A stretch of DNA of 64,000 nt, taken from NCBI GenBank assembly GCA_964247055.1, contig OZ176052.1:8680001-8744000 (forward strand). The letters run 5' to 3'. Each line of letters begins with the position of its first letter. Position 1 is the first letter of the stretch. The position numbers and the translations under genes were made by a program. This DNA comes from Paragordius varius. Taxonomy: Eukaryota; Animalia; Nematomorpha. This document shows positions 1 through 64,000 of this stretch, piece after piece. A model generated the notes under the pieces. It saw only the letters and a list, made by a program, of their open reading frames with translations. It was not told where the DNA came from and made no database searches.

Positions 1-136
1 TTAGAGCCTAAAATTGGGACAGCTCCAAAACACGATTGAAACGAAAGCTGGTTCGAAAATCATATATATCTTTGCTGATAAAATGTTGCCTGAAAGCACT
101 TTAAAGTTAATTATTTACATTTTCTAACCATAATAC

Positions 137-345
137 ATTTATTTGCCTGTTACGTTAGGGATTTAAAAAAATCTATAGGGTAGAAAATTGCGGCAAAAAG
201 TTTGAGATGAGAATATTTTCAATTTTACATTTCTTAAAAAATTTATTTGCATCATACACTTAAAAACAAAAAAAGCATATTTTTAAATTCGACTTAATAC
301 CATAAATACTTTTTAGGATATTCAAATTTCAAATCCCCACAAGGT
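137..345. repeat. Diverged dispersed repeat, homologous to ~1530-1712
   Basis: By-eye alignment, e.g. aattttacatttcttaaaaaatttatttgcatcat...tttttaaattcgacttaat versus aattttacattttttaataatttgttttgcattat...tttttaaattcggcctaat. Probably an old TE family; ends not defined. Confidence 0.5.
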
Positions 346-838
346 AATAGAGTGTTAATTTTGGTGGGGCGTGAACAAAAAATGTTGGAAACCTTTAACA
401 TAGCCTCTATAGTTACCGTTTCTGATAAAAAAAGAGTATTAAAAATTATAGTTGTTTAAGATAACCATTCCGTTATATTTTTCACTAATGCAATCAAAAG
501 TTTTAAGCTTTTGAAATCAATTAAAGTAAGGGCCTATTTAAAGCAAATATTTTTTTAAAATATTTGTCAATTACATCTTAACAAAAGCTTAGAAAAGCAT
601 ATAACTGAAAAATTTTGCGGCGATAAGTTTATGCGAATTTTCATAATATTTTCATTTAATAAATAAAGCACGTTCAACACACTTCATGACCTTTTGACTT
701 TTGTCCGTGATGACTTGGAGTAGTGTTATACTCCAGAGCTCAATTTTGTAAATATACTCTTTTAAAGGTTACTTCTTAAGAAATGTTCTCTTGTATTAAT
801 AAAAAATATTTTTTACTTTTGTGACTACTAGATTTTAA

Positions 839-1410
839 CACTTTGATTCAATTTGGGGTATCTAAATACCCCAGACTAAATTAAATTAAAAATTTTAAAA
901 AACTACTGAAGGAAACGGTCTTAATTTAAATTTATGCTTCTATCCCAATAAAAATTATATAAATAGGCTAAAATATTTTAATAAAATTTCGTTTTGAAAA
1001 AAAAGTTCCATCTCAAACTACTTGGACGCCATTTTTATTTTGCTAACTTTTTGCAAAATATCGTGTTCATTTATTTTTCAATGTATAGTTAAAGCTAATT
1101 TTTTATTTAAATCATATCTAACACTGATATAAATAAAAAAGTGGTTTATTTTGTATTATTTTTCAATTTAGCCATTGCACATATGTCAGGTTGACTAAAT
1201 TTTCACCTTTGGGTTTCAGCTTAATATGAGTAATATCAAGTATTTTTTAAAAATTTTTTTTATATATTCCGGTTATGTTATATAAGTGCAATTTGCTATG
1301 GTTTCAATTCCTTCCATATTTTTTAAAGAATTTAATTTTAAACAGGCCTGGGGTATCCAACTACCCCAATTTGAATCGAAGGACTAAAATGAATGTGTTG
1401 TATCCAAGTG
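839..1410. mobile_element. Non-autonomous TTAA-flanked (piggyBac-like) MITE, copy 1
   Basis: TTAA at 835-838 and 1411-1414. Termini are CACTT...AAGTG with subterminal inverted GGGGTA/TACCCC blocks. A near-identical shorter copy lies at 38839-39111. Confidence 0.75.
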
Positions 1411-1806
1411 TTAAAATAGACACAGATCCAAAACACCTTGAATTAAACAGCTGATATTATATCAAGTTTTTGTTGGTAAAATGCCACCTATAATAAAGTC
1501 AATTATCTACATTTTTAACCCATAAGATACATTTATTGTATATTGTATTAGCGATTTATGAAAATCGGAAAAAAGATGAGGATTGTTTTATAATTTTACA
1601 TTTTTTAATAATTTGTTTTGCATTATGCGCCTTAAAATCTAAAGAAAACATTTTAAATTCGGCCTAATCCTAAAATAGTTTTCAAGATATTCTGATTTTA
1701 AATCGCTCTGGGATATAAAATTACCTTAAGAAGTCATGAATCAAAGGGTTATAATATTTGAATTAAACTCACAACTTTGGCAGTTTTTAGTATTTTTCAA
1801 TCGCTA

Positions 1807-3049
1807 TGGGGTCGTCAACTATCTTAAAGGGTAATGAAAAGTTAATTAATATCTTACATCTACCAAATTTACATATGTTTCAATCGATTTTTTCTACAAA
1901 AACATTTAAAAAGAAATTAATTAGTTATTTTATTAAATATTACGTCTTCTTATACACATTTGCCTATCTCTCAGGTAAGACATGGATGCCGCGCAAGAAT
2001 AAATGATTGAATTTTGCAGATATCGTACCCATTTTTCAACATTTGTTAAATTATATAAGTGCTAATCTGGGAGGGTGCATCGCCTATGCAAAGTTGTATT
2101 AGTCAGATGGCCCATTAGGAGAGTCAAGCGATAAAAATTTTTATCGAAGCGCCTTTCACTAGTGTTGCTGTGTGAGACGGAGCATCGCAACGTATGACCG
2201 ATTCCGGTCGTTTTAATAATATTTGTTATAAATTAACATTTTGTTTGCGATAGCGTTGTTTAATTATTTTGTTCATAATACATACCGCTCTCTCACTAGA
2301 CACAGAGCATGATCTTTTTGCCAAAGCAATACTTGGGTTGATGGACCGGCTTAGCAAGGTAATGATTTATCCGATTTGTATTTACAAAAGCCATTTCTTA
2401 TCACCCGTCCCACTTCAATGTAAAAATCTCTCTGCGAGTTGAACCAGGATTTTAGAAGACATTTAGCGAGATTGGGCGCTCGTCCGAATTGTGTAGGACC
2501 TGTTACCGTGTTTATTGGTCTTTACCATTTGCTCGCTGATATATATATAGTATTTTTTTGTGATGCATGCAATGAATTTGTCAATTTTTGTTAAATATGA
2601 GTTGGGTCATTATAACTCCTCACTTTAGCGTTATAGCATTTGTGGGGTCTACCAAAGCGCCTACACTTTTTTTCACATGATATCTTTTAATATTTCGAAA
2701 CCATATATCACATGTGTTAATCGATAAGTCATGTTCACCATATGTTCCTGTCAGTGAACGATGCAATAGCTTTTTTCCTCTGGCGGCAATCAATGCCGCA
2801 CGTTCTTTTTCAGGCACAAAATTTGATATGATTATTGTGTATCAAAAATTAGACGCTTTTTTGATGAACTCTATGTGTGTTTCTTGTTTTAAATTATCAA
2901 TGTTCTGTATCAATTTAATAGTCTGCGTATTTTTTGGCTGGCGTTTTCTCTAAAGCAAAACCAGTATGAACAAAAGTTTGTTCCAAATTTTAAGAGTTGA
3001 TTTCAAGTACTGTCAACCCGAAATCTATCTAAAAATTTGCCGACCAATG
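1807..3049 (-). mobile_element. Degenerate mariner (Tc1/mariner) transposon
   Basis: Broken minus-strand frames give SNFVPEKERAALI, LTGTYGEH..SINTCDIWFR, FLH*SGTGDKKW (cf. FLHRIVTGDEKW), FGKKIMLCV**ESGMYYE, DAPSHTA and FLRGIHVLPER*. Length is ~1.25 kb, TA-flanked, with degraded TIRs (ggtcg[g/t]caa). Many stops and frameshifts. Confidence 0.85.
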
Positions 3050-4178
3050 TAATTTAGTATAAATTTAATATTACAAACACCATTTTATCCATTTGTCTTA
3101 ATAACATTGTGGACAACGCACCATATTATTTATTGCTTTGTCACATGCAATGCAGCATATTTGGCTTATTATGTTGTTGTTCCATCACATTATAATATTT
3201 TTTTATCTTTAATTTTTTTTAATCTATTAAAATTAAAAATATATTTTGCAATATAGAATTTTTTACATTCTACACACAACCAATCAATAAAATGCGTAAT
3301 GGGAAATAACTATACTTTTAAAAGCGAAATAACATTGGGTATAATTCAGTTTGTATTATTGTATAATCAACATATTTTTATTTGATTTATAAATAAACAA
3401 ATTGGACCCGAATCAAAATGAGTACATTATGTTTAAATAATTTATATTTTGTTGTTGTTTAAAGTAAAACTTAACAAAATTAAAATTAATTTTATGCAAA
3501 TTTATTATAAATTATTCGCGAATTACATTTTAATCCATATACGATTAAATTGATCGAAATCAACCCAAAATTTTTCAAATTCACTTACTAAATCAGGTTA
3601 TTATATTATAAACATATATATATCCATATCATTTAAAAAACTTAATTTAACCACATTATACATATATCTTTTTACAACGATTAATATATAATATGTATAT
3701 TGATAATATGCTTTAAATGTGATACATTTTTTTGGATCCAATTTCTGTTTTTTTTTATTTTCGTTTACTAAACGCTATTAACTATTTGTTATTATAGAGC
3801 CTTTTATGTAATTTAAATTTTTCCTAGTCAATCAAAATTAATAAATTTTTACCTATGTGTTCATAAATAAATATGCAATAACAATGATAAATAAAGTAAA
3901 CGTTTTAATATATGTATATGGTAAATAAAGAGATAGGTAAGTATAAGGTAAACTGATTTCAAGGTTAGGATTTGTTATGTTTTCATTAACAAGCGTAGTA
4001 AACGCATTTTTTCTATTGTGTTAAACATACAGTTTAAGACGACATATTAACGCAAAGATGACTGCAATAAAAAAACCTACAGATTTTTTATATAGGATAG
4101 GACTTAGGCATTTGTATAATATTTTATATATTTAAATAATAAATTTAATATTAACGCTGCCATATTTATAGATAAGAT

Positions 4179-7100
4179 ATGACAGAAAACTTATCAGATC
4201 GTTTTTCGAAACATAGAATGAATTCTCTTTCAGAACTTAAAGCAGACACCACATTAACGAGAACAAAGGTTGAAATTTTGCTTTCATTCTTATCTATGTC
4301 ATGTTTAACTCTTGATTGAGCACACTGCGTTACATTTATATAAATTTAATTATTCCCTAATGATTATTTTAATTTGAAGGATGTATGAGAATTACCCCTA
4401 AAATAGCGCAATATATGTTTTTTCTTACGTAGGAAAGAGCTGTTGATGTGCTTAAACAAAAAATTGCAGAACAACCAAATCCTTATGAAACAGTGGCCAA
4501 AGATTTAGTCAATGAAACTTTGAATAAAACCACAACTCTTCCATCATCTACTCCCGTAAAATCTACCAATATGCAAAGATCATCGTCCCCAGAAACGACT
4601 TTTGATTACAATAATAAGTTGGGACAAGATCGAAAAAATACACAACAAACATCAGATTTAACTGATAAAGAATTGAACCATATTGGTAATTGGTACGCAC
4701 CTAGACCACAAGTTCCTGCCATCAGACCCCAAGCTCAAGAGGCATTTTCTGAATCGGTCGATTATGAAAGTCCGGCATACTATCGTTCTTTAAATGAGCC
4801 TGACTCCTCAAACATTAAACAAACTATGGTAAGCCATATACCCGATAGCAATAACATTAAAGCAGAAACACCCTCTAACCTGCATCGTGTAGAAGATAAT
4901 CAATATAAATTACCTTCAGGGTATCAGCCTGTGTATAATTCAGAGGATAGAGCACAAAAACAAGCCCAAACATTTTCTAATTTATTACCTACATCTAAAA
5001 ACTTTCAATCACAAATGCACATTGTTGATTTATACGCTTCACCTAAAGCTGGCAGACGATCGATATCATCGCACGGATCTATCCCCATACCTGTTATATA
5101 TGAACGAAAATTTAGTAATGCGAATTTGTTTACGAATATCATTAGCAATTCTGGTATAAAGTAGTTAGTGTTTTTAGTAAAAACTACTTTAGACCTAGTA
5201 ACGTATAAATTCAAATTATGGTGTATACATGTTTTTAAATTGCACATATACAAGGCATGCTTTTAATTAGTTAGTTAGTTAGTCTATGTTAAATGGTATG
5301 AGGAACTTAATTATGCTATTTATTAATTTATTTTTTTTCTTTGTACTGTATGTAAGATAAATTTAAATCTTTTGTTACGCGGTTAAAACAGTTTTTTTAA
5401 AGGAGCTTTTTAAAATAATAATTTTGTCGATTAAACCTATATGTAGTAACGGAAATACCCAAATCCATTTTTGGCTCAAAAAAGAATGGATTATCAATAT
5501 ATTATCGTTTCGTTTAGCTGTAGTAGAAACATAAACAATGGTGAAATAATAGGGTGCTTTTAATATTGACAAATAGGGTAAACATAAAAAATATCTGTCA
5601 TTTCATTTATTGAAATTTACAGTATATGTTTGTTTAATAAAAATCAAATCTGAATTTTTATATATATTCAATTCTAAAGCAATGTCAGGTACAATAATAA
5701 TTATTGAAATATGATGTGAAATTTTTATTCTCTAACATTGATTACATGGAAATTATAATATATTTCAGGCCCAAAATATATGTTATAGTGAAATTGAAAT
5801 TGAAATATTTTTAATTTGAAATTGATGCTTAATATATTTTTTTAAAATAATAAAAGATAATTCGTTATGCTTGAATTAAGAATTTACCCATATTTTTTAT
5901 TTAATATTAATGATAGTGTTAAAATCATTGTAACGATAACACTTTAAAATGGTTTTTGGCATGATAACTCTGCAGATTTTATAATATTGCTATAAATAAA
6001 TAAATATATATTGTTCTAACTTAATCATATTCATTCACCTTTTATTAAATAAAAATGATGAAAAATATAATTTAAATCAAAAAATCCATATCCAATTTTT
6101 TCATAGTGTGTTAAGATGACATAATCTAAATTAGATTACGTTTTTTCGTATTTACCTACCTTTTTGTTTAATTGAAATATATTATTTCACTTTTGCATGT
6201 TTTGATTTTTTTATTTGTGCAAAAGAGGTGAATTGAAAGTTAGTTTTATTTTCTTTTTGTTTGTGTTGTAAAAAATAAATAATTAATATTTGGTAGTTTT
6301 TTGTAAAATTTAATTCGATCAAATCCATCATATTTGTTATATTCTTGGATTCAAGGTATTTAGGATATTGCTTAGTTTAGTTTAAATTGTTTTAATATAT
6401 CATACTTGTTACATTTTTAAATCAATTGCGGTTAAAAATTTATAAAAAAATATATTTGTTTTCGGTTTAAAGTTAGGCTATTTTAAAAGTGGACCTTTTT
6501 CTTGTGATAAACCAGTTTAAAATAAATTATATCCCTAGCTAGACACTTTAAATTTTTGTTCCTATTTCCATAATTATAAACGGAACTAATACTCAATTAT
6601 ATGTATTAAATAATTTTAAATATTTTAACTAAGACATCACATGTTCTTTTTTAGATCACCCGAGATACGAGCCATACGAAGAAATTGACATGTTTCGAAG
6701 ATTTAGGTAATTTTTTTACGTATATAATTCAAAGATATTATCTAAAATTTATTTATTCGGCAAAGAGTTTTCGATGGTTTGTTACCACTGTTGTGGATAA
6801 CTGTATTTTCCAATTTTTCTGTTCTTTTTTAAATATATCCAACTTAGATAAGACATGAATATTTAAAGTAAATTTAGCAATTTTATCAATTTTTCCATTA
6901 ACTCTTATTATTTTCTGATATTTCCAAGATAAAAAATTTGTAAACTAAAATTACACCAAGCATTTATCTGTATAACTTTAATTTTTATAATCTTATTTCG
7001 GTTAATTTATTAACATGTGGGAAAAGAATAACTTTCGAGAAAAGGCAATGCCAAATAATTCATTTATAGCTAGCTGACCAAATTAAACTATTTAGCGTCC

Positions 7101-10100
7101 ATGGAATGCCTCTTTTTGAAGGATGGTTTGAAAAGTTTTTGTTAGTCATTTAAGAAAATGTGGAAAAGAGCACTATAAATTAAATATACGTATATATTTA
7201 AAAACAGAGATCGCTTTTCCATGCATTATAACCGAAACAATCATTTTTAATTAAATATTTTTTGCCTAATTTCGGTTTATTTGCCCTAAATCAGTCCTTG
7301 TGTGATCGAATGGTTTCGATTCGGTTGCATTTTTTGGAATTTTCATATGTTCTAATTATTTTTATACATTTTGAATTCTTTGGATAAAAAATTTAACACT
7401 TCAACAGGTATTTTTATTGTGGGTAAATTTCTGCGAAAAGTATTTAAAAAAAACTATAGATTATATTTTATGAATCGTTTTTACTTCCAAAAAATTGATC
7501 AGGTTGTGGCTCCGATCTTTGCTTTTTTCTTATAAAACAAACTCTTAACTGTAATATTTAAGGGTGAAGCTCTAAATTTCTTAAATATGTTTAATTAAAA
7601 TATAGATACGGATAAAGCATTTTATAAATTATCATAAAATTTTTAATTATTATATTGATATAGGATTTCAACTTATATTATTAGGTTAAACATGTTTCAT
7701 AACTTACGATGACCTTTAAAACTAGTTAAAAAACAACAATTAATTAAACACAAATAATCTCACCCATATTTTAACCAATAATAACCATGTACTAAAATAA
7801 TATACAATTTTTAAAATTTACCACATTCTTGACTACGTTTAGTTTTATTTCATTTTCCTGTCTTTTGTTCAGATCAAAAGCCCAAAGCCCACCTCCCCCA
7901 TCTTCTCCACCCTTCGTGGCGGATGAAAGGTTTCGCGGGTCATCTCTCCCACCCCTCGGGCCAGCAGATAGTTTCAGGAGTCCAAATGTTCCAAACAAAA
8001 TTGAACACAGCAGTTTTGAGCGGAGACCGGATCAATCTGTGGCTCAATACTTTAAACAGGAACAAAACAGGGATAACGTTGTAAAAGCTACGCGTGAAGT
8101 CATAACCTTCCAAAACGAAGAAGATCCGACTCAATATTCAACTATGAGAGCCACAGTCAGAGGAGGCCAAAACCCTAACAATGGTTAGTGTGTTAGTAGT
8201 TAACTTCTTTAATTTCACATTTTTGAATCTAGAAAACGGTCCTAAAACTATGGAAATTGCATTATTGAATAGATTTTAATATTTGAAAGAATTAGATATA
8301 CCTAGACTGGGTCCAGTTTTAGTCAATTAGTTTTTAAGCCCTTGAATAGTATTTAACAAAAAGATGCTTATTTACTTTCTTTTAGCGTGTTGTAAATCAG
8401 TTTTATCAATGATGATTTTTTTAGATTTGGATTTATAGTTTACTATTTATTTTTATATGGTGTTGTGTGTGTGTTGTCATTTATAAATAAATATTTTTTA
8501 TCTTTTTGTAAACTATTTTTAAATTAATATAACTTATGCTTTGTTAATTAAAACTTATTATGAAGATGTGTTTTTTAAAAAAAATAAATAACCAAAATAA
8601 AAACAAAATTTGATTTGACCTTCAAATTTATTTAAAACATTATCATCTTGTTTATATTATTTTTATTATTAAAGATTATTACATTTAAAATTTTATAGCT
8701 AAATTTTATTAAAATATTGGTTCAAGCTTAAAATTTAAAATTTTGCCCTACCTTTTTAAGTTTTAGGATGGATTCATCCTTAAAATATTTAATAAGTTCT
8801 TAACTTTTTTGATTTATTTTATGGGCTTAATTTAAAAAACAATTTCGTTTTTTTGGGAAAAAATCGCATTACTTTTTTAGAATACAATTATATTAATTTT
8901 TAATTGACATATATTTAAAATATTAAGTCTTTTATATTCTAACCATCCCTGTTAAAAGAAATAATAGCATTAAGGAGTTTGGGCATTGATATAGATAATA
9001 TTTAGGTTTTATTGAAAACGTAAGGAATATAGCGATTTTAACCAAATAATATCACCAATAAATTTTTTGAAAATTCACAACTATATTTAGAAACAATAGA
9101 TAACCAACTATATCATATTTTATAACAACAAAAGAATACATCATCGATTTATAATACCAATCAATAAAAAGGAAATGCCGCAAACCCATTCTTTAAAAAC
9201 ATGATCTCTTTTGTTTTTGTTAACGGTTCTTAAAATAATAATATAAGTGTTAAAGTTAAAAATAAATATATATATAACTTGTCAATAATTTTTTTTCAGC
9301 TTTCCCCTTTATTTTTGCATTCTTTGCAATTGTGGTGCAAAATAATATATAATAATAAATACAGCACATATATTAAATTATAGCGTTTTATTTTTTTGGC
9401 AATATTTGCATATAATTACACACCATACCTTTTCCTACAGGTGTGTGTATACATATTATATTTATTTATAGATTTGTCGATCAACCAACTTCATATTTAC
9501 ATATATTAAATAATATTTATTGTAAATAATAAAACCAATCTCATCATCGTTATTATTTTGTTTTTTTTGCCCTTTTTATTGTAACTATCAAATTTTTTAA
9601 CCCGTTATTCCCCCGTATATAAGGTACTGATTCATTAAAAAATATATGTTTAATATCAAATTTTATATTCAGTAGGATCTCTTTTTTTCATTGGTTTAAT
9701 TTTGGTGATTTCAAACTTGAATAAATTTTGTTGAATAAGGTTTGAATATATTTCAAAAAATTTTTTTTTAAATTTCAGAAATTTTTTATTCTTTATTTTA
9801 GTTATTCCTAAAGTTTACACCGCTACTATAACCTATTACCATCATCAAAGCGAAAATTATCCGAATCAAGGATTGCCGAAACCTAATGCGATGAGTACTC
9901 CTATTCCTTCTGAACAAGTAAGCTAGTTATTTAAGAAATAATATTTGTAAAATGATTTAATTTTTATAAATTTAATTTTTACGAATTCTGAAATATTTCC
10001 AATTTAACTTTGTTTTCCTTTATAGCGAATCGTGATTGAACCACCCTATGTCGAATCTATACGGTAAAATCTATTTTTACAATATAAAAGTTTTTAAGAG

Positions 10101-13100
10101 TAAAATTGTGCCATATAACGTACTATATGTATCATTCATTCTCCAAATCGATTTTTTACATTAAACAATATATTTGTGCCAATATTTCGGCGGAAATTTT
10201 TATGTTTCTTTCACTAGGTGTGAATTTCGACACCTTAATATTTTTTTTATATAAAATATTTTTCTTTTATAAAGTTTTTTCGCATAAAAATTTTGAAGTT
10301 TGACTTATAGCTGAGCTGAATAACTAAAAGCAACCAAACTTTTTTTACCGGTTTCGTCAAGATCAATCAATTAAAACTTAATTATCTGTTAATAATGTGT
10401 TGTTGTTTTAATAAAACATAATTAATGACTAAATAATGGAAAATAGTTTTATTATTCTTTGAATTAGGTAGGTATAAATGTAGGAAAAAAAGATTTTGAG
10501 GATAGGTAGGCAAAAAAGTTTTGAATTAAATCCAAAAAAAATAATTTTTGGCACAATTATCATTTTAACTTTTATTATCTCTAATGTAAACACACACAGG
10601 TAAAAAGATATTACTTAAAGCGTTTGATTAACACTATTTTTTATTTCTATCATCAATCGGCAACAAATTAAATTATAAAATAATAAAATTTTAGCGATAA
10701 ATCACGCATCATTGATTCGGCGGCATTTGGCAACATTGCAAGACCGGTTAGAGTACAGGATGAAAAAACTTTTGTTCGACGTATAGATAAAGATGATTCT
10801 CACCTGTATGGATCTTCGGTCGATAGCGGATGTAAATTTTTTTTATATTAATTGAGATATAAAATATATATTAGCTGTTTGTTCGTTTTTTTTGAATTAA
10901 AATTATGTGACAATTTAGAAAACCAACCATCTTTAGTTTGGATGAAAAGTAAGGTAACCAGGTTTCACTCTTGATATTTGTGGCAAACCCAATGCTAAAA
11001 ATTGGTTTCGCACACTAATTTTTAATTAAGAATATATTTTCATAAAGGGTATCATAAGTCCTAATGAAAAAAGTGGAAAATAATATTATATTTATCGTGG
11101 CTTTATTCTTAAAGATTTGGGTTTAAATCAAGACATTCTTTCTCGTAATATAGTAACGAAATGTAGGGTTAATATATAGTTACCATCCGTCTAAGTACAA
11201 CCAAAATATTTGTTTAACAAATATAGTATATATAAAAATCATTTTCCAATTTTTAACAATATAAATTATATTAGTAAATTCAATGGATATATTTGCATTC
11301 TTAATGAGTGCATATGTTAGAGCAACTATTTTTTTGTAAAACCAGATTTTTTCCAAAAATTATAGGGCTTCTAATATTCTGTTTGAACATTCAATCATTT
11401 GCTTAATGCGATAAACTACAGTTTTAATAGTAGTAATGCATTTTTATGGATATAATATAATTTTTAATACTAAAACCCACAAATAAAATAGAAATTTAAA
11501 ACCGCAGAAATTCTAGGTTCCGTTAAATCCAATCCATACGTTAATTGATAATAATTGCGTTCTTAATTTATCCGTTATCTGATAACCATGTTTTTTATTT
11601 CTTTGTCAAAGATGGTCGTTGGGGTGATCAAAGCCCACCTCTCTCACCCTTCGGAGCGAATTCCAATGAATCTCGAAGTCCGCTGCCCGTAACAAATTAC
11701 TATTCTAACGTGCCCACCAGAGAAACTGTCATTGTGGACCGTCGAGGACCGAGTCCGACGCCCCCGATTGGGGCTGTTTTCATCCCTGGACCTCCGCCTC
11801 GAGTAAGTTCCCCTCATCAAGAATACTTGTTACCAGCCGTAGTTACGGAGGAAAAGAAGAAACATGGCTTCTTCTCCCGCGGCGACAAGGATAAAGAACC
11901 TGGTAATAAATAAGTTTTAGACATTTAACAATAACAAAATTTATATTGATATGTTTTAAGTCGTACGAATGAGTGTTAACAAAACAAAAAATTAGTCTAT
12001 CGAGTACTATTGCAGAAGGGTTAAGAGTCAGATTAGGTGATCGTTATTTTCTATATTCAATATCCATCTTTTATTTGATAATCGTTCAAATGCTAACCTA
12101 TTAATGATGATTTTTATTTGATTTAAAATGAAAGAATAAATTTATTTTATTTTATGCAATAAATCGTATTTGAAGGCGCCTTTAAAGTAAAAAATTATCG
12201 TATTATTGGCGAAAGATTGCATATCATTGGTTTTTTGATAAACATTTTTTTAGTATTCATATTTAATAAAACCGGTAAATAATGGTCATTCTAAACTAGG
12301 TTGACTTATTATTCAATTATTTAGTTTATATCTTCTGTAAGATATGATGTTTTAACACGACAGAAATAGACATTACACTACTTTTAAATTATAAGTTTAA
12401 CGTTACATATATCCAAAAAATGGGCTTAAAAATTCTCAAGTATAATATAATAATTTGGACCTATAACCATTTTAATACTACATTTAGGTTATTTATATTT
12501 TCGCTCAAATACAAAGTTAATAATATTAATATTATTATATCTAGTTCAAAAAGTTGGATATATTCCAGTCATCGATGGTGCAGTCCAGTTAATTCCAGCC
12601 GGTCGAGATGGGAAACCAGATATCCACGCCATAGATGCTAGCAAAAACAATGGTATTTCTTTCTAGTTTTTCCACTGGGTAAAGAGTTGGCCCTGTATAG
12701 ACGGAGTAGAAAATTTCCACATAATTTTAAATTGTGAACTTGTTTTTGACCAGATTTTTTGTTATTGCGTAAATTTATTTTATTTCATTGCTAAAACTTA
12801 TATATTTATTCATTTAGGTTCGCCACAAATGGTCCCAATGCCTGGCGCTTTCATTCAAGGGCCACCTCAACCGATCCCTCGAGGACAAATCGTACAAGAA
12901 GTTAGAGGTTTGGGATACATTTTGTTTTAATATTTGTTATCAGACAGAACTTATAATTTATAAATTTATTTATAAAATAATTTATTCTCATAAGTAATAA
13001 AGTAATTCACAAAAATTAATGAATAAATTCAATTATTCGAACTTTTAATTTTATACGATAATATAAAAATAAATAAATGTAATAATTATTTAAATGAATC

Positions 13101-16100
13101 TTAATTAATTCTCACATTAGTAAAAGTGTTAAGATCTAAGTGTTTTTACAGAAATTGGTTACTGTATTCCATAAGATAACAAGTTTATTTACAACTACAG
13201 TAAAACTTTATTGCAAATAAAATTTTTCATTAACCTATAGTCAAAAATAATGTTAAAGTTAGAGAAGAGTTTTTTATAAAAGTTATTCTTACAGTAACGT
13301 ATGTCCTCTAACTTAATCTAATCGCAATAAAATTAAGTTGGCGGGAAGAGATGTATTTAATTACGGTAATACTTAATTTTATGCCATACGCTACTGTTAT
13401 CAGATTCTTCTGTATACAAATTAATTTCTATCTATCTTAAGTGATTTTCTAATTGCAAATTTTTAATTAAAGAAAAAGATTTACATTTCCTTTATCACTT
13501 TTTTTCTTATCTTTATACACAACATAATTAAATGATACTATCGAATATAAAATATGAAAATTATTTTATGATTTATAAGATTTTTATTGGAATGCTTTTT
13601 CATATAAAAAATAAATATATTGTCACACACGACGACATATTTATTAAAATGGGTGGAGACATAAAAAAGATGTATAATATCGAAAATAAATAACTTTTTT
13701 TCCGTGTGCGCATAACTTGAGAGAAAGCTGCTTAAGTATTACATTGTTTCTGGGTTATAAAACATAGGAGAATCGCTAAACTGTTTTTAAAATACATCAG
13801 AATCATTTTATTTATATATAATTATCCTATGTGTGACAGAAAATTATTAAATACTTTTGAGATTTAAGGATTTTAATTGCATCGTTTATAACGTCAAAAT
13901 CAATAAAACATGCTTTTAAGGCATATAGATAAGACAATATTATTATTTCTTTTTCATTATATTGTATATTGATTGAGGTTTATCGCTAAGTTTTTACTTT
14001 TAATTATTTTTATATTGATTTAATCTGTAATTATTTTAATAAACTCACTTTCAGAATATCGTGAAATATTGCCCCCACAACCGGTTAGACATCCATCTCC
14101 ACATTCTCATCAAGTGCCTATCGGGTTTGTCTCTGTCCCAATGCAAAGATTCGATGGTGATCGACCTCGTAATTTTCACAATATGTTTTTCATAAATCAA
14201 AACAACTAAGTTAAACAGCTTTTGTAACTTTAATCTATTATTACTATGCCAAATTATTTAGGATATATTGAAGAACGACGTATTCCACCCCCTTCAACTG
14301 CTTCTGGAGGTATGAACGATAAAAAAGGATTATTCTTTGTAAAAATTTTACACTATATCCCTCCCTCACTCTTATTTTTTATCATTTTATCAAGGATTTG
14401 ATCCTAATGCATATCATGGTGGATGGGAACGCGGTCAAGGGCAACCAGTATATTTGAAGGAAGCCCCCAGAGATTATGTTCCGTCTGGCGGAGTCACTCT
14501 TATTGAAGATCGCCAGGACAAAAGTATGTATATTTTTTGAACAAAATGTTTTTTATGTTTTTCCATGTGCAGACCATTTAAAAATATTATAATTATAGGT
14601 TTACATCTTCTTCCAGGATATGATACGCGGGAAACTCATTCAACTCCCATAGGTAGTATTAAAAATTAGTTATATTTACCTGGAACTTTTATAAAAGACA
14701 TGTAAACTCCAAGTACCTAATGTTTTACCAAAATATACATTTTAACCAATAGGTGTTGCACACCCAACATGGAACCGGGATAAAGAGGTTCATTTCCGAG
14801 ACTCTCAATTTCGTGATGGTCCACCCCATGATCAAGGCAAGCGCAGAACTTCGCTCAAGGATCGGTTTAAAGAATTAGTCGGCTTGGATCATTCACATCA
14901 TCCAGCTCACGAAGAGAAAGGGGATTACGTGCTAACCGGTGTATTTACCGATGACGATAAAAAGGCCCTGAACCACGAAGAGATAAAATCGAAAGATGAC
15001 GGGAAAACTATCACTAAAACAACCGAAGTAACGGAGCATAAGGAAGAAGTTAAAACCACCGGACCTAGTGCCGATCAAAGAATTCGGGCTGGAATAAGTG
15101 ACATTAATGAATACAATCGCGGTGTATCGGATGAACGTTTACGTACGCTTAAACGGGATGCCGAACGCATTAGTCGAGATGCTGACTCACTTAAACTTGA
15201 TGCGAAAGACTTAAAGGATGATATCGACAATAAAAGGTAAAATATGTTGTTATTGTTATTGTTTAAACTGCAATATTAAAATTATCCCTATACTATCCAC
15301 CATTTATCATATATAGAATTTTTGCCGAATGGGGAATGTCGGATCAACCGGCCAACGCATCAACTACGGCCGTTGTTAATACAAGTTCGACAACAACCAC
15401 AACACGGGCAAGGAGTAATTCCATCAAAGGCTACATACACGATGAAGTGGATCACATAAAAAATCGTATAATGCATCCATTTGGGGGTGGTCATCCACAT
15501 GCTGTTGCCGCGGCAACGGCAGTCCCAGCCCCTACAGAACGTCGTCCATCTATATCGGATCGCGTATCTGAAAAGTATCACCATATGAAAGATAAGGTGG
15601 AACATTATGTACATGATCATTCCCATTCACCTCCTAGACATGACACTACGGCTGCTGGTGCAGTTGTTACCGAGTATCATCCCCACAAAAAGAGTATGTC
15701 GGAAAAAATATCAGAAAAGTTTGACGATATGAAAGAAAAAGTCAAAGAACCATTTACACGTGATGACAAGGATCGTGGTTCATACAGAACTGAGAGTGGC
15801 GGTGTAGGATACTATCCACTGCCATCCTCTCAACGATATTATGAAGAGAGGCCACCCGCTGTGTACTATGAGGAGAGACGATATCCTGCCACACAGTATT
15901 ATCCCTCAGATAGGGGTGGAGCTAGTGTTGTCCCGATTGCAGTTGCTGGGGGTGCAGCTGGAGTAGGTGCATCAGAAGCTATGCGCAGACATCGTTCACC
16001 CTCAATCAAGGAACGAATAACGGAATTCTTTAAGGGTCCTTCCTCAACCACAGATAAGAATATTCCAGCGGCAACAAGCCAAAATGTCCCTACTTATGTG

Positions 16101-19100
16101 GATTATGGTAAGCCCCAGTCATCCGGATTCACTAGCACCTCGTATGTCTCCTCAGCACCTCAAGATTACTATAGGTTACAGCGCTCACCTTCGGTCAAAG
16201 ATAAAATATTTGATGCAACGGATGAAAAAGTTTTTCATAACCGTTTCTATGACCCGAATGATCCATTGTATAGGGGGCCTTCGCAATTACAAAGAAAGCG
16301 TTCTATTAAGGAAAAGATTGCGGATTCCGTACAAAATGCAAAAGAAAAAATTACTGGACCAAGTACAACAGTCAACTATGACAAACCTGGAAGAGCTTAT
16401 TACACTGATAGTATATTTTTGTCTTTTTATGTTTCAGTTGTCCTTTAATTTGATGAATTTTTGATGGCTAAAAGCTATTTATTATTGAAAAATTAACCTA
16501 AATTTATGTTTTTAAAATAGATGTCCGGGTACCTGTATATTCTACTGTTGGTTATGTTTCTCAACCAGAACCAACATTTAATGAATCCGATTACTACAGA
16601 TCCCCAATTAAACGCGAAATTATAACATCGGAGGAAGTTCTTAGAGTTCCAGGTTTGTTTCCCCTCTGCTAAGATTATTATATTAAAAACGGACGAAAAA
16701 CATAATTCTTTTATTGGGTGTGTATTTAAATCTTTTAATAAACTAATAATATTTATTTTTTTAGATACTGTAATAATCGATGATTCTGTTAAATCCCGTC
16801 TTCCTGACTGGAAAAAAGGCGAAGCAGTTCAAGCCATTCCTATAACAGTTGTGGAGCGACGCGAATACATACCAGGCAAATATATTTTTTACCAAAATTT
16901 TATATAGTGAATTTGGCTTTTTATTGCATGAAAAAACAAATTTTTACCAACATTTATTTACAATTTATGCATCATCAATAATTTAATTTCTAACAGCTCG
17001 AAAAGATGATATTCCTTACCAATCTAATCTTAGAATAATCGACGATAATAGAGATTATTATGGTACACAGAGACCCGTAGAAACGGTGGAGATTCAACGA
17101 ATTCCAGCTCAAACAAGTATTTTAAATGAATTCTTTTTTCATTAAATTTAACTTTTTGGAAGATATCACCATAAATAATTTTCCTTTGTGATGTATATTT
17201 GGTAAAATGTTTTTTTTAATGATATGTAACAAAAACCTTACATTCGCTTAAAATGGGAAAATAAATGTACAAAATTTTTATGACTTACAGATTATGTATC
17301 TGATTACAAACCATTTCCTCCACCAGCGACCCTTTTATTAGGCTCTAAACCCTATTATGGCGATGATATTTCAAGCGGAAATCGGTTGGGAATTGGAGGT
17401 AACTATAAAAAACTTGTAAACATAGGTAACTTATTCGGTGTGTCAAACTAGAATTTTTAATGTAATATATCTCTCGTATCCATTTATGTTTATAAAGAAA
17501 TTTTTGTTGCTAGTTCCAAAAAAACTGGCCTAAAAAGAAGGGATATAAATAAATATATAAAAATTTTCTAGATCGATCAAGGATCCAAATTACAACGAAT
17601 GACATTCGACCGGGTCCACATTACGTAGCAAGAGATATTGGAAGGAGTGTATCCCCACCCTCGTATTACGCTACCAAATCTACCAGTTTCCGCAGTAAAT
17701 CGTATGATCCTGCTCGATTCCCACGTTTTGTGGTTGTGGATAAAAGGCGAGGCGGCGGCGCACCAGGGGATTCGACTTACGGCACCGATTTTTACAAAGA
17801 AGTCTTGGCTGGCAAGTTTAATGATCCAGATTCCGCTTTTCCAAACCTCAAATATTTGCCCAGGACAACGTCAGCCAGCTCATTCTTTGGTTCAGGGGGA
17901 CATTACACAACTAGTGGTGGGGCTGGTCAACCTCCTCCCTCCTATTATGCCGTAGAGCATCACGATAAAAAGAAGGGAGACTCATTTAATATAAAAGATT
18001 GGTTTACTGGTGGTATATTTTCCGATAAAAAAAGTAACAAAAAACCCGAAGTTGAATACGAAGTTTATGATCCCCACGCTCAATATGCTACTCAACAGTT
18101 GGTTCGTGAGACGCAGCCTATAGCGGTAGAAAGTTCTCAACAACCCTATATCATTGAGGAAACAAGTAGGGATTTGAAAAAAATCGCTATTTGATTATTA
18201 CTTTAATTTTATTACGTGTAAAATATTAATATTAACATTTAATTGACCATTTTATCTTTTTATTTTATATATGTATATGTGATCAATATGTTTTCTGTTT
18301 GTAACGGTGTAAAAATGTAATACCTTTTAATACCTATTTTCTATCAGTTGCTTTATTTCTATAAAAAGCTTATATAACAACATATATCTGCTAACTATAT
18401 TTTATTTATCATTAGATAGAGTGGCTTTACCTCTCTTGTTTCTGTAACTAATTTATTTGTGTGCCCTAAATTTCTTTTTTAGGCGTTCAAAATACCCTTA
18501 CTCCTCACGTAGCACAACACATACCGGTCATGACCGTATCCCAAACTGATCATTTAAAACATGCTTCTACAGTTAGTCAATCATCACCTCACATTGTAAA
18601 CTATGAATCAAACTTAAATAATATACCTTCTGCTAACCAACAAATATTTTTTAAGGATTTTTCTCATAATGAGTCCTTAGTTCCCGTCCCTACTCCTAGT
18701 AAGGAGCAAATCGTTTTGTATAGTGATTTACATAAACCACTCATATCCTCTCAGGCTTATAGTACGGTTAAATCAACTGGTGATGTGTCAGGGCCTAGTA
18801 CCAGTAGCCTTAAAGAGAAAGAAAAGAAAACTTCTATATTTGGAAAGAAACCTAAAAAATTGTTTAACAAACTTAAAGATTCTCTTAGCATTGATAGAGA
18901 TGATAAGCTAGAAGCGTCAAAAAATAAGGCTCCAATAATTATGGGTACTAATATCCTACCAAATTCATCCGATAAAGTAGGCAGCACTGTCATAACCTCG
19001 TCCCAAAGTGCAAATGCAACAACAATCGATGCTATATATGATCCGAAAACGGGTCATTACAAATACCATGATCCATTGAATCAACCCTACGAGAAGATTC

Positions 19101-22100
19101 AGGATGGTATTTTTCATGATGCCTTGTTTAAGGAAAACGGTAAAGAGTTAACAAAACATCTTGGACCTAATCAAGTAGAAGTCATACCAGGAACCGAATT
19201 AATTAACAAAATGTCCACCATCCATCCAACAACATTGTACAATAATTTGGGTGAGAATGCATCTTTTGTTCATGGTGATGGATCAGTTATTACAACTAAC
19301 GTTGATCCAAATAATTTCATTAAACCGGACCTGATGTCTGCTAAATGGCCAAAGCAAACAGAAGCTACCAATGGCGGTATTTATGAATATAAGGATCCTA
19401 TTGGTGATCCCTATCATAAAATTAAGGATCCTGCCTTACAGGATTCTGTGTTTAGAGAACAAGCTGTTAAACATTTATCTACTATGTCATTATCAACCAC
19501 CCATGCAGACCGTGTGTATACTAATCAATATGATACTACGAAAACTATATCGTCTCTTCAAGAGCCTATTTCATCTTACAAAGTAAGGAATCAAAAATCG
19601 GATTCCAACTGGGCCATACCACGGAATTCTGCAGATATTCCACCTGAACACTACTTACAACAAGGTAATAAAAATTTATATAATGATATAGGTAAAGATG
19701 GTAAACCAAACCACGATGTTTCTACTTTGGGTAAGCTTGAGAGAGATAAAACATCAACTCATTTTTCGAAAATCCAAACCATAATGCCATCGCTAGACAA
19801 TGTTGGCAAACCAGCCTTATTTAGTTCCAGCATGCCACTTAATTCAGCAAAAGTTCTTAATAATGAGTCTCCTCCCATTACAACTTTTATTATCCATTGT
19901 AGACCTAGTGATTTAAAAGTTTCAAAGGATACATCTCAAACTAAAATATCATCATCGCATAGTAATAAATTGGATGCGACACCTCACCCAGCATCCTATA
20001 AACTTGTTCCGCATGTTAAAATCCCGGAAAATTCTGCCGATATCCCTGACCACAGTTATGATAATCGTATCCCTGTGAAAGAGGAATCAATCAAGAAATC
20101 GGTTTTCATACCGTGTCCTTGTAATGGACCTCCACATCCTCATTCTGCTCATGAGCATGAGGTAAGTGATGAAAATCAAATAAATATCAGTAAGAATTCG
20201 AGAGATGATGATACTAAAGCAAAACAACCATTTAAACCTTTACCCTCAGGTGGCGTTTATTTACCAGCTGAGAAAAGTATGCAAAGAAAAAATGAAGGAG
20301 ATTTTTCTAATCATGCCGATATAAATGACAAATGGCCCAAAACTATTAGTGTATTACCTGGGGATGAAATTAAGGATGAATACAGCACTCCAAATAAAAG
20401 GCAACCTAATAACATTGAAAGGGTGTGTCAAAGTTCTCCAATAAATTACAATAACAGCACATTGACATCGAAAGGCAATAACATTCAATCACAGGGTCAA
20501 GCAATTAGTAGTGTAAATTATGAAAAAGAAATACCATTGCAAAACACAATGGATGATTATGAAATTAACACTGGTCATTTCAATGCTCGTAATAGCTTGA
20601 TAGTAATCTGTACTCAAACTAGTATTGATACATATGACAATACTACAATGGCTTATACGCCATCTTATAAAGAAAAAAATTACAAAAGCAACATTGTGAA
20701 TAGCATAGAAAATGAGGAACCAACTTCTACTAAATCAAAACCTTTTTCTGGGATTAAAAACTTTTTTGGGGGTGTTGGGATTAAACGAGAGAAATCTCCA
20801 AAAAATGTGCCTCTGAATGAATCCTCACCTTTAACAAATGTTAATAGGATCACTCGTTCAGAAGTCGATAGCCCGAGTGAGATATCTCAAATAGTATCAA
20901 ATACAGATAAATTAAAACTTTTAACAGACAATGTAATAAATCGAAACGATATACAAACTGATTCGATCAAGCATTATCCCGTTACATATGTTAAAGACGA
21001 GGTTAAAGGGCTACCACAAGAAACGCTTGTTAATAAAAATATAAAAGATGGTATGAGTGATACTAAAAAGTCAAAAAAGAAGCCATCAATTACAAAATTA
21101 TTTAGCTTTAAATCTGATAAAAGTGATAAAAATAAAAACTCAATCTCAAATGCTAACAATGTGATACCATATACCGAACCAAAAATAACGGAAACTACTT
21201 TGATCGAAGATAAAACTTTAAGCAGCTCCCACGATTTCGATAAAAATTTGATGAAATATATACTAAGTCCACCTCACTCGGCAATAGATAAACCAATTTT
21301 TGTTCAAGATAATCAAACGGATAACAATAAGATAGAAATGAAGGATGATTCAAATTTTGAAAATAATTTGATGCAATACATTTTTAGAGATAAGGATGAT
21401 TCTCACAGCATAGGATATAATATTGATAATAATAGTAGATGTGAAAGATTATCAACCTCTAATATAGGCTTATTGCTAAATTATATTACAACTCCCACAA
21501 GTTCCAATGAAACTGGGGGCGACATGACTAAATATTCCCCCTCTGTAAAAAATGAATTATTAAAATACGTTTTAACTTCTGCCACAGATGATGATGATAA
21601 TCAATCAAAAACTAAAACCAATAATAATTTACTAAATATGACCATTATTGATACTAATCATAACACAAGCACACATCATACGATATATACATATATATCT
21701 GCACCATCATCTAACAACCATAACAAGCAAACTAAAAAATTTGGGGATCAATTACAAGCTTTTTTATTTGGGACAGCGAATTCAACTTCAACTAAATCAA
21801 CAATGGATTATAATTCTGAACATAATAATAACAACACATCTTATCCTAATTTAGAGTCTTCTCCATATAATACCAATACAATTACCGTGTCACCTCAATC
21901 ATCAAATCGGAACATCACTCAAATCCAGACCAATGCTGTTGGAAATTTAGGAACATTCAATACAGCCACCGTCCAGCCAAATGATAGGCCGATTCCACAT
22001 TTCGAAAATAAGGGAGAGGATTTAATTTTTACCCACCATAAAACTGACACTGGTTATGAAACCGATGGGGAAGAGATTGTAAGGTCTGCTATTCAACAGG

Positions 22101-23663
22101 GTAAAAGGAATTTAGAAAATATGTCATCTTCGGATAGTCATCAAAATAATGTTCAAAATTCTCTTACATCATCGGAAGAACCAACTACATCTGCAAGGAA
22201 TGGAGGCCATGTCGAAGAAAAGCACAAGGCTGATAAGTATATTTCTTGTTTATTTTGTTTGTTTGAATGTTGCAGATTCAAAATAAGCAAAAACAATTTT
22301 GCATGAAACCACAACTAAAATAATTATTTATTAAAAATAGGATATAAACGATAAAAATGATAATCCGTTTCTTCATAAAATTTTACAAAAATATTGTTTT
22401 ACTTTTTATATATGTTTTCTAATTTTATTATTATAGAAAAGGGTTTTGGCTTTTCGATTACCTCAGTCTAACACCAACTTCTGACACTCTTCATCCCAAT
22501 ACATCATCATCAACTCTACTTTCAAATTCAAATTTATTGACAAATTCTCAGAATTTAAATGAAGATAATATCGTTCCTCGAAAAGATATAAATCTGAAAA
22601 GAACACCCACAGATATTAAATCCACTAAACTTGAATCACAACAAGGTAGGATTAAAAATTCACGTTATTTACATAAAAATGCTACAGGGAATGACGGTGA
22701 TGGATATTTATCTGATAGTCAGACATATAATTTAAAGTAATCCATTATTTGTCCCTTAAAATAAATTACACAATAACATCTATTGCTGTAGTATACTACG
22801 TATGGCTTTATAATGCCTTGATATAATTACTAATACTATAATATATATTACTTAATCCAAATCTCTAACTTCCTATTTAACCTTAACCTAACATTTTATG
22901 GTCATCAAGGGTAATAAAAGTTCTTTCCTCCTGTTAATATGTCCTGCTTATGTCATATCATAAATGTCGTCCTCTACTAGTAAAGACTTCAAATTAATAA
23001 GATTTACGCATGGGAACAACACCATAACATTATATGTATTGTTTGTGTTTTCGTTTGCATGATATACATATAAATAACCTATTTGTGACCTTTGATAAAA
23101 TCTATCCGTCGGTTACATTGGCTACTTTTCTAAAATTTATGTATGACATTAACAACTCTTTCTGCCTGTTAACTAACTCCTTACAAATTACTAACACTAT
23201 GCGATCGAATCAAGCTTACCCAAAAGTAGAATCGGCATAAACCTATAAATATATCTATATTTATTTTAAGGCTTTTATTTATTTTGGGGAATTTTTAAGC
23301 ACGGAATTAATTCTAAATTTTTAATTTATTTGTATGTTAATAAAGGAAATCTATTAGGTTAATACCAAATTTTTAAAATCTTGCACAAGTCAATTATAGA
23401 TCAATATAAGGTTTATCATTGATACGGGGGATTATTAGTTGTTTAGTGCATGTTTTCAGGGTATTAAAATCATTTTTTTAATAATCAATAATTTATTTAT
23501 GACTATGTTCAATTTTTTATAAAGGTCGGAGGATCATTATGGACGAGAAATGAAACTTATTGAACGCATCGTTATGCAAAACAAATTGAAACTTATATTA
23601 CTATGTTTGGCTTTTATCATATTCTTATCCATTTATTTTACATCTCAAGATTTGATTTTGTAA
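4179..23663 (+). CDS. Large unrecognised, mostly disordered protein (~3044 aa) with C-terminal transmembrane tail anchor; 24 exons
   Basis: Phase-consistent exon chain: 4179-4268, 4433-5153, 6655-6706, 7873-8183, 9802-9917, 10026-10063, 10695-10831, 11612-11902, 12545-12652, 12818-12907, 14055-14168, 14262-14309, 14395-14523, 14599-14652, 14753-15236, 15317-16410, 16521-16652, 16765-16875 (GC donor), 16997-17116, 17291-17398, 17572-18165, 18483-22236, 22437-22736, 23525-23663. Total 9135 nt with no internal stop. Ends ...MQNKLKLILLCLAFIIFLSIYFTSQDLIL*. No known domain recognised. It could be more than one gene or isoform, and the start exon is the least certain part. Confidence 0.7.
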
Positions 23664-24340
23664 GAAATTATTTGAAAGTCAATAGATATTATAACTACTG
23701 TCTTCTTTATATTTTTTTCGAATCCTACTTCTATCAATACTATATATGAGTTTTGAAAAATCTATTGTTATATTAATTATATGTATCTGCAATGCAAAGG
23801 ACATAGTCATATTATCAAAATTATATTTATCTATCTATATTATATATATATATATACAACTAAATACAATTATTAAATTTTAAATTAAAACAAACACTCT
23901 TTTAATCATCAAAAATTTAATTTACAATCATATTATATAATTCATATTGATGTTAAACACAATAAAGATTTTGCTATTGTATATTTATATATATAATTAT
24001 AATAATTAAAAACGTATGCTGCCGTGTAACCAAGCCGAAAACGGTGATAATTGGTGTAAATTTTTTGGCTAGATGTTTTATTTTAATACTTAAAACAGTG
24101 AAAGAAGTACCAATAAATGAACTTTGCAATAACCTTTGAGGATAAGTTTTTTTCTTTTTCACTTATGGGAACATTTCCTTTAAAAGAGTGTATAATACGG
24201 TGTTGGCGACATCATACAACAGAAACACAAATATTTTTTTCCTTTTAAGCCAAAATGATAATCAAATAAATCAACATATTGAGTTGTTTAAATTGATAAG
24301 CTTTACTAACCTTATATTACCATAAAAATGATTGGGTATT

Positions 24341-24698
24341 TATATACCATTTACAATTCAAATTCACCCTTAAACAATTCAAATTCACCCTTGAACAATT
24401 CAAATTCACCCTTGAACAATTCAAATTCAGCTTTAAACAATTCAAATTCACCCTCAAATAAAATATTTTTTAGATTTAAAATTACCCAATATTTTTATAT
24501 ATTTTTAAAAAATAAAATTTTTGTTTTAAATTTAAATAATACTGAAAAAATAATAAACTATGCCATAAAGATATATTTCTCATTAATAATGAGTTATATT
24601 AGTTCGAAAACACATAATTTATTTTTAGGGTAAATTTGAATTGTTCAAGGGGGAATTTGAATTGTTTAAGGGTGAGTTTGACCTGTAAAGGGTATATT
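24341..24698. mobile_element. Foldback-like element: inverted arms built of 21-bp tandem units
   Basis: Left arm has ~5 copies of acaattcaaattcaccctt[a/g]a (24353-24457). The right arm (~24628-24698) has ~3 copies in reverse complement. An AT-rich spacer of ~170 bp separates them. Confidence 0.7.
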
Positions 24699-27224
24699 TG
24701 GACTGACGAGCTAATATTAGAGTCAAAAATTAATACCATATTTATTACATCACATTGCATTTAGTTTCTAAATAATAAATCATTATATCGCTATTCCAAT
24801 CAATCCCCTTTAAAAAATCAGTCAATGGCCTTGGTTACGACCCAGAACACAGGTCCGTCCGTTTTTTAAAGTGGTCAAAGTTCTATTACATATAAGCCCA
24901 ATAATCTAATATTTACAGAGTATATAATGTTCTTTTTATAAATTTTGCTTTTGAAATAGTCTAAGTAGGCGAAAATAACGACAGATGCAAATTATTAAGG
25001 GATCAAATTTTAGAATATATATTTATCTGATTAATTTATATGATAATTGTTTATAATATTTTTTATATGGAAACCATGCGTAGCCATAGGTCCCACCGGT
25101 TTTTTTAAAAAAACACATTTTTGAACGGAAATCTATTATTTATTTTTAAATATTTCCCTTTAGTTTCTACACATTTTGCCTATCTTTCAGTTGTATGAAT
25201 GCCATCCCAAAAAACTTATTCTCTTTTGTAGAAAACCATTTTTCAAATGATTCAACGTATTGAAAATTGCTAGAGTGCTGCTCTGCGATCTTGTTTCCCG
25301 GTGTTGAGGAGAGCTAACAGTCAGATCGTGACAGGTCAGGAGAGTAGCGGATGCGGAATTCCATCGAAGCGATTATAAGGTGTTTTTAACTGGCTTTGTT
25401 GTGTAAGACGGATAATTGGCTTGTAGCGAATCACTTTGCGTCTTCTGGATTCTGGTCGTGTTTCAATTAATGCATTGTTTGAATTAATCATTTGTTGTCA
25501 ATAGCGCAAGTTAACAGTTAATTAAAAATTAAATAGCGGTTAGGTCTTATTTGGCAGATCATGGTTCTCCTGCTGAAGCAATTTGTTTTTGGGGTTGAAG
25601 AACCAGTTTGACATAGCTAAATTGCACGTCTTATCCGTAAATTCACAAAGTAAAGCCATTTTTTATCACCCGCCAATTTGATTTCCTTTCGTGACGTTGA
25701 AGCACTACTAACTTCGTGTTTCTATTAAAAGTTGATAATTGTGTACCCATCATTTATTAGTCTTTCCCATTGTAGCGTCTAATGATTGTTTTATGTTATC
25801 TGTGTAATCTTCTGCCAATATTCGTTAGTCCTCATTATACAACTCTTGCACTTTGCGTCTTCTCAGTTACGGGGTGTACCAGATCGCATACTCTCCACAT
25901 TGAAATTAACTTTCATTTTTGAAACCATGTTTCCAATGTTTAATTGATGGACCATTTTTACCATATGTTTCTATCAGCGGACTGTCAAAAGCCTTTTACT
26001 TCTAATCAGGGTTTCGAACCGAAATCACATAAAACCGGAACCTGTAATCTTAGATTTTAGCGATAATTCGTTTCGTTGGGAGCAACCCGGCTCCTGTTTA
26101 ACTTCCGCAGAAACCACCCAGGTTCTATTTTAAAATTCTTAGGAACCAGCCCGGTTCCCTCCACAATAAATGGCTCTCATATGTTTTTATTTTTAAAAAT
26201 AAAATGTGTTGTTTAAAATGATTGGATAACATTTTTTCTAGTTTCCTATCGAAATGGAATCACCATCATAATTTAAGAATTTGTTTTTAAAAAATGACTT
26301 TTAAATAAAAAATTTTTATGATAACATTTTTTTCTTATTCAATTGGAATGAAATTACCATGTTGATTTTTTAATATCTACCTTTAACTTAAAAAGAACCA
26401 CAAACATAATCTAGGTAGATGTTTATAACTATAGAATAGAACATTACTTTGTTAATTAATAAATAATAGATATGGTAAAAAATTAGAAGTTATATATTGG
26501 AGTTTCAGATGGGATATTTACTTCTAAAATTTTAAAATATTTAATATACCTAAATTTCAACAAAATCACAAACTATAGCATAATAATCAATTTTACCCAC
26601 AAAAAATAATGAGTTACATTATAAATTAGTGATATTCAAACCGCGGTTCACGAGAGGCATGAAGCCCTATGGATTTTTTTGGCCATAGATTTCGCTAAAA
26701 TATTAAATTTTATTATGTAATGTTAAATTAGCGGTACATATTGCAGTTCACAACATAATATTATTTGTAAATTGGTGTGAATATAATAAAAAACAAGGAT
26801 CTCGCCATTTTATGTAAGGTAATATATAAATTTAACATATTATATCTTTAATAGTCAGGTATTCGATTAATTTATATTGTGGTTCGCTTTAGGTAAATAT
26901 ATTTTAAAGGGGCCTGCGAAATTTTATTGGTGATTAACACTGCTATATGAATATACATACTTATATCTCCAAACCTAAAACTCGCCTTATATTAGCCACG
27001 AAACTCTCTCTCTCAGCTTTCAGTAAAAAAAGCTTTTTACGCTAAATTTAATATTTTCAGATGAGAAATAGACTGACTAAATTGTTTGGTGCAATCATTT
27101 TTTAAAATTTAAATAAATATTTGCTCCATAGATGCGATCCATAATTATACAAAAACCCCTATGACCCACCTTATACATTTAGCTACATTATGTTCTTTAC
27201 AATTGTTAATATTTTGGTTTATAT

Positions 27225-29550
27225 CAGGGCTTCTTAAACTTTTGTAATTCCCGACCCCATTTATGATAGAGAGTTTCTTAACGACCCCAACAATTCGAAA
27301 AACTCTTAGAAATTTTGTTGATAATAATTATCAGGATTATTCGGTTTTAAGAGATTGACAAAAATAAATCTACATTTTTTATAAATTTCTATAACATCTT
27401 CTGATTCATAGTAAATTTATACAAGATATTATTATGATCGGTGGTCCTTTTTTAAAGGAAATGATATTATACAAATTCCCCAGAAATTTGTTTAGTTGAA
27501 CTCGTATGGCTTTTTATTTTTTGAAAATTAGCTCCAAAACCATTAAACCGGTGGACGCCTACCCATAGACCTATATGGAAAAAGCGATAAATTCTTTGCC
27601 TTTATAGGGCAGATATTTGGAATCATCTTTGATACAATCGTCGCATGGGTTATTCGAAAAATTCCACAACACTATATTATCGTTATATGATGGCGTATTT
27701 TTAGGGCATAAAGGTCCCAAATTAACGGCTAATAAAATAACGCCTGATTTTTTGACCTAGTTACGGATAATATTTCAAGTTTTTAAGCTCATATGGCTTC
27801 ATAAATTTTTTGTAAATCCGCTCCAAAACAAAGCATTTTCTATACAGTATCGCAGTTTTTGGCGAATAGCTCCTAACCCAGGGCAGGTATAAAAAGCGCT
27901 GGTTAAAATTTTTGCCTCATATGGGGAATATTTGGAATTATCATGGAATCCATATGTTCCTATTAGACTCATGGGTTTTATGATATTTGGCTCCAAAGGC
28001 ATGCTGTACCGAGATGGTGACGCAGTTTTACGCGAGTAGCCTCTAACCAGGGGCGAAACAAAAAAACGCTCGATTAAATTTTTTAATTCGGGTAATACCT
28101 GGAATCATAATTGATTCCATATGCTCTCGTGGTGCCCCAAAACCAACATGGTGGCGCATTAATTTAAGAAAACCGCTCTACTCAAATTTTTCCCTTTTTA
28201 CGGGCAATATTTCAAGCCCTTATTGAGCTCATATGGCCTGATAAGTATTCTAAAATTGGCCTCCAAGGTTATGCTGTATCGATATGGTGTTGCAGTTGTA
28301 GGCGGGTAACCCCCTATGCAGAAGCCAATATAAAAGACGATCCATAAAAATTTTTGCTTTTATTGGAAAATACCTGGAATCATAATTTAAACCATATGTT
28401 CTTAATAGTTTTTGGACGAAAGGCTTCAAGACTAAATATTAGTTCAATGATAGCGCATTTATAGGGAGTAAAGGGCCTAAACGGCCAATTAAAACCGCTA
28501 AACTAAAATTTTTGCCTTTTTATTGGTAATATTTTAGACCCTTATTAAACTTAGCTGATAAGTTTTCTAAAAATTAACTCCTAAACAACACAATTTCATA
28601 TGATGGCGCAGTTTTAGCCGGGTAGCTCTTACCCAAAGGCTGATATAAAAACAGCGCTTGATTAAAATTTTTGCCTTTTTACAGAGAATACATGGAATCA
28701 TGATTGATTCCATATGTTCTCATTAGTTTTTGGAAAAATTGCCTCAAAATTAAAAAATCATTCTATGGTAGTGAATTTTTCAGGGCCTGAAGGGCCTAAT
28801 TAACGGCTTATTTTAGAAGACCGCACGATCTAAATTTTTGCCTTGTTACGGGTAATATTTTAAGCAGCAATTGAACTCATATGGCCTGATAGCTTTTCTG
28901 AAATTTAGCCCCAAGGGCACGTTATTTCGATATGACGGTCAGTTTTTAGCGGGTAGTTCCTTACCCAGCAACTATCATCAAAGAAACGCTTGATAAAATT
29001 TTTGCCTTTTAACAGGGAATACGTGCAATCCTTATTGAATTTTTACGGTCTCATATCTTGGGCGAAAAATAGAATCAAAAAATTATTTTTGTGGACTTTG
29101 TTTTTTTAAAAAAAATGTAATTTTATGGGGGGAGCGGGTAAAAAGACGGCCTAAATTAAAAATGCGAGCCGACTATGCATGGCGCAATCTATAAGTAAAC
29201 AAATAATACATTTGATTGAATGGTCCAACACGTTCTCCGGAAAATTGACTCAAAGACACGATTTTTGTGGAATTCTATTTTCAAAAACCCGTGTTTTACA
29301 CGGGATGGGCCCGAACTGGGGACCTTATTCAAAAAAAGGCCGATATTGCCGGGGCATTTATTAATTAATATATTTTTTTGACATTTGGATTTGAATGGGT
29401 CTACCGGTTCGCAAACAGATCATAAAGCCGCTTTTTCCATTTTTATACAATATAGATTTTACAAGTAAAAAAACATTTTTTGTTGAATTTTAATTTTATC
29501 ACTCGCGACCCCATAATTTTGCTACGCGACCCATAGTTTAAGAAGCCCTG
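27225..29550. mobile_element. hAT (Charlie/Buster-like) non-autonomous element B (inserted in element A)
   Basis: Perfect 16-bp TIR CAGGGCTTCTTAAACT / AGTTTAAGAAGCCCTG and perfect 8-bp TSD GTTTATAT (27217-27224, 29551-29558). No transposase ORF. Confidence 0.9.
27580..29050. repeat. Diverged ~160-bp tandem (satellite-like) array, ~10 units, alternating two subunit types
   Basis: An anchor of the form aaatttttgcctttt(t)ac(a/g)gg recurs near 27590, 27745, 27905, 28078, 28185, 28350, 28507, 28665, 28833 and 28998. It is followed alternately by aatatttcaag..ctcatatggcctgata or aatacctggaatcat..gattccatatgttc. Confidence 0.8.
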
Positions 29551-31037
29551 GTTTATATAATAATGTATGAAATCATTTAAATGAAACCGTTTCCAAATGT
29601 ATAGGTCTCGTAACCGTTCAAATTATAAGGATACACAGCTACCACCTGGTTCCGGTTCTACTTTTTTAGACCCGGTTTAAAGCCTTGCTTCTTATGGAAT
29701 AAGCAAAGCAATGCGTGCCGCAATTATTCAAGCACAAAATTAAATATTTCCGGGTTGCTATTTGGCTGACTAAATTTGCATGTGTTTGTCGTTCAATGTC
29801 AGATGTACAAAAAGGCATGAGGTGAAATTAATCGGTGGTGAACTATTCGTTGATGTTTTCTCTTAATTAATCCGCTAATGACTTATGACTCTATGCTAAT
29901 GTTCATTTTAGCCGTCGTATTCAGTATTTACTGAAATTTATTCGATCTTCTTGCGAATCACAAATTAAATGACTATTTCAAATTTCTTTAGTATATAAAT
30001 TATACAATATAATCGAAACAAAATAAATCTTGAGTTATCACCTTGAACACTCCACTTTCTTAGCAAAATATAGTTTCTAATATCCCCTCATCAGTTTTTA
30101 GGATAATTTAATTTCATAAGGGAACCGTATAATTTTATTTTAAGATTTTTAAGGTGGCCGGAATTTTAAATTAGGGATAAATTCAATTTTAATAAAATGT
30201 TAGCTATATCGTATCTATCCTTTAAGCGAATCGGCTTATTCATATATAAAACGATTACCAATCTTTCGCTTTTGAATGTTACATAACTGATTAATTTAAA
30301 ACTTATATAATAATATTTTTGAGCATAAGCAAATATATAATTATAATTAACGTTAACTTCGGGAAACGTTTTTATACGATTTCTTTGAAATAAAAATGTA
30401 GCTAAATGACACAGGCAAATATTTTTAATAATTAATGAAAATACCAATAAATGTAACAACAATTTTTAAAATTTTTATGAAGTGAGAAAATTGCGATTCA
30501 TCATTCATTTTTCGTTTGTTGTGTTCACATTATAATTCAATCGGATAAAAACCAATCAATAATTTTTATAATATAAAAAGTCAAAATTTAATTTTTTGCT
30601 TTCACATCACGACTAAAAAAGCATTATAGATTCCATGTGCTATTTTAAGCAATATTAGTTGGTATTTGTATTTTTTTTCAAAAAAATTCTTAATTATTCC
30701 GATATTTTTTTATACCAAATGTCTCAAATATTGTTTTAACATTATTACATATTATATCTATCACGCATTCTAAAGAGGTATTTTATATTTGTATTAACAA
30801 AAAAGGACGTATTTTATATAGTTCATTTACGATTTTAGGGTTCAACTAACTAAATCTTTCTTATAGTTTTGATATAACTACCGAATTTACTGTCCAAATA
30901 AACGCTTGTGGGCAAATTTTAAAAAACCGATCTTTGAACGCTTTCATTCGAAAGAAGAGCTGCGATAGGCATAATTAAATAAAATTAACTTAGCAGTTGT
31001 TGGAGGTAGAAACGGTTCTAAACTAAGCTTTTATTTA

Positions 31038-31266
31038 TAGGGGCGTCCAACACAAATGGCTTCGGGGCCACATTTTTGATTTCGCGAAATTATTTCAAAA
31101 TTTAATAAATTATTTATGTATTCCCATATATATTACAAATAAAATTTTTGCTTAATAAATATCAATTTCAATATGATTTTGTGAGCATATTTTGCAAATT
31201 ATGGATTTCCAAATTTTTCACGGGCCGCACATAATTTATCGGAGGGCCGCCTATTATATACCTTTG
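31038..31266 (+). mobile_element. hAT-type MITE family C, copy 1
   Basis: Starts (t)AGGGGCGTCCAACACAAATGGCTTCGGGGCCACAT, with internal GGGCCGC motifs near the right end. Homologous to 31674-31903, 35520-35772 and 38358-38640. Confidence 0.7.
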
Positions 31267-31673
31267 ATCTAAATAATTTATATAACACTATAGTTATAAT
31301 TTAAAAGTTATCGAGCAAATATAATTCAATTCGTATCTAATTTACGTTATAAAATTTAATGATAAGGCAATTAAATAGGAATTTTCTGTTAATAAACGAT
31401 TATAAAATATTTTTTAAGATTTATTGAGACCATATTTTAAAGAAATAATTTGTATGCTCTTTCTACAAATACTAGTCTTTGATTTAGCGTAAACACAAAA
31501 TAATCTTAGATTTGAGTGAAATATTCCACTATTAAAGTATTCCTTTAAAAACGCTCTTAGAACGTTACCACATAGGAATTAGGAAACAAAGTCCCATTTT
31601 GACCATTTTTTTCGCTTTTTGAGCTGAATTGCTTCTTTGAGACTAACTTACAATTCAACTGCATGCCTTAGAT

Positions 31674-31903
31674 CAGATGCACATGCGGCCCGCGGAAAAT
31701 TTGGAAATTCTTAATTTTCAAAAATATGCTCAAAAAACCTTAGCATAATTGATATTTCTTAATTTTTTTTAATAAATCTATCCAATTGAACACTAGAAAA
31801 AAATGTAATTTGCTTCATTGTTAAAAATTTAATGAGTTATTTTTAAATGTCCATATATATATTTTGAATGCGGCCCGCGAATCATTTGTGTTGGACATTC
31901 CTA
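31674..31903 (-). mobile_element. hAT-type MITE family C, copy 2 (inverted)
   Basis: Right end reads GCGGCCCGCGAATCATTTGTGTTGGACATTCCTA. The flanks CCTTAGAT / CCTCAGAT give a 7/8 TSD match. Confidence 0.7.
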
Positions 31904-34900
31904 CCTCAGATTATCAACCATATTTAAAAAACATACGTTACTTATAGTGTAACCATTGTGTTATTAAAGAATATATTTATCAAATCAATTCAAATTTTAG
32001 TTTTTTGAGATAATTTTTTTTTGAAATTCCATCACAGTTTATAATTAAATTTTAACTTTTTCATAAACCCATTTTTTCAAAAAATTTAATTTGCATGATT
32101 TGCAACTATAAAGGTTAGATTTATTAAATGTTGTAATTTCGGACGAACAGTTAGTTACTAATGTAAAACACATATCCAATTATTTTGAAAAATAGCATAT
32201 TTTTAATACATAATCAGTAGGGATTAAATACTATTTATCTATCTATATGTATATCTATATGTAATCTAAATCGATAATCAATAACTTTGTCCAAGTTTGT
32301 TCTATTATCACAATGTTCCTTTTAAACTATGCTGAGAAGTTTATAAAAAAATAATAATTTGGAAAGTTGTTTAAACAATTTAATACAAAATTCGTTTAAT
32401 AGCTACATAATATTTTGTGTTTATTATTATGCATGATACATTCTGTCTCCTATAGATATATGTATATAGTTGTACATTACACTTTTATCCTTGGATCCTT
32501 ACAGATATTAGTTTTAAAATTGTTTAAATAATATTAATTTTTGAAAACAACTCTTTTAAAGTTAGAGGATTCGATTATTTATAATAATTATAATTTGCAA
32601 TTTTCAAAAAATAACATATCTAAGATTTTAGTTATATTATATGAATAGACATGACTTTCTTGGATTCCTTCGAATCTTATATTATAATATTTTGAAATTT
32701 ATGAAATTTAAGCTCATAATACTCTCTGAGACATATATTTTAGCTGAAATAATTTTGTTTGATTTTCACCTCTAATAAAACAAAAATGCTAAAAATTTAT
32801 TTTTTACATCATTAAACCTATTACGGATAATTATTTCTTTTATACAGACATGTCTATAATTTTTTGATGTTACTAATGTCTGCACACGATATCATAAATG
32901 TGACAAAGAATAAGAAATTTTTAATAAATTAAACCTTTTCCATCTTTTTTTGCAGTTAACTATAATGAAAAAACATTTTTTTATCATCAAACACAAAAGT
33001 TGTAAAATCATAATGATAATAATATGAAATAATGATACAATGATAATTAAAATTTAATTATTTTTATTGATTAAATAATTAACAATAATGTATTTTTCTG
33101 TTCCATTTTATAGTTGGCAAACATAATCGTCAATTTCCGTTTTTTATAAATCTTATAGGCTTTAAAAATCCTAAATTTGGAAATGTATGAAAAATTAATT
33201 TAAATAAAATTAAAATCTAAGGTCATTTAGCAAAAACAAAACTGGAGGAATTGATATTTTTGTTTAATAATACTTTAGCAAACAATGTAGAAAAATAATA
33301 AATTTATCAAGCCAGATAAATGAATTTATGTATAATTATATGGGCCGATGGAAAATGTATTATATTTTTCAACGTGTATCTTTAATTGAAGGGATGCTTT
33401 TTATACGTTTTCGTTGATTAAATTTAACAATGGGCCTTCAAAATCTTAAAATTTCGAGGATTGGACGTCATTTATAAAAAAATAAATGCAAAAAACCGGA
33501 ATTCGCTAAATAGCTCACCATCAATCGTTTCATTCTCTGTATTAAATATGACATAAAACGACAAAATTTCAATCATATATTTATTTAATAAGACAAGACA
33601 CGTTTAAAAATTAATGGCCAATATTTTAACATTTTAAAAATATCGAAAACACCCGACATAATTTTAAAATTAAATATCTTAATTTTTAACTAAACCATAC
33701 TAACGCTTTTATTTAGGAATTTAAATTTTTAAATGTGATTTCCGATGTGGTTATTTCATATTTCTTATATTATCACAAATGAATGGTAAAAATGTTAGCT
33801 GTTTGTGTAATAGCTATATAAAATTATAGCAAAGATATTGACGTGAGTTTTGTTTGACTTTTTGACTTTTTGCATTTATTTCTCTTATGTGGCGTGGAAC
33901 ACCAAACTTTTTATTACAGTATGCATTTTAATGGTTGATTATTTCACATTATAGTAGGACAATTATCAACACAGGAGTGTAGGGAAGAAAGAAAAGAAAT
34001 AAATTTTGATTCAACATTTTGCTGTTTTTTCCATACTCTACTGTGTTACAAATAGCCCAGCTATAGTGTGAACACCATTTTAATGTAAAAACTGTTTGAT
34101 ATTATATAAAAAATACATATTTTTAAACGTGTAATATATTATTTGTAAAAAAAGTATGTACCTTTGCAAAAACTTATTTTGAGGCAAAGTTGACCAACAC
34201 TGATTGAATGCATTTACGTACAATAATAGCGTATTTAGCGCTTTTTCTAGATGATTTTTTCTAATATGTTCAGATCGCCATTTCTATCCCTCGCTTTCAT
34301 ACTCAATAATAATTGTCTCCCCTATCTTAAAATTATTTGCTTTTTTTGTACACAATAATTTTTTGAAAAAAAAATTAACCATATTTCGGTTCTTTTTGTA
34401 AAAACACGTTATATTGTCACTTGAATTCATTATAATGATATTTTTTTAATAAAACTTTTTTTATCTAAATTATTTAATTTTGTGGCGATTAAAAATATCC
34501 AAATTTTATACGAAAAACTCCAATTTTCTTAGGAAAGAGATGGTATGATAGATAGCATTTTAGTTTAATTTTAGCCTATAATTGGATAATATTATTATTG
34601 TTTTATCTATCACAAAGAAATGAAATTTGATAATTTATGATATCCTTTACATTACATTTTGTCTGTCTGCTCTCAAAGCATAAAAATTATATTATCATAT
34701 TTTTCAAATCTTCAAATCTTGATTTCTATGTTTTTTGTTTGTTTTAACCAAATTCGCCAAAATATTATGATTTATTTAATTTAACATTTGTAAAACTATT
34801 TTTAGCTTTGTTGGACATTGTTTTAATTTTCTTTTACCATGACAAATTCAATGAAGGAAGGATTAGATTACATTGTCACAAGAATTTTTTTTATTGATAA

Positions 34901-35519
34901 AAAATGAAAATATTTTTTATTATAATTAGTATTATATGGAAACATTTTAACATTTTAATGGGTGATTCGCTGTCCTTTGTCCCTGGCACTTGAATACTTA
35001 GGGACATTTTTAAACAAAACTTTTTTTGTCTTTCAAAATTTTTATTGTGTTTTATGACCTATAATTCTAAGTAAGGAAACCATAAATTATGCTAAAATTA
35101 TTATTTATTAAATGACAACGTAATAATCTTTATTTTTATCTTTATATACATACTTAAAAATAAATATATAAATTTGCTCATAAGCATATATCGTCCTCAT
35201 TCATATTTTATTTATATATACACATATATAAATATTTTTTTGTACTACATTTCTTGCTCCATACTTTTTGAGATGTGTTTTACAGTAAATATTACGCATC
35301 TTTCTTAAAATGAAAATACTTTTATTGAAAATATGGATACAATATCTTAATTTATAAAATTTAATCTTAGGATAATTTTTATCATTCAAAATTCGACGAG
35401 AAATAATTGGCGGATCAGTAAGCCTAAATTATTTAATAATTTTATTTTTTATATTATTTTTGATTCGTTGGGACTTCTGCCCCTAAAAACAATTTTTTTT
35501 GAAATAATAATGTTTAGAT

Positions 35520-35772
35520 CAGGGGTGCCCAACACAAATGGCTTCGGGGTCCGCATTTAGGGATTTTAGAAATTATATAAGGGTTTGAACAAATATTTTA
35601 TTAGATTTCATACCGAAGAATGTAAAATCAACTATTTATTTAACATATTTTGCTAGTTCATTGCCAAAATTTAGAAAGATTTATCAGAATATTTGTTTAG
35701 AATAATATTTTCATAGATTTCGTTAAATTTTATAATTGATATTTCTAGCGGACCGCGTGTTGCATGCCCCTG
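35520..35772 (+). mobile_element. hAT-type MITE family C, copy 3
   Basis: Runs CAGGGGTGCCCAACAC...TTGCATGCCCCTG with a perfect 8-bp TSD GTTTAGAT (35512-35519, 35773-35780). Confidence 0.85.
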
Positions 35773-36631
35773 GTTTAGATAAAATAAAATAATTTTTAAG
35801 CAAATTTATCGTTTAACATTTAATTTAATTTTTGTATCGCAAATTTTAGGATTCTGCCCAGATATTCTTAACATCACTCTTTTTTAGTAATCCAACATAG
35901 TATATAGTTTATTGAAAACATATTTATGTATTTAGAAACCAATTCTATCAAAAATATTAATTCATTAAATACATATCATAGATAGATCTTGTAGCAGATC
36001 AGACTGTTTACTCAGTGTATAATGAGAGCAAATCTATTTTGATTATATCTGATTTGTTAGATGTGAAATAAATTGGTTCATTTTATATTTAGTGTGAAAT
36101 AATAAACACATAAATAACAACCGTTATGAACTGTATTATATATATATACATAACAGTCAAATTTTTCTTTGATCTTTGAAAACAAACAAATACTTTTTTT
36201 CTGGTTTCGTGGTATCAATTTAATATATATTGTTTTAAATACACCTACATTTCATATCCTAGATTACAAAATATATGTGCCTAGACCAAACCAACATTCA
36301 ACCAAAAAACAACTTTCGATTTCTATCAGTCAATATATCAGAAGCTTATACAACAACACATAATAATAAATTATAACATTTGTGCGCGCTGAAAATGCGC
36401 AAAAATCAAAAATGAATTTTTCAATTTTCGTTTACATACGATTATGCCTTCCTGCAATAATAATTTTAATATATCAGATATTTAATCCATATGAAAACCT
36501 GTTTTTAAAATATCTACAATCACCAAATATCCGATCAGAAATGATATTTTTGGAAATTTATTCCTGGCTTTGAAAAGTTTTAGCACGAAAATTCCTAACT
36601 TATTTTAAACCAAAACATCCAAAAGACAAAC

Positions 36632-39600
36632 ATGGACGCATTATTATCTGTATTTCGAGATCCAATTACCCAAAAGACTTATACACCGCTTCTGCACAAA
36701 CCCCTAAACAATAAATTCCCAATCTCTGCCAATGAGTGCCCGTCTACATATCCTCCCGGAGCATTCGATCTCCAAGGTACAATATGAATATCTATCTATA
36801 TTGTTTCTAAAATTTTATTTACATATTGCATGATACCAATTTTAGCAAAATTGATACTATTTGCATATATATATTAGTTAGCTATATAGGTAATATATTT
36901 TAAAGTAAATATCCGAAATTAGAAAAATTATATACATACTTTATATATATATATCCAATTATGCTTATACCTCTTTCCCGTACTCTATGTCTATGGATAT
37001 GAATCATACATACATATATATTGCATTTTTGGCAAAGTCTGCGCAAATGCTTTTAGAAAAAATTATTATTATTCAATTAATATTGATTTATGATATAAAA
37101 TAAAATCAATTATCCGTAAATGGTCAATATCATTATTTTTAAATATTTTTTTGTGTTATTTAGCTTAAGGATATTTATATGGTAATAGTCGTGTGTCCAA
37201 ATAAAAAAAGCACTTGGCGGTAGGTAAATATTTCTTTTTTAAGCCGATTTTTGACAATAATAGATTATGATAATACATAATTGGTAAAAAAGTGATGTCG
37301 AATAATTTTTTTATAAACTTAAGACTTGGTGATTATATGTTAAATATTTTTTAGGTAACATTAAATAATGATTCCATTCTATTAACATATAGGTGTAAAT
37401 TATTTAATATCAGTGATTTTTTATGAATTATACATTATGTAACGCATTAAAATATACAAAAAGCGTTTTTCATATGTAGTCGATAACAATACCCATAATT
37501 AGGCAAAATATTATCATTTTTAACTTTGAGAAGTTAGGATATGTTGTTTAATTAAAGTATATATATATTAAATATTTTGTTTAATTAAAGTATATTTTAT
37601 CGGAGCATTCAATTTTTTATGCGGAGCAATGATAAATTTAAAAAATGGCTGAAATTGCTTAGTTTTTACTTATATATGAGCTCCTCCGGATAAAATGTAC
37701 CCTTACCAAAAACTAAAAGAGATCCTGAAAATTAATTATTCAAGTTGAATGGTTGATTGAAGAAGTGGTATGCATGGGCTAATATCATGGCTTTACCTAA
37801 TTATTTATATTTAAAATAAAATATAATTTGTTAAAATAATTATGAAATGGTTGTAATTGAATGAATTCAAATTATATGTTAAAATTTAATGTTAATTTTT
37901 CAACAAGTTAAATTTAACAACATATAAACTATAATATATAATCTTATTGAATATCCGTTTTTTTTAAAACAGATGATACATAGTTATTTAACGCTGAACG
38001 TTATATTATGTTCAATAACTATTAAAATATTTTTTACATAATATGTGTTTAAAAATCATTACAATTTTAATTATCGTATATTTGATATTCTTCAACTATT
38101 TTTAGTAACATTTTGCGGCCAGTTTTTTATTAATATTTATATAGAAATGGCCTTTCATCAACATAAATTTTTCGTATATTATTTATTTGTTTGTGTGAGA
38201 TATTGATTAAATATATAACTTTTATTTCAAAATGTTTAAAAATTGGAGTTAATTACTGTCAATTTCGATGATGAAAATTAGTCTTAAAAGATATATATCA
38301 AAGATTTTTACCCGTTTTTATAAAGCTTTACTCAATACGAATGGGTTTTATTTAAATCAGGGGCGTCTAACACGCGACCCTTCAAAATATATCTGAAGCC
38401 CGCGAAAAATTTCAGATATAAATTACGGAATCTAAAAATTGACTTTAAACAATTTTACGAAATCTTTTTTCCGAATTTGGGCACTCAAGCTAGCAAAAAT
38501 TGATAATAAATTATATTTTTTACAGTTTTTTTGAATCTTATAAAATATTTGTTAATGCCCATATATTTTGCGAATGCGGCCCGACGGATTTTTCGATGTC
38601 AAGAAGCGGCCCGCGAAGCCATTTGTTTTGAACACCCCAGAGCCAACTGATTTTAATTTTAAACGATTAAAAGCCAAATGAAGTTTAATAAAGCCATAGC
38701 ACATTAAACTACGGCGAAACGTTATAAATATAGAGTTTTTCTGGTTTTTACCTATTTGTTTTAATAAAAGTTATAAAATTTACATATATTTGAAATTAAT
38801 GAAAAATTTTTTTGGAAGATTTTACAGCGTTAGTTTAACACTTCGATTCAAAATATACCCCAGACTAAATTTAAATTAAAATTTTTAAAAAACTACTAAA
38901 GAAAACGGTCCCAATTTAAATTTATGTATCAAGTATTTTTGAATAAAATTTTTTATATATTTCGGTTTATTAATGTTATATAAGTGCAAAATTTTGCCAT
39001 GGTTTCGATTGCTTTCATACATTTTAAAGTATTTGATTTTAAACAGGGCTGGGGTATCCAACTACCCCAATTTGAATCGGAGGACTAAAATGATAGTGTT
39101 GTATCCAAGTGTTAAAAGTAATAAAACGCATAAAATTTAGGAATAAAAATTATGACATGCGTATAAGATGGCTAAAATTTAAAATAAGCTTCATTTTTAT
39201 AAAATATAAATGCAAAAACTCTTAAATTCATATTTATTTTATATGAACGAAGAGGCGACAAAACGTATCATAAATATGGCATATAAACACTACCATATTG
39301 TGTCATCAAGGTCAACAAATTCAACAAAATTAAACGTATCATATTATGATTAAAAATAAATCTAAATTTTTTTTCTGTTTTAATTAAAAAAGGGTTTGGT
39401 GTGGCTTGTCGATATAAGGATTCATTCATTTCAATCAAAGTAGTACGGTTTCATCATCCATCTATTATTTTTAATTACATGCTATTCTAAAATATATTTT
39501 TTAGAGCCAATTTGGGTATACTATAATATTTTTATGCTTTTTAAGAAAAATACTCAAATTCGGGCGCTATTAGAAAAAAATCAAAAGCTTTTACTACTAT

Positions 39601-39943
39601 AATGGATGTAGTGGAATTAGGTATATCTTGTAAGAAAAACGCCTGAATGAGAAATTTTTAGTGTATTTGCGACATTTCAAAACACTTGATTTCTTCCGTA
39701 ATTGGAACTCTTTTGTCAAAAAATAATTGAAGAATATTTCTCTGTTTTTCCGCTCACCTCTAAAGTCTAACATTTTATGAATGTTGTTATTTAGATAATC
39801 GGCTTTTTGAAAAAAAATATAAGCAATCTGTTTTGTCCATATTCTTGGCGACTTGTTTTTTTCTTTAAATTATCATATAAATAAATTATTTTTATAAAAT
39901 CACTGTTAAGTGGTTATTAGTTATCACGTATTTATGAATAGTT

Positions 39944-39997
<54 letters not shown>

Positions 39998-42900
39998 AAT
40001 ATATATACAAAGCCATCTTCCAAAACCTACGAGAGTGGTAATGGGCAAGTTTAATATAGAGACGGTAAAAATATTTTTCAATTTACAATTGAAACTTTTT
40101 AAGTTTATACTTGGTCATAAATATTTTCGTTGCCTAGATTCGAATCTAACTCGTTATATATTCTTTCCATGACTGCGACCGCTCTTATATTAACATGCTT
40201 TTATCACCTGATATAAAATAAATCAAAGTAATGGTAAAAAACTTTAATTACGCGTATAAAAAATTAAATTAATATAATGATTGTTAATAAATTGTCACAT
40301 ATGTTCTATGATCAACTAAATTCAAAAGCTATGAGCCCGGTTATTATTTGTTCATAAACAAAACCCATTCCTTTTCCTATTATTTTTTGAACAATTGCAT
40401 AAAAATTACTATGATTTTTGTGTTTTAGAAATTGTGGATAGTTATGTTTTTTTGTTAATTTTGATATTCATAATGCCAGAACTAATTACATTAATTTTTA
40501 ATTTTTTTTTGCAGTTTTCTAATACATAATATCAAAAATTTATTAATGATATGGATTTCAAAAAATATTCAAAATAAATTTTTGGTAATTGTTGCAAATC
40601 TCTAGAGATATTGAATTGGCTGTCAAACTATATAACATTTTTTTTTAAATTTAAAATTTCATAAGTATTTTATCTTCATATTGCTTTAATTTAACTAATT
40701 TCAATCATTTTTTAAGTTTCTCAGATTCGTATATATGATATTTTTAAATACTATGTTTAGAGGTGAATATTACTCGAGGGAATCAAATTTGTTAGAAAAT
40801 GTTTTCTCTGCAAAATATGATTTTATATAATTTATATTTTTTGCCAATTTAGCTTTTAAAATTTTGGTAATTTTGATAAAGAAACTAACCAGCATGCATA
40901 GAAATTATAGTTGGGTCTCATACATTGCAAATTTGGGTAATAAACCCAATATTCATTAGTCTCAGCCTTGAAGGTTCTGAACTTAAATTATTTATGAATT
41001 ATATTTATCTTTTTTTAGTCAACAACATTTTTTCAAGTAAACGTAACATTTTTTTTAAACAAAGTGTTGCGTTTGGATGAAAAAATGCTCTGTTGGCTTG
41101 AAAAAATGTTGCGTTTTGATGAATTGCGTTTGCTTGTAAAAAAATGTTGCGTTTGGATGAAAAAATGCTCTGTTGGCTTGAAAAAATGTTGCGTTTTGAT
41201 GAATTGCGTTTGCTTGTAAAAAAATGTTGCGTTTGGATGAAAAAATGTTTCATTTGCTAGAAAAAGTGTTGCCTTTGTTTAAAAAAGTTGTCTTTTCTGG
41301 AAAAAATGTTGCGTTTTCTCAAAAAATATTGTTTTTGCTTGAAAAAATGTTGTCTTTACTTAAAAAATGTTGTCTTTGCTTGAAAAGTTGTTTTTGACTG
41401 AAAAATTTTTCCATGCACAAATAAAGCGATTATGTCTTAATTTAAGGGCATATCTGCTTATAAAAAATATATAGTGATAACTTAAACAAAAACAATCAAT
41501 TCTTGTTGCCGATTGGACAAAATATTTAAAAAAAATTCCCGTAAAATTATAAATATTATCTATATTATTTATAAGTATTTTAGTTTAACCGTTTTAAAAT
41601 CATCATTTTTAATTAGTATTATTTTAATTGAATATGTAGTTTCTGCTGTCCGCGTGACAAAAAAGGTGACATCTCTTTGGTCATTCCTTAAACAAACAAT
41701 TGTGTATCTAGTATTGTTATCATATAAATGTAACTATTAAAATCGAATAGCAAGCTGTATTAAACTGTTTTTATATCATATTTATTTCTATTATATTTTT
41801 ATTGTTCAAACGCCTCAGGCCTATTGTCCTGTTCTGAATAATATATATATATTATATTTAAAATATATTATGGAAAAAATATTGGCTATAGGTGTATTTT
41901 AATTGGTTAGTAGAGAAAAATGCTAATGCACCTTGGGTTATTTTCATATTCATCACCTATTTGAAAGCTTTTATAAACAATAAACCTCTATGGTTTGTAT
42001 TGACAATGTCTTTTGACAATTTTTAATTAAAAACTTTTGCCTTAATGCCTTTGCCTGTCTTCTCTGTGTAAGCTAATGATTTATAATTAATATAATAAAA
42101 TAAAAACTTATAAATATTAATCTTTCTTATGTTAATAATAAAAGAGTTTTCATTGTAATCAAAGGATTTTTTCCTATTTTTAATCTATCTTTGGTTAGAA
42201 CAGGTGTTTTTACATTTTAGTTATGTATGTTATCATATTTACGTTTTGTACTGTAATCCTAAATTTTGAACCTAAAAAATTCCCAAAAAGTGTTATTTTC
42301 ATTAATATTTATGAGCTGAAAATGTGGAACTGCCAAGCCGAAGTTATATTATAATATGGGATTTTTTCATCTCATTTTGTTAGTGTATATATAAAAATAT
42401 AATTTTCACTCTTTTTATGGTTTTTATAAGGCTTGAATTTCCCAAATATTTCAAGTTTAGAGTTAATTTACAAAGAGCATACCTCTATTAATAATTTTAT
42501 TTTGCAAAAAATTTACATTTATAACCTTATTTCTACCCTTGGCTTATCTGTTCTTTGTAATATAGATTGGATCTCAACATATTTCTATGAAGGGGAACGA
42601 TACAATTAAATAAATTAAGTAGTGACTTTAATACATATATAATTGCTTCCGTATTGTTCGTTTAATCAAATTAATGTTTTTTAGAGGTAATGATATATTT
42701 CAGGGTTTTTTCCCAAAAACATGCATGCCATTTAATCGTTTCCTTATTATAGATTCCTAAATGTCTTTAATGTAAATAATGTTAGATTCTTAATATTTTT
42801 TCCAACTTCTCTGTTATAATATAATCAATCAATCACGACCAATTATATATGAGATGTGCCTGTTCTTTCGTGATCTCAAAAATAAAATTATACTTGTAGT

Positions 42901-45900
42901 AAAAATTGATTTTATTAACTTTGTATGTTATGTAATGTGAAATCTTTTCTTCTAAAATCCTTGTAACCATTATGTCATATACTAGTATTTACAGAATAAT
43001 ATATACATATTTAATGTTAGGATGTCATGTCATAATCAATAAAAAAGTGATTTAGTAAAAGTTAATAAATGGATTCTTTCTTTCAAAGTTTTTCCAAAAC
43101 TTATAAATCTAAAAAAACCGTAAATCATTACTTACTGTTATTGTTGTTGAAATAATTAAATTAAATTGTTAATTAATTTGATGCTTGAAAATCATAACTA
43201 ATAAACACAAAGCATTAGTAATTTTTTTAGAATATTTGCGTGCACACAATGTCAATGGCGACAAAAACGTGCACATGAATTTTAACGAAAAAATTGGAAA
43301 AATATTAACTATTTATCAAATTAATCTATCTATAAATAATTGATTGAATTTGGGGATTTTACCATAACAAATTTCAAATAAAGTCATGAGGAAATAAACG
43401 CAAAAATACAAACAGCTGATTTGTTTTGTGTGCATAGGTACCCACTCATAATTACCTTTTTAAATACCTTTCTATAGTTGAGAATTTTTTTGACATTTAA
43501 ATTTTACCTTGGTTTTGGCAATGGTAATATAATATTTATACATTTACTACACAATTTTGTCATCACTAAATTATTTCATTGGCCCCATAGATCGAAATTT
43601 TCCGAATCCAGATACATGAGTTCTATAAAATATTTTTATGTTAACAACGAATTCGATATGCCATGTTTTTCACGAGTAATTCAAGCAATCATGGCAAAAA
43701 TTTAATATGAACCAAATTAAATCTCAAAAATTTTGACTGCTTCTCTACGCCCTCAAATGCCAGAATGCTGGAATCCTATATTTAAAAATTGATTTTTATT
43801 ATAAAATTTTATCTCTATCTACGATTAATTTTTTTATATTTTCAGAACCGTACTGCAACGCCACATTTGATTTGGTAATATGTTGGCCACCAACCAAACC
43901 AGGTGTCCTTATTATGCAATCATGTCCACCCCTTAAAGGAATTGATACCACGAGTAATTAATTTTCATTTCATAATTATTTTTACAACAAAGGTACATAA
44001 TAGGGAGAATCTAATGTATAATGGGTGCAATATGTCAAATAAACAATACAGTTTTATATATTGCTAGAAAATATAACCGAAGTCCTTGCTTTCAAAAAAA
44101 AATATTTTTCAAATGACTAAAAAGAAATTTTTTTAAAAAAATGTTAATACTTTTAAAGTTACAAGTGCTATTATATTATTATTTATAATTTTTTTGGATG
44201 TATGACACATGACTAAAATCTAATTTTATTTTATAGGCATTCAAGCATATTTTTAATTAAATATGAAGTTGTATTATAATGACTCACAAAATATCCAAAT
44301 TGAATCAAAAAATATCCACATACTCAGACATAATATACAATATAATAGAAATATAACTAAAATATACGGCGTTTCTGTTCATTATTTAGTATTTTCATGA
44401 AAATTTATTTTGTAAATCACAAATTCAATTATTTTAATTATACCTGTTTTATGTCACTTAAATTAGATTGTACCAATTTTAGAGAGTTATATACCCTGAT
44501 TAAGATACGTATATCAGCAAATATTATTTAGAGTTTTCCTTTAAATATATATGTATAAAACTTAGCAAATTAATTTCTAAGAGATTAAAGTTTTGGCACT
44601 ATCTGTGAATATGTAATGTAATTTTATGATCCCTTCAAGTTAATAAATATTAGTATATATATTAATTTTTATAAGTTATATATAGTCTCTTTGAAAGATT
44701 GTAAACACAAAATGATCATGATGGATTTAGATGTAAATTTAATGCTTCCCTACAAAAAACTGTTTAGAAACAAACATCTTTTTGTGGTCAACACATGGAA
44801 TGTCGTGTCTGACCCGTGTTTTTCTTCTTTTGACAGAATTAAGTCCTCTCTTCTCTCTCTCTAGCATTTAACAGTTTAAAAAATATAAATTGTTAACTGT
44901 GAGTGTTAACCTCTTACTTTTTTATGACTTAATAGCGGGAAAGATAAGAATAAGAATAAATATCGATTTTATACCACAATAAAAACCACCAATAAAACTT
45001 ATAAAAAACGAGACTGTGGTAGGTAGCTTGAGATAAAAAATGGTGACAGAAAAAAATAATTTGCATTTACAATTTTAATCTTTTTATTATATTTAACAAA
45101 TTAGGATTTAATTTTTCTTTAGTGGCTTGTAAATGCGCGTTAGGTTAGGGAATTGAGCAAAAAAAACAAAAATGAAATGGATAAAATTTGATGAACAGGA
45201 GTAGTTAGATTTTATACATGCATGTGCGTAATTTTTTGTCAAAAAAAATTTTTCACATAAATTATTTATTATTAGAACCAAAAAAAAAGATTTTGATATT
45301 GGGACAAAGGAGAAAAAACGTTTTAAATTATTATTATGCTAGCATATTATAATTATAATAATTGGTGTATGTAATGGATAACTTTTTGCATAATAATAAC
45401 TAAAAAAATGTATTAATATATAAATGGGACATTTATATGCAAATCTTTTAAACCGCGCGCGCGCTTCTAAAAATAGTTTTTTCGTTTTTTCGCGCTTGTA
45501 CAAGTGGTCAAACTTAACTACAAACAATTATTTATATGGTGGTGTTTTATAAATTATTATGCAAATGTGAAAAAGCCAAACGGATAAATATAATATGCAT
45601 TTTAATGGGTGCTTTTTTCACACCATAGTATAAATGTAAAAAATTATGAATGATATTAAATTAATAAAAATTAAACGCTGTTCAAATTGTTCTTATTACG
45701 TAAAATAGGAATCGATATTCGGTTTTAATACATTCTCAGGATTTTTGAATTAGACTTTTTAAAAAACCTAGATTATTATGCTTCATTTAATTTTAAATAG
45801 GATCGACAAATATTTGAATTATCTTTACAAATAAATATCATAAAAGTTTCATGTTTTGATTAAATTAGAAAAATGGTTTTATAAAATTAGCCGTTCTTTT

Positions 45901-48900
45901 AACATATAGCATTAAATATCATGGGAATCTGTTTACTTCTTAGAGCAAATTGAAAGCAGCATTGTTCGATTTTTTGAACACAAATTTTAAAACGCCATAT
46001 TGTTTAATTGATATTTTGATAGTCGAGCGATTTTTTGGAGACGATCTAAAAAAATGATAAATTTGGATGGAATTGTTATATTTGTCTCAATATGTAATAA
46101 TTATATATTCTATTTGCCTATTAATTAATATTGGATTAATCATTTGTTTTCATTGAAAACAGTAATCTATGAATCCCATATTTTTTTGAATCAGGGGATT
46201 ATTTAAAAGTTTTGAGTTATATTAAGGTAAACGGCTGAAACTAAAAATATTTTATTATTAATACATCTTAGTCAAAAAAAGATAATGATTAAAATAAGGG
46301 ATTAGTTTTTTAAAAAATTAATTAAAATTTTGATTTTACATAATAAAATAATGGGGAAAATTATATAATATTTAGCAAGAATTAGTTTTTTAATCAGGAC
46401 ATACATCTTTTTAATTTTATAAAAGCTATAAGCAAACCAAAAATTATGTGAAAAACTCCATTTTTATTGATAAAAATATATATATATATATATATGTATA
46501 TGTATATAGAATATGCATTTCGAAAATGTGATTTCAATGGAAGATGGTTAGAGAATGAAAACCTTCCCAGGGCTGGTGCTTCGAATGTCGGTTGGACCAA
46601 TTACACCATGTGTTTTAACCCATATGCCAGTGATTTGTACAATAAAATTAAACCACATATGGAAGTAAGTATAAATGATTGTTAAAAAGGCGGGTACAAG
46701 TGGCGTCGCTAAGGGGAGTTGAAGGGTCGCCGGATTTTAAATTTTTTAATTTTTAATTTAAAAAAATAGGTATCTAAAATTATCTTCAATAATTTGATTA
46801 TTTTTTTTAAATGCAAGGGGTGCATGGAAGGGGAGGGGGCGCCAGAAATGCAAGCTACGCCTCTGTATAACTCTCATAATACAAAGCTCGGCGCTATAAT
46901 TGAGAGATATGAAATTACTTTTTATAAAATAAACTTTTTAAAAAAAGTAAGATGTTATATCAACGATTTATGCATTAGACGCCACAAAGGCTTGTTAAAC
47001 GATTGATATAGTAAATTAAATTATAAAGGCAAACCTTAAAAATCAATTTTTTATATGGCAACTATATTTAAAGCTTGTTTTAGCAGAATAACCTATCATT
47101 TTGGGTTGCAAAAAGAAAAAAAGATGCAATCGTTAACTCATATTAGTACGTTTAAAAATTGAATGTATTTAGGTGTTATATAGAAAAAAGCAAGGTATAG
47201 AAAATTTGATTAACTTTATCAAAAAATTATCTTTTCCACGGTTTTTTATCTAAATATTATATAAAATTTTGTAATTTTTTAGATGATTTCAAGGGTCACA
47301 TTTTCCACGCGTATAATGGAAATGGTAGGCTTATGTTTGTCGCTCATATCATTAATCATTGCAATATTCATATTCTTTCATTTCAGGTAATTAATTATAG
47401 AATTTTTATTTAAAATATTATAACTACTAGATGGGTTTAATTTAGTTAAATTTGTTAAAAACAGAATTTTGTAATTCTTTGAACATTCATGATATATTAA
47501 GAGATAATTAAAATTTCAGAATTATAAACATATGGCCCCATAAACTAAGTTGTTTTTTTTGTCTTCTTATAATAATTATAACATCTGATAAATGTAAATT
47601 ACAGCTTAAATATTTTTCACATACATAAATAATATTATAATTACTTTTCGCTCTGTCGCGAAAAATTTATGCTAAATTTTAAATCATACTGTCAAAAATA
47701 AAAAAAAGGATCATTCAAAAAAATAATGAATAATTTATTAACAATTTGTGTGGCTTTCTTCTTTTTTGACTTTATGAATTCTTTGAAGAAGCAAAGATTT
47801 GTTTTGCCATTTCTGTTTTTGGTTTTTTTAATTAGTGAATAAAAATCCTTATTTATGGCTAAATTAGTGGGATTATTTTTATGTATTAAATGTAAAATGT
47901 TAATAAAAAAGGAGAATTAAGTAGTTACATTAGATGCGTGTGACCTTGCCAATTTGGATAATTATAAGAATTTTGTACTTATGCGCGTAATTATAAATCA
48001 TATGGCGATGGTGTCACTTTTACGCAAATGCATGAAAATGAAATCAAATTTTTATGGCTAAATTATAATCTATTTTGACATTTGAGATGAAATGGTTTAG
48101 TTTACTAAATAATTTACTGCGTCACCTTGATTACGTTATTTATTCATGATTAATAAATTTGAAATATTTTATCACTAAAAAGTTTAGATGATGATTTTTT
48201 TGAGAACTTGGGCTCAGAGCGGACTCATAAAAGATATAAAAGTGTTTAAGCTTGTTTTAATATAATATTTTGAATCTTTCAATTAAAGCTTGACCGTATA
48301 AATTTTATTTTGGAAAAATTACATTCATTTAAATAATACATAATATAAATTTATGGGCTTTGATATTTTATTTGATTGCTTAACAGTTCTGGGTGTATCT
48401 TTTAAACATCCGTAATTTAGATTGAAGAGGGGCGAATTTAAAGACTGACAATAATTAACTCTATTTTACAATATGATCAAACTTACCATTTTACCCTCAT
48501 AGAAAATTATTTTTCAATGAAAGTTTATTGTAAAAAAATGTTAAACTTGAATCTGACCCGGCGTGTTTGTGTACAATTGATTCGGATATATGCGGATTTA
48601 TGTGATAATCTTATTCTAGCCCAAAATACTTATCATTATTTTTTGGTTAAATTAATAATTTAGCGTTACCCAAACCATTGTTATCAGTTATTAAAATATT
48701 TTTTTTGTAATACATTAAAAAACTATATGGTTAGTTATTAATTCTCTATGACACTCTCATATTTAGGGGTACATAAACCTTAACATTTAAAGCAAGACAT
48801 AAATTTTTTCGATTTTATATACCAGGAGCTTGAGAAACGATCGCACCAAAATCCACCGAAACCTGTTCATAGCCATGATTATGCAAGTGCTCATAAGGCT

Positions 48901-51900
48901 AATTGTTTATTCAGATCAATATGCCACAAAATCGGTTAATCTTTCCGTCCAACCCAAACATGCCGGTCAGAAGGGAATAGATAATACTGTATATAAAAAC
49001 TTTTAATAAATATTTCAAATTATCAAAACTTAATGTACATAATATATATTTACTTGTCATCAGGAAATTTTATGTGAATCCTTTTACATCCTGATGGAAT
49101 ATGCAAAAACTGTACTGTTTATGTGGATGCTGGTCGAAGGTTATCAACTGCACAATGTCATTGTGGCATCAGTATTTGAATCGAAACCTAAAATGTGGAT
49201 GTTTAAATTAATTGGATGGGGTAAAAAATTGTTGAAATTATTTATAAATACAACTCTTTGAGAGAAACTGATTTTACTAAAACTCCTTCATTTCTATAAC
49301 AAATAGAGGGAATAAAATTATGCTTTTTTAGGTGTGCCGCTAATCTTGACGGGAACGTGGGCCGGTGTATATGCCCAAGTCAAGAATAAATCAAAGTATA
49401 TTATATTTTATGGTAATTATTATATATAAAAGAGTTTATTGATAACCAAAATAATTAAAATCATAACTCGTTTGATTGTGCGAAATCTTTGTGAAAATTA
49501 ATTTATATTAGTAATTCGTTGATATATAATATTTAATAGTTACGTTACTATTTTAAAATGATAGATGTTGGCATTTATATTCATTTTCTCCGTACTATTG
49601 GATCCTTGAAGGACCGCGCTTAGCAGTTATCATAGTATAATTTTAAAAATTAAACATTTCTTAATTTTTTTCTACATCTTACTTGATATATTTTTTATAG
49701 ATCAATCTTGCATTTTTGCTCAACATTATACGCGTTTTGGTTATGAAAATGAGGGATTCAAGATCACCAGAATCTCAACAATTAAAGTACGTATTAAAAA
49801 GAATGTTTAAAAAAACACGGATTAAAAATTTATTGCACACATATTATAGCAATGATAAATCAATATTTTTTACATATTTTTTATCATGGAAAAATCGACA
49901 CAAAGTTCATACAGTTTTTTATTTTGTGGTTATAATAAAAGAAGTGTATATAATTTATATGTATTTACACACATTAGAAAAGCTGTAAAAGCTGCAATCG
50001 TATTGCTACCCCTGTTAGGGATTACAAACAGTTTAAACATGATCCCAACTCCTTGGGGACAAGTGTCTTTTATCATTTGGACGTATGGAGCTTATTTCCT
50101 AATCTCTTTCCAAGGATTTTTCGTTTCACTCATCTATTGCTTTTGCAATCATGAGGTCATTGATACTGTCATAAATTTTTTTAATATTTATTCCCTTTTT
50201 TTGTATTTACATCATCTTTTAGCAACGTTTTAAGGAGAACATTTTTGTATATGAAAATAGGATATCTTTTATATACCCTAACTCAATATAATGATGACAA
50301 GAGGTTGATGTGAATGTATGGTTTTAATATCACAGTAGTTTATGAAATTGATTAAAATATAAGGTGTTTCGTTAAATCATGATGATGGATTAAAAAACTA
50401 TCGTTTGTAATACTTTAATAATTTCTTTGCTTGATAATACTATAATATAATGCTCCATAAGGTTACCTTTAGAAATCTATTTTTTTGCATATCAGGTAAG
50501 ACAAACCTTAAAAACAGCGTGGACCAGACGAACTTTGAACCCAGTCGTCAATAGTAAGCATTTTTAATTATAGATACTTCTGTTGGTATAAAACACTTAA
50601 AGCAATCATCCATAGATAAATTAGTCGTTTTCTTGTTTAATTTTAATAAAACTAATTTAGTAAAATAATTAATTATTATCTAAACAGCTAAAAAATATTT
50701 TTATATTTCTAATTTACATAGGAGGCAGTGATGCGAATCTTTTCTCCCGGCTATCAGTCTTTGTAAATATATTTTTTTAAGCATATTATCATTTATTTGC
50801 TTTTTGTGTAAATTGCATGGTCTGTGCGCGCTTCATTAAAAAATTAGTCTGCATGAGAATTCCAAAGCAAACGTAATCAAATTATTATGTTGAAATTTTG
50901 AAAGAATTAATTTATAAGGCTTAAATATGTTTGTTAATATATGTTGAAGTGTTACGTCAATTTACGCGCTTTAAAAATAACCAGGAAAGTTGTAATATTT
51001 TGTGACACCGGTTTGAATACCGATTTGAACGTGCATAACATTTATAACCATTATGGCCCTTTAATATTATAAAAGCGAACATTTTTAAATTGAACTATTT
51101 AAAAAAAATAACTTCAATAGCAATAATATTAAAATGTTTCTATTTCAAATTTGACCATTTTTATCACATATTTGACTGGTTATTATTTCAAGTGGTCACA
51201 GTAACCAAAATGCCTAAATAACCGGAATGCATTCTGTTCTTAAGAAGAAATAACAAATTATAATTTAAAAATTTTTTATAACAAGTGTCACTTCATGAAA
51301 ATCAACTTATTAATGTAAACTAATAAATAACTGTGTAGGATTTTTTTTCACAAGATAGCTTATAATCAGCTAATTCATCTGTTAAAATAATTTTGGTTGA
51401 CCCCTACATTTTGAAATAGTGAGAAATATATTAGGCAAAAAGCGAAAATTAAGGATAATTGGATGAATAAAAAAATAATGATAAAATTTGTAAAATTCAT
51501 TATTTTATCAGATAATTACAATTTATAAATAGCCTAAAATCATAAAGTTGGGGTTTTTATTAATACTCATCTAAACATCGTATTTAACATAGTTAATACA
51601 CAATTAAAATGTAATAAAACTATATTAAAATAATATTTTTAATTATTTTCTTGTTATACTAACTATTAAAATCTTAGCATTCATATTTTATTTATCAAAA
51701 TAAAATTAATATATCGTTTTTTACCTTTTCATTTTTTTGGTTTATGAGTGTATAATAAATTTACTGTAATGATTTGGAATCTTACATGAGTCGGAATTTT
51801 AAAGTATATAAATTAACAAAATAGGATTTACAAGTGTTGAATGTCAACCAATTCGTACAAAAACACGATGTTTTGATCTAATTTTCAATAAACCCCTAAT

Positions 51901-53721
51901 TATAAGATTTTAAGCTATTTATAAATTGTAAATATCTCATAAAATGATAATGAATTTAAAGATCTCAAGATTCATCATTATTTTTTTCATTAATTTTCGC
52001 TTCGCCCAATTTCTATTTTCTCTCAATATTTTAAAAACTTGGTCGTAAACAAATAAAGAATTTTGCTACAAAAAAATTTGCTTAAGCTATCTCATTAAAA
52101 AAATGACCCTCTTTTTTGCGCTTGTAAGTAGGCATTACTAACGATGTATTTACATTAAACGAAAGAAATTAAGATGGTTTTAACTAATTTTAAGTTTGCC
52201 ATTATGCTAAAAAGTGACTTATCGTATTTCTTACGCAATTGTTAAATGATCTAATATGACATATTTTAGGGAAATCATCTGAGTGGACAGCGGCTATCCG
52301 CGATTACAATTACCGGCCCTTTAAGAAGATTAAACAGTGCCGCTCCGAGATTTTCGTTCCTTTCACCAAACCATTCTCATCTGCTTCATCCTTATCACAT
52401 TACAAACGATCCTGGTTATCTCTCGCCCCTAACACGAAGCGTCAAACCCTTTTCCCCAACAACAATTGCTACTTTGGTAGAGGGGAGAGCGGGGAATCAA
52501 TTCCACCCCACCAATCAGAAAACCCCAAAATACTTACCATGTCACCAAAACACAATTTCCACAACAGCGAAGGACATGATTCCAACTTCCGAGAAGAACA
52601 TAAAAAGTACAAAAATCAGTACTTCAATGGACTCTTACGAGGCTCCTCCTCAACAACAACGAATTGCAATGGCCCGGTCAGTCGGAAAGATGTCACATCA
52701 TCTCTTTCATCAACGGCGTTCAACGTCGGCCCTTCGAAATCGACAAGTCTTTTTTGGGCTAAACAGCACCCATCATCATGGCAAACACAATCTCCCTCAA
52801 AACCACTTGTCAAATACATTGATGATTTCCTCTGTTTACCCAAGCCAAAACACGTCAATGGATACTTATCAAAAGAAAAAAATGAGCTTGATATCAAAAA
52901 TAAAATCAGTTCCGACTCTGCAACACCTTTGGTGTTTGGCAGAGAAACGGCCGGGAAAGGTATTGAACCACAAACCACAAGTAATTATTCAAACCTCGGA
53001 GAAAATGGTCGAACTTCCGTTAAATTCATCACAAACGATCCAATGTCTCCCGAATGAGGCCGTTTACCTTCACTCAAATTATGATAATAAAATTGATAAC
53101 AGAGCAGTAACTAATCACCATAAAGGAGAAAAAAATTTAAACATTATTAATTATTCTGCTTTAAACAACACTATACCCAAACCAACCCTAAAAACCAGTG
53201 CAATATTAAATCGTGTTAGAAATCTTTTTTGCTTAAAAAGACAATTAAATAAATCCAATGATCAACAATTAAATACTTCTGCTAGCACCACCAATATTAT
53301 TATTGGTTTAAATAAGAATGATAACAATATTTTATGTAACTCAACCAATGGTACTGTTTCATCAAACACATCAGATGAAGAAAATAAACCAAAAAAATAC
53401 TCATTTAACAAAATAATCCATAATGCTGAAAATGTTTCAAATTCCTCGGCCCCCAATCGTTTTAATTGTTGGCTAAATTATCTAAATAATTCTGCCGTTC
53501 CTTTCTCAAACAACATACAAACGACACAACTTAGTGTAGGAAGTGAAAACAATTTTGTAAATTTTCAAGGGGCAAAGCTCATAGAATTTGCTCATAACAA
53601 AGGATATTATGTAGGCGAGGGTAAGGCTTATACTTATTACTCCCCCAAAAAGGGAAAAATGTTAACTCATAAAAGATCAAGTACCCAAACCTCTAATGAA
53701 ACCGAAGAAACTTTTATTTAA
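36632..53721 (+). CDS. Pdfr: Class B (secretin-family) GPCR, PDF-receptor type, with very long C-terminal tail
   Basis: Exons 36632-36776, 43846-43953, 46510-46664, 47283-47386, 48826-48988, 49064-49220, 49332-49395, 49565-49634, 49701-49786, 49978-50155, 50496-50553, 50722-50762 and 52270-53721 are all phase-compatible. Hormone-binding domain: CNATFDLVICWPPT...CPPLKG...RKCDFNGRW...GWTNYTMCF. 7TM motifs: RSLRNDRTKIHRNLFIAMIMQVLIRL, GIDNT-EILCE, YYWILEGPRLAVI, KAVKAAIVLLPLLGITN, FQGFFVSLIYCFCNHEV. The PDFR subtype call is from recalled motifs, not a phylogeny. Confidence 0.88.
38358..38640 (-). mobile_element. hAT-type MITE family C, copy 4 (in PDFR intron 1)
   Basis: Runs CAGGGGCGTCTAACACGCGACCC ... 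GCGGCCCGCGAAGCCATTTGTTTTGAACACCCCAG. TSD not recovered. Confidence 0.7.
38839..39111. mobile_element. TTAA-flanked (piggyBac-like) MITE, copy 2
   Basis: TTAA on both sides (38835-38838, 39112-39115). Matches 839-937 plus 1234-1410 and lacks the ~290-bp internal segment of copy 1. Confidence 0.75.
39946..39993. repeat. (TA)n microsatellite
   Basis: About 24 consecutive TA units. Confidence 0.95.
41030..41405. repeat. Minisatellite of ~20-bp units (aaaaaatgttgcgttt...) with an exact 80-bp higher-order repeat
   Basis: gttgcgtttggatgaaaaaatg recurs at 41066, 41146 and 41226. The flanking units are degenerate. Confidence 0.9.
46697..46865. mobile_element. Small MITE-like insertion in PDFR intron 3
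   Basis: GC-rich termini AGTGGCGTCGCTA ... AGCTACGCCTCTG form an imperfect inverted repeat. TSD not identified. Confidence 0.45.
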
Positions 53722-54231
53722 CACGTTTTGTTGTTAATATTATCTAGTCACAATCATAAAATTATCCGACATATGTGCATATAAATATTTTATTTTAATT
53801 GAACAAATTAAATTTATATTATATATTTTGACGATAAAAGACTGGTTTATATATCATCCGTACATAGAAATAAATGTAATATAACGAATATAATTTATTT
53901 AAAGTTGGTCGTGTGATTAATGATAAATCTAACACAAAAAGAGATATAATAAAATAAAATAGATTCTTGATATAATATTAAATTTAGACTGAAAATATAG
54001 AATCAATCACATTGAATATTTTGGTATGAGACCACATATAATTGGTAAAGTTAAATGCTATATCACTGTCACATATTATATCAATGCAAAATATTTTTTG
54101 ATATATTACAATAAAATCTCTAAAAAATGAATAATTTATAAATCGATGATAAAATAGGGATGAGATTCGGTGATTTTTCCACAAAAATTTGAGATTTTTC
54201 ACGAGCCTGAAGAAAGTCACTGAAAGATATT

Positions 54232-57200
54232 TCAATCCAAATTTTCTTTTCGCAAAAGTGTCATCATTGATGTTGATTCGGGAATTTCTGAAGTCACTTT
54301 CGAAAATCGAACATCATAAGTTTTGGCAGATTGCTCTGTCAAATTTATGCATTCTTGTTCCTCTGTAAAATCTATATTAATAAAAAAAATTAAAAATATT
54401 TATATCCAAAATAATATATTTAATTAACAGTTAAATGCAACGATCAAATTGAAGTCGTTTGTGATAAATTTGTACTTATAACATTGATGCACCGAAATAT
54501 AAAAAATAATAAAAATTGATATTACATATTTTATGGATAAACTTGTAGGTAAAAATTTAGCCAACATACATGTGTGCATTTGCTAACAAAAAATGTAAAA
54601 ACTATTTTTTATATTTAAATTAGCTGTGATCTTAAAAAAATTAACTTTAATAAGCGTTAATAAAAAAGGCGAGATTTGGCAGTCGTAAAAAAATGACTTC
54701 TTTAATATGAAGCTTTATTAATATTTTGGTTTATTATATAAATTTTATTAGGATAGAAGCCTGAATTTGAATTAGAACCGTTCCTTACAGTATTTTCTTT
54801 CAATTTAAATATGGTCTGGGGTTTTTAATTGCCCCAAAATTTGAAGTGCTAAAATAACTTTAAAATTAAGGATTTTCTGGTTCATTAATCTTTATATATG
54901 TATATTTTAGGTTTTTTGGCGTTTTTATATTTAAAAAAGTGTTTTTAATTTTATCCTATATAACATAAAAAAATATTCATGTACAACAATTAATAAAGTT
55001 AATAAAACATACCGTCAGTCTTGTTTTTATGTGATGGCGCATAAAATATAAGTATGGATAACACGTAAAGATTCCACATCCCATAAACGCCGGTGTAGAA
55101 TGCCGATGTGTACTGTAAATTAGGTAGTATGCCTATTAAGAAGATATATAAAATTTTGATGATTTAACATTATCGAAAATTAGCTGGTAAAATATACTTT
55201 TTATACTAGTTGCAAACTTAGCACATTTTTCTTGAAAATGTGGCATTATTGGGTTAGTACAATACAATAACTCTCATTGTTGGAACCAAATTTTTTTAAT
55301 ATAATATTGCTTAACACACAAAATATACCTTGAAATCAATGAATTTACATGAGTATAAGTATTATATACAGCCAATTAATTTTATGAATTATACACTTCT
55401 AAAAATGCACCAATCAATTCTCACATTATCTTTCAAAATTTTAGACAAGAGTTCATGAGTAATTTTGAAAGTTTAACTTTAATATTACAAATATCTAATA
55501 CAAAACAGTTTAATATGCTAATAATGTTATTCCTTATTTTAAAGTTAAAAACAGACTAAACATTTATATTAAATTTAATATTTTCTAAATAATTTTAGCA
55601 AAGATAATAACCTTTGTGGGCTCTATCATCATCAAGGTCAGTCCATTTCCAATGATTTTCACTAACGTGGCTTATGAGGAAATAACTGATTGTCATACCA
55701 GCACAAACGCAAGTAACACCCATCAAAAATTTAAAACGATAGATAATACCCTAAATTTTGAGGGGGAAAGAAAAAAGTTATATGTCTTGGAGTTAAATTA
55801 ATAAGATAGCAATAAGTAATTCATAAATAACATATGAGGGTTATTCAAAAAATATATACAGTATTATAAAAAAATATTTTTTTAACCTAGATTTACTAAT
55901 AAGACCTATTTTGTTTTAGGTTGCAAAATGAATAGAGATGTAAATTGGCAAAACCCACAATAACTTAAATTTTTTGTTTATTGTTTATCTATATCTTGCA
56001 AATCTAGATGAAAAACCACCATTAAAAGTGGAAAGGAGCGTATGACATATTATAAATTAAAAAAAATAATCGGAGAATATACTTATTAACGAAAAAACTT
56101 ACTTCATATTTGAGTTTAATGGTTTTATTCATGGCCGGGAGCATAAGTCGTTTACGAGAGATGTTTCTAAATACGCGATAAACCAAACTTCCCAACAATA
56201 TTATGTAGACAAATAGACATAACGAGGAAAGTGCCAGTATTGAAACAGCCAATTTATTTCCAGCCTCTGTCGACCAAATATTGAAAAATGGGTCCTGTAA
56301 TTCAACACCCCTAGGAATAAAATATCGTTGTTTTAAGAGTTTCAATTAAAAACTTGGAGTTATTTGATAATAATTATGGGTATTTTCATTTTTTAAGCAT
56401 CAAAACATGTATAAATTACTTTCAAAACTAATGTAAAGAAAGTTACATCATAAAATTTAAAACAATTGTTTTTAAAATGTTTGACAAATATATATATACC
56501 TTTCACAAACTTCAAATATGAATAAAACGACAGATCCAAATCCAACGCCACCCAAATAATGCCAATAAGCAGAGAGATGATTTCGTGGGACATCATCCTA
56601 AGAAGTTAATTAAAAATTTCATAAAAGCGAAATACATTTTATTTGACTTTATGCCACGTAAAATATTATTACAAGTGGATAAAACATCTTACTATTAAAT
56701 GTTCCCCACAAAATATGATCCAAAATATGAAAAGTGATGCATAGAATAAGCCTTGTCGAATATCGCTGTAGAATAACATGTAGGGCATATTGAACCACAA
56801 AGTGAACACATCTATTGGAACTAATCAAATTGATATAAAAATTAGTAGCGGAACGAATAAAATTGTAAAATAATGACTGAGAATTAAAAAATATTTCAAT
56901 ATATACTATTTAAAAAGGTCATAGATATTCCCAACATAAGGATAGTGTATTCCAATAATGAAATCCCAGTTTTAACATAATTTCGCGTAGATTGTAATTG
57001 TTGACCATTTTCTACAGAGAGAATAATTGGATTTTATAATACTGGGAATAATTTTAAATAAATAATCACAAAAATTGTACTATTAAAGAGGGGGTTTGAT
57101 TCGGAGTTAGTAACATTCTTGTTATTGTGCCCATTTGTAATGTGACTTTGGTCTTTATATGTGAATGTATCTTTGTTGCCTGGCTGATATTTTATTAGAA

Positions 57201-59376
57201 CTCGCCTCCAAAACCATATAGTAAAAGCCAGGATAATTGGAAACCAAATTATTTTCAAGCTAAACCAAATACGGGTAAATCCACCGTTTTGATGTATTTC
57301 CTAAACAAACATATAATAAAAATTAAAAAGTTAAAATTATTTATGTTTTTAACTGAGTGTTTATTCAATTTGCAGTAAACTTGGTATATATGTTTGACAC
57401 ATTTTAAGATATAAATGAAAAAATTCGACATAAATTTATGAACAGGAAGCGGAGACCCAACTTAATTTTTCTGATAAAGCCAAAAATGATGGCTAAAAAC
57501 TTATAACCAATTCTGATTACCTTTTAAAAAACTACTACCCTGTTTAACAACCTATAAAATGCCTACCGTTTCTATACATTTTTAAGGACATGTAATATAC
57601 CGATTTTATTTTATAACTGGTTCGACTCACCCATGTCAAAAACAAACCTAAAAGCAAATAAAAAATTACCACGAGCCATAAATCTTTGACTTTTCCCAAT
57701 CCTTTGTTAAGGCCCATAGATATGTTTGTGGGTAGTCGGAGATTTATGAGATAATAATCATGATAAACATTTCCCAATTCAAATAAGGGAATTGTGCTAC
57801 AATTGTAGTAGTACCCATCAATTTTCTATATGATATGGATAAACTGCTTTATTTTATAAAAGATATCAAAGTTATTACTCATTTAAATAATGCCCTTTTA
57901 AATTTGAAATGTCAAGTTTAATATTTAAAACCAAAACTGACTAATTATTTTTATCAACTTAGATATTATAAAAATGAATAGATATAATTCAATGATATTT
58001 TATATCATGTTGATATAAATATAGTCACAACAAAGTGTGAAAATTATCTTACATATTGTTACATTAAAAATACACTATAATTCTTAACAAAATGAATTTA
58101 TTTAGATAATTTAAAAGTACTATTAATATACCATTTCGTCATCTATGTGACAATTCAAAAGGCGATCTTGTACTGCATGAGCCATAAACTTCCATTTATT
58201 AGGCTGATCCCATTTATTACGATATCCTAGCTTACTTTCGATACGAATGTACTTGGATGCTATAAATAGAATGGATAAAAAAGGCTTCATAAAATAAATA
58301 ATACATTTATTGGATAACGAAACACATTTTTGACAATGCTCTTGTTGGTAAAACATAAATTGTATAATTTTACATAAATCAAATATTTACTCATTTCAAT
58401 ATGTTTCTTATATTCAATATCAATCATCAGTAAACCGAGCATTGAATTAAACCAGCGCGACATGTCCAAATCAAATCCATCTTTAGGCAAAGGGATCTAT
58501 CCAAAAACAAAATATAAATAAGTTTTTTTTATAAATAATATGGAGGGGTAAAACTGTTAAATACAAAAACCGATTTGATTTTTTTTATAATAATGTTTTT
58601 TTTTTCATTTTTAAGGAAAGGGATGATAAGCCGAAACGCGTATTTTAATAGTTATGAAGGCCGGTGATAAAAATCAAATAACTAATTTGATATTTTTTCA
58701 AATAGTTTTATACCGTTCCTTTTAATCTTTATAAACACCTTTATATTGTTGTAAATGCATTTTCAATTATAACATTCATTTTTTGTTTTATAACAGTATT
58801 AAATAAATATGGTTGACCAAATTCAACCTGGAAAACAAAGATAACATCATTGGCGTGCATATTGTGTTGTCGGGAAAAGGCATTTAATTCTTCTTCATCC
58901 ATGCTATTAAGGTCAAACGTGTAACAATTTGATTTCTCCATCGGTCTCAAAAATAAAAATTGGTCGGGTCCGGCATCAAAAATGTGATTTTGGTCAAAAC
59001 AGGTCGTAGCAAGTATTTGTTGGACGCTAGTGGGTGAAGGCGCTAAATTAAAATAATAGCTTAAATGTATGATTACTATAACCATTTCAAGATTATTTTT
59101 CAAAAATGTTTATTGTGGAGGAAAATATAGTAATTCGCTACACAAAAAGGCAAAATATAGGCAAAATAAAATATGAGAGTTCGGTTCATTACCTTTTTAA
59201 AAAATTGGTGTTTTAATCTAAAATATTCAATATTAATTTTATATATAAGTATAAAATCAATATTATATACCGATAAGTCCTCCGAGCAAAAAGCAAAGAA
59301 TTTGAAAACCGAATAAAATCAGGCAAATTATAATTAGCTTTTTGCCGCTTAATCGTTCCAATATAGTTCCAGCCAT
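54232..59376 (-). CDS. wls: Wntless / Evi / MIG-14 Wnt-secretion transporter
   Basis: Exons (minus): 59376-59271, 59042-58828, 58496-58391, 58259-58132, 57825-57670, 57300-57081, 57011-56907, 56820-56693, 56597-56500, 56310-56103, 55750-55612, 55132-55013, 54371-54232. Translation: [14 protein letters not shown]...[69 protein letters not shown]...[36 protein letters not shown], ...RKENLD*. Confidence 0.96.
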
Positions 59377-59466
59377 TAAAAAATTAAATTACACCCTACA
59401 CCATATAAAAATCATGTGTATTGCCTGGATTGTCATACATACATATTTCCCGCAAAATTTAAATTT
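59377..59466. promoter_or_regulatory. Putative 90-bp bidirectional promoter (wls / eco) with TATA-like and E2F+CHR-like motifs
   Basis: This is the whole interval between the two divergent ATGs. It holds TATAAAA (59404-59410) and TTTCCCGC-AAAA-TTTAAA (59446-59463). Function is inferred. Confidence 0.55.
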
Positions 59467-60276
59467 ATGAAATTGAGAAAAAGATTTAAAAATAAACAAC
59501 AGCTAATATTAGTATAATTAAGTTATATTTTTTAGGATTATGGCCAAAAAAATAATGGATATATTAAATGTAAGGAGTGCAATATGCTTTATGATGATAA
59601 ATCGCTGGATGACCAAAAATTGCACAAACAAATGCATAAAATCTACAACACTTCAATACCATATAAAGTATTTTTTACCATTTAATTAAGGCAATAAATA
59701 CTAATCGCATTCTCAAAGAATATTATGATGGTGTAATCACGTACCTGTGTCCATCGGATAAATTTTTTTCTAGTCCTAAAATACGGCAATTATTTATTTT
59801 ATTTGAACGGGAATTATCAACTTCGCAATCTCCGATAAAAGACAATATGAAAGTTGATTTAATAGTTTATCATAGCTTTTTTTATATGTCCATAATAATT
59901 ATATCATAGGATGCTGCGTATCTGAACCTCTTGAAACAGTATATTTATTTGTACTAAAAATAGGCCAACGAAATAGATAAAAGCCAATTAAATGCTAAAG
60001 ATTTTATAACAGCATCCGATCAATCGAAAATTGTTAGCGTGAAATGCGGTATAAATAAGATTTGGGTTCATTCAAACTATAGAAAACGGCAAATCGCCAC
60101 TAGACTTCTTGACACAATTTTGTAAGAAACTTTCTTTATATTAAAATTTTAGAATTAATTTTTATTACGGCAATATTTTGGATAAATGTGATCTTGCCTT
60201 CAGTTCTCCAACCGAGGATGGTTGGAATTTTATCAAGAAATATATGATGGATCAAGAAACAATCAAGATTTATTAA
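59467..60276 (+). CDS. eco: Eco1/ESCO cohesin acetyltransferase (PIP box, C2H2 zinc finger, GNAT domain), ~227 aa, five ultra-short introns
   Basis: Exons 59467-59511, 59536-59667, 59691-59852, 59876-59938, 59964-60121, 60153-60276. Spliced product: MKLRKRFKNKQQLILDYGQK...CKECNMLY...HKQMH...FLYVHNNYIIGCCVSEP...CGINKIWVHSNYRKRQIATRLLDTI...LAFSSPTEDG...IY*. This matches the ESCO motifs QLIIDAGQK, GCLIAEP, CGISRIWV and IAFSDPTPDG. Confidence 0.9.
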
Positions 60277-60536
60277 ATGCATTTATAACTTTTTATATCA
60301 ACATCACATTCACATTATTTATATTATTATATTTATGTATCATCATCAATCAATAAATGCAATCTTTATAATTTTTGCTTAATGTGGTGCGTTCTGGTGA
60401 ATCCCATTTATCGACTTGATCTGTATCGTCTGTTGTGCTTCCATACCCAGTTCCCTGAGAGGTCAAATTATAGTAGAGACTCTGATTGTAGCACCATCAA
60501 TTTGTTTAAGGTTTAAATTGTGTAAAAAATTTGCCT

Positions 60537-63500
60537 CTAAAGTAGTATATCATCTAATCCTTGCAGCATAAATTTCCCCACAACTCCAATCACCAATGTT
60601 ACAGTAATGATATAATGTGGAAAGGAAAAGCGAATTTGGGTTGAACCGCCACTGATATAACTTGTGTAAGGTTGGCTACTGCTTTGTTCAATATCGTTTG
60701 ATACGTCATCGATTTGGTGTTTATGGGCATACAAACCTTTTGTGCAAAAAAAGAGAATACATTTTTTTCTAAAATCCCTTGGAAGGAAAATGTAATAATA
60801 ATGGATTAACAAAATATAAATTTTGGATAATGCCAAAATAGTGGTAAATTATATAAATTTATAAACAAAGATCACTGATTTTTTGTTAAAACTAGGGATT
60901 TAAACCAGAAGCGTTTTAGTAACGGAACAATTTGGAACCACAATGATTTTCTATTTTTCTAAAATTTTGATCATTTATTTTTTCAAAGGAGAGCATGCAT
61001 TAAATTTTTATAGTTAATCTCATAATATGTTTGCTGACTTTAATCCATATTGCATTAATATAATAGGTTATCCGTAAATTGAAATGAAACCAAATCACAA
61101 TCATTGGATCAAAAAAAACAATGTAAATTTTTTTGCGCAAAGAATATACTAAAAAATTCTTTAAAACCGGAATTTCGGATCCAACCTTTGGTTAAAACCT
61201 TGATCAACAATATTTCGATTTCAGTCATATTTAAACCAATTTATATTTTATGAAAAGCAAAATATATTAAGCATTTTAATAAATTGTATCGTGGGTTTTC
61301 TTCGTTTCTAAACGCAAACTTACAAAAATACTTTATAAGGGATTATTTGCCACAATTTTTACAATAGCATATCTTAGATTAATTCCAAAATAAACATCTT
61401 TTCCGAATACCATTACCTTAGTAAATTTTAAAATTAAAATTTCGATTCTCGTTATATTTTATGGGAACCATATTAATTTTTAATAATGAAGCAAGATATA
61501 AGTTGCAATCTTACCAATATGATCTTTAATATTGTTGTCGTATTTGGTGGCTTCATCATTTCTTGTCATTGTTGTAGTTTGTGGCGGTATTGTCGATTTA
61601 TAAATGACTATTTGAAATTAATATATGAAAAGGATTTAAAATAATATATTAGACATAATGAAAATATAAATATTTAGTTTTATTTTTTTAAAAAAAATTA
61701 TGATTTAATTTCATTTTTCGTAATTTTAGTTATACAGCTCTATATTGATGTATCAATTAAGTATATTTTCGCCATTCTTAATTTTGGTAAAGTTGATATT
61801 AGCATATCTTAAATCCTTTTTTGATTTAAAAGTTATATTACGCGTTAAATTTGGAATTTCGTGAGCCTTATTAGACATTTTGTTAAAAAATAATTTACAA
61901 GTATACAGTTATCAATAATATCATTTACTTCAAAAATCAGCCAACATATTTAGCATTGGTATAAAAATGTGTAAACAATTAACGAAGAGTAAAATGTAAG
62001 GATAACTAATAACAACCTCTAATCCTAAAATTTTTTCTATCCTTCCCATAATCATTTTTACCGACACATCTATAAATCCCAGAAAGTTGTGGATGTCCCT
62101 TGGGTATGTGCAAAACTGTCTCCATGACATCCGGTGATAAATGACGGTTATATATCATTCTAGATTCAAATTTTTTTATTTTAATTTGGTAAATATATAT
62201 ATATATAGGTATATAATTTTCCTTATGGTTTTAAAAATAAAATTTAGTTTGTTAATTAACAAATTATATATACATATCACGTTGGAAATCGACTCTTTAA
62301 ATTAAACTTATGACTTTAATACTTTGTAAATTTGACTAATTAAATATATTTAAAGTAAACACTCTTACATAAAATTAAAAATACTATATAAATGATTTTT
62401 TAATAAGAAAATATTTAGAAAAATATAAAATTAATAAATGTTGATAGACTTACATGTGTATATTGTTAGTAATTTTGACCCTATCTTTGAGCCAAATTGT
62501 GTTTGGAGAAGGGTAGCCCTTAAACAAACAGCTAATGTTAATAGAATCACCTGTGTAGGAGATATCATCGTTGATAAGGCCCAAAGTATGAGCTTTGTTT
62601 GATGGCTCAATATCCACAATTTTCGGTGGATCTATAAATTATCATTAGTAAAAGTACTTCTAGTATTTTAATAAAATAAATTATTGGTGACATTTTTTAT
62701 TTTTACCTGAAATCGACGCGGTATATATTTAAAAAAACAATTTCAAAGATCTTTCTTGGACAAGTAAGCAGTACCATAAAAAATAAGGGTATTATTTATT
62801 TTTAGAGTTTTTATTTTTATAAAATGTAGTAGACAGGTTAGGGTTTGGGATTATACAAATAAAAAGTAAATGGACTGATTTTTTTGTTAATTTAAAAATT
62901 AACCGTTGTGATCAATTAATTTAAACTTATAATATTACTATATCTTAACACTCAACCTATGTGATATGATTTAATTTGTATCGCATGATAAGCTTATGTC
63001 TAATTTTTTAGAGCTTCAAAGCTACGGTCCAACCAGGACAGACCTAGCCCACTCTAGCACATTATAAAACAAAAAAATTTGATTTTTGAATTTTTTATTC
63101 TTTTTCATGTTTGTTACTGTAGTAAAAAACACAATTTTAATTATTTTAATCAATTTATTCAAAAAATAGTGATTCTAGTTAAATACCAAATAAACAGATT
63201 GAAAAACTCGTCCAATAATGATCACAGTTAAAAATATTTTAAAAAAAAATATTTTTCACTGTAAAAATGGTAAACCTCATATAATTTATATTAATAATTT
63301 TACATTTTATGTTAACTTGAATTTGACGGCTTACACTTGGTTGAATTCCATTTTCTGCCAAACAGACATAAATTCCAGCATCATGGCTACTAACATTGTT
63401 TAAAATAAGTTCTGTCCCTTGCTTGTTTAGGAGAACTATATAAATTATATATTATAAAATCATTGTGGGAAAACTGAAAATAATTTAATTTGGATTATAT

Positions 63501-63785
63501 ATATAAATTTGATTTTATATAGCGAGTTTTATTTTATTTTCTAATTTTTTTGGGAAAAGCTTTTTATAGATTACAGATAGTACAAATTGTAATTACTGAA
63601 ACTCCTTTCTAGCAATGTTTTAGGAAAAGTTTTATTGTCATACACTTTGATGGGCGTATCGACGAATCGGGCCCAACTTATGTTGGGAACAGGATTACCA
63701 TGGCTTAAGCATCGTAAAACCACATTTTGGCCAGTCAAACTTTGAATATCTTGAGATGTTTCGTCATTTATAATCTTAGGTGAAT
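60537..63785 (-). CDS. Lachesin/DIP/IgLON-type Ig-superfamily adhesion protein, 3' part (Ig2, Ig3, hydrophobic C-terminus); 5' end lies beyond the window
   Basis: Exons (minus): 63785-63597, 63435-63304, 62631-62454, 62159-62017, 61607-61515, 60736-60537. Ig motifs: GQNVVLRCLSHGNPVPNISW...DAGIYVCLAENGIQPSVSRQIQVNIKYPPKI and GDSINISCLFKGYPSPNTIWLKD...SGIYRCVGKNDYG. The C-terminus HYIITVTLVIGVVGKFMLQGLDDILL* is compatible with a GPI signal or a short TM segment. Confidence 0.8.
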
Positions 63786-64000
63786 CTAAAAATATATCAG
63801 TTTAAGTAAGTTGATTTTGGCAAATATTTGAGCAAAAAAATAATTAGACTTAATGACTAAGCAGTTTCATTTTAGATCAAGGGTTGTAGAAAGAAAAAGA
63901 GTATTTTTGTTTGCAATACAGCAGCTTTTTTCTCTTCTATAGATATAGCCGCTTAATATAAGTGAATATATTTTTCGAAAAACTTGATTGTCAAACCAAT

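What the first reader, a model, noticed from the sequence alone, without database searches (positions are those of the whole stretch)
50722..53721. Dual-coding terminal exon of the PDF receptor, selected by a 41-nt cassette exon
Seen: from the acceptor at 52270 two frames are both stop-free until 53057. With the 41-nt exon 50722-50762 included, the junction is phase 0 and reads GNHLSGQRLSAI...ETEETFI* (483 aa, to 53721). With it skipped, exon 50496-50553 (phase 1) joins into RKSSEWTAAIRDYNY...MSPKHNF...NDPMSPE* (about 262 aa, to 53057). A second frame free of stops for ~260 codons is very unlikely by chance in this AT-rich genome, so both frames appear to be maintained (inference). One receptor could then carry two unrelated Ser/Thr-rich cytoplasmic tails with different arrestin/GRK coupling.
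Basis: partly seen in the sequence, partly recalled or inferred. Interest (0 to 1): 0.75.

Follow-up and report, generated by a model that had tools for sequence, protein, structure and literature searches.

The report
Two-frame tail exon of PDF receptor
The last exon of a horsehair-worm neuropeptide (PDF) receptor gene can be read in two reading frames for 788 bases, a 41-base optional exon decides which, and a second worm genus keeps the same arrangement, so the receptor most likely comes with two unrelated inner tails.

Summary
From the acceptor at 52270, frame F1 is open to 53721 (483 codons) and frame F3 to 53057 (262 codons). The third frame has 16 stops.

This is not chance. With F1 held fixed, shuffles expect 11-17 stops in F3 and none of 3000 was open. 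Five other long exons in the window reach only 25-41 open codons in that relative frame.

The gene is a PDF-receptor orthologue. Its nearest relative is Gordionus sp. m LOC135928415, which has the same layout:
- a phase-1 helix-8 exon;
- a 41-nt cassette with the same splice sites and a similar peptide;
- a terminal exon whose F3-equivalent frame is open for 149 codons, against 6-8 stops expected.

The first 27 F3 codons are conserved between the two worms. Of 19 base differences, 14 fall on F3 third positions and 9 codons differ only synonymously, so F3 is under protein-level selection. F1 is supported by the conserved cassette, a normal coding signature after 53057, a shared C-terminal motif and the Gordionus gene models.

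No RNA or peptide data could be reached, and no F3-type isoform is annotated in Gordionus.

This is a new member of a known kind: the Drosophila GPCR moody has a 704-nt two-frame exon.

The parts
43833..50155 (+). Upstream exons of the PDF-receptor gene: hormone-receptor domain and seven-helix core. The last TM6-7 exon is 49979-50155.
   Evidence: Pfam HRM and 7tm_2 hits on the exon translations. tblastn of the Gordionus orthologue maps its residues 72-440 collinearly onto the window. The TM6-7 exon is 88% identical to Gordionus P0001.
50496..50553 (+). Helix-8 exon, 58 nt, ending in phase 1 with one spare A.
   Evidence: Translation. AG acceptor and GTAAGC donor. The homologous Gordionus exon L003:33740-33803 is also phase 1. 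Reading through the donor meets TAA after 4 codons.
50722..50762 (+). 41-nt cassette exon. Including it sets the terminal exon to frame F1.
   Evidence: AG|GAGG...TTT|GTAAAT; peptide. The Gordionus cassette L003:37728-37768 is also 41 nt with the same splice-site context. Its peptide is similar and includes synonymous changes such as CGG/AGA, both Arg. The peptide resembles the motif that follows helix 8 in other PDF receptors.
52270..53721 (+). Terminal exon coding part read in F1: 483 codons plus the stop. This is the cassette-included isoform.
   Evidence: Open frame. The part after 53057 has the usual T-rich third position and a positive codon score. The C-terminal motif at 53563-53640 is shared with Gordionus. 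The Gordionus models X1 and X2 read the homologous exon in this frame.
52270..53057 (+). Dual-coded stretch of 788 nt. F3 reads it as a split Arg codon (A from 50553 plus GG at 52270-71), then 261 codons at 52272-53054, then the stop at 53055-57. This is the cassette-skipped isoform.
   Evidence: Open frame; shuffles; window baseline. GC is 0.43 here against 0.30 after 53057, and base composition is flat across codon positions. F1 and F3 both score near zero on the codon model while F2 is strongly negative. The Gordionus counterpart is open for 149 codons.
52272..52355 (+). Conserved head of the F3 tail, 28 codons, pattern SSEWT..IR.YNY.PFK.IKQC.
   Evidence: BLASTP against Gordionus F3 gives 19/28 identical, 24/28 positive, E 1e-10. 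Of 19 base differences, 14 lie on F3 third positions and 9 codons differ only synonymously; binomial P is 3.8e-4. The local alignment score is 105 in F3 and 49 in F1 for the same bases.

Best explanation
**What it is.** This is the 3' end of the PDF-receptor gene (a class B neuropeptide GPCR) of a horsehair worm. The exon that ends helix 8 stops in phase 1.

**Cassette included.** If the 41-nt cassette 50722-50762 is spliced in, the shared acceptor at 52270 is entered in phase 0. The terminal exon is then read in F1. The result is a tail of about 497 residues (14 from the cassette, 483 from the exon). It starts with the family-typical Ser-rich motif and ends in a motif shared with Gordionus.

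**Cassette skipped.** If the cassette is skipped, the same acceptor is entered in phase 1 and the same 788 bases are read in F3. The result is an unrelated 262-residue tail with a conserved juxtamembrane head of about 27 residues. This tail lacks the family motif.

**Shown here:**
- both frames are open far beyond chance in two genera;
- the cassette is conserved;
- the F3 head is under protein-level purifying selection;
- the F1 part after 53057 has a normal coding signature.

**Inferred:**
- the skipped mRNA is made and translated;
- swapping the whole cytoplasmic tail changes phosphorylation, arrestin binding, trafficking or G-protein coupling of the receptor.
For: - **Geometry and phases:**
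- **Chance excluded in the window:**
- **Orthologue:** the TM6-7 exon finds Gordionus sp. m LOC135928415 at 88% identity. Its locus L003 has the same exon plan.
- **F3 kept in Gordionus:** the F3-equivalent frame is open for 149 codons. With F1 fixed, 0 of 3000 shuffles were open and 5.9-8.2 stops were expected. Downstream of the overlap the same frame has 39 stops in 340 codons.
- **Selection on the F3 head:** 14 of 19 differences fall on F3 third positions and 9 codons differ only synonymously, P 3.8e-4. These positions are second positions in F1, so F1-only coding does not explain the pattern.
- **Entry by splicing:** neither species has an in-frame ATG before the conserved head, so F3 must be entered from the upstream exon.
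- **Cassette is coding:** 41 nt in both, the same AG|GAGG and |GTAAAT context, and Arg kept through CGG/AGA.
- **Composition:** GC rises in the overlap in both species, 0.43 against 0.30 and 0.49 against 0.42, as expected when stops must be avoided in two frames.
- **Precedent:** the Drosophila GPCR moody uses two frames of one exon for two C-tails. Its 704-nt overlap is the longest in FlyBase and both isoforms are functional (PMC4528330; PMC9624432).
Against: - No transcript, Ribo-seq or peptide evidence for the skipped junction could be reached.
- A search that would have found a Gordionus protein of about 606 residues with the F3 tail returned only the two F1-type isoforms.
- Beyond the 27-codon head, neither F3 nor the overlapping part of F1 can be aligned between the genera (P 0.43 and 0.10). 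Selection on the rest of each tail therefore rests on openness alone.
- In Gordionus, F1 being open given F3 is not significant with own-codon shuffles (0.44-0.67).
- Only two genera could be compared.
Confidence: 0.8

Rival explanations
1. Separate tails, no true dual coding. F3 would be the only frame translated across 52270-53057. Cassette-containing transcripts would splice to an internal acceptor near 53058 and read only the F1 part after 53057. F1 would then be open across the overlap by luck.
For: - F1 is the +1 frame relative to F3, and +1 frames are stop-poor in this genome: runs of up to 141 open codons occur in other exons.
- With F3 fixed, F1 stays open in 0.1-0.6% of own-codon shuffles in the window and in 44-67% in Gordionus.
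- An AG at 53057-58 would start an exon exactly in F1 phase.
Against: - That AG has no pyrimidine tract, unlike the acceptors of this gene.
- The corresponding AG in Gordionus is out of phase.
- Both Gordionus models join the cassette, or the 41-nt donor extension, to the same acceptor as F3 and read 490 codons without a break.
- F3 third positions in the overlap lack the usual T-rich, GC-poor composition expected if F3 alone were coding.
- Under the window's usual codon usage, 9.6 stops would be expected in F1.
Confidence: 0.08
2. One protein only, with a hidden frame change. Translation would start the exon in F3 and move to F1 near 53000. The cause would be an ultra-short intron of the kind this genome has elsewhere, or a one-base assembly error.
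For:
- GT..AG candidates with length 1 mod 3 exist at 52960-52981 (22 nt) and 53019-53058 (40 nt).
Against: - The candidates are 59-60% A+T and not T-rich, unlike the tiny introns seen.
- The idea leaves the conserved coding 41-nt cassette without a purpose.
- F1 would still be open upstream only by chance.
- Gordionus, an independent assembly, shows the same two open frames with a different overlap length.
Confidence: 0.04
3. F3 is not translated. Its openness and conserved head would reflect RNA-level constraints near the acceptor, such as splicing enhancers or structure, or the base composition of an F1-only exon.
For: - No F3 isoform is annotated in Gordionus.
- Conservation is confined to the first 85 nt or so after the acceptor, where splicing signals are often found.
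Against: - The substitutions follow a three-base rhythm on F3 third positions, with 9 synonymous codons. RNA signals do not produce such a rhythm.
- Both indels in the head are 3 nt long.
- Shuffles that keep the F1 protein and its codon content still expect 6-17 stops in F3 in both species.
Confidence: 0.06

Closest known systems
Drosophila GPCR moody (alpha and beta isoforms; Bainton et al. 2005, as summarised in PMC4528330 and PMC9624432)
   Same: Alternative splicing makes one exon be read in two frames, giving one receptor core two unrelated long cytoplasmic C-tails. The arrangement is kept between species. The overlap is 704 nt, against 788 nt here.
   Different: moody is a rhodopsin-like orphan receptor of glia, not a class B neuropeptide receptor. 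There is no sequence relation between the two. For moody both proteins were demonstrated experimentally; here neither isoform was seen as RNA or protein.
Human alternatively spliced dual-coding regions with different C-termini (Tress et al. 2026, bioRxiv 10.64898/2026.05.28.727796; Chung et al. 2007, PMC1868773)
   Same: A non-triplet splice event shifts the frame of downstream coding sequence. Both frames are preserved across species. Such genes are enriched in the nervous system.
   Different: Those are vertebrate genes tested with many genomes and with peptides. Here there are two genomes and no expression data. No PDF-receptor case came up in the papers I looked at.
Known C-tail isoforms of PDF receptors (Drosophila PDFR-PA and PD, PMC9624432; 22 predicted isoforms in the nemertean Lineus longissimus)
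   Same: The same receptor family diversifies its cytoplasmic tail by alternative splicing. In Drosophila the isoforms differ in arrestin-binding motifs.
   Different: In the Lineus predictions every isoform keeps the conserved RRLSR..S.F motif after helix 8 and varies further downstream. In the worm the switch sits at that motif and replaces the whole tail by a frame change in one long exon.

Membership tests
PDF receptor (class B / secretin-family GPCR) | N-terminal hormone-receptor domain plus secretin-type seven-helix core | tested here: met
   Pfam HRM (E 3.7e-8) and 7tm_2 (E down to 1.1e-14) on the exon translations.
PDF receptor (class B / secretin-family GPCR) | Closest named relatives are PDF receptors rather than other class B receptors | tested here: met
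   Tested through the Gordionus orthologue, which is 88% identical in TM6-7 and collinear with the window's exons. Its best named hits are PDF receptors of an onychophoran, Anopheles, Schistocerca and Lineus (E 1e-126 to 1e-112). Calcitonin and PTH receptors score lower.
PDF receptor (class B / secretin-family GPCR) | Activated by PDF peptides | not testable with these tools
   This needs a cell-based assay.
Alternatively spliced dual-coding (multiphasic) exon | Two frames of the same bases open well beyond chance | tested here: met
   for the window; for Gordionus.
Alternatively spliced dual-coding (multiphasic) exon | An upstream splice choice of non-triplet length that switches the frame | tested here: inconclusive
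   A 41-nt exon with canonical, conserved splice sites exists in both genera, and its inclusion is modelled in Gordionus. Skipping of the cassette was not observed, because no RNA data were reachable.
Alternatively spliced dual-coding (multiphasic) exon | Purifying selection in both frames | tested here: inconclusive
   F3 head: a clear third-position and synonymous pattern. F1: the conserved cassette, the coding signature after 53057 and the C-terminal motif. Inside the overlap, F1-specific selection rests on openness only.
Alternatively spliced dual-coding (multiphasic) exon | Both protein products made | not testable with these tools
   This needs proteomics, Ribo-seq or tagged alleles.

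The most novel reading that the evidence does not exclude
The F3 tail is a horsehair-worm-specific protein segment born by overprinting on the ancestral PDF-receptor tail. It has been kept as a second, functional cytoplasmic tail since before the two genera split. The 41-nt cassette then acts as a binary switch between a canonical, motif-bearing receptor and a lineage-specific one with different signalling or trafficking. With moody, this would be a second, independent case in which a GPCR C-tail became a long two-frame exon.
Probability: 0.5. Interest if true: 0.65.

Novelty: new member of a known kind. Interest (0 to 1): 0.6.

Why it matters
Long stretches that code in two frames are costly to keep, so they mark places where both products matter.

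This overlap is 788 nt. That is longer than the longest annotated in Drosophila melanogaster, which is 704 nt and also lies in a GPCR tail (PMC4528330). The arrangement is kept in two worm genera.

It sits in the receptor for PDF, a neuropeptide studied for its control of daily locomotor rhythms in flies and of locomotion in nematodes. It would give one receptor core two entirely different cytoplasmic tails through one small splice choice. That makes tail-dependent signalling easy to test. It also offers a case of new protein sequence arising by overprinting in a little-studied animal phylum.

Gene annotators should note that current Gordionus models list only one of the two frames.

Tried and rejected
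**Searches that found nothing**
- Word-based protein searches with each tail gave no hits. The tool's length filter would exclude full-length receptors, so this says little.
- The window's own genome has no paralogue of either tail.
- Pfam and PDB sequences match neither tail.
- A local BLASTP of both tails of both species against 263 collected class B receptors found no relative of F3 outside horsehair worms. For F1 it found only the two Gordionus models, at E 2.7-6.1.
- Exact look-ups of P0001 and of the Lineus protein found no record. P0151 gave the Gordionus locus.

**Ideas tested and set aside**
- Tiny-intron scan: the candidates do not resemble this genome's tiny introns.
- Internal acceptor near the F3 stop: weak in the window and out of phase in Gordionus.
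- Conservation beyond the F3 head: not detectable in either frame.

- I built and searched no joined, spliced full-length isoform protein.
- No transcript data set could be queried.
Full report
**1. The observation**

- Exon 50496-50553 follows an AG and is followed by GTAAGC. It translates to VRQTLKTAWTRRTLNPVVN with one base left over, so it ends in phase 1.
- The 41-nt exon 50722-50762 lies between AG and GTAAAT and encodes GSDANLFSRLSVF after a split Arg codon.
- From the acceptor at 52270, frame F1 runs for 483 codons to a stop at 53719-53721.
- Frame F3 runs for 261 codons to a stop at 53055-53057.
- The third frame has 16 stops in the shared stretch.

**2. Is it chance?**

- With the F1 protein held fixed, I used synonymous resampling with the window's codon usage, synonymous permutation within the region, and codon-order shuffling. 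They expect 16.9, 11.5 and 15.4 stops in F3. None of 3000 shuffles in any scheme was open.
- With F3 held fixed, F1 stays open in 0.1-0.6% of own-codon shuffles. Under the usual codon usage, 9.6 stops are expected and no shuffle was open.
- As an empirical baseline, five other exons of 164-1278 codons in this window have longest open runs of 25-41 codons in the +2 frame. That is the position F3 holds relative to F1. Here the run is 261.
- The overlap has raised GC (0.43 against 0.30 after 53057) and an almost flat base composition over the three codon positions. The F1 part after 53057 shows the T-rich third position of the window's other exons.
- A codon-usage score trained on those exons is near zero for both F1 and F3 in the overlap, strongly negative for F2, and clearly positive for F1 alone after 53057.

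**3. What gene is it?**

The upstream exons carry the hormone-receptor domain and the secretin-type seven-helix core.

The tails found nothing in the word-based protein search, whose length filter excludes full-length receptors. They also found no paralogue in the window's own 110.6-Mb genome.

I therefore searched the TM6-7 exon (49979-50155) against the representative library. The top hit, P0001, is 88% identical and 960 residues long. It is LOC135928415 isoform X2 of the horsehair worm Gordionus sp. m RMFG-2023, and P0151 is isoform X1. The best named relatives of that protein are PDF receptors of an onychophoran, mosquitoes, locusts and a nemertean. The Gordionus protein maps collinearly onto the window's exons.

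**4. The relative has the same arrangement**

The Gordionus locus (L003) has these parts:
- a helix-8 exon ending in phase 1 (33740-33803);
- a 41-nt cassette (37728-37768), used by X1;
- a terminal exon starting at 38957, read in the F1-equivalent frame for 490 codons.

Isoform X2 reaches the same frame in another way. It uses a donor 41 nt further downstream in the helix-8 exon. In the window that route is closed by a TAA after 4 codons.

The two cassettes share AG|GAGG and |GTAAAT(A). Their peptides are similar (GSDANLFSRLSVF and GSEGSVVSRHSIV), with synonymous differences that include CGG/AGA for Arg. The Ser-rich end of the cassette resembles the RRLSR..S.F motif that follows helix 8 in PDF receptors of nemerteans, annelids, molluscs and an onychophoran. 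This last point is an inference from short motifs.

**5. The second frame is kept in the relative**

In Gordionus the F3-equivalent frame is open for 149 codons from the acceptor. With F1 fixed, shuffles expect 5.9-8.2 stops and none of 3000 was open. Downstream of the overlap the same frame has 39 stops in 340 codons. GC is again higher in the overlap (0.49 against 0.42).

The F3 peptides of the two worms align over their first 28 residues: 19 identical, 24 positive, E 1e-10. The shared pattern is SSEWT..IR.YNY.PFK.IKQC.

A codon-by-codon comparison of 27 aligned F3 codons finds 19 base differences. Fourteen are on F3 third positions, and 9 codons differ only synonymously. Both indels are 3 nt long. 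The chance of 14 or more of 19 differences falling on one given position is 3.8e-4.

These positions are second positions in F1, where every change alters the amino acid. The same bases score 105 when aligned in F3 and 49 in F1. So this head has been selected as F3 protein. Neither species has an in-frame ATG before the head, so ribosomes must enter F3 from the upstream exon. That happens through the direct junction that skips the cassette.

**6. Support for F1**
- The cassette is a conserved coding exon whose only effect on frame is to select F1.
- The F1 part after 53057 is open for a further 221 codons in 30%-GC sequence with a normal coding signature.
- A C-terminal motif (QG...E....GYY.G.G) is shared with Gordionus.
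- Total F1 lengths are similar, 483 and 490 codons.
- Both Gordionus models read the exon in F1 without interruption.

**7. Limits**
- Beyond the F3 head, neither frame can be aligned between the genera. Selection on the remainder of both tails is inferred from openness alone.
- I could reach no RNA or peptide data.
- A search that would have found a Gordionus protein of about 606 residues with the F3 tail returned only the F1-type cluster.
- I built no joined spliced protein and searched none. All searches were exon by exon and by reference.

**8. Rivals**
- *Internal acceptor near 53058.* This would make the tails non-overlapping. It is weak because that AG lacks a pyrimidine tract, its Gordionus counterpart is out of phase, and F1 would have to be open by a 0.1-0.6% chance.
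- *Tiny intron or assembly error shifting F3 to F1.* The candidates do not look like this genome's tiny introns. The idea also leaves the conserved cassette unexplained.
- *RNA-level constraint instead of F3 translation.* This does not explain a three-base substitution rhythm.

**9. Comparison with what is known**

FlyBase lists 83 Drosophila genes with two-frame overlaps above 63 nt. The longest is 704 nt in the GPCR moody, where both C-tail isoforms are functional (PMC4528330). Both D. melanogaster and D. virilis use alternative frames of that exon (PMC9624432).

In humans, 537 dual-coding regions giving different C-termini have been analysed. Of these, 105 show selection in both frames, and the genes are enriched in brain (bioRxiv 10.64898/2026.05.28.727796; see also PMC1868773).

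PDF receptors themselves vary their tails by splicing: PA and PD in Drosophila and 22 predicted isoforms in Lineus. All 15 Lineus isoforms I could list keep the motif after helix 8.

The worm case is therefore a new member of a known kind. It stands out for three things: the length of its overlap, the position of the switch at the family motif, and its conservation in two genera of a little-studied phylum.

**10. Verdict**

My confidence in the two-isoform, two-frame reading is about 0.8.

Noticed in passing
L003:33740-33844 (Gordionus sp. m): Gordionus isoform X2 reaches the F1 frame by using a second donor exactly 41 nt downstream in the helix-8 exon instead of the 41-nt cassette. That gives a different 14-residue insert, so this species has two separate 41-nt routes into the same frame. 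The window species cannot use this route because of an in-frame TAA.
   Followed up: partly
proteins P0165 and P0264-P0277 (Lineus longissimus PDF receptor-like): The nemertean gene has 22 predicted isoforms. The 15 that could be listed differ mostly in the C-tail downstream of the conserved RRLSRTFSVFTSVTEMP motif, with several alternative C-terminal ends. Heavy splicing of the PDF-receptor tail is therefore not confined to insects.
   Followed up: partly
window 15267-16445 and 16021-16461, + strand: A 393-codon open exon-like stretch of another gene contains a 147-codon open stretch in its +1 frame. That frame is generally stop-poor here, so this is probably chance. It served as a baseline.
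   Followed up: partly
window 41000-41400, both strands: A repetitive block is open in several frames on both strands, with repeated peptide units such as KKMLRLDEKM on + and related units on -. It looks like a tandem or low-complexity repeat inside a PDF-receptor-region intron or intergenic space.
   Followed up: no
window 62434-63801, - strand: Open stretches here have immunoglobulin-domain-like wording, such as LRCLSHGNPVPNISW and SCLFKGYPSPNTIW. They suggest exons of an Ig-superfamily gene on the minus strand.
   Followed up: no
window 18470-22303, + strand: There is a single 1278-codon open exon, Ser/Asn/Lys-rich, belonging to an upstream gene (with further exons around 14000-18200). I used it only as a codon-usage reference and did not identify it.
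   Followed up: no

Follow-up and report, generated by a model that had tools for sequence, protein, structure and literature searches.

We describe a gene of Paragordius varius whose five introns all belong to a tiny size class (23-31 nt), each of them ancestral by position, whereas the genes to either side have introns of ordinary size; this combination is what the locus adds to the ultra-short introns published for animals. It lies at 59467-60276 on the forward strand of a 64,000-nt stretch of contig OZ176052.1 (the whole of the DNA analysed, hereafter the window) and is, by its predicted product, an intact and minimal (227 aa) gene for an ESCO/Eco1 cohesin acetyltransferase. We regard it as highly probable that the five segments are genuine U2-type GT-AG spliceosomal introns of ancestral origin that have shrunk in place to 23-31 nt.

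Reading frame, splice junctions and protein identity

The ESCO locus was resolved into the following exons and micro-introns:

59467-59511, forward strand: exon 1, 45 nt, from the first in-frame ATG; basic N-terminus ending in QQLIL
59512-59535, forward strand: micro-intron 1, 24 nt, phase 0, GTA...AG; an in-frame TAA is its second codon
59536-59667, forward strand: exon 2, 132 nt (44 codons), CCHH zinc finger (Pfam zf-C2H2_3)
59668-59690, forward strand: micro-intron 2, 23 nt, phase 0; human ESCO1 residues 53 and 54 are contiguous across it
59691-59852, forward strand: exon 3, 162 nt, two ancestral exons fused; matches ESCO1 residues 58-102
59853-59875, forward strand: micro-intron 3, 23 nt, phase 0, GTT donor; placed by the junction test and outgroup positions
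59876-59938, forward strand: exon 4, 63 nt (21 codons), inside the single blastp alignment to the ESCO family
59939-59963, forward strand: micro-intron 4, 25 nt, phase 0, containing TACTAA; placed by the junction test and outgroup positions
59964-60121, forward strand: exon 5, 158 nt, GNAT motif A (CGINKIWV...RKRQIATRLLD), Acetyltransf_13
60122-60152, forward strand: micro-intron 5, 31 nt, phase 2, GTAAGA...AG; placed by the junction test and outgroup positions
60153-60276, forward strand: exon 6 including the TAA stop, Acetyltransf_13
60274-60276, forward strand: stop codon TAA, end of the spliced CDS

When the five micro-introns were removed from the 810 nt at 59467-60276, a 684-nt CDS of 227 codons ran from ATG to TAA; the coordinates, sequences and lengths of the GT-AG segments (24, 23, 23, 25 and 31 nt) and the expected size of the spliced CDS were thereby recovered exactly as the initial annotation had given them. 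Without splicing, stops closed all frames of the locus, and keeping any single one of the five introns introduced a premature stop. Given the local base composition, the probability of a stop is 0.085 per codon, and a run of 227 open codons would arise by chance with a probability of ~1.6e-9. GC content was 16.7% in the introns versus 29.8% in the exons. No sign of a pseudogene (stops outside the introns, frameshifts or loss of catalytic residues) was found in the 684-nt CDS, and its motifs were intact. A ciliate genetic code was ruled out because the CDS holds no in-frame TAA or TAG and the gene terminates at TAA. The dinucleotide AG was absent from the 90 nt 5' of the ATG (59377-59466), which leaves no possible upstream acceptor; an upstream ESCO exon was thus rejected, and the 227-aa protein is complete.

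Junctions were tested by holding four of them fixed and enumerating all GT..AG pairs at the fifth. At every junction the proposed micro-intron was the sole frame-preserving GT-AG pair shorter than 46 nt. Longer frame-preserving pairs were present at junction 1 (63 or 66 nt), junction 4 (46 nt) and junction 5 (82 nt), and these options speak for a reading in which the ESCO gene is real but at least one junction differs, either through longer alternative introns or through partial retention giving isoforms. Each option, however, would cost between 7 and 68 coding residues, conserved ones of the zinc finger or GNAT core included, and would shift the junction off a site common to the outgroups; we consider different junctions unlikely. 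The initial annotation had also seen in the intron lengths the pattern expected if retention is policed by NMD. Its counts stood (four introns of non-3n length, and a 3n one that contains TAA in frame), but they were not significant and carry no weight, because a pattern of this kind is expected by chance often enough among five introns that are 83% AT.

When the whole window was scanned for AT-rich GT..AG segments between open frames, 56 matches were returned, compared with 21-54 in shuffled sequence. The scan was therefore non-specific; the evidence for the micro-introns is thus their clustering combined with homology, not the motif by itself. No second convincing micro-intron gene emerged from this motif scan.

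The identity of the product was established exon by exon. Pfam placed zf-C2H2_3 in exon 2 (E=1.3e-10, profile positions 5-39 of 40), where the C..C..H..H residues were all present, and divided Acetyltransf_13 between exon 5 (profile positions 2-29, E=5.8e-11) and exon 6 (positions 32-68, E=1.8e-9), a split that was as predicted because the phase-2 intron between them interrupts one codon. The GNAT domain carried the GI(S/N)(R/K)IWV motif and the basic-x-x-x-I-A acetyl-CoA loop and aligned to both ESCO1 and ESCO2 chains. Against human ESCO1 (5t53), exon 2 covered residues 10-52; exon 3, whose first residue falls at 54, aligned over 58-102; exon 5 covered 168-191 and exon 6 covered 196-224. The end of exon 1 aligned with KQLII|D. 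Human ESCO1 was contiguous across junctions 1, 2 and 5, with no residue gained or lost; across intron 5, which splits the codon of residue 194, residues 193-195 followed one another. The spliced 227-aa protein gave a single blastp alignment to the ESCO family over residues 11-217 (best E=2e-42, 36% identity). Pfam, the human ESCO1 alignments and this one end-to-end blastp alignment thus bore out the claim that ESCO homology continues on both sides of the junctions.

The protein collections searched contained no close (hairworm) ESCO orthologue, whether annotated or derived from transcripts, the best match being 36% identical. Only 8 weak matches were obtained when a 52-aa exon piece was compared with 1.8 billion representatives, and two profile searches seeded with exon pieces retrieved many ESCO proteins, all at most 36% identical. 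The zinc finger and the Acetyltransf_13 GNAT core were colinear with those of ESCO1, ESCO2 and Eco1 (PDB 5t53, 4mxe, 6sp0 and 5n1u) over the whole catalytic module. Compared with these proteins, the predicted 227-aa product is without a long N-terminal extension and resembles yeast Eco1 in size.

Intron positions in ESCO orthologues

The P. varius gene was compared with the genomic sequence of ESCO genes annotated in Capitella, Lottia, Nematostella, Pollicipes (a barnacle) and Tetraodon; outgroup exons were mapped exactly, and all intron positions were placed on one protein alignment. Alignments A3 and A5 were used, and A1, A2 and A4, in which MAFFT misplaced short exon pieces, were set aside. 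Soboliphyme ESCO was left out of the comparison, its exons being not mappable. The initial annotation had proposed that most junctions appear to match ancestral intron positions, and the agreement proved stronger than claimed: in Capitella all five micro-introns had a counterpart in the same alignment column and phase, as did 4/5 in Lottia, 4/5 in Nematostella, 3/5 in Pollicipes and 2/5 in Tetraodon. By our own simple hypergeometric estimate, the probability that 5/5 land on Capitella's six positions among ~645 is ~6e-12. Vertebrate genomic ORF fragments, in addition, start at R-NNF(I/V)YG, in agreement with the phase-2 position of micro-intron 5.

Mapped introns of the five outgroup ESCO genes measured 48-1313 nt. 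Micro-intron 1 had a counterpart in column and phase in Capitella (62 nt). At this site the Nematostella and Tetraodon ESCO models start exactly at the exon after the intron position, and the Lottia model starts three codons before the junction, covering the site and showing no intron there. The counterparts of micro-intron 2 were 54 nt in Capitella, 216 nt in Lottia, 532 nt in Nematostella, 357 nt in Pollicipes and 423 nt in Tetraodon; those of micro-intron 3 were 50, 302, 89 and 610 nt (Capitella, Lottia, Nematostella and Pollicipes, respectively). For micro-intron 4 they were 48 nt (Capitella), 245 nt (Lottia) and 230 nt (Nematostella), and for micro-intron 5 they reached 1157 nt in Capitella, with 257 nt in Lottia, 442 nt in Nematostella, 390 nt in Pollicipes and 90 nt in Tetraodon.

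Exon sizes were conserved as well. The zinc-finger exon was 132 nt in P. varius, Capitella, Nematostella and Tetraodon alike, and the homologue of the 63-nt exon 4 had that same length in Nematostella and was one codon longer, at 66 nt, in Capitella and Lottia. P. varius lacks a further intron, in phase 0 at alignment column 155, that Capitella, Lottia, Nematostella and Tetraodon all possess; exon 3 is thus a clean fusion of two ancestral exons, and with one intron lost there, both intron loss and shrinkage have acted on the ESCO gene.

We conclude that the five ESCO introns are most likely ancestral ones shrunk in place. The cnidarian-bilaterian ancestor of the ESCO gene would already have contained an orthologue of each micro-intron; all five would later have been reduced in place to 23-31 nt, and a sixth intron of that ancestor would have disappeared altogether.

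Reproducibility of the locus and neighbouring genes

Contigs of two DNA runs (X2 and X4) and of two RNA-labelled runs (X9 and X11) were compared with the window over 54800-60700. X2, which comes from an independent study under another species label, showed 0-1 differences over 59385-59595, 59683-60097 and 60246-60552, with depth present in every bin across the ESCO gene; intron 1 was without difference, and introns 3 and 4 were covered by one contig. X4 was ~4-8% divergent from the window over 54800-60700, with many indels. One of its contigs (59223-59795) reached from Wntless exon 1 across the first two ESCO introns into exon 3, its only two gaps being indels at 59240 and 59258 that lie outside ESCO, and a second (60033-60367) crossed intron 5 with 0 gaps. 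The locus is thus reproducible and physically joined to an animal gene, and the lengths of introns 1, 2 and 5 are unchanged in the divergent sample. X4 bears the same species label as the best-matching run, yet it is divergent, and the X11 RNA contig described below is divergent too; several lineages may share this label. As far as its topic goes, a 2026 preprint on Chordodes misidentification (10.64898/2026.02.03.703548) would suggest such a multi-lineage label.

These contigs bear on whether the segments could be removed from DNA rather than RNA, by a programmed elimination in somatic cells like that of ciliate IESs, which the segments resemble in size. Their ends lie at ancestral intron sites and read GT/AG, not TA/TA, and the DNA contigs of three samples all carry the segments, with no joint that skips them reported. 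Elimination at the DNA level is accordingly very improbable in our estimation.

RNA-labelled runs of the same species label contained the sampled ESCO words at a share of 0.00, and runs X9 and X11 gave no RNA contig on ESCO over 54800-60700. The sole RNA contig on this 5.9-kb stretch was one of 126 nt from X11 (depth 561), which joined two Wntless 3' exons lying ~510 nt apart and differed from the window enough to suggest another lineage. The lack of a transcript in the RNA runs would suit a decaying pseudogene whose five segments are small insertions that resemble introns by chance, and the window scan showed AT-rich GT..AG segments beside open frames to be common by chance. Such decay is difficult to reconcile with the placement of all five segments at ancestral intron positions and phases, with 684 nt of 27% GC sequence free of any other stop or frameshift, with the intact CCHH zinc-finger residues and acetyl-CoA motif, and with the unchanged intron lengths in X4. 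We judge a pseudogene improbable and retain the reading of an intact gene with shrunken ancestral introns.

The ESCO gene stands head-to-head with a Wntless gene, which was recognised by its Pfam domains (WLS_GOLD and WLS-like_TM) and its homology to human WLS (7drt), and for which the following features were recorded:

59377-59466, no strand assigned: 90-nt spacer between the Wntless ATG (59376, reverse strand) and the ESCO ATG (forward strand), without AG
59043-59270, reverse strand: Wntless intron 1, 228 nt, fixed by homology
57301-57669, reverse strand: Wntless intron separating the GOLD domain from TM1, 369 nt, fixed by homology

The 90-nt spacer, judged by its length and layout, would be either a very compact bidirectional promoter or a region of overlapping 5' ends. 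The X11 contig places a further Wntless intron of ~510 nt between the 3' exons, and a PDF receptor gene has an intron of ~180 nt between TM5 and TM6; micro-intron candidates near the PDF receptor were resolved as this ordinary intron. The contrast with neighbouring genes that carry ordinary introns (228, 369 and ~510 nt in Wntless, ~180 nt in the PDF receptor) thus held as the initial annotation had drawn it, although doubt attaches to the 69-nt Wntless intron that it cited (57012-57080), since the alignment with human WLS continues to the end of ...RRVLIKYQP and sets in again near ...ISLLEY. Two short candidate introns, of 35 nt (57114-57080, with TACTAAC) and 31 nt (57042-57012), were observed at 57012-57114 on the reverse strand of Wntless, both in the loop where homology to human WLS breaks off. 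A search with Wntless exon 2 found no syntenic relative.

The same neighbours bear on a mis-assembly, which the initial annotation had named as a way for its reading to fail, and on a contaminant with short introns (ciliate, myxozoan or dicyemid). The locus occurs under several species labels, which lends such an origin some color. X2 nevertheless reproduces the locus from an independent study, one X4 contig links Wntless exon 1 with ESCO exon 3, the standard genetic code is in use, and the neighbours (Wntless, the PDF receptor and an Ig-domain gene) have introns of 180-510 nt. Among the alternatives considered, mis-assembly or contamination is the most improbable. The presence of Wntless, a PDF receptor and Ig-domain exons marks the DNA as that of a bilaterian.

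On the 3' side, a convergent ORF on the minus strand ends at 60350-60352, 73 nt 3' of the ESCO stop, and had no Pfam match. Within 60269-60357 the AATAAA of each strand falls on the stop codon of the opposite gene, and the 3' ends of ESCO and of this candidate convergent gene probably overlap. Ig-domain exons lie farther on, at 62.4-63.8 kb. The window as a whole is gene-poor and repeat-rich with ~27% GC, in agreement with the 26.9% GC published for the Gordionus genome, and Rfam and tRNA scans of it were empty. A region of 34-40% GC at 14000-22300, noted earlier as a giant disordered protein, holds open frames of 370 and 1258 aa; these had no Pfam domain except a weak Dehydrin-like match, and an exact look-up of the 1258-aa product in a gene-position index returned no record.

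Splice signals and ultra-short introns in other lineages

The 5' ends of the micro-introns read GTA in 4/5 and GTT in one, only intron 5 (GTAAGA) coming near the usual animal consensus, and all five 3' ends were a bare AG after A or T. Internal A residues occurred in all five and TACTAA in intron 4 only; no common branch-point motif or fixed distance was found among the five introns. We propose that the segments would be removed from the pre-mRNA, probably by a conventional spliceosome that recognises them across the intron from minimal signals (GTA or GTT, AG, and an internal A as branch point). The same spliceosome would also process the 200-500+ nt introns of the adjoining genes.

To our knowledge, introns shorter than ~30 nt were long thought absent from animals. 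Paramecium reportedly has introns of 20-35 nt whose retention is said to be under surveillance by translation and NMD. The ESCO introns share this size range, and retention of any of them would likewise give a premature stop, the sole 3n intron having its TAA; unlike Paramecium, however, P. varius is an animal with the standard genetic code, and its five introns are too few to speak of 3n depletion.

In a survey of 51 animal genomes, introns <30 nt were found in myxobolid myxozoans and Dicyema only, both with compact genomes (Hadjez et al. 2026, PMC13644364). The myxozoan introns <30 bp were validated there by positional conservation, the same argument as used here for ESCO, and intron definition with minimal signals was argued for the short introns of myxobolids and dicyemids, which have a reduced 5' signal (GTa) and A-run branch points (PMC13644364). 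Nematomorpha are not mentioned in the main text of that paper, and intron length was not discussed in the hairworm genome papers searched. Like those of myxobolids and Dicyema japonicum (PMC13644364), the ESCO introns are GT-AG introns of about the same length (~22-30 nt there) at conserved ancestral positions in a parasitic lineage, with a reduced GTa. The published introns have presumed branch-point A residues upstream of AG, to which the internal A residues of the ESCO introns would correspond, and little or no polypyrimidine tract. The ESCO introns differ in their setting. In myxobolids and Dicyema the short size is the genome-wide median of a compact genome, whereas the window is gene-poor and repeat-rich; a majority of introns of at most 30 nt, as in myxobolid and dicyemid genomes, is not what the window's neighbour genes show (180-510 nt). 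With such introns in adjacent genes, the short class coexists with ordinary introns.

We put at about even the chance that P. varius represents a third independent animal lineage with introns <30 nt, here as a discrete class in a large, repeat-rich genome that keeps introns of hundreds of bases to kilobases, so that one spliceosome would serve two length regimes, gene by gene. In the window, introns of 23-31 nt beside others of 180-510 nt separate intron miniaturisation from whole-genome compaction, and the animal offers a natural setting in which to study the recognition of 23-nt and 500-nt introns within one nucleus. The ESCO gene will be missed by aligners and gene predictors run at default settings, so that ESCO and genes like it could be recorded as lost. 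If the proposal is true, standard gene finders and BUSCO would miss micro-intron genes generally, and some of the low completeness of nematomorph genomes (71.6% is reported for Gordionus) could be an annotation artefact and not gene loss.
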